From: Psammoneis japonica
Lineage: Eukaryota
Direction of reading: 5' to 3'
DNA: 24,315 nucleotides
Assembly: GCA_008632985.1 (NCBI GenBank)
Contig: QPGO01000058.1
Location: 434,001 to 458,315 of the forward strand
Below are positions 1-24,315 of this stretch, one piece after another; the first letter of the stretch is position 1, and every line of letters starts with the position of its first letter. The position numbers and the translations under genes were made by a program. The notes under the pieces were generated by a model, which had not been told where the DNA came from, did no database searches, and saw only the letters and a list, made by a program, of their open reading frames with translations.

Positions 1-2950
1 TTGTCAGCCATGAGCATGTTGAGTTGATGTGTTGAAATTCATGAGATGATTTGAAAGCTTGTTGAAGCAGGAAGCTCCTCACATGCCTTGTGGAAATGCA
101 TTGTAAAAAAAGGGCAGACTGTGACTGTGTTGTGGAGAGTGGCAATTGTTGGAAGGGATGTTTGCGCATTGGTCACTCCCTCCATTTTGAAAGTGTCATT
201 GACCCTGAGCCATGACCCTTGCTGCTTGAGAAGTTGCAACAGGCACAAGGCAATGAGACTTTTTTCTGTGTTGTCTCTGCCACCAGTTTGTCTGAGCTCC
301 TTTTGTGGATTTGGTGCATGTCTGCATCTTTTTGTGGCTGAATGCATTGGAACAACAGACTCAAGACAATGGCGCAAAAGTTGTCAAGCAGAAATGATGG
401 AACAAATGCTCACACACCGCTGCAACCACACATGCACTGCACTTGACAAGCGCCATTGCAGCACACCAACAACAAGCTCAAACAAAGATTTGTGTTCTTG
501 AGAAATGAAATGAGCATGTCTTGAACAAGAGCAGCTGCAGTTGGCACAAGCCAGTGGCAAGCAAACTCTTTGTCTCAAGCAGAAAGTGGCTGAAATGTTG
601 GAGGATGTTCAGCAGCTGTTGTGAGAGGAACAAGAATGAGGTGAATTTTTGGAATGAATTGACAAGGCATGTGTGTCAGTGTTGATTTTGTTGTTGTTGT
701 TGTGTCTTTGCAGCATGCTCCATCTCAAGCAAAAAGCAATGGACATGTCAGAGGACTCTCAACAACCATTGTGAGTGAAAGAAACAAAAATGGGGGGAAT
801 TGTTGGAACAAGGCATGTGAGCAGCAGCACTTTGTTTTTCATTCTTGATGTTGTTGTGTCCCCCCTGGCAACACGCTTTTTCATCTCATTGCATTTCACA
901 GGGTGCAATGACATCTCAAGCAAAAAGTGATGGAAATGTGAGAGGACATTTAGCAGGAGCTTTGTGAGAGGAACAAGAGTGGAGCAAATTGTCAGAATGA
1001 CTTGAGGACAAGGCATGTGCAGCAGCGCTGTGAAGGAAAAGCAACAGAGCAAAAGTGTCCACACTCAGCCCTTTTTCCCAAAGTGCTCCCTCTGCACTGT
1101 TGCACACACTCTTCTTCTCCTTTGGAAATTCACAACTTTGTGCAAAGAAACAAGCTTGTCATGGAGAAGAATCCCTGCTCACTTTTCAAATGTGTCTGCT
1201 TGACATTGTGGAGCTGATCTTTGCTGATCAAACCAAGCTGTCTGCTGATGTCCAAGACCCTGATTTGCCTTTTTTATGCTTTGGATTGCAGCTGTCTGGC
1301 TTGCCATGAAAGAGGGAGGCAGGGGGGCAAGGTGCCATTTTGTTCCTGTCAAAGGTGAGTTGTGCAAAGAAAGCCACTGCCCCACAACCTGCAAGATTTG
1401 TGGGCTCTGCCACAAAGGAGACAACCTTGGCCATCACCTCATTGGCTGTCAGCCCATGGCTGTGTTGACTGTCTTTTGTGCCAACATGGCTGGCACTCTA
1501 ACTGCAGATGCTGAACTCTGGGCATTTCATCAAGGGGCGTGCTGGTGTCCTTTTGGGCTCTGAGGTCTTGCCATGATTCTCTGGATGCACACGGCTGGAG
1601 AGCTCAGCTCTCAAGCTGACAGACATTGCTGCATGCTCAACTGCATTGAGAACTGCTTTGTTGCTTTTGCCTTTTGAGCCACTCTTGCCATTGAAATCTC
1701 CAGCCTCTCTTGCACTCTTTTTCTGCCTTGCACAAATGCTTGTCACCATCGTTGCTGGCAAGAGAAGGTTGAGTCTCCTTTGAAGAGCCACGCAACAGCA
1801 TGCAGAGCATGTTCTTTTGCACATGTTGCCTCATGTCTTTTGCCATTCTTGCCTTTGCCACAACATTTGTGGCTCTTCTTGACAGCAAGGCCATGGTTGG
1901 TGCCTCAATTTTGTCATTTTCTTGGTTCTTCTGTGCATTGTCAGCATGCTTGAGGGTGCGCAAATTGCCTTTTTTGATGCTGCCAAAACAGAAAAGTTGG
2001 ATCATGAAGATGGATGTTTTGCCAAGTGGACCCATGACCTCCCAAGCAAGCTTGCAACTTTTCTTGACTCGTGGTTGGATGTCAGCTCCGTGCGGTGTCT
2101 TGTGTGTTCTTTGCCCCACTCATCACTTTGACCAAGATTGAGGAATCTCTGATTCTCTCCAGGGGCTCTTCACTGCTGGTTTGTTGCTTGGGACTCTGCT
2201 GTCACCATTTGTTCTCCATCTCCTGGCAGCTTCACATTTTGGCCTTCCCTGCTGCCTTCTTTTCCAACCCTCTCACCTGCGCTGGTCTCTGTTCCAGAGT
2301 CTGGGTCCTTGCTGCCAGCCACCTGCAAAGAGATTGCTGGTTTCAAGCACTGCAAGGCATGCACTGGAGCTGATGAGGAATGTGCTGCAAGAAAGATGGG
2401 TGACAACAACTTTGCCAGTTCACATCATCAGAGCTGGACACATTGCCAAGCACGCTGGTGCTTGAATTGGAGTCACACATTCTTGAAGAGATTGAGAAGC
2501 TCTAGAGGGAAATGGCTGTGCACAAGGCTGTTGTTGCAGAACTCTTGAGTGCTTTGGAGGTGCAAAAGCAGTGCTTGCTTGACAGCAAAGATGTCAAGGG
2601 TTCAGACTTGGCAGGCACTGATGAATTCCACGACAAAGCACAAACAACTCCACATGTCAACAAGCTTCCATGTCAACAAAGGTGTGAGGATGATCGATCA
2701 ACATTGTTCCTCTCATCTTCAGAGCAACCCAATTCATTTCATCAGCCCATGCGTGCCAACCTTGCACATGTCACATTGTGGATGAATGTCACTCGTGCAC
2801 TCTTGAAGAGATTGAGGAGCTCCAGAGGGAAATGGCTGCCCACAAGGCTGAAGTTGAAGAATGCTCACGTGCTTTGGAGGTGCAAAAGGCAGCAAGAGGG
2901 TTCGGACACAGCAGGCGAAGCACAAACGGTTCTACATTTCGCCGAGCTTC
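1..2950. repeat. Degenerate TpA- and CpG-depleted block (probable old repeat, transposon or relict gene region; family not identifiable)
   Basis: By eye about 5 TA and about 20 CG dinucleotides in 1-2900, with a strong excess of TG/CA. Normal composition resumes at ~2930-3100. It contains many overlapping Cys/His-rich ORFs with no recognisable domain. Confidence 0.65.
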
Positions 2951-3077
2951 CACATGAACAAAGAACTCATTAGTGAAGATGATTGATCAACATTGTTTCT
3001 CTTTCTTTCAGCCGCCCAATTCAACCACAGGTGGCAATCAGCCTGTGCCAACCTTGCACACATGCTACAGGTGGATG
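2481..3077 (+). repeat. Imperfect tandem duplication (~290-320 bp unit) with a relict coiled-coil-like reading frame
   Basis: tcttgaagagattgag..ctc.agagggaaatggctg..cacaaggctg at 2481 and 2801; gatgat.gatcaacattgtt at ~2690 and ~2978; gtgccaaccttgcaca at ~2753 and ~3045. The two copies translate as LEEIEKL*REMAVHKA and LEEIEELQREMAAHKA. Confidence 0.85.
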
Positions 3078-3504
3078 CCATTCCAACGTCGCCGAGCTTA
3101 CATTTGAGTTAAGACGACGGATCTAGCTATATCCCTTTTTCAGCCGCCTTGTTCAAGTTGAATTAATCTACCAACGGTCCATTGCTCCCAAGCTCGTACT
3201 GTACGTACTATCTGGCGAGTCCAACGACAAAGAAGAAAAAAGGTAAACACAGCACAATGATGCTGAAAGTTCGAAGCCTGCATATAAATTTATTTCCATT
3301 TCAAGCTACAGAAAGAAACGATACACTTCTTGGGAATCAACATCGTTGTCGCTTTGTTTGGGGCGTATCAGTGCAAATGATATCCGTCTGCCAACGCACA
3401 CTCTCGCTTATTCGGTATGAATAGGAATCAGATTTAGGTTGCAAAACAAGCAGTATCGGATCCGATCGAATCCAACAGCGTACCCCTTGATAGGCGGTAC
3501 ACAA

Positions 3505-4311
3505 CTATTGGAGCTTGCTAATCTTTTTGCTAGCCACGGACGAAACGATGGACGCCCAAAAGATCTCGGCACAGCTCAGTGCAAAGACTCTCCATTCAAG
3601 GGGAATGTTGTAAATCAGCACATTTGCAAAGGTCCAGACCTTGGCATTGTCCACAAGCAGACCTGGTACTTTTTGCTTTACAGTTTCAGGCATACTTCTC
3701 GGTAGATCTCCTCGCAACAGAGACGGGACTGGAATGTCCCACAGAGAATATACAATCGGGCAAGCGATGAATTGTTCCAACAAGATGCAAATGACGGTTC
3801 GTACAATCGCTTCATCGCTTCCTCCCCCGACAGCATCAAGAGTAGATAGCGCTTGTTGTGTTAATAAGGAAGCCCATCCATCCGCCATGTTGTACCAAGC
3901 TGCCCATATCAAACCACTACCGAGGCCCTTGATGATGAATCGGAGTGATCTGTTGGCATCGTAAAGGTCGTTCTTGTTGCTTTGCTCGTTGTTGTTTGCT
4001 GTCGATTGCGCAGCCAGATCCCCAATACCTGAAAACATTCCAAACGTTGCAGATTGGGTTACTAGTGGATAAGACGATACGAGATACTGATAATCCTGTG
4101 CGAGATCGGCCAGTGATGATGCGTACAACGGATCAGCACGGTGGGAAAGCACGGCATTTTGATTTTTCGTAAAAGCGGGCTTAACGTGACTCCATTTTGA
4201 TATCGAAGGCTTCTTCGTCGAAGCTGGGGTGCTTGTAAATGCCGACACGGATACAAGAGCGGTGATGAAGGCCGCAAAGAAGGTGAGGGAGCGTGATGTG
4301 ATGTTCGTCAT
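3505..4311 (-). CDS. Mpv17/PMP22 family membrane protein with probable bipartite plastid-targeting presequence
   Basis: Motifs YPLVTQSATFG..SGIGDLAAQ, D.NRSLRF, EQFIACP and KVWTFANVLIYNIPLEWRV match the Mpv17/PMP22 pattern. First ATG is at 4311. The hydrophobic signal peptide ends VSA-F, followed by an S/T/K-rich transit-like stretch. Confidence 0.85.
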   Translation of the reverse strand: MTNITSRSLTFFAAFITALVSVSAFTSTPASTKKPSISKWSHVKPAFTKNQNAVLSHRADPLYASSLADLAQDYQYLVSSYPLVTQSATFGMFSGIGDLAAQSTANNNEQSNKNDLYDANRSLRFIIKGLGSGLIWAAWYNMADGWASLLTQQALSTLDAVGGGSDEAIVRTVICILLEQFIACPIVYSLWDIPVPSLLRGDLPRSMPETVKQKVPGLLVDNAKVWTFANVLIYNIPLEWRVFALSCAEIFWASIVSSVASKKISKLQ

Positions 4312-5541
4312 TGCCGCCAACAAAATGCCTTTTTCTGCTGAAGACTTCTCAATTTTTTAGCGTTCGCATCGTCGCGCGCAACTGTATGTGGCGCAATGCA
4401 CGTTCCCGTAGAAGTGTGTAGAAACATACTGATGTATAGATTTACGTACAGGCGTCGTACAAAGAATCCCACGCAAACGTCATCATGATGTCGAAATGAC
4501 GAAGGCACAATCTGCGTCACGAAAACCCGGAAGTTTTATGCCTGTTTTTCTCAACGGAAATGTTTTACACTGAACAGATAATAGCGATCATTCTTATAAT
4601 CAATTTACATGTGTTAATTGTTATGAATTTATTTGATCGGAATAAACTTATGTTGCTTTGTGACGTGGTCAACGCATGTCACACCGATCTCTTTGGCCGA
4701 TAGTAAATTATGGAGTTACGACTAGCACAATGTGAACTGTAAAAAACGTCCCGAACACCCGTATCGCATTTTTTGGAAAACAATAATTAATGATAACGGT
4801 TTTTAGCAAATAATTAGGGCATTTTTACAGATGTAACCCATACAATTTGTACTCAAAAATCGATACTTGCAACACAATTAGAAGATTTTTTGAATGTTTC
4901 CTATTCAAATTGGAACTCAAATTTTGATATTACTTTTACAACTCCGACAGCTTCATAATCAATAAACAAGTTCGAATGTTTTATTAAAAGACGTGGCCGG
5001 CGTTTCGGTCCATTTTGGCGGCTCCGACATTTGAATTTACTTAACGCCAGACATTTCTATAGGACATCAGTTCTTTGAGCCATAAGTACGTAGACTGGTA
5101 CAAATTCTACAGCATGAGTCATGTGCAGTCATTTTACATACCAATCATTCAGACATTAACTATATATACAAATACAAAATATCCAGTTCGTTATGGTCTA
5201 TTTTGCACATTGTGCTAGTCGTAGCCTCATATGAAACTATTTGGCGTGGCAGATGACCACCTGTTTTCGAGCTGTTTTTCCATCAAAGAGAGCTTTTCCC
5301 AGCTTTAACGATTGCATTCTTACAAAGCAAATATTTGGCAAGGAAAGAGGAAAGTGTCGGTATCGTTGTGGGTCATAACCAAGTGATCTCATCAGCCAAA
5401 GTCCGCAAATATCAACAAGAATCGAAATCGTCGTCGTATTCCTCATTGGGTACTGCTGAAGTCAACAGCCAAATCTTCGGCATTCTTGCTCTGCTACTTG
5501 CACACCAAACTTATTTCACTACGCGCACCACAGTCACCACC

Positions 5542-6213
5542 ATGCCCCCAAGCAATTTTGAAATCGAAGAGGCTCTCGCTGCACCTCACGACGAGCTTGC
5601 TGCACTTGGCAGTCCTAAAGGGTTTCCAGATCCGCTGGTTCCGATTCAATCCGAGCTTGATATTACATCAAAGGAGATTGAGGAATGTTTGACTGCATCG
5701 ATACCCGACGATCATGTCTTTCTCGAAATGGAAACTACAATGACTGAACCAACCATGGAAGAGAGTGTTATCTCCGAATGGGACGCTGCCTCTGATAATG
5801 TACAAATTGTCACACCCATTGTTTCAACACCCCCAAGACGATCACCAAAAGCCCAGAAACGCAGAGTCTCCTTTGCCTCTTTGCATGTTCGCGAATACTC
5901 ACAGGTCCTAGGCGACCATCCATGCTGCTCCTACGGACCTCCGGTGTCTTTGGGTTGGGATTACAATGTCATGGACAGTGTTTCTTTGGAAACGTATGAA
6001 GCAACGAGACCTCGTCGGCGAACACGTCAGCAGTTGAGAATGACATTCCACGAAAGACGATCCGTTCTCTTGTCGCATTCGGACGGTGACATGCGACGTG
6101 CTCAACGAAAGATTTATCGAGAGAGGCCCATGAACGAAAAGAGACAAAAGCTTTTCTTTCAACCCACACCTCCGCCACCACCACCTCACATGTTTATGCG
6201 AGCAACCGAGTAA
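5542..6213 (+). CDS. Uncharacterised protein of the stramenopile/diatom RVxF-'REY..LGDHP..GPPVSLGW.Y' family
   Basis: ATG at 5542 inside ORF 5335-6213. An acidic N-terminus is followed by KRRVSF...VREYSQVLGDHPCCSYGPPVSLGWDY...YEATRPRRR, a motif recurrent in diatom hypothetical proteins. Confidence 0.8.
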   Translation: MPPSNFEIEEALAAPHDELAALGSPKGFPDPLVPIQSELDITSKEIEECLTASIPDDHVFLEMETTMTEPTMEESVISEWDAASDNVQIVTPIVSTPPRRSPKAQKRRVSFASLHVREYSQVLGDHPCCSYGPPVSLGWDYNVMDSVSLETYEATRPRRRTRQQLRMTFHERRSVLLSHSDGDMRRAQRKIYRERPMNEKRQKLFFQPTPPPPPPHMFMRATE

Positions 6214-6377
6214 GAAATGGAAATTCATAATAATGATGATGGCCTCATGCTAGAGCGATGATTTTTGATTAATAAGAACCGAGCTAACAGTGTTAATAAG
6301 CCAACGATGTTTATACATGCCCCTCCTCGCAGCTAGCGTTTAGATCATCTACATCAGTAAATTGCACAAGATCATGG

Positions 6378-7169
6378 TCATATGATGCCTTCCTTGCGCA
6401 ATAGACCCGTATAAAGTGCAGCATCTGAATCGATTGGTTGACTAACTTGTATCTGTACAACTTGTCGTGTTGCTTCATCCCATACGCCTGTTCCCTCCAC
6501 TTGACACAACGCCACCTCGTGATCTCCCGCTGGAGTTGTGGACAAGAGTCGAAGCAGGACGTAGGAAGCGCAATTTGGAAGCAAATCAAGCGACTCTAAC
6601 ACTCTGCTTCGAGTTTTGTAATGCAAAGGGATTAGAAATCCAGCATCAATGCTGCTGCGGCGAGATACATAGACTACTTACTTGCCGTTTTGTGAAAGGA
6701 ACGACTCCTGCCCTTTCGCGTTGTCAGAGCGATGCTTGAACCATTCATATCCCAGCTTCGCACAATCCTTTCGTTTCGATACTCCTTCTTGATATCCACT
6801 TTGTTTCCCTAAAATAGGAACCAAATCCTTTTGTTTTGGAGTCAAGAGTTGCAACACTCCGAAACCAGACTCGTTCATGGATTGATGTGTTAGTGTGTTG
6901 TAGTACAAGGACACAACCCACAATTTTGGTGGCTCGACAGAAACCGGCGTTGCAGATGTCACAATGTTCATGGATGTTTCCTTTTCCACTGTATCTGGAG
7001 AGGACGAAACTATAGGGCATGCCAAGGACCACACCGGCATGGATATCGGAGGGGGCGGCGGAATCTTGTTGCCCGCCGCAAATGCCGGAAAACGTGGATT
7101 GTGCCCTCTACCTTCTGCTTCAATTATCCCAGTGACGACAAGAACGAGAAAATACGCCAGATTTCGCAT
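6378..7169 (-). CDS. Flavin reductase-like (FMN-binding split barrel) protein; 2 exons (7169-6682, 6603-6378)
   Basis: Exon 1 has PVWSLA..TSMNIVTSATPVS..LLTPKQKDLVPILGKQSG. Intron 6681-6604 (78 bp, GTAAGT...GCAG, branch-like TTCTAAT) joins it in frame to exon 2, which has AGDHEVALCQV and LYTGLLRKEGII*. The N-terminus is signal-like. Confidence 0.8.
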
Positions 7170-7381
7170 GACCCTGCTGTTGTCTCTGACAAACTATCTT
7201 GGAGCAGGCGATCTTGGTGTCTGTAATTACCTTCCCGCGTTGTCGCCCTCATCGTCGAAACGAAAACGTTGATGGCTTGATGGCAACCGATGACCACTTG
7301 ACGGCCGCATGGCAGACAGATAGATGCCATTGCGACGGACCGACGCCGGCATCGACGAATTGATAGATAGAGTGACTCTCA

Positions 7382-7397
7382 CTCTAGGGCCCTAGAG
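7382..7397. repeat. Perfect 16-bp palindrome CTCTAGGGCCCTAGAG in an intergenic region
   Basis: Read directly. Flanked by agagtgactctcactct and a further ctctctagac at ~7431. Confidence 0.8.
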
Positions 7398-7534
7398 CAC
7401 TCGAAATCGAAAGCGCTGCCTTCAAGCCTTCTCTCTAGACAAAATCAACCCCATCACCTCCCGCATCTATTATCTGTATCCCTATGACTGATATAACGTC
7501 TACAGATGCAATTTCTTTCCCCATTATTGCGACC

Positions 7535-8167
7535 CTACTTCTTTTCCTTTCTAAGTTGTTCAAGAATTGTTTGATCGCTTTCGCACCATAGTGTCCCAAC
7601 TTGGTACTTCCCAAAGGCCCAGAGATACGGAAATTTTATCTCGGACGCAGGAGCCAGCACATGAAGATGTAAATGGTCGACGGAATTAAAGGGGGGAAGG
7701 TGAAAGCACAGTATGTAATCATGCGACGCATAGGCATCTGGATACTGTTGTCGAATCAAGTACAATCCCATGGCTCGCATGTTTTGTAGCAAAGGTATAT
7801 CTTCTGGAGTCAAGTCATTGACTGTTGGAATGTATCGTTTGGGAATGACAAGGGCGTGAAGTGGAGCTCTGGGCGTGCGATCCACAAATGCCAGCAACTC
7901 GTCGCTTTCTGCAAGCGTTTCAGCTGGCAACTCCCCGTTTAGTATTCTGCCAAAGACACTTGGATTCTCGTCGTAATTGACACCAGGTGGCGACTCATGT
8001 TCTAAACAGACCTTTTCTCTCTTTGAGCCAGGATCATTATCTGTATTGGAGCTCTGAAGGCCAGTGTTGTAGGGCTCCATGCTGCATGGCTCTCGTGCGA
8101 GCCGGTTGCCGGCAAACAAGGCAAGGAAACAATGACAGACCATTTTTCCTCGAGTAATAAAAATCAT
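7535..8167 (-). CDS. Histidine triad (HIT) nucleotide-binding hydrolase, HINT/HINT3-like
   Basis: SVFGRIL, LLAFVDRTPRAPLHALVIPKRYI and FHLPPFNSVDHLHLHVL (HxHxH triad). The start is uncertain: ATG at 8167, 8143 or further downstream. Confidence 0.9.
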   Translation of the reverse strand: MIFITRGKMVCHCFLALFAGNRLAREPCSMEPYNTGLQSSNTDNDPGSKREKVCLEHESPPGVNYDENPSVFGRILNGELPAETLAESDELLAFVDRTPRAPLHALVIPKRYIPTVNDLTPEDIPLLQNMRAMGLYLIRQQYPDAYASHDYILCFHLPPFNSVDHLHLHVLAPASEIKFPYLWAFGKYQVGTLWCESDQTILEQLRKEKK

Positions 8168-8556
8168 CAAACCAACAAGCGTCTAGTAGACAATGCTTCA
8201 AGAGCAAGAGAGAAGAGAAGTTCAAAAGTACAGCGGCCGAAGCCAACAAACAAACAACAAATCAGCCAGCGCCCAGCGCCGGTGTTCAGTGTGTTGTCGT
8301 GTCGGTTGTCGGCGTTGCGTCGTCCAAGGCGCGCATAAGGCGCGCGATCCGATGTTTCTACTGGCAACGGACGGACCTTGGATGGAGATTTGTCGATTTC
8401 AAAAATCTCTGACGTCAGCACGCACTGGAGTGCGTGCGGAGTGCGGAGGAAAAATTCCAGGAAAGGATGCACAATGGCCAATGGGACGATGGTGCGAGCG
8501 AGAACGTCGCTGCTGTCGTCTTGTGCTCGCACTTCTCCGAGTAGTCGTGCGGTGTT

Positions 8557-10143
8557 TTGCCTGTTGAAGTCGTTTTCAAGTTCTCATCGTACTACGTAGA
8601 CGACGAGCCACCTGCCCTTGTCCGATTGGAAGAGGCGCGACTGGGCTACAGGCGCACCACGCTTACGAAACCTCTGAATTTGACTGTGAACCACCCTACT
8701 TGGGGCGGGCACGTTTTGTTGGGACGAAACGGCTTGGGAAAAACTCTGCTATCGAATGCGCTTGTGTCCCATGGTGACGGGGATTATTTGCACGAAGGAA
8801 ATTTCATAACAGATGAGAATCGTCAGTTTAGCAGTTCAACCATGACTGCTCATGTTTCGTTCGAATCTCACGAAGCACTCTTAGAGGAAGGTGGTACAAC
8901 TTATCGTGCCATTGGAACGGGAAATCTCAACAAGGCTGCTCAGTTTCTCATTGTTCGCTTTGGGTTATTCCCCCTCTTGCATCGCGAGGTGTCGACTCTT
9001 TCTACCGGTGAAATTCGAAAAGTTCTGTTGGTTCGCGCTCTATCGAACCGTCCTCGATTGCTTGTCTTAGATAATGCTTTTGATGGACTTGATGTACCGT
9101 CGCGACAAAATTTAAAGGACCTGGTATCAAAGACACTGAACGGGTTTCGAGCAGACATTTTAGTGCAGGGCGTCAATGCCAGTGCTACAGCTCATACGCA
9201 GGTTCTCATGATTACGCAACGAGCAGAAGAAATTGTGAAGGAGATTCAGACTGTATCATTTCTAGACAAGGAGCAAAATCTCGTGACTGAGGCTCGCGAC
9301 AAACGATCTAGTATGGAACTCTTGTCTCGCGCTCTTTCTTTGGATGAGAGTGAAAGCAGCATCAACGGCGACTACTGGAATGATGCTACCTTGCAGCTGC
9401 CAAGTGTGGACAGTATATCTTCCTGGTGGCAAAGTGGGAGAGATAAACGATCGAAAACAGAAGAATCTTCTCAGATCCTGGTGCGGGTGAAAGGGCTCTT
9501 TCACGAACGTGGCGACGCTACGCTCATCCACAGTTTAAGCTGGTCCGTTCAGAGAGGAGAACGATGGCTTGTTGCAGGTGCCAATGGCTCTGGGAAGTCA
9601 ACTCTCAGTCGACTTGTTGCCAAATACAAGGAGCAAGGTGTGACTCAACATTCAACCGGCATTCTTGATGTCACTTCCAAAAACATTGGTTGGGTTTCTA
9701 CTGAACTTCACATGTCCATGGCTCGCTCAAACAAGGTAACCATGCAGGTTTTACAAAACAACGGAAAGACGCCTCCAGACGTTGCTATTTCAGTTTTAAA
9801 ATGGTTGCAACTCGACGAATCTATTTTATCTCGCCCATTTGCAGAGCTGTCGCAAGGGCAGCAGAAACTCGTGTTGGTAGCAGCTGCGCTCGCTTTTCGT
9901 CCTGAACTGCTGGTTCTAGACGAGCCTTGTCAGGGTCTGGATTTGATTCATCGACAGCGAATGCTTGCCCTCGTGGAACGTGTTTGTCAGGCAACTGACA
10001 TGAGCCTTGTGTACATTACGCATCATATTGAAGAAATGCTTCCTTCGGTCGGTCACGTTTTGCATTTGCAGGACGGAAGAGCAGTTTTTAATGGCAGACG
10101 CCAAGACTACGACCCCGAAGCTGTTGGTGAAATCTATTTATAG
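8557..10143 (+). CDS. modF: ModF-like soluble ABC protein with two ATPase domains (true start upstream and unresolved)
   Basis: NBD1: GRNGLGKT, LSTGEIRK, LVLDNAFDGLD. NBD2: GANGSGKST, LSQGQQKL, LVLDEPCQGLD, YITHH. No transmembrane segments. The motif pattern closely resembles bacterial ModF. There is no in-frame ATG before Walker A, and an in-frame TAG lies at 8542. Confidence 0.8.
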   Translation: MPVEVVFKFSSYYVDDEPPALVRLEEARLGYRRTTLTKPLNLTVNHPTWGGHVLLGRNGLGKTLLSNALVSHGDGDYLHEGNFITDENRQFSSSTMTAHVSFESHEALLEEGGTTYRAIGTGNLNKAAQFLIVRFGLFPLLHREVSTLSTGEIRKVLLVRALSNRPRLLVLDNAFDGLDVPSRQNLKDLVSKTLNGFRADILVQGVNASATAHTQVLMITQRAEEIVKEIQTVSFLDKEQNLVTEARDKRSSMELLSRALSLDESESSINGDYWNDATLQLPSVDSISSWWQSGRDKRSKTEESSQILVRVKGLFHERGDATLIHSLSWSVQRGERWLVAGANGSGKSTLSRLVAKYKEQGVTQHSTGILDVTSKNIGWVSTELHMSMARSNKVTMQVLQNNGKTPPDVAISVLKWLQLDESILSRPFAELSQGQQKLVLVAAALAFRPELLVLDEPCQGLDLIHRQRMLALVERVCQATDMSLVYITHHIEEMLPSVGHVLHLQDGRAVFNGRRQDYDPEAVGEIYL

Positions 10144-10399
10144 AATCCTTAATGACTTAGCCTCAAAGACCAGTCAGCCTGAGACAACAGCATCGGACGT
10201 TCTCCCACAGGTTTCCTTCAAGGTTGTCATCAAACCGTCAGAATCGTACCTTCCAGATTCAAGCAATAGTTTGCATGTAAATCACGGCATTTGAGTGCAA
10301 CGCCAATTCTCCAATGTTTCTTCGTAAGCAAGAGCGCATCGGGAATAACAATTTTGGAGCACTGCAATGGAAAGTAACTAGCAGAACAAGAAAAGAACG

Positions 10400-13300
10400 A
10401 TGACTTGGTGACAGTCCGACTTTGTCAGCACGACTGCCAGTTTGCCAGTTGCTGCCCGCACAACAAAGTCGCATTTCTCCCACAAAAAACACTGATTCCT
10501 TCAAAGCCACCACATCAAAAAAAAACACAGCCACCAGGGCACCAACTGTTCCTCAAAACTCAGACCCTGAAGATGACATCAGATCTGAAAAAGAGAAAAA
10601 TGGCATCCAAAGCAGCAAGGAGCTGCCAAGCAAGCTCCTTTGTCCACCTGCTGCTTGGACTTACAGCAATCAATGGGTGGCACCATCCTGATGGCCACAG
10701 ATGATGATGAATTCAAGCCCCCAAGAGTCCCATCAAAGACAATGATCCTGTGGTGTTGCCAACTCAGAGTGTGACTCTGATTGCATTGACTCCAGCCCTG
10801 CAGTCATCCACCCCTTCTTCCCAAAATAAGCAACCCTTTTGATGTCATGGGTTTCAAGTTTCAAGGGAAGCTGGTCCAAGCAAGCCAAAGTGGATGAGTG
10901 CATTTCTGGGATGGAGAAGAGGTTTGTGCTTGAGAGCCACACACAAACAAAAAGAAGCAATCTTTCCTCTCTCCTGGCTGCGATCTTCATCAGAGAGCAC
11001 GGCACCTTCTGTTGCTCAGGTGTGCTGTCATTTTTTAAAATGATTGCAACAATTTTGGGCTGAGTTTTGTAGCCGCACCCACAAAACCAACACTGTTCAA
11101 ATGTTGCTCAATTGTCAAGTGCAAGCAACAAAACAAATGAGACAGCACATTCATTCATTTTGCATTGAGCACCCCACAAAAGACATCTTTGACCCAAATG
11201 AAGCATGGTGCAATGTTCTCCATTCCCCCCAACACAACCAGCTGTGATTAAATTTGCACATGCTCTCACTCAGCAAGCTTCAAACCCTTTTCCCTCTCTC
11301 AACATGCCAACCATGTGGTGCACACACCCACTCATGCTGCCTCTTTGGCTCACACGGCTCATTTGGGTTTTTTCCACTCATGCCACCCCCCAGAAGCCCC
11401 AAATTCAGTGCCTCTCTTGCATCGCCACTAATTTCTGCAAAGTTTGCATCACCCAAAGCTGTGCATTGTTTTTTGACAGTCTTGCTGCTGGTGCACAAAA
11501 CTCCAGAGGTGGCCAGTTCATGTGAGTTTCTGCTCACACTGCCTCCACACACTGCTCTGCCACTTCACTCTCTTGCACCCACTCATTTTTTTGCAGAATT
11601 TTACACAATGTGATGTTTTGCACACTTTTCAACTTTCTTGCCACTTGCACAAAACTTTGCACAATTTGTGCCACCCACTTGTTATTTTGCCAGCTCATGT
11701 TTGTGCAGTTTTCTGCACACACAAATTTGCAAGGACAAAACACTTGCTGTGCAAGGCAGGCCTGCACAACAGTCATGATGTGTGGTGCAAATTCTGAGAT
11801 GTTAATGTTGCTTGTGAAAGACTGGGCTGCCAGCCTTGGCACACCACCATCTCCTTTTTTTTATGTCACAAAACAGCCAGCAAACACTTGACAATCAAAC
11901 ATTTTGCTTGCCAACAAATTTGCCAGCATGAAAAATTGCAAATCAGAAGAAGAAGTGTGGCTGGTGGTGCAAGCAGCTAACACATGTGTGTCCACACCAT
12001 TGCACCAGCTGTTTGGTGACACAGCTGGTGTCAAAGCTGAAATCACTCCTTTTTGCATGTGCAAGGTTGAAAATGAACAGCAATGGATGAGCTGATGCAC
12101 AATGTTCTGAGCAACCCATGCACTGCTTTTTTCTGTGCACAAAACAAAAAACCTTCCCCCCTGCTTTTCTTGCTGACAGCTTGCGCAGTGCTCTCTCTGC
12201 TGTGTTGTCATCTGCAAAAAGGCTTTGTGCATGTTGGTGCTGAGGTTGCACAAGGATTGTGGTGGCGCGTGCTTCAGGCAATTGTTCTTTGAAGAGCATC
12301 TCTCACACCACACACATTTTGTGCACCCAGGTGCACATGCCACAATGTTGTCACCAATGTTTTGGCTTTTTGGAAATTGAATTTCAAAATTTTGAAAATT
12401 GCACTCTGCACAGAAGCAGCAACAAAATGTTTTGTTCAGGTTGGCACTGATGATGTGTGACATGAACCCTGCTCTTGTGCACATGTTGGCAAAGGTCAGC
12501 AACATCTCACACAACATGCACACGCACGCAAGTCTTGGCAGCAAAAAGGCAGGTGTGGTCAACAGTGGGAGACAGCCACTGTGCGGAAGCAAGCAACCCT
12601 CTGTGCAAGATGCTGAATTTGGGGATGACAGATTTTTCTATGTGCTGACAGTGAAAGCAGCAAGGGAGCTGGCATGAAGACTAAAAAACATGGTGATTTG
12701 TCCTCCTTGCTGGGCAAAAGCTGTCAAACAGAGAGAATTTCAGGGGAGAAGTGCTGGAAGAGCTTCAGTTTGATGCAGAGAAGAAGTGCTCCCAACCAAA
12801 GAGTGTGCAGAGATTGCGGAGCTCACCTGCAATGTGCTTTCACCTGAAATGGCAGTGCTGGTGGCTGGCAGCAGAGTTGAAGCCCCCCCCCCCCCCACCG
12901 TCAACTCCAAAGCAGCATTTAAGTGAGAGAGGGCATCAGCAGTGGGGAGGCTGGTGTGGGAACAAATTCTCACAAGAGCACCTGCTCTGGCAATGGTTGC
13001 ACAAATGACCATCACAATGCTCTCTGCCAACTGGGCAGTGTCGAATGCCAGCCAATGGGTTTTCCTTGTCTCATCAACTTTGCCACAAAAACTTTGAATG
13101 AAAAGGCTTTGCTTTCACAAGAGCTCTGGTTGTTTTTTGATGCCTTCAGCATTGTTGTTGCAACCACTTCACACAGTTGTGGGGAGAAATCTGTGCACAT
13201 GAGTCTCCTCCTCTTGGAGCAGACCATGTTGCTGGATGGAGGCTGAACACCCAGCTGGAAGAGGAGGAAATGCAGTTGAGAGAATTGTCATTGTTCCCAA

Positions 13301-13740
13301 GTCTCTTGGAGAAAAACCATGGATGTGCTTTGCCAACATGTTTTGCAGCCATCAATGATGGTTGATGACAAACAATGCACATGCAGGTCATGACTTCCTC
13401 TGTCATCTTGGCTCAGATTTGATGATCTGTGCTTCCAGTGCCTGTTCATGGGGCATGTTTGCTGTGACAAGTTTGGGGATCCCATTCAATGATCAGGCAG
13501 ATGAAGCAGATCCAATGACATCCTCCATGGGAGGCACCTTCCAGGTTGCACCACCAATGGCCACCACAGGGAGTCAAGTCATTGCAAGGCAGATGATCGT
13601 TGATGATGCTGGGTTGGCCGGTGGCATTGGCAACTCTTCTTCTGTGAGAGCTGCTGCTTGTCATAATCTCATTTCTGGAGTGCTTTTTGTTTCTGCAGAG
13701 TTTGATTTCATTGAGCAGTGGTGCTTTTTCTCAACCTGTC
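10400..13740. repeat. Second TpA- and CpG-depleted degenerate block
   Basis: Roughly a dozen TA in ~3.3 kb by eye and few CG. TG/CA-rich, with fuzzy boundaries. Includes a tgcacaa/ttttgca-rich low-complexity part (~11420-11800) and a C14 run (12883-12896). Confidence 0.65.
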
Positions 13741-13798
13741 GGAATCTCGGAGCAGGGAGGTGCTCGTGCAAAGCAATGTGCGCAGCAGCCTTGTTCAT
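12740..13798 (-). pseudogene. Probable relict protein-coding frame interrupted by TGA codons; product unknown
   Basis: One frame from ATG 13798 reads MNKAAAH...EMRL*QAAALTEEELPMPPANP...EPR*QRKS*PA and continues into ORF 13030-12740. Several TGA fit CGA>TGA in Arg-rich context. The + strand ORF 13362-14081 is in the usual shadow register. Confidence 0.35.
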
Positions 13799-14481
13799 CG
13801 CACTGGCAAGCGCATTGCTCGTATGGCTTGGATTGTTGGATGAAATAGAATTTTTTGCACTAGGTCTAACAGAGGAACCGCTGGCTACACCACGGAGGAA
13901 TCGAAACGAGAGTGTTTATGCATGTGGTGTCAGACTAGATGTGAAAACGGTCGGGATTGTCGAACGGAATCATGCATGTGACTTGGCTGGGTTGCACACA
14001 TTGCGCAGGTGCCGGAATAGCGCTATTTTCGCATCTGCATGCATTCAAATATGCGAAGTGTTGTCGAGCTTATTCCAATGAACGAGGTTCGACGCCCCAA
14101 GCAGGAGATAGACGCAGCCGCGAAGCTGCTCCCGGTTCCGGACCATAATGGCTTCACGTAGACGAACAATCGTAAATGGCCTAAGGGCTTTTTGATGGTT
14201 TCCCTTGGTAGAAAGTAACAGTCTAGTAGGATCGGTCTACACGTGAACCCCATCCGATCGGATCCCTTAGCTTCAAGGGTGAACGCCCCGACTTTTTTCA
14301 TGAACAATAAACAATTGCATGTTCATGTGAGGCTTTGATTTGCTTCTACAGTCGGAGAGAGTTATCGAAAGTGGTTTTGACCGGTCTTGGAGACCGACAG
14401 AAAAGCTCCACAACGCAAGATCCGACAAAAGTTGTTCGGTTGTATTTTGCATCGGCTTTCCCAGATGTCCCCACACTTTCA

Positions 14482-17277
14482 CTACCGGTACGAGTCTGTA
14501 ACGTTCGAGGCTTGAGTGTGTTTCGTAGGGATTGTTTTTCCACGGACTCTCCTGATCTTCCGCCCCTCTGTGTCCAAGATCAGCTCAACCAGTTTAGACT
14601 TTCGGGTGACTTGGCGAGGGGCATCATCCACTATTGACCTGTTACTTGTTTCTGGCAGTAACGGGACGTCGATTCTGGTGTCCGTTGCAAACAACAGCAG
14701 CTCCTTTCCACCTTTATAGAAGATCTTCACTTTCAACAAAGATTCCTTTCCTTCTCTTTCCGCATCACGCCGTTGACTGAAGTCACCTCTCACCTTTTTC
14801 TTTAGATATAATCCTGATGGCAACAAAACTGGATCATCCCTGACAATGGCTTTTCCATTTCTCCTTAGTTGTACCTTGACTAGCACGGGAACCTCTACAT
14901 ATACGTATTTGTGGAGTTCCATTGGAGGGCCCAAATAAGGCATTGAATAAGGCTGAAAGTCGGTTGTTCCGTAGTTTGCTGCACCATATTGCTGATAGTC
15001 GTTTCCCCGGCAATAGTTGAAGAGATAATTTGGTGCAATGTCGAATGGACGGCAATAAGATGGCATGGATTTCGTGAGCGCCTGGAAGGTACAACAGGTA
15101 AAGCGCGTGTTCGCTGCCCCTAAAGGATCACGAAGGGCTCGCATAAGGGTTGACCCAGAAACAAAGTAATTGCCGTCCTTGCAACCTGGGACACATGCCA
15201 CCTTTTCATACCCCGTCGGTGTGTTTTCAATGAGATCAGACCATTTAGAACAGTCTCTTGTGGCGTCACAGTTGGGGTCTTGATCGACGCCAGTGCCATA
15301 AGTGTATTCATCACCTAGTTCGAATAGCGAATGACCAAGCTCGTGAACAGCAACACGCAAGCCTTCTTCATGCAACGACATCACAGCGATATTGTCGTCC
15401 GTATATCCTGCTCCGCCGTACTTCAAACTGTTATGTATCACCAAAGTTTGCAGATTTGATCCAACAGAAAAACATTTGCTTGAGAGGCTCTCCGTCATTT
15501 CAACGTCACAACATAACAATCGGTCTATATCCAGACAACCAAAGTCGCAGAACGATCCAACGGGCTTGATAGGATCAACACGGAACACATTGAGTTGATG
15601 CACGCCCCAGTCAAACATTGGATACTGCCGGAAGAACCGATACGTCCTTTTGACTTGTTGACGCCAAGTCTCAAGAGTTGTGGAGTTAAACGCTGAACCC
15701 ACAAACACGATATTGATTGAATTTTTGTCAAACTCCTTTCCATATTTGTGCTTCACGGGGTAGCATTCCGATGAGGCCATGCAAACACCGTTTCGACAGG
15801 TATTCGAAATACAGTCAGCATTGTTTAAACACGCTATCCCAGTTTCCCGTTTTCCGTCGGGCGCTGGAACTTTTGGCTTGTCCACGGCTTCACCAATGTC
15901 TTTGGACACTTTGGAAGGCGTTGTTGTTGGCAGTGGTGAAGGGGAGGGCGATGGAGGAGGGTTTGGTGATTGTGATGGCATTGGTGTAAGGACTGCCGTT
16001 GGTGGAGATGTCAGTTTTATTGTAGGAGTTGTAGTGGGCCTGTCGGATGGCAACCTTGTGGGTGTAGGTGTTGGGAAGGGTGAGGGTCTCGACGTTGGAG
16101 GCACTGTTGATTCTATTGTAGGAGTTGTAGTGGGTCTCGCGGACGGAGACCGAGTAGGTCTAGGCGTTGGGAACGGTGAGGTTCTTGGCGTTGGAGAAAC
16201 CGTTGGTGAATCGGTTGGAAATCGGGTAAGTGTAAGTGTTGGGAACGGCGAGGGTCTTGATGTTGGAGACAACGTCGGTGAAGCGGTTGGATAAGATGTT
16301 GGTACTTTGGTAGGTGGTGGTGTCGGGTTCGCCGTCCGCGGAGTTGGTGCCCTTGTTCTGGTATTGCAGCACACGTAATGATAATATTTATCTCTCCGAT
16401 ACAAAGTATATGTCCCTGTCTTTCGTGGGAAAGCGAATTCGCTGGAGCTGCATGTCATGGGCTCGGAGCGACCATCTGCCCAACAGTCCTTCTGTCTCCA
16501 TCTGGGAGAGGGGCTTGAGCATGCCTTGTCAGTACATTCCTGAAGGACAGAACTCTTGATACCAGGGGGGCAACATGCATAGTAATAATATGTGTTCGAT
16601 TCCGGATCTTCAAAGGAGGCCACCTTCGAAAGGTCTTGCACCTCATAACCAGCGGCACATGAAAATGGCAGCCACGCATTTGCCCCCAGGGCAAAGCACA
16701 TGGTCTCCTCTCCAACTCCGCTCGGAGTGAGACACTTGCTTTCATCACACGTACTACCAGCCGGTGGTATGACGATGTTATTGATGCTGTTTTTGCAGCA
16801 CACGTAATGTGAGAACAGCCCACCCTCTGACCAAATATAGGCTCCTGTCTTACGGGGGGAAGCATAGACATTAGAGTCACACGGCATCTCTGGTTCATAG
16901 GGACCATTTGCCCAGCAATCAGTTCCTCCCATTCCGTCGGGGCTCGAGCATGCTTGATCCGTGCATTGTTCTTGTGGGATGATTGGGCTCGTTGCTCCAA
17001 CCGGGCAGCATGTGAAGTATCGGTAGGTCTCTCCCTCTACCAAATCCTCAATGGTAGCTACGCTAGAGAGGTCTCGAACTTCGTACCCATAATCGCATAC
17101 AAATGGATCTCGCGTGTTGGGTCCCAGGGCCCAGCAATCAAATTCAAAAATTGTGCCGGGGCTACGGCACTTGCTATCGTCGCACACATCTCGCAAAGCC
17201 TCGTTTGTGTGCGGGTAGTAAACAAGCAGCGAGAACAAAGAAAAGACAACCGCGGGTTTTATCCTCAATTTTTTCAT
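14482..17277 (-). CDS. Secreted modular metallopeptidase: signal peptide, four Cys-rich repeats, Pro/Thr/Ser stalk, small Cys module, peptidase M64-like domain
   Basis: 931-aa intronless ORF with a hydrophobic N-terminus. INIVFVGSAF, YGGAG, VAVHELGHSLFELGDEY and a Met-turn-like STLMR match the M64 (IgA peptidase) pattern. Confidence 0.85.
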   Translation of the reverse strand: MKKLRIKPAVVFSLFSLLVYYPHTNEALRDVCDDSKCRSPGTIFEFDCWALGPNTRDPFVCDYGYEVRDLSSVATIEDLVEGETYRYFTCCPVGATSPIIPQEQCTDQACSSPDGMGGTDCWANGPYEPEMPCDSNVYASPRKTGAYIWSEGGLFSHYVCCKNSINNIVIPPAGSTCDESKCLTPSGVGEETMCFALGANAWLPFSCAAGYEVQDLSKVASFEDPESNTYYYYACCPPGIKSSVLQECTDKACSSPSPRWRQKDCWADGRSEPMTCSSSEFAFPRKTGTYTLYRRDKYYHYVCCNTRTRAPTPRTANPTPPPTKVPTSYPTASPTLSPTSRPSPFPTLTLTRFPTDSPTVSPTPRTSPFPTPRPTRSPSARPTTTPTIESTVPPTSRPSPFPTPTPTRLPSDRPTTTPTIKLTSPPTAVLTPMPSQSPNPPPSPSPSPLPTTTPSKVSKDIGEAVDKPKVPAPDGKRETGIACLNNADCISNTCRNGVCMASSECYPVKHKYGKEFDKNSINIVFVGSAFNSTTLETWRQQVKRTYRFFRQYPMFDWGVHQLNVFRVDPIKPVGSFCDFGCLDIDRLLCCDVEMTESLSSKCFSVGSNLQTLVIHNSLKYGGAGYTDDNIAVMSLHEEGLRVAVHELGHSLFELGDEYTYGTGVDQDPNCDATRDCSKWSDLIENTPTGYEKVACVPGCKDGNYFVSGSTLMRALRDPLGAANTRFTCCTFQALTKSMPSYCRPFDIAPNYLFNYCRGNDYQQYGAANYGTTDFQPYSMPYLGPPMELHKYVYVEVPVLVKVQLRRNGKAIVRDDPVLLPSGLYLKKKVRGDFSQRRDAEREGKESLLKVKIFYKGGKELLLFATDTRIDVPLLPETSNRSIVDDAPRQVTRKSKLVELILDTEGRKIRRVRGKTIPTKHTQASNVTDSYR
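15905..16345 (-). repeat. Coding repeats of the mucin-like PT/PS stalk (72-96 bp imperfect units)
   Basis: tgtaggagttgtagtggg at 16021 and 16117. gttgggaa.gg.gagg at ~16070, ~16167 and ~16238. Protein units resemble PTSRPSPFPTPTPTR. Confidence 0.8.
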
Positions 17278-17560
17278 CCTATCGCAGTGTTCACTCTATT
17301 GATTCAAAATAACACTGCCATTCTACGTTCCCTTTTCGGTCGCCCATCCTGGTGTTCAGCCAAGAAAAAAAATGAGTCGCGAATAGAAGGATCGGATCGG
17401 TCATTCCGGTCACCCGGTCAGGTTACATTACAGCAGCAGTGCAGATGAATGACTTGAAGAAGAGGGCACTATTAAAAACGATTCCACAATGACCACAAGA
17501 TGACTCCGCTCCTAAACATGGCGGTATGATACATGCTCAAATGCTGGCATTACAGTACGG

Positions 17561-17614
17561 TAGGCCCAAGGATTTATAAGTCAATTGCAATGAAGTTATA
17601 AATCCTTGGGTAGG
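17561..17614. mobile_element. Miniature palindromic element: 15-bp perfect inverted repeats flanked by a TAGG direct repeat
   Basis: CCCAAGGATTTATAA (17565-17579) and TTATAAATCCTTGGG (17596-17610) surround a 16-bp spacer. TAGG occurs at 17561-17564 and 17611-17614. The inverted repeat is certain; mobility is inferred. Confidence 0.5.
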
Positions 17615-17658
17615 CCTACCCTGTGGACCTACAGTAGAGCGGTCTTGAGAACTTACCC

Positions 17659-17715
17659 TCTCTACTCTAGAGTAGAGAAGAGAGTAGCTACTACTCTAGA
17701 GTAGCTACAGTAGAG
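17659..17715. repeat. Cluster of nested TA-rich palindromes
   Basis: TCTCTACTCTAGAGTAGAGA (17659-17678, perfect 20-mer), CTACTCTAGAGTAG again at 17691-17704, and GTAGCTAC twice. Confidence 0.8.
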
Positions 17716-17839
17716 TCTAAACTATTGTTTTCCATGGAGATCACTCAGCGTGTCGTCAATGTCGCTCCTCTAGAAAAGAAAGGAACCCGGGATTGTTGAT
17801 AGAATTGGCATTCTTTCAAGTTCTCCGAGATGTCGATTC

Positions 17840-18200
17840 CACCAATATCCAAGTAGATTACAGTAAGCGCGTCACCAGTCTCAACTCGGTACAAATAATA
17901 TTTCCTGTGAATTGATTCTAAGAGAGATCCAGTTCTTTCAATGTCGTTCACCAATCCCAGTTCTGACGGAATTGAGCCTTTGCGGGCCAAATTCTTCAAG
18001 ATTTGTTAAAGCTCTTTCAAGGCAGTCAGTGTTCCTGTCTTACTTGGAACTGCTCCGTCCAATCTACATGGGTTTTGTGATTGCAGATGGCTGTCAAGAA
18101 GCAGTCAATTGACCAAGCTTCAGAGGGCAGTTGTAGCTGTTTTTCTCCCATAGATCTCGTTCAAACCTGGGGAAGCTTCCCAGACGCAAGGGCTCGGCAG
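17840..18200 (-). pseudogene. Leucine-rich-repeat (receptor-type LRR) gene relic
   Basis: Across frameshifts and stops it reads LPSE/LGQLTA, LDGAVPSKTGTLTALKEL*, KGSIPSELGLV and TTLKELDLS*NQFTGSIICTELRLVTRL, matching the LxxLxLxxNxLxGxIPxELG consensus. Confidence 0.75.
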
Positions 18201-18420
18201 ATCATCGAGGCCTTCAACTAGTGACGATGCTCCAATATCGTTGCATACGTAAGCAGGCGTCAGGAACCCCTGCAATACACGGCACCGGAAAGAAGCCAGC
18301 AGGAAGAAGAGCAACGAATGGTTACTTGTGAGTCGTCGAGATAACGTACACAAGAGTACTTCATTTGCACGATCCGTAGATATTCGAGCAATCTTGTTTC
18401 AAGCTACTTGTACGACACTT

Positions 18421-20403
18421 TCAAGCTGCGTGGTTGTGCCCAAGAGTTTGGCCTTTCCTTTCGTGCGATACTCGTGGTAGAGATATCGTGCGTTCCAGTA
18501 TAGCTTGATCCTCGTCGTCAATCTCCGCATCCCTGACGGTTTCGTATGCAGTCACATCATTAATACGCCAACCAGTCATGTTACCTACACTATGCTTGCC
18601 ACGAAAACACACATACAGTAACGCCGCCACGGATAGATACAATGCCAACAGGAGCAACCCCAATACCTCAAGCTGCGCAATCAAGTACCAGTTTATGTAA
18701 ATCCCAAGACACGGGAGATATGGCACCAATGGTGTCTTGAAGGAGACGGCTTCATGATCTGGGAGATGATGTCCACGCATCATGGAGCCTCCAAAATTAA
18801 CGCTCTTGGGGAAGGCCGACGCAATGTAGAACACCATTGAACCACACGCGCAACAAATGATGATGGAGAGTGCAGCCCACACAGCGGAAACATCGTAGAG
18901 GTGACTCATGAAGAGACCCGAGACAAAGCAAAGGAGATTGTACATCGAGAGAACAGGTCCAAGACGACGGTGCAACTGGGGTGCATGTCGCGGAGCACAA
19001 GCCGGCGCCTCGCATCTCATCAGTACCAAACACGTGTTTGTCATGGAGAACGCAAAAAGAATGCCTGACGAGATTAGATCGTCCAAGTATCCAAACGGAA
19101 CAAAGGTTGCAACAATTGTCATTGTGATTCCTGAGATAAGAACACCTGAGCGCAAGTTCCCCGATTCATCAACGTTCCCAAAAACATCGGGGAGGAGCCC
19201 ATCTTGAGCCAGTGCCAACTGCAGCCGAGGCTGCGCCATGAGCGAAATCAAAACAACGACAGGAAATGTAAGGACCTCTCCAGCCTGCAAATATGAAGAG
19301 ATGTGGCCACAGTGAGTCGCACTCGATACGATGAACAAAGAAAGCACAGCGTGCAAAAGATTGAATCAGCACGAACCCACCGCTGTTATTTGAGCCGCCC
19401 ACTCAATTCCATTGTACCGAAAAGCTGCAGGAAATGGACTCGTTTCACTTAGACTATGGTATGGTTGCATCCCAGTCAGCGCCAAAGCAGCTGAAACGTA
19501 AAGTAAGGTTACAATCCCGAGTGTGAGCAAAACAGCGCGGGGCATATCACGTTGTGGGTGAAGAGCTTCGCCTGCAATGCAGCACACTTCATCAAAACCA
19601 ATGTACCCAAAGAAGGACGATGTGGCACCACGCAACACCCCACTCGCGCCAAAAGGAGCAAAAGGTATCAAGTTGGCTGTGTCTGATAACCAAATACCTC
19701 CTACCAGCATAAAGATGACAAGGGCAACCTTGGTAACTGTGAAGAAATTTGTAACGCGTTTGCTCTCTTGGATGCCATCGAGAAGTAGCAGTACAGAGGC
19801 AGCGGATATTAGAGAAGCCATGGGGTTGATTACACCGCCCCCAGGCTTCAAATAAGCCGTGATCCATTCCATTTTGAAGTCTTGTACGAGCCACTCTGTG
19901 ACCTTATCGCCCCAGCTCCGCGCAACAGCTGCACCAGAAACTGCGTATTCCAACGTGAGACAAGCCGCAGCCAAAACAGCAGGTAGCTCACCCATCCCAA
20001 CATAGGCGTAAACATACGTGGAACCGGCACCAGGTATCTGCCCTGCCAATTCTGCATAGGAAACGCCGCTACAACAACCTGCCAATCCGGCAATTGCAAA
20101 AGACAAAGCAGTGGCAGGTCCAGCGAAGTTGTGCGCGATAAATCCAGATAGTACAAATATCCCTGAGCCAATCGTCCCCCCAACGCCAACCGAAACAAGA
20201 TCCCATAAAGTCAAGTGCCGCTTGACATTGCCAACACTCCCTTCTAGCGCTTGCTCACGTTGTTCCTGCTGCAGGACGACCCACAAGGGCTTTCTTATTA
20301 GCCACCAAGGCTCATTTTTGTGGCCTACAGCATCCATGCCGGAAGATAGGTTTTCCTCATTCTCGATTGAAACCTCTGCACTCATCTGCTTCTCTCTTCG
20401 CAT
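18421..20403 (-). CDS. Cationic amino acid transporter (APC superfamily, CAT/SLC7-like); 2 exons (20403-19381, 19284-18421)
   Basis: LTLWDLVSVGVGGTIGSGIFVL, AGPA, SYAELA..PGAGSTYVY, FFGYIGFDEV, MAQPRL and C-terminal FKTPLVPYLPCLGIYINWYL. A phase-0 intron at 19380-19285 (96 bp, GT...GCAG) joins AAQITA|AGEVLTFP. Confidence 0.93.
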
Positions 20404-20549
20404 TCAAGTTGTCCCGAGACGTTCTCTTTCTCTTTCTTGGCTGCCGGCACTTTTTTGCGACATTAAACATGCTCATTCATCATGGCGTTGTCGATCGCGC
20501 GAAGGCTCGAAAATTTCGCGACAGAAACGACGACTCGTTCGACTCTATC

Positions 20550-23500
20550 TGACCGGCCCGCCTTTCTACCTGGCAACCTTTCTACGAAGAAGCCATCCGG
20601 GCTGCAGCCCCTGATATCGACTCCCTCCGCGATCTCATCGCCTCGTGGAACCCACCGAAGCCCGTGCCCCGCTAACTTGCCCCTTCTGCTCCTGGTCCCC
20701 TCCTTCCATTGATGCATCATCCCTTCCTGCTTCTGTGCGCAGCCATCTTCGCCAGGAGCATCCCCGCCTCTCGCTTTCTCATGCACCTGCGTCCTTCTTC
20801 GACACCGCTGGTTTGCATGTCTGCAGGCATTGCAATCATAGCCAATGCACCTGCCTGTCTACCACCCACCTTCGCAATCACTTGCAGAACAAGCACTTCG
20901 CTCCTCGCTCTTCCCTCAACACTGACATTGTTCTCTCGTCCTTCCACAATCTAGGTGACTGGGGCCCCTCGCTGCAATGGCTCCATGCTCTTGCACTCGA
21001 GCCTCCGCCTTTCCGAGCTTCCTGCCACCGCAAGCTCTCGTCCTCCGCCCGCAAGGAACTCTGCTCTGCTCTTCATCATGTGACAAGCTGGGCACTGGCC
21101 GCCTCCCAGCCTCTCTCTGACCCCTCCCACCTCATTCCTACGTGGCAACGTGACTCCACTCCCTTCTGGAAGCTGCTCTTACTCTTTGAAGCTCTCATTC
21201 TTGCTCCTGTCCCGCCATGCTCCAAGTTTGGCCCCACCATTGCCTCCCGCTTGTCCCTCTTCTGCCGTGGCTGCATTCGCCAACTCTGCCACGAAGCCCA
21301 CTCCCACACGCCACGCCTCTCCTCATCTTCCCCCGACTTTTCTGCTTCCACCTGTTGCCACTCCGCTCAAGTTTGCACCGACGAAGATGACTTTCACTCG
21401 GCCTGCTCCAAGCTCACCTCTGCGCTTCCTGTTGCTGCCGTCACTCCTGAGCGCCTTCCTGCCATCCTCAAGCTCTACCCTCCTCGCCTGCACCCCTCCG
21501 ACCTGCCCAATCCTCCTTCAACTCGCTCGGCCTCCTCCCTTCACAACGAGCCTGTTGAGCTCTCCTCCGATGCTCTTCTTTCCGCTCTCTCCAAATGTAA
21601 GCCTGGGACTGCTGCCGGTGTTTTTGCTGATTCTACCGACCTTTTCAAGTCCTGCGCCCTCTGTTCTGCCAAAACCCCAACAGGTGTTGCTCAACGCCCC
21701 TGCTTGTCATCCTTTCGTGAGCTTGTCCTTCTTCTGCTCCATGGCTCCATTCCTTCTTCCGTCCATTCCTCATTTGCTTCGAACCACTTTGTCGCTTTGC
21801 ACAAAGATGCCAGCGACCTCAACAAGCTTCACCCCATTGGCATCGGCACTGCTCTTCGTCGCATCGCCGGCTCCGTCGTCATGACTCTCTTTGGTTCTGC
21901 ATTTACCGAACACCTCCTCCCAGATGGCCAATTTGGCATTGGTGTCAAAGGTGGCCTCGATTATCTCGTGCACTCTGCTCTTGCCAACATTGAACGACAT
22001 CTTTCCTCTGCCGACTCTGCCAAGGCTCTTCTTCTTCTTGACCTCGTCAACATGTTCAACGAAGCATCTCGAGATGCCTGTCGACACGTTCTCATTTCCA
22101 CCCCTGCCTTTCATCCTCTGCTTCCCTTTTTTGACCTTCTATGTCAAAGTTCCAACACATGTTGGCATCGCCGACCCGATTCTTCCTGGGGCTCCTTTCT
22201 TCAAGAAGAGGGATTTGCCCAAGGATGCCCTCTCGGCCCTGTCTTCGCCAGCCCAGTCCTCTCTCTGGTTCTTCGTCCGATTAACCAAGAACTTCAAGAA
22301 CGTATCCCTGGCCATTCCTCTGTCTCAGTTGGCTCCTACATTGACGATGCTCACGCTTTCCTTCCCCATTCTGTGCTCCCATGGTTCCTTGAACGCTTCT
22401 CCGCCCTCGGTGCCCCCTGCGGAATCTCCCTCAACCTCCGTAAAACCAAGATCCTCACCTCCATTGCCGGTGTTAGCCCCATCCCTGCTCTTCCCCCTTC
22501 CCGCGCCGATTCTCTCCGTGCTGCACTTTCCTTCTTAAACCCTGCCAATGACCCCTCTTACAACCCCGAACTCACCTCTGGTGTTCACTTCCTTGGACAG
22601 CCCCTCGGCTCCCACGACTTCGCCACCTCTTTCCTTTCCGACACCTCCTCTACTCTCTCCGACAAAGTTGACATGCTTCTCACCCGTCTCCATGACAAAC
22701 AAACCCAGGCTCAACTCTTCAAGCACTGTTTTGTTCCATCCTCTGCTCACCTCCTTGGAGCTGACTTCCACTGCAACTTCGACCCCGACAATCCTTCCGA
22801 CCCCTTTCTCTGGACCTCTCCGTTTCAAGATTTCCTCCTCACCGTTGCTCACCGCTTTCTACACTGCGTCACTTCCTTCGCCGCTCCTTTTCCCGACCAC
22901 TCTATTGCCATCGCCTTCCTTCCTGCCTCCTTAGGCGGGTTTGGTCTCCGGGACCCAACAGCCACCGCCATTCCTTCCTTCTTGGTGTCGCTTCTCCGCT
23001 CGTTCCGCTTTGCTTCGCACGGTGTCAGCCCACCATCTGGCGCTTCTGTTTCCCTTCCGCGCTGCTTTCGGCTCTCCCTGTCTTCCTGGTCCAACCCTCG
23101 CTCTTCCCTGCGACTCCATGCGCTCTTCCGCCATTGTGCTCCCGTTCTGGCTTCCGCCTCTACCCTTTCCTCTTCTTCCTTGGCTGCCCTGGTTAAATCG
23201 GCCACTCTCCCCGGCCTGGCCCGTCGTCTCTACCACGAACATCAGCAACAAGCAGTGACCTCCATCCTTGCTAACTCATCTTACGACGTGCAATCTTCAC
23301 TCCCTTCATTGCCATCTCCGCTTACAACCTTCCTCTTCATTCCTTCTCTCGTCGCTTCCAAGCTCCCGCCTTTCTTTCGGACGCCTGCGCTGTCGCCGCC
23401 CTTCGTAAGCTTCGTCTCCCCATCCTTCCTCCGTCCCTTGTCAACACTCCCTGTCCCTGTGGCCATGCCATTCTGGACGCCTGTGGTGATCATGCCTTTT

Positions 23501-24315
23501 CTTGCCGCCGTGCTCACAAGTCCAAGCTTTCCAATGGTCTCCGTGACACTGTTTTCATCCTAGCCCAAACTTTGGGTCCTCTTGCAGAGTTCTGTCGATC
23601 CCCCAATGACGTTCATCTTGAACCCATCAACCTGCTCCCCACCCGCCCGCCTTCTCCGTCCCGCCGATGTCGGCATTTCTATCCCCCTCCCGCCTCCCTT
23701 TCCGCTCCCTCCCACCATCATTGCATTGCAGTGGACGTCACCGTCCCTCAAGCTTCCTCTCGCCCTCCTCCAGGTCTGCCTGCCCCCTCTTCTCCTATCT
23801 TAACTGAGGCACACCACTCAAGCGCGAGATTGAAGTTTCTTGGCCCCTCTACTTCCTCTGCCGATGGATCCCTTGTTGTTTCTTCGCTAACAACAATGGC
23901 ATCTTCCTGCTCCCCTTCACTGTCGATCACCTGGTGGTCTCGGCTGCTTTGCCCACCGCTTGCTCTTTGGTTCTACATCCCCCCCCGTCTGCTCTCAGCC
24001 CAAGCCACCCTGGTCCTCTTCCTCTGACCTTCGTCACTCCGATGCCTCCTACTCCGCCTTCCTCTACGCTTTATCGTCTCCGTCTGCAATCCTTCCCTCT
24101 GCTGACTCCGCATGGCGTCGCCTGTCCGCCGATCGCTTTGGAAGCACCTACCGTACAGCCACCCCATCCCAGTGGGCCACCCAAACTCTTGGCTACAACG
24201 TTGTTCTTCACCTTTCTACGCACATCCTCCGATTCACCTCCTCTCTCCCTGCCCCCTCCTCACCCATACCTTCCACAAAACGCCCTTCGTCTTGCGTCCA
24301 TCGACCCTTTACTCT
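20550..24315 (+). mobile_element. Non-LTR retrotransposon with restriction-like endonuclease (CRE-like clade), probably 5'-truncated, frameshifted, incomplete at the window end
   Basis: N-terminal C2H2-type fingers, then an RT domain. After a frameshift (~23330): RKLRLPI, CPCG..LDACGDHAFSC knuckle, RPADVGI, IAVDVTV, LLPFTVDH, TPSQWATQTLG. The strand is strongly C/T-rich. The clade is assigned from motifs only. Confidence 0.88.
20645..23563 (+). pseudogene. Reverse transcriptase ORF of the non-LTR element (largest open segment; last ~75 codons out of frame)
   Basis: CPFC..HLRQEH, CRHC..HLQNKH, FVALHK..KLHPIGIGTALRR, QFGIGVKGG, LLLLDLVNMFN, QEEGFAQGCPLGP, YIDD, GISLNLRKT, FLGQPLG, LPASLGGFGL. 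Confidence 0.88.

Follow-up and report, generated by a model that had tools for sequence, protein, structure and literature searches.

What could take nearly all TA, and with it most CG, out of a few kilobases of diatom DNA and leave the G+C content as it was? The question is raised by the left end of the window analysed here, i.e., the whole stretch of 24,315 nt of Psammoneis japonica DNA from 434,001 to 458,315 of contig QPGO01000058.1, forward strand. A sequence-only reading of it had pointed to near-total loss of TpA together with loss of CpG at positions 1 to 2950, and counting confirms this. Just 6 TA are present (at 104, 951, 1275, 1499, 2503 and 2933), where 203 are expected from base composition and 124 from the TA frequency of the flanking DNA, the minimum over 2000 shuffles being 165, and there are 26 CG against 165 expected. 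TG (360) and CA (about 295-296) stand at about 1.76-1.77 and 1.80-1.81 times expectation, and ApA, at 1.28, is not depleted; the observed/expected values for the flanks are 0.61 for TA, 0.94 for CG and 1.11 for AA. The answer that we consider probable is that this block, and a second one described below, are dead DNA that two transition processes, each with its own sequence context, rewrote in situ within the same gene-sized domains.

Two discrete blocks poor in TA and CG

The features of the window are collected in Table 1. Block 1 (2935 nt) contains 6 TA and 24 CG, where flank frequencies predict 124 and 155. The sequence-only reading confined the phenomenon to the first 2950 nt, and so overlooked a block of 3260 nt with the identical signature, in which 15 TA and 16 CG are found against 138 and 173 expected, with TG and CA at 1.89 and 1.82 times expectation. 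For the two blocks the observed/expected range is 0.03-0.07 for TA, 0.09-0.15 for CG and 1.26-1.28 for AA, the runs of AA being intact as had been remarked earlier, and G+C is unchanged (0.474 in block 1, 0.469 in block 2 and 0.474 in the flank). The blocks are discrete, of at least 2.9 kb and of 3.3 kb, with edges placed to about 100 nt. The neighbouring DNA, which had been taken to use TA normally, does so at 3.0-10.4 kb and 13.8-20.6 kb but not at 20.6-24.3 kb, where TA falls to 0.16-0.41 of expectation with CG close to normal.

Table 1. Positions of the depleted blocks, their margins and other features in the window
Feature	Position	Strand	Remarks
Block 1, TA- and CG-depleted domain	1..2935	.	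Continues past the left window end
Three degenerate tandem units, ~150-190 nt	540..1045	+	Families D3, D4; upstream of the SIT relic, in block 1
SIT (PF03842) pseudogene core	1172..2319	+	Pfam E-value 9.4e-30, 103.8 bits, cut-off 26.8
SIT relic frame map	frame 1 1255-1725; frame 3 1767 to ~1900; frame 2 1901-2041; frame 1 2056-2319	+	
Two tandem copies, ~320 nt	2458..3130	+	Family D2; relic 3′ end; second copy spans the block 1 right edge
Block 1 right margin, TA-poor, CG normal	2903..3065	.	TA 2 vs 6.9, CG 6 vs 8.7 expected
High-copy AT-rich repeat with inverted arms, unconverted, internal control	4357..5324	.	X1 word depth 703-797 vs 58-71 for neighbours
Block 2 left margin, TA-free, CG normal	10380..10470	.	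TA 0 vs 3.8, CG 5 vs 4.8 expected
Block 2, second TA- and CG-depleted domain	10476..13735	.	Unrelated to block 1 in sequence
Block 2 right margin, TA-free, CG normal	13740..13821	.	TA 0 vs 3.5, CG 7 vs 4.4 expected
972-codon open frame with reverse-transcriptase domain	20645..23563	+	RVT_1 E-value 2.2e-07

At all three visible edges the TA-free zone reaches 80-160 nt past the CG-free zone, and the margins so delimited, which were defined post hoc, together hold 2 TA against 14.1 expected and 18 CG against 17.9. Neither purine/pyrimidine-coded BLAST nor six-frame BLASTP detected similarity of the blocks to each other or to the rest of the window. As to what block 2 once was, it lacks similarity to SIT, its six frames gave no credible match to Pfam (best E-values 0.27 and 0.57), its 243-aa frame had no usable match in the protein atlas, and a search of it for terminal repeats, with scoring that was uninformative, yielded none that convinced.

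A dead SIT gene

Block 1 is easier to name. It is not a recognisable transposon but the pseudogene of a host gene family: a dead silicon transporter (SIT) gene, with neither an intact frame nor intact motif residues, preceded within the block by more than 1.1 kb of non-coding DNA. HMM mapping shows at least three changes of frame, and the 334 aligned codons include five in-frame stops. Not one of these codons is for Tyr (6.7 expected), Cys is at 28 (7.7 expected) and His at 13 (5.9 expected). The five conserved Arg columns have all changed, three to Cys and one each to His and Gln; in the GRQ motif the codon of the invariant Arg is now TGT (Cys), and Ser has replaced an invariant Gly.

How do the individual changes accord with the two contexts? 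Of the 11 C>T or G>A changes in conserved columns that take a single step, 9 lie at CpG. Of the six A>G or T>C changes of this kind only two lie at TpA, and none of the three T>C changes has a 3′ A, so that the TA rule finds thin support at these columns. Tyr42 (98% conserved) is now TGC, and Asn127 has become Asp after a 5′ T (AAC>GAC); another Tyr, also 98% conserved, has turned into Phe by a transversion. The 98 conserved columns carry 12 transversions and 16 multi-step replacements in all and, with the changes of frame and the stops, these mark the relic as old, so that slow context-specific decay would by now look the same as a burst of hypermutation.

Intact relatives give the measure of what was lost. 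A word-indexed protein search with the relic returned no matches from 43 candidates, and a full HMMER search gave 152 SIT relatives at E<=1e-3. Tyr makes up at least 1.1% in every one of the 150 that are intact, and none of these 150 is a hypermutated protein. The 34 intact SIT coding sequences have 14-59 TA and 24-84 CG per kb; once converted in silico they encode no Tyr (0%), with Cys at 4.6% and His at 3.7%.

Repeat copies and conversion in place

Was block 1 always without TA? The repeats at its right edge answer this. A 26-nt unit (family D5) occurs three times, at 2657 with no CG and no TA, at 2939 with two CG and no TA, and at 3089 with two of each, and the TA of the outer copy aligns to CA or TG of the inner repeat copy at the edge. 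Since the outer repeat copy, past the edge, keeps TA and CG, the block did have TA at first and was converted where it lies. Further inside, the three degenerate tandem units upstream of the relic are about 90% identical when purine/pyrimidine-coded versus 66-89% at the nucleotide level, and their pairwise comparisons, which are not independent of each other, show 2, 3 and 2 CA/TG doublets. Where repeat copies differ by a double-transition doublet, it is CA versus TG, one class of the eight possible, in 10 of 14 instances. The conversion is real, took place in situ after local duplications, is strand-symmetric and spares AA.

The high-copy repeat, with inverted arms spanning 4700-4734 and 5206-5240, is a different matter. 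It is present in about 12 copies, sits 1.4 kb from block 1 and has normal TA and CG (observed/expected 0.72 and 1.45 for 4501-5000), and so the ‘repeat-directed’ part of the original proposal is not borne out.

The open frame with the reverse-transcriptase domain is different again. Taken by codon position, its observed/expected TA is 0.14, 0.27 and 0.37, and its CG is 0.96, 0.65 and 0.71. Among seven host open reading frames, six have TA at 0.38-1.0 and one, unannotated, goes down to 0.19. The product of the reverse-transcriptase frame has 0.6% Tyr and 5.1% His. It may be at a TA-only, or early, stage of conversion.

Two probable context-specific processes

The first of the two processes would convert CpG to TpG or CpA by deamination of 5-methylcytosine in CpG-methylated, silenced DNA, a state known from diatom repeats, and the second would convert TpA to TpG or CpA, i.e., an A:T>G:C change on either strand of the palindromic TpA. 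Both the methylated, silenced state of the domains and an enzyme driving the TA process are things that we infer. For the TA step the mechanism that we prefer, tentatively since it is quite possible rather than probable, is a TadA/ADAT2-like deaminase that would turn adenine into hypoxanthine. The natural tRNA target of TadA/ADAT2, A34, follows U33. The outcome would be permanent inactivation of the targeted DNA. TAA and TAG are lost with TA, and the six-frame density of these stops is 3-7 per kb in converted DNA versus 34-37 per kb in host DNA; long spurious open frames result.

Do two rules suffice, and are both needed? The TA and CG lost number 249 in block 1 and 279 in block 2, against 220 and 268 TG and CA gained, and the conversion accounts for this gain with G+C unaltered. 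Flanking DNA was fully converted by simulation under the CG rule, the TA rule or both. The RMS error is 0.16/0.12 with both rules, 0.21/0.19 with CG only and 0.25/0.26 with TA only, and the simulated G+C is 0.464 with both (observed 0.474 and 0.469), 0.421 with CG only and 0.516 with TA only. The CG-only simulation leaves TA at 0.50. Methyl-CpG decay alone is insufficient, as it covers about half of the gain in TG and CA. The fit is imperfect for GC, at 1.35-1.38 observed/expected versus 1.09 simulated, and for AT, at 0.75-0.79 versus 0.95. Among trinucleotide residuals, AGC/GCT is at 1.52-fold and ATC/GAT at 0.68-fold, and no clear rule emerged from them.

The direction of change, from TA and CG to TG and CA, is most probably as given, though deduced by routes other than the alignment of copies to a consensus. 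The strand-symmetric TA to TG or CA process put forward in the sequence-only reading is supported by the way the relic aligns to SIT, by the CA/TG doublets that set repeat copies apart, by the balance of dinucleotides lost and gained, and by the outer repeat copy that escaped conversion. A strand asymmetry of block 1, with TG exceeding CA, was entertained and rejected, as native SIT composition explains the excess: TG/(TG+CA) is 0.55 in block 1 and 0.552 in intact SIT genes after simulated symmetric conversion.

Independent reads

The contigs termed X1 here come from a public sequencing run and have a word depth of 58-71 over block 1. They show no differences from the window over 1-3349, and one of them, of 5420 nt (mean word depth 70.8), differs from 1-3662 at four positions, none of them in block 1. 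X1 and the window differ elsewhere, so that X1 was not copied from the assembly, and the reproduction of block 1 without differences rules out a base-calling artefact there.

In block 2 the two can be compared for more recent events. CG versus TG or CA accounts for 8 of the 17 substitutions, four in each direction, and at one site X1 has CA where the window has TG. The 10 residual TA in 11422-13735 are the same in both and, for this one pair of sequences, there is no sign of present-day TA activity.

A second run, X2 (listed as ‘DNA?’), has genic parts only and skips 78 nt at 6603-6682. Its coverage is absent over both blocks, which by itself gives no indication about expression.

Comparison with known systems

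The sequence-only reading knew of no described system that acts in this way. That has been overtaken by the measurement of A:T>G:C hypermutation restricted to TpA, and regulated, in integrated viral DNA of Bigelowiella natans (Mettrop et al., bioRxiv 10.64898/2026.01.13.699255). There, TpA>TpG/CpA made up 230 of the 231 mutations in the two hypermutable regions of mutation-accumulation lines; de novo mutation was about 1000 times as frequent as in the background, and only some lines were active (10.64898/2026.01.13.699255). The two cases have in common that TpA becomes TpG or, when the other strand is hit, CpA (known here by its footprint), that the changes keep to discrete regions, and that over the long term they leave clusters (124 in B. 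natans) depleted of TpA and enriched in CpA and TpG. Many of the affected B. natans sequences are, as here, degraded and unannotated, and its TpA-poor coding sequences are enriched in reverse-transcriptase and transposase domains, with which the TA-poor frame in our window fits. There are differences too. The host here is a diatom (a stramenopile) instead of a chlorarachniophyte (a rhizarian), the target in block 1 is a pseudogene of the host's SIT family instead of viral DNA, TA observed/expected is 0.03-0.07 versus a rho of 0.45 in the giant-virus region of B. natans, the domains that lose TA here lose CpG with it whereas the preprint text is silent on CpG, and the B. natans mutations were seen de novo whereas ours are read from what they left behind. 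So far, then, the TpA footprint of a localized DNA-mutating process has been reported once before, in an unrelated alga, and what is new is that the host is a diatom, that the target comes from one of the host's own genes, and that conversion is nearly complete and goes together with loss of CpG.

Fungal RIP offers an instructive parallel, since it too hypermutates particular tracts for good, by transitions and within fairly sharp limits, inactivates genes and leaves a dinucleotide footprint. However, it is described as changing CpA to TpA, which makes TA and lowers G+C (PMC2621366), unlike the present blocks, which have lost TA, hold 1.8 times the expected CA and keep their G+C. Diatom CpG methylation is described as dependent on DNMT5a (PMC9998398) and its 5mC as repressive (PMC12344493). 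The CG>TG/CA footprint of methyl-CpG decay, a process confined to silenced DNA, is present in the blocks, and the CpGs left in them are polymorphic when the window is set against X1; such decay leaves TA in place, unlike what is seen here. The antiviral editors APOBEC and ADAR likewise make context-specific transitions on selfish or foreign sequences, and adenosine editing prefers a 5′ U or T. However, APOBEC edits C, in DNA, while ADAR has a double-stranded RNA substrate, edits after A as well and leaves a one-strand asymmetry, in contrast to the equal strands and spared AA of the blocks.

Alternative explanations

Might a second copy mark the target, as in fungal RIP, so that the mutated tract is the duplicated tract? 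SIT is a multi-copy family, block 1 stops close to the 3′ end of the gene, and other X1 contigs overlie parts of block 1 at <99% likeness, with loose ends at 913, 1944 and 2349, two of the three 30-nt ends being without TA and CG. Diatom DNMT4, of unestablished function, is also described as a relative of the fungal RIP factor RID. On the other hand, the repeat present in about 12 copies is unconverted, though it is possibly under a length threshold, and neither block has a similar sequence within the window even when purine/pyrimidine-coded, no partner copy having been seen there. A duplication trigger is on this evidence unlikely.

Somewhat more doubtful still is that one machine makes both changes, in place of two independent processes sharing a domain. 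It could be an oxidase of TET/JBP type acting on thymine and 5mC in pyrimidine-purine palindromes, or a deaminase with both A and C as substrates. For the oxidase, 5-formyl-U would pair with G, and oxidised 5mC would be read as T. The two depletions do occupy essentially the same domains, with 5-11% of TA and 9-15% of CG surviving, and the B. natans preprint refers to ADAT2 enzymes able to edit A as well as C in DNA. A single machine does not readily account for TA-free margins that outreach the CG-free zone at three of three visible edges, for a reverse-transcriptase frame that is TA-poor with CG near normal, or for block 2 allelic differences that fall at CG sites and never at residual TA; in the same preprint text the term CpG has 0 occurrences.

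The two-process reading has other competitors, and these fare far worse. ADAR-like A-to-I hyperediting of RNA fixed by retro-copying, and repair of Pol-eta type at WA after T:G mismatches, both yield A>G with a preference for 5′ T, and the 5′ U preference of ADAR is noted in the B. natans preprint. However, both would also act at AA, yet AA is above its flank value instead of depleted, which disfavours Pol eta, one of the candidates first named. Once native SIT strand composition is allowed for, TG and CA are balanced, i.e., both strands were equally affected, and block 1, with its upstream non-coding DNA, lacks the look of a processed copy. We regard this pair as very improbable.

Intrinsic or selected poverty in TA and CG, e.g., in a foreign element or through avoidance of CpG and UpA as in RNA viruses, has a precedent in that RNA viruses and cytoplasmic mRNAs suppress the two jointly (PMC3829696). 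Against an element that was TA-free from the outset are its descent from a SIT gene, all 150 intact relatives of which have Tyr and all 34 coding sequences at least 14 TA per kb, the depletion of the upstream non-coding DNA, and the repeat family that crosses the block edge with its outer member unconverted; moreover, the gene is broken, and hence selection on its RNA is implausible, all of which leaves this explanation with hardly any credibility. Least probable of all is an artefact of sequencing, base calling or assembly on heavily modified DNA, for although modified bases can give systematic miscalls on some long-read platforms, and the library type of X1 is unrecorded, X1 agrees with the window over block 1, and the frameshifts, transversions and repeat-copy doublets are beyond what miscalls would produce.

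Implications

Do diatoms, then, have an active, domain-targeted editor that changes TpA to TpG or CpA in silenced DNA beside CpG methylation, and is it the same system as in Bigelowiella? We hold this to be possible, and somewhat short of an even chance. If the system is shared, it may be an old genome defence across the SAR supergroup, directed against duplicated host genes, viruses and retroelements, and if the process is the same, TpA hypermutation would be a wider eukaryotic means of permanently disabling silenced DNA, including in the ecologically dominant diatoms. Should all this be true, the enzyme would amount to a naturally occurring base editor of double-stranded DNA with specificity for TA. 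Genetic tools exist for model diatoms, and the enzyme could be sought in them if the footprint is present there. The coupling to CpG loss, together with the wider TA-free zone, offers a handle on how targets are chosen. For annotation the consequences are more immediate, as spurious long frames, and evasion of word-based homology searches, distort diatom gene counts and the detection of pseudogenes.

How widely might such tracts be encountered? No report of TA loss or RIP-like mutation was found in the literature on diatoms, and Maumus 2009 has no mention of ‘hypermut’, ‘TpA’, ‘deamination’ or ‘dinucleotide’. Among 80 metagenome SIT loci (342 kb, 1244 windows) no window is as extreme as the two blocks, the minimum observed/expected being 0.11 for TA and 0.16 for CG. 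Two of these loci, L017 and L021, have TA at 0.11-0.17 and CG at 0.33-0.56, and their SIT genes are apparently intact.

Two blocks poor in TA and CG

The opening stretch of the window, positions 1–2950, contains six TA dinucleotides where 203 would be expected from base composition and 124 from the TA frequency of the flanks, and the lowest count among 2000 shuffles of that stretch is 165. CG is also scarce there (26 observed vs 165 expected), TG and CA are raised 1.76-fold and 1.80-fold over expectation (360 and 296) and AA is not depleted (1.28), while the host DNA around has observed/expected ratios of 0.61 for TA and 0.94 for CG. The sequence-only reading had seen this combination, and its contrast with the surrounding DNA, correctly at 1–2950. 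It overlooked a second block, of 3260 nt, with the same signature (15 TA, 16 CG, TG 1.89, CA 1.82); together the two make up one quarter of the window. The depletion is real and is mutational in origin. What survives is non-random, with TTA/TAA favoured for TA and GCG/CGC for CG: with strands pooled, the 5′ neighbour of the 21 residual TA of both blocks is T 21 times out of 42 (21% in the flanks), and that of the 40 residual CG is G in 32 of 80 (vs 22%).

Coordinates of the features discussed (window positions)
Feature	Position	Strand	Remark
Block 1	1–2935		runs off the left end
Block 2	10476–13735
Silicon transporter relic	1172–2319	+	located by the profile HMM
TA-free margins beyond the CG-free zone	2903–3065; 10380–10470; 13740–13821		three visible block edges
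26-nt D5 repeat unit	2657; 2939; 3089		inside; edge; outside
AT-rich repeat	4357–5324		35-nt inverted arms at 4700–4734 and 5206–5240
972-codon open frame, weak reverse-transcriptase domain	20645–23563	+	extending to 24315
Tandem repeats (72 and 96 nt) in M64-like protease gene	16018–16283	−
TGA in amino-acid permease gene	19366–19368	−
Host genes flanking the blocks			Mpv17/PMP22; DcpS/HIT; ModF-like ABC ATPase; M64-like protease; amino-acid permease

A transporter gene converted in place

What was this DNA before? Each block was translated in six frames, with stops as X, and matched against protein families. The silicon transporter (SIT) family PF03842 matches three of the six block 1 frames, all on the plus strand (E 9.4e-30, 2.4e-07 and 3.6e-04), and the six frames of block 2 have no credible family match (top E-values 0.27 and 0.57). 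The best block 1 stretch, run through a full HMMER search, gave 152 relatives at E ≤ 1e-3 (top 1e-46), and in the alignment to a profile HMM made from those 48 listed relatives, out of 150, that are 440–660 aa long, the relic changes frame at least three times (1 to 3 to 2 to 1) and has five in-frame stops in 334 aligned codons. It is a dead SIT gene.

Five independent lines agree that the DNA of the blocks was converted in place and was not free of TA from the start. Measured against flank frequencies, block 1 is short of 249 TA+CG and has 220 TG+CA in excess, the figures for block 2 being 279 and 268. When every flank TA and CG was randomly turned into TG or CA in a forward simulation, with the fit taken over 16 dinucleotide ratios, both rules together did best (RMS errors for blocks 1 and 2 of 0.16 and 0.12, against 0.21 and 0.19 for CG alone and 0.25 and 0.26 for TA alone), and only that version, at a G+C of 0.464, holds the observed 0.474 and 0.469; CG alone gives 0.421 and TA alone 0.516. 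The relic has no Tyr in 334 aligned codons (relatives' mean 6.7) and is rich in Cys (28 vs 7.7) and His (13 vs 5.9). All five conserved Arg columns have changed, three to Cys and one each to His and Gln, which is the exact prediction of CGN>TGN/CAN, and conserved columns show 11 single-step C>T or G>A replacements, nine of them in CpG context. A 98%-conserved Tyr has become TGC and the invariant Arg of a G-R-Q motif TGT; there are also a Thr>Met (ATG) and an Asn>Asp preceded by a 5′ T.

Repeat copies within block 1 tell a related story, as 10 of their 14 adjacent double transitions are CA vs TG, one of eight possible classes (three pairs come from a 3-copy family and are non-independent), which is expected if the copies, after duplication, resolved an ancestral palindrome (CG or TA) on different strands. 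The D5 unit has no CG and no TA inside the block, two CG and no TA at its edge, and two of each outside; the right edge thus crosses a repeat family with graded loss, and conversion was therefore in place. An intrinsically TA-free ancestor, the alternative that the sequence-only reading had raised, is not borne out: Tyr makes up at least 1.1% of all 150 SIT relatives, in 34 metagenome-derived intact SIT coding regions TA runs at 14–59 and CG at 24–84 per kb, their in-silico conversion yields Tyr 0%, Cys 4.6% and His 3.7%, near the relic values, and the outer repeat unit keeps its TA.

At the conserved SIT columns, nevertheless, support for the TA rule is thin: TpA context is found at just two of the six single-step A>G or T>C changes, none of the three T>C changes has a 3′ A, and one 98%-conserved Tyr became Phe, a transversion. 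Block 1 DNA is old; 98 conserved columns of the relic include 12 transversions and 16 multi-step replacements, and repeat copies differ by 5–7% in transversions. The conversion may equally have come from drawn-out, gradual context-specific decay or from a burst.

Conversion is strand-symmetric, as had been proposed, with TG/(TG+CA) 0.55 in block 1 (0.552 is expected when intact SIT genes are converted symmetrically) and 0.484 in block 2, and it leaves AA untouched. TA conversion never makes stop codons, and TAA and TAG are lost by it; their density over six frames is 3–7 per kb in the blocks vs 34–37 in host DNA. Open frames in converted DNA are therefore uninformative about function. In composition the blocks also stand apart from the two-rule simulation in GC (1.35–1.38 vs 1.09), AT (0.75–0.79 vs 0.95) and AGC/GCT (1.5-fold over it).

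One process or two?

The domains of TA loss and CG loss coincide closely but incompletely: loss of TA overshoots the CG-free zone by 80–160 nt at each of the three visible edges. The pooled margins have 2 TA vs 14.1 expected and 18 CG vs 17.9 expected, the Poisson figure of 8e-5 being optimistic since these positions had themselves served to delimit the margins. In the reverse-transcriptase frame TA is 0.14, 0.27 and 0.37 by codon position, compared with 0.38–1.0 in six of seven host ORFs (one unannotated ORF has 0.19 at one position); its G+C is 56%, Tyr 0.6%, His 5.1% and CG near normal. The frame may belong to a retroelement that TA conversion alone has partly affected, or to one with evolved TA avoidance, and its openness is no functional proof because TA conversion makes no stops. 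We read this, together with the comparison with the public run X1 below, as two processes with a common target, CpG decay being ongoing and TA conversion episodic or finished here. Two metagenome contigs with an apparently intact SIT (L017, 751–1750, and L021, 751–2000) have TA 0.11–0.17, CG 0.33–0.56 and TG/CA 1.4–1.8, a pattern that either strong codon bias or a mild version of this footprint might produce.

Between the window and contigs from the public sequencing run X1 that span block 2 (depth 58–61) there are 17 substitutions. Eight are CG vs TG/CA, four in each direction; a run of three neighbouring steps is CG-CG-TG in the window where X1 has CA-CA-CG, and at one site TG stands against CA. 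The 10 residual TA within 11422–13735 are identical in both.

Repeats, or an artefact?

The sequence-only reading had the conversion directed by repeats, and repeats or duplication may direct it. SIT genes form a family, the boundary of block 1 is near the 3′ end of the SIT gene, and further X1 contigs align, less closely, to parts of block 1; of the three loose ends reported for them, two lack TA and CG. However, the AT-rich repeat is unconverted (TA 0.72, CG 1.45, both normal), though X1 word depth (703–797 vs 58–71 nearby) suggests about 12 copies, and neither block has relatives inside the window, even in purine/pyrimidine coding. One X1 contig omits 4775–4977 within that repeat.

The depletion is not an assembly or base-calling artefact: X1 contains 97% of sampled words from 1–4200, and its 5420-nt contig (mean word depth 70.8) differs from window 1–3662 at four positions, all at 3350–3524, and nowhere inside block 1. 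X1 is not a mere assembly copy, because window and X1 have scattered differences elsewhere, and from its deep, clean 31-mer contigs, of unrecorded library type, we infer that its reads are accurate.

Known systems and candidate activities

Is there a precedent? The sequence-only reading knew of none, but a literature search for this mutation type found one description, published in 2026 (Mettrop et al., bioRxiv 10.64898/2026.01.13.699255). Among 302 nuclear mutations recorded in mutation-accumulation lines of Bigelowiella natans, 231 lay within two integrated viral regions, and 230 of those 231 were A>G or T>C, every one at TpA; the rate was ~6e-7 per site per generation, in part of the lines only, and an ADAT2-like DNA adenine deaminase was suggested. 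The available preprint text makes no mention of CpG, in contrast to the CpG loss of the diatom blocks. Fungal RIP runs in the opposite direction, CpA to TpA. A search for TA loss or RIP-like mutation in diatoms found no report. Diatom repeat methylation requires DNMT5a, and DNMT4, a relative of the fungal RIP factor RID, is in many diatoms, its function unknown (Hoguin et al. 2023); diatom 5mC is repressive on repetitive and silent genes (PMC12344493).

On the reading that we favour, the blocks would be CpG-methylated silenced domains from which CG was removed through 5mC deamination, and a second activity would turn A to G at TpA on either strand, with a near-identical target domain and slightly wider reach. 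For that activity adenine deamination, with a TadA/ADAT2-like candidate enzyme, is the preferred route, at somewhat less than even odds; the tRNA substrate of such enzymes has a U33-A34 context. Mispairing of oxidised thymine, with a TET/JBP-type candidate, is unlikely, and the remaining probability falls to other or unknown routes. Pol eta, a candidate of the sequence-only reading, and RNA editing are both disfavoured by intact AA and strand symmetry.

With the TpA signature described in 2026 in another supergroup, the depletion is not categorically new. New here are a diatom host, a host-gene target, near-complete conversion and coupled CpG loss, in combination a strong lead toward a widespread mechanism.

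Neighbouring genes

Its host proteins mark the chromosome as that of a diatom and not of Bigelowiella. The best named matches of the ABC protein are from Nitzschia, Fragilaria, Mayamaea, Fistulifera and Seminavis, at 46–52% identity (the top unnamed match is 59%), and the M64-like protein has a named match from Cylindrotheca. Relatives of this tandem-repeat-bearing protease carry PT-repeat domains (PF04886). The single TGA divides the permease gene into two same-frame ORFs, and the sequence about it, beginning GTGGGT, may be a short intron. A contig from a second public run, X2, leaves out 78 nt at 6603–6682 with ends CT..AC, GT..AG on the minus strand, so that a minus-strand gene seems to have an intron spliced out there; although listed 'DNA?', X2 behaves like RNA.

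Follow-up and report, generated by a model that had tools for sequence, protein, structure and literature searches.

Depletion of TpA and of tyrosine in a copy of an R2-like retrotransposon: probable footprint of a mutation process acting on TpA

Why should the long open frame of a retrotransposon contain almost no tyrosine, with cysteine or histidine at positions where related proteins have tyrosine? This question is raised by the last kilobases of the window, by which we mean the whole stretch of 24,315 nucleotides analysed here (Psammoneis japonica assembly GCA_008632985.1, contig QPGO01000058.1, positions 434,001 to 458,315). A first-pass annotation, made from the letters alone, had proposed that the element was caught mid-mutation, that loss of TA was a real substitution process running ahead of CpG decay, and that this process would disable elements by stripping them of tyrosine. 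The reading that we prefer, with a probability of roughly 0.7, is that the locus holds one dead member of an R2-like, multi-copy family that has been exposed to a mutation process acting on TpA.

Identity and limits of the element

The R2-like copy, a non-LTR retrotransposon of the restriction-like-endonuclease type, is placed at 20553..24315 on the forward strand from homology to full-length relatives, contig depth and composition; its 5' limit is approximate and its 3' end lies outside the window. Homology to full-length relatives runs from about 20650 to 24292, near the window end at 24315, so that the limits first given (20645..23950) were too short. Summed over contigs, depth is 54-61 at 20300-20567, climbs to 440 at 20568-20701 and reaches 1,700-7,500 beyond, and a contig of run X1 is identical to the left flank as far as 20552. 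The 972-aa open frame of the ORF list (20645..23563) starts with GTG, and its final ~75 aa are outside the true frame. All features described here for the element are on the forward strand. In the translation, two C2H2-type zinc-finger motifs were recognised near the N-terminus (20678-20761 and 20822-20896), with Cys/His columns that are conserved in the homologue consensus; the Pfam search of the ORF did not match a zinc-finger family. The reverse transcriptase (RT) domain at 21899..22600 (aa 419-652) corresponds to Pfam PF00078 (E 2.2e-7, 31.2 bits, cut-off 29.6). It includes YIDD at 22337-22348, which was rightly said to have survived, its Tyr codon TAC being retained at aa 565. Just upstream, KLHPIG (21824-21841) had been taken for a mutated KLRPIG, and indeed Arg is found in 26/26 homologues and the codon is CGC in other genomic copies and CAC here.

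The C-terminal region with the CCHC and the restriction-like endonuclease (23335..23935) was delineated by comparing the three-frame translation with the homologue consensus. It contains at least five frameshifts, at ~23335 (frame 0 to 2), 23650 (2 to 0), 23685 (0 to 2), 23888 (2 to 1) and 23931 (1 to 0), and the motifs are spread over the frames: CCHC at 23452-23505 (frame 2), RPADVG at 23657-23674 (frame 0), AVDVT at 23728-23742 (frame 2) and PFTVDHL at 23913-23933 (frame 1). Relative to other genomic copies, 1-base indels are present at 23327, 23355-7, 23375, 23650-1, 23681-2, 23887-9 and 23931. With at least five frameshifts in its endonuclease domain and Arg>His at an invariant Arg, this copy is already dead for reasons other than tyrosine.

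With C2H2 fingers at the N-terminus, an RT in the middle and, towards the C-terminus, a CCHC ahead of a PD..D..K-like nuclease motif (RPADVG ... AIDVT), all in one ORF, the element resembles the R2/CRE/NeSL-type elements that carry a restriction-like endonuclease. N-terminal zinc fingers, a C-terminal CCHC and a PD-(D/E)xK endonuclease are the defining motifs of the R2 supergroup; here all three are pattern matches only, conserved in the homologue consensus, and the C-terminus is read in shifted frames. A profile comparison with PDB retrieved R2 proteins at marginal E values (0.0017-0.0025), over ~100 residues of the RT core only. The CRE clade, which groups CRE, SLACS and CZAR and is marked by insertion into spliced-leader genes, was the label of the first-pass annotation; we call the element R2-like on its motifs and RT rather than on a clade phylogeny. 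Rfam gave no match within the window, and no flank shared among loci, as a sign of site-specific insertion, was found. The collection searched, which included NCBI, UniRef, EukProt and MMETSP, contained no close match for the element or for the 931-aa host ORF, and among the relatives found for the window's own element family none was both close and unmutated, the best being 46% identical.

Loss of TA and of tyrosine

The six Tyr of the 972-aa ORF are at aa 278, 440, 565 (the Y of YIDD), 639, 863 and 880; the earlier count of six, with none in the first ~275 aa, is exact, the first 277 aa being Tyr-free. Tyr makes up 0.6% of the ORF and Cys 3.1%, versus 1.7-4.0% and 1.0-2.2% in 26 aligned homologues. 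None of 84 examined proteins is below 1.2% Tyr, and the range for 225 relatives is 1.2-4.7%; the cluster representatives with less than 1% (5/141) are described below. Over aligned residues Tyr is 1.0%, versus 1.5-4.3% in 79 other elements (a metagenomic sister element, L014, being set aside), and Cys reaches 3.4%, the maximum of 81 elements.

Dinucleotide content shows a parallel deficit. Between 20645 and 23950 the observed/expected ratio (o/e) is 0.26 for TA and 0.78 for CG (about 0.25-0.30 and about 0.8 element-wide), in agreement with the earlier statement that CG is mostly retained (0.78-0.80 versus 0.25-0.30 for TA). In base composition, the sense strand is rich in C and T (A 0.15, C 0.39, G 0.17, T 0.29). 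The ORF contains 30 TA versus 122 expected from position-specific base frequencies, and the deficit is present in every codon phase (6/48.8, 8/29.7 and 16/43.9, observed/expected). In the aligned coding part, TA o/e is 0.29, second lowest among the 81 elements scored, and the 79 others without L014 range from 0.44 to 0.82. A comparison of NTA with NTG codons, which had been suggested as a check, gave the expected depletion: 9 NTA versus 37 NTG, i.e. NTA/(NTA+NTG) of 0.20 versus 0.39-0.86 in 13 relatives other than L014, with third-position A (0.10) and G (0.11) nearly equal in the window ORF. In host stretches of the window, which are small samples, rho TpA is 0.59-0.64 and CG 0.84-1.02, and rho TpA of the element is 0.30. 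Part of the Tyr shortage is a trait of the clade and not a recent mutation, because the nearest relatives are themselves A-poor (0.17-0.22) and C/T-rich with a low TA o/e (0.43-0.62).

At 23 columns that are mostly Tyr in relatives, the window copy has Tyr at 5, Cys at 5, His at 6, Phe at 5 and other residues at 2. Cys is found at such columns in 25/1215 cases pooled from the 65 other loci left after 14 near-duplicates had been removed (Fisher p = 1.5e-4 versus 5/23), and in 16/1392 cases in 128 other cluster representatives. The changes inferred in the window copy are balanced, with 8 TA>TG and 8 TA>CA. Among 21 single-step replacements, taken at columns at least 70% conserved and upstream of the frameshifts, 7 are of the TA-loss type and 4 of the CpG-loss type. 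TA loss has also affected residues other than Tyr, with L>P via CTA>CCA, and T>A and N>D after a T-ending codon; Arg>His is found at 3 columns with at least 70% Arg. The 13 motifs in which Cys or His had been listed as standing for an aromatic residue were partly confirmed. In nine, the flagged residue is on a majority-Tyr column (RQLC 12/20, RPC 23/26, SNH 23/26, FDLLC 18/26, CWH 13/26, ADFH 13/26) or a plurality-Tyr column (FKSC 10/26, LPH 11/26, LDAC 9/25). The proposal fails in the other four: the columns of RASCH (L/W), GAPC (L 18/26) and GLGC (S/P) are not Tyr, and that of LFKH is ambiguous (H 6 versus Y 6). No replacement is involved at the C of CWHRR, the C of LFKHCF or the second H of SNHFVALHK, where Cys or His is conserved.

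Copies, relatives and CA/TG-rich tracts

For the comparison between copies, 900 contig pieces of run X1 were aligned to the element. Transitions account for 266 of the 299 variable places, and polarity within the family was assessed with distant homologues and the best-supported 40 of these 299 places. At nine forward-strand sites (21299, 21307, 21442, 21785, 21911, 22254, 22769, 22963 and 23031, spanning 21299..23032) the window has CA and the other X1 contigs have TG; these sites make up 18 of the best-supported 40 of the 299 variable rows. From the homologue columns, five of these sites imply an ancestral TA (Tyr 23/26, Tyr 13/26, Thr 19/24, Thr 9/20, Leu 19/26), one implies a CG ancestor, and three are ambiguous. 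CA/TG double differences number 0-6 per pair in 12 control pairs. Alignment to other genomic copies, also suggested beforehand, thus gave TG there versus CA here at sites that need an ancestral TA. The TG at the nine sites is common to nearly all other copies, which indicates that these losses were inherited from an element that kept multiplying. A multiplying TA-depleted parent fits poorly with a simple picture of elements mutated to death. The majority of copies share Cys at a column that is Tyr in 23/26 relatives and yet have reached a high copy number, so that the disabling of elements by loss of Tyr is a supposition. As for the element being caught mid-mutation, the process appears real at the level of the family, but it is not particular to this copy, many TA losses being shared. 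The orientation of the pairs is 9:0 (binomial p = 0.004), which is not expected of a strand-symmetric process.

L014 offers a view of the same change in a more extreme form. Compared with its 75%-identical cousin L008, it has kept 6 of 146 TA, 56 having become CA and 49 TG, so that CA or TG is the outcome of 105 of 140 lost TA. The retention of other dinucleotides is 41-72%, with 55% for CG. In L014 the CG o/e is 1.01 and the TA o/e is 0.07, versus 0.46 in its 386-base flank, and its 747 translated positions include 24 Cys and 0 Tyr. The CA and TG outcomes are interspersed (57 runs versus 53.4 expected, not significant). At Tyr sites shared with P0169 and P0249, which belong to the same family, Cys versus His discordance was found in 8/15, 8/9 and 4/8 cases in the three pairings, and Cys/His is the commonest or second commonest residue difference among the three. 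Five of the 141 new cluster representatives have less than 1% Tyr, all five with more than 2.5% Cys, and they represent at least three lineages besides that of the window.

Two other parts of the window, neither assigned to a strand, have an even more pronounced composition. The tract at 1..2800, which extends past the left window end, is nearly free of TA (rho 0.03) and CG (rho 0.13), with a CA+TG rho of 1.81. The second, at 10470..13700, has sharp edges, is flanked by an ABC-ATPase gene and an M64-peptidase-like gene, and shows rho values of 0.07 for TA, 0.10 for CG and 1.85 for CA+TG. A Pfam search of 4 ORFs in the first tract gave no family, and retroelement homology was found for neither tract. 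In both, CA/TG constitutes 96% of pyrimidine-purine steps, whereas the figure for host DNA is 60-62%; the overall share of pyrimidine-purine steps has not changed, which is what transitions alone would give. In Bigelowiella natans, clusters of this kind have been defined by a rho of no more than 0.43 for TpA together with a CpA+TpG rho of 1.52 or higher, across no less than 3 kb (Mettrop et al., bioRxiv 10.64898/2026.01.13.699255). Both tracts lie beyond these two rho thresholds (0.03/1.81 and 0.07/1.85), and the element is within the first (0.30) and below the second (1.27).

Possible explanations and known systems

TA is lost specifically and with two outcomes, the loss is restricted to the element or to tracts, and copies have been hit independently. 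The balanced 8/8 changes, the NTA depletion, the CA/TG pairs between copies, L014 and the B. natans precedent all support the earlier proposal that TA>TG/CA is a real substitution process ahead of CpG decay; this support is comparative, from copies and relatives, and does not come from de novo mutation counts. In the proposed mechanism, the A of TpA would be changed to G on either DNA strand, giving TG or CA with a choice at each site close to a coin toss. Tyr codons (TAY) would become Cys (TGY) or His (CAY), the Leu codon CTA would become CTG or CCA (Pro), and a change at an NNT-ANN codon boundary would alter the following residue. Such a process would be limited to mobile or foreign DNA, strike copies independently and be far faster than ordinary substitution. 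CpG decay to TG/CA would be a second, slower process, begun in the element and complete in the two presumably older tracts. The chemistry could be adenine deamination by a candidate ADAT/TadA-like enzyme, as proposed in the B. natans preprint (10.64898/2026.01.13.699255). We infer a role in genome defence, and likewise the timing relative to retrotransposition.

Editing could instead occur during the retrotransposition cycle and not on resident DNA, with an ADAR/ADAT-like deaminase acting on UpA in the sense RNA (TA>TG) and on first-strand cDNA or the RNA:DNA hybrid (TA>CA). A replicating lineage would in that case build up the changes, with selection filtering them. This would agree with the confinement of TA loss to the element and with the presence of TG at the nine sites in most copies, as if from a master element. 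With the majority state taken as ancestral, private sense-strand changes are T>C 18 and G>A 12 versus C>T 8 and A>G 2, a bias (30 of the 40 best-supported rows, p = 2e-4; 21 of 31 events, p = 0.018) that is expected of minus-strand cDNA deamination. The copy also matches the consensus at 306/410 columns conserved to at least 60%, versus 318/410 in an intact relative. However, Tyr has been kept at 5 of the 23 columns, no better than a TA o/e of ~0.25-0.3, which argues against a strong selective filter. The equal and interspersed outcomes in L014 (56:49) fit hits on the duplex DNA of each copy at least as well, copies of the L014 family differ at the same sites, and the two TA/CG-free tracts gave no retroelement homology. 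Moreover, the B. natans targets are described as single-copy integrated DNA viruses that mutate in vegetative growth (10.64898/2026.01.13.699255). We therefore regard editing within the retrotransposition cycle as unlikely.

It is improbable that no special process is at work, i.e. that the clade's sense strand, poor in A and rich in C/T, and the usual avoidance of TA in eukaryotes would suffice in long-active elements. The composition of close relatives (A 0.17-0.22, TA o/e 0.43-0.62) and the TA o/e of the window's host DNA itself (0.59-0.64) go in this direction, and strand-biased composition is described for non-LTR elements (PMC7140322). But the element is outside the range of the 79 others for both TA o/e and Tyr, it is at the top of the 81 for Cys, NTA is scarce despite equal third-position A and G, columns with 23/26 Tyr carry Cys or His and not the conservative Phe, and double differences of the CA/TG kind, rare in the control pairs, are frequent between the copies. 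CpG decay (CGY Arg to TGY Cys or CAY His) is a very improbable source of the CA/TG differences and of the Cys and His, although it is present, with Arg>His at the 3 Arg columns, CG versus TG/CA in 9 of 31 best-supported between-copy events and one CA/TG pair that fits a CG ancestor. The affected columns are Tyr and not Arg in relatives (Arg 2/26 at the SNH site), CG is far less depleted than TA in the element, and in L014 CG is untouched while TA is gone; from these sequence comparisons, CpG decay as the origin of Cys/His at Tyr columns appears largely refuted. Even less probable is a sequencing or assembly artefact, for instance systematic base-calling errors at modified bases. No record names the platforms used for the window assembly and for runs X1-X3, and both tracts are known from assembly sequence only, the read-based comparison having covered the element. 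Against an artefact, contigs from an independent run reproduce the flank without difference and contain hundreds of TA-poor pieces of the family at 80-100% likeness, and the same signature is present in independent metagenome contigs and protein clusters.

Returning to a process acting on TpA, such hyper-editing might be a widespread eukaryotic DNA-editing defence that is not peculiar to one chlorarachniophyte. It would be active in the window's host and in those of no fewer than three other marine-metagenome lineages of the clade, would strike individual copies independently and possibly to completion, leaving proteins without tyrosine, and in this host would be followed by or coupled to CpG erasure, giving 3-kb 'fossil' tracts with 96% CA/TG. 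These propositions, taken jointly, are a tentative possibility to which we give somewhat less than even odds. If they are true, looking for such tracts in protist genomes would be a simple way to find the system and its enzyme. Cheap markers for genome surveys, and for narrowing the search for the candidate deaminase, are an RT free of Tyr and rich in Cys/His, a Cys/His dimorphism from copy to copy, and tracts with CA/TG only. Since TAA and TAG cannot occur without TA, the loss of TA itself accounts in part for long open frames in such DNA, and annotators should view them with caution.

Context-specific hypermutation of invading DNA is well known from RIP in fungi and from APOBEC/ADAR in animals. 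APOBEC3/ADAR editing is likewise a deaminase-type hypermutation that marks retroelement copies. APOBEC produces G>A on the sense strand only, and ADAR has a loose neighbour preference, acts on an RNA strand and is, to our knowledge, restricted to animals. In contrast, L014 shows a near-absolute TA specificity with two equal outcomes. A preference of ADAR for a 5' U is mentioned in the Discussion of the B. natans preprint (10.64898/2026.01.13.699255). The RIP of ascomycetes is similar as a context-specific transition hypermutation of repeated or foreign DNA that leaves missense-riddled coding sequence and a dinucleotide footprint. According to the RIPCAL paper (PMC2621366), it changes C>T at CpA and TpA rises. 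The chemistry here is opposite, A:T>G:C at TpA, with a fall of TpA and a rise of CpA/TpG. RIP, which predicts the reverse, was thus rejected as the process acting here.

The closest precedent is that of B. natans. Two integrated viral regions gained 231 mutations in its mutation-accumulation lines, of which 230 were A>G or T>C; these arose de novo and, according to the authors, were all on TpA, giving TpG and CpA (10.64898/2026.01.13.699255). The same genome has 124 TpA-poor, CpA+TpG-rich clusters, and reverse transcriptase, DDE endonuclease and a zinc-finger motif are over-represented among its CDS with low TpA, although transposons are only 'potentially' among the targets (10.64898/2026.01.13.699255). 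Common to both cases are the change of TpA to TpG or CpA with both outcomes, the limitation to foreign or mobile DNA, and a long-term TpA-poor, CpA+TpG-rich footprint, which in our case is that of the two tracts. The rate was measured de novo in B. natans whereas our evidence is comparative, the host here is probably another organism, and CpA+TpG in the element is lower than the clusters require. So far, the only report that we know of a TpA-specific A:T>G:C version is this 2026 preprint, on integrated viruses of one alga; its text does not mention CpG, whereas the tracts of the window are also CpG-depleted. The present analysis adds the same footprint on a multi-copy R2-like retrotransposon family, with a documented Tyr>Cys/His consequence and independent outcomes copy by copy, its presence, across different samples, in no fewer than four lineages belonging to a single element clade, and its co-occurrence with complete CpG erasure.

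Tyrosine and TA content of the R2-like element

Between about 20553 and the end of the window, the + strand codes for the protein of the R2-like non-LTR retrotransposon, and this protein shows full-length homology to proteins of 1,250-1,300 amino acids from metagenomes and eukaryotic assemblies. A database protein search with the element gave 38 matches (best 46% identity), its tblastn alignment spans 20651-24292, and a search for protein fragments from the same genome gave four matches, at most 43% identical. Two C2H2-type fingers (20678-20896, + strand) are located N-terminally, a reverse transcriptase domain occupies aa 419-652 (Pfam PF00078, E 2.2e-7; YIDD at 22337, + strand), and a CCHC motif with nuclease-like motifs (RPADVG...AIDVT, + strand) is recognized by motif reading at the C-terminal end. 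This predicted layout is that of restriction-like-endonuclease non-LTR retrotransposons (R2/CRE/NeSL type); likeness to solved R2 proteins is marginal (E about 2e-3). With respect to site-specific insertion, no flanks shared among the loci were found, and there is no Rfam family in the window.

The 972-aa ORF is only part of the gene. From about 23335 the homology runs through frames 0>2>0>2>1>0, and since other genomic copies present 1-base indels exactly at these frame changes, the endonuclease domain of the window copy must carry at least five frameshifts. In KLHPIG, His replaces an Arg that is invariant in 26/26 relatives, and further invariant residues are also altered. With these frameshifts and changes, the window element is a dead copy. 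All three sense frames of 20645-24315 (+ strand) contain long ORFs (244, 215, 151 and 128 aa, next to that of 972 aa); the rarity of TA leaves TGA as the sole common stop, and long open frames are thus weak evidence of intactness.

The first-pass annotation had pointed to a scarcity of Tyr in the 972-aa ORF together with low TA and retained CG, and the counts bear this out: 6 Tyr are present, the first at aa 278, and the observed/expected ratio is 0.26 for TA and 0.78 for CG. The ORF has 30 TA versus 122 expected, with a deficit in all three codon phases. Tyr accounts for 0.6% of its residues and Cys for 3.1%; the ranges among 26 aligned homologues are 1.7-4.0% and 1.0-2.2%, respectively. Among the 13 examples proposed as Tyr replaced by Cys or His, six fall on majority-Tyr columns and three on plurality-Tyr columns, which fits the proposal; the other four fall on neither and do not. 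Reading the copy across its frame changes, we count five Tyr, five Cys, six His, five Phe and two other residues at the 23 columns where Tyr occurs in 40% or more of the homologues. Cys at Tyr columns was counted in 25/1215 cases in 65 other loci (p = 1.5e-4) and in 16/1392 in 128 other cluster representatives. The inferred outcomes in the window copy are balanced (TG-type 8, CA-type 8). As to the proposal that stripping Tyr would disable elements, Tyr codons were kept no better than other TA. Conserved columns match the family consensus at 306/410 positions in the window copy and at 318/410 in an intact relative. We scored 21 single-step replacements at columns at least 70% conserved, upstream of the frameshifts. 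Seven are of the TA-loss type (one Y>C and one Y>H; two L>P through CTA>CCA; three behind a T-ending codon, namely two T>A and one N>D), and four of the CpG-loss type.

Composition could also lower TA and Tyr. C and T heavily dominate the sense strand of the element (A 0.15, C 0.39, G 0.17, T 0.29), and since its closest relatives are C/T-rich as well (A 0.17-0.22, TA o/e 0.43-0.62), this strand bias is a trait of the clade that accounts for the Tyr and TA shortage in part. The matched parts of the 80 related loci fall into two classes of sense-strand composition, G being scarce in both; the class of the more distant relatives is A/C-rich (A 0.27-0.39). Among 81 elements, 79 have a TA o/e of 0.44-0.82, so that two stand apart (values for aligned residues): the window copy (TA o/e 0.29, Tyr 1.0%, Cys 3.4%) and its TA-stripped metagenomic sister L014 (TA o/e 0.07, Tyr 0%, Cys 3.0%). 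The synonymous comparison suggested in the first-pass annotation is likewise positive: NTA versus NTG codons for Leu and Val number 9 versus 37 in the window copy (0.20), even though A and G occur equally often at its third positions; the 13 relatives compared, L014 aside, give 0.39-0.86.

TA loss in sister elements and between genomic copies

Over 3.5 kb, L014 (positions 1-3560) shares 75% identity with its cousin L008 (3782-7349), in which TA is normal. Of the 146 TA of L008, 6 are kept in L014, 56 have become CA, 49 TG and 17 TC; other dinucleotides are kept at 41-72%, CG at 55%. L014 encodes no Tyr, its TA o/e is 0.07 inside versus 0.46 in the flank, and its CpG is intact. The CA and TG outcomes are interspersed at random: 57 runs versus 53.4 +/- 5.1 expected, which excludes strand-coordinated patches. 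A polymerase-eta-like WA/TW signature is also excluded, AA (0.67) and TT (0.50) being kept like other dinucleotides, versus 0.04 for TA. The protein cluster representatives P0169 and P0249 are further copies of this family (85-87% identical to L014), and P0169 retains three Tyr. The choice between Cys and His at shared Tyr positions is discordant at 8/15, 8/9 and 4/8 positions in comparisons among L014, P0169 and P0249, and Cys/His and Leu/Pro rank among the commonest differences between copies. Because the Cys/His combinations at the same Tyr positions differ, the copies of this family were hit independently after their divergence.

A profile search built on a 13-sequence alignment added 141 cluster representatives to the family. 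Five of these have less than 1% Tyr, all five with more than 2.5% Cys, and the low-Tyr representatives span at least three lineages other than that of the window. P0152, P0228 and P0210, known from protein alone, belong to lineages apart from those of the window and L014 (Tyr at most 0.8%, Cys 3.4-3.8%). Among the 80 loci, the only further TA-free stretches found were in L014 (13 500-bp windows) and in the related locus L004 (one window).

In sequencing run X1, 900 contig pieces lie on the element at 80-100% likeness, 214 of them at 99% or more. Their summed depth, itself not a copy number, is 1,700-7,500 on the element versus 54-61 on the flank, which indicates that the element family has many copies. 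The comparison between copies is that of X1; runs X2 and X3 reached the flank only or nothing. Transitions account for 266/299 variable places. The analysis of pairs rests on the best-supported 40 of these 299, of which 18 form nine adjacent pairs (21299-23032) with CA in the window copy and TG in nearly all other contigs. Across 12 control pairs drawn from related elements, each pair has 0-6 such double differences. The homologue residues require TA at five of the nine CA/TG sites (Tyr 23/26, Tyr 13/26, Leu 19/26, and Thr 19/24 and 9/20 after T); one of the others fits a CG ancestor and three are ambiguous. If TA was hypermutable, two lineages would resolve one ancestral TA in its two possible ways, as at these pairs. 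Concerted TG>CA double editing in the window copy is excluded, with nine doubles versus four TG>CG and no TG>TA singles, and with TA required as ancestor at 5/9.

In three C/T-rich pairs of related loci (L001/L012, L010/L043 and L005/L015), TA is about twice as changeable as other dinucleotides (0.42-0.57 versus 0.18-0.38). Most of the changes are TA/CA differences, running both ways and unpolarised, and they may represent a milder form of the same process.

TA- and CG-free tracts in the window

Two tracts of about 3 kb with sharp edges and complex sequence, as seen in the assembly sequence alone, are nearly devoid of both TA and CG: 1-2800 (rho 0.03 for TA, 0.13 for CG and 1.81 for CA+TG) and 10470-13700 (0.07, 0.10 and 1.85). 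Their total of pyrimidine-purine steps is unchanged (o/e 0.94-0.98), with a CA/TG share of 96% (host DNA, 60-62%), which is what transitions by themselves would produce. In the element, TA makes up 6% of these steps and CG 27%, and it looks like an earlier stage than the tracts. The earlier proposal that TA loss outpaces CpG decay agrees with this comparison and with L014, where TA loss is complete with CG intact. The eight tract ORFs matched no Pfam family, the family HMM had no matches in the tracts, and blastn of the purine/pyrimidine-coded tracts, which is insensitive to transitions, against the element or the 80 loci gave nothing above the shuffled control. Internal repeats are only short, tandem-like ones, in the first tract.

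The neighbouring genes are ordinary eukaryotic ones (amino-acid permease, ABC ATPase, M64-like peptidase, Mpv17/PMP22, DcpS/HIT). A 931-aa ORF (14482-17277, minus strand) has tandem-like internal repeats at 15997-16291 (69-79% identity); its database matches are mostly via the PT-repeat domain (PF04886), covering at most 21% of the query, with a weak Peptidase_M64 match too.

Possible mechanism and relation to known systems

A TA-directed mutation process on the element family is supported by four lines of sequence evidence, namely within the copy, between copies, in the L014 family and in the tracts, and the core of the initial claim, that TA loss is a real substitution process, stands on the same lines. 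These comparisons demonstrate a TA-specific loss to CA and TG, apparently confined to mobile DNA and striking copies independently. Most likely, adenines are deaminated in resident DNA, on either of its strands, and such deamination of mobile DNA would act as a defence. Editing during retrotransposition, instead of on resident DNA, has some support. At the nine sites, TG is common to most of the other copies, which means that part of the loss came down to them from an element that continued to multiply. With the majority state as reference, 30 of the 40 best-supported rows show T>C or G>A on the sense strand of the window copy, which fits minus-strand cDNA deamination. Among these best 40 of 299 places, the orientation of the nine CA/TG pairs is 9:0 (p = 0.004), where a strand-symmetric process predicts otherwise.

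Among classical systems, RIP is the nearest analogue of such a TA-directed process, and it is excluded as the cause since its mutation direction is opposite to the TA loss seen here. The diatom DNMT4 is described as related to fungal RID, with unknown function (PMC9998398), and is not evidence here. Apart from a 2026 bioRxiv preprint on Bigelowiella natans (10.64898/2026.01.13.699255), we found no TA-loss hypermutation in the literature. According to this preprint, mutation in mutation-accumulation lines proceeds about 1000-fold faster in two integrated viral regions than elsewhere in the genome; 230/231 changes in these regions are A>G or T>C, all on TpA to TpG or CpA. The genome contains 124 clusters that are TpA-poor and CpA+TpG-rich, reverse transcriptase, endonuclease-RT, DDE and a zinc-finger domain are over-represented among low-TpA CDS, and the authors propose ADAT2-like adenine deamination as a defence (10.64898/2026.01.13.699255). 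The process is of the same kind as here, with TpA going to TpG or CpA in both. The host here is probably other than B. natans, because neither the element nor the 931-aa ORF closely matches anything in a collection with NCBI, UniRef, EukProt and MMETSP among its sources. The CA+TG enrichment of the element (1.27) is below the B. natans cluster threshold given in the preprint, which makes no mention of CpG, whereas the old tracts here combine CpG loss with TA loss. De novo mutations in integrated viral regions were reported for B. natans; our evidence is comparative, and comes from a retrotransposon family in which the effects on the protein are documented. The recently described TpA-targeted hypermutation reaches beyond integrated viruses to a retrotransposon family and probably beyond B. 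natans to further hosts.
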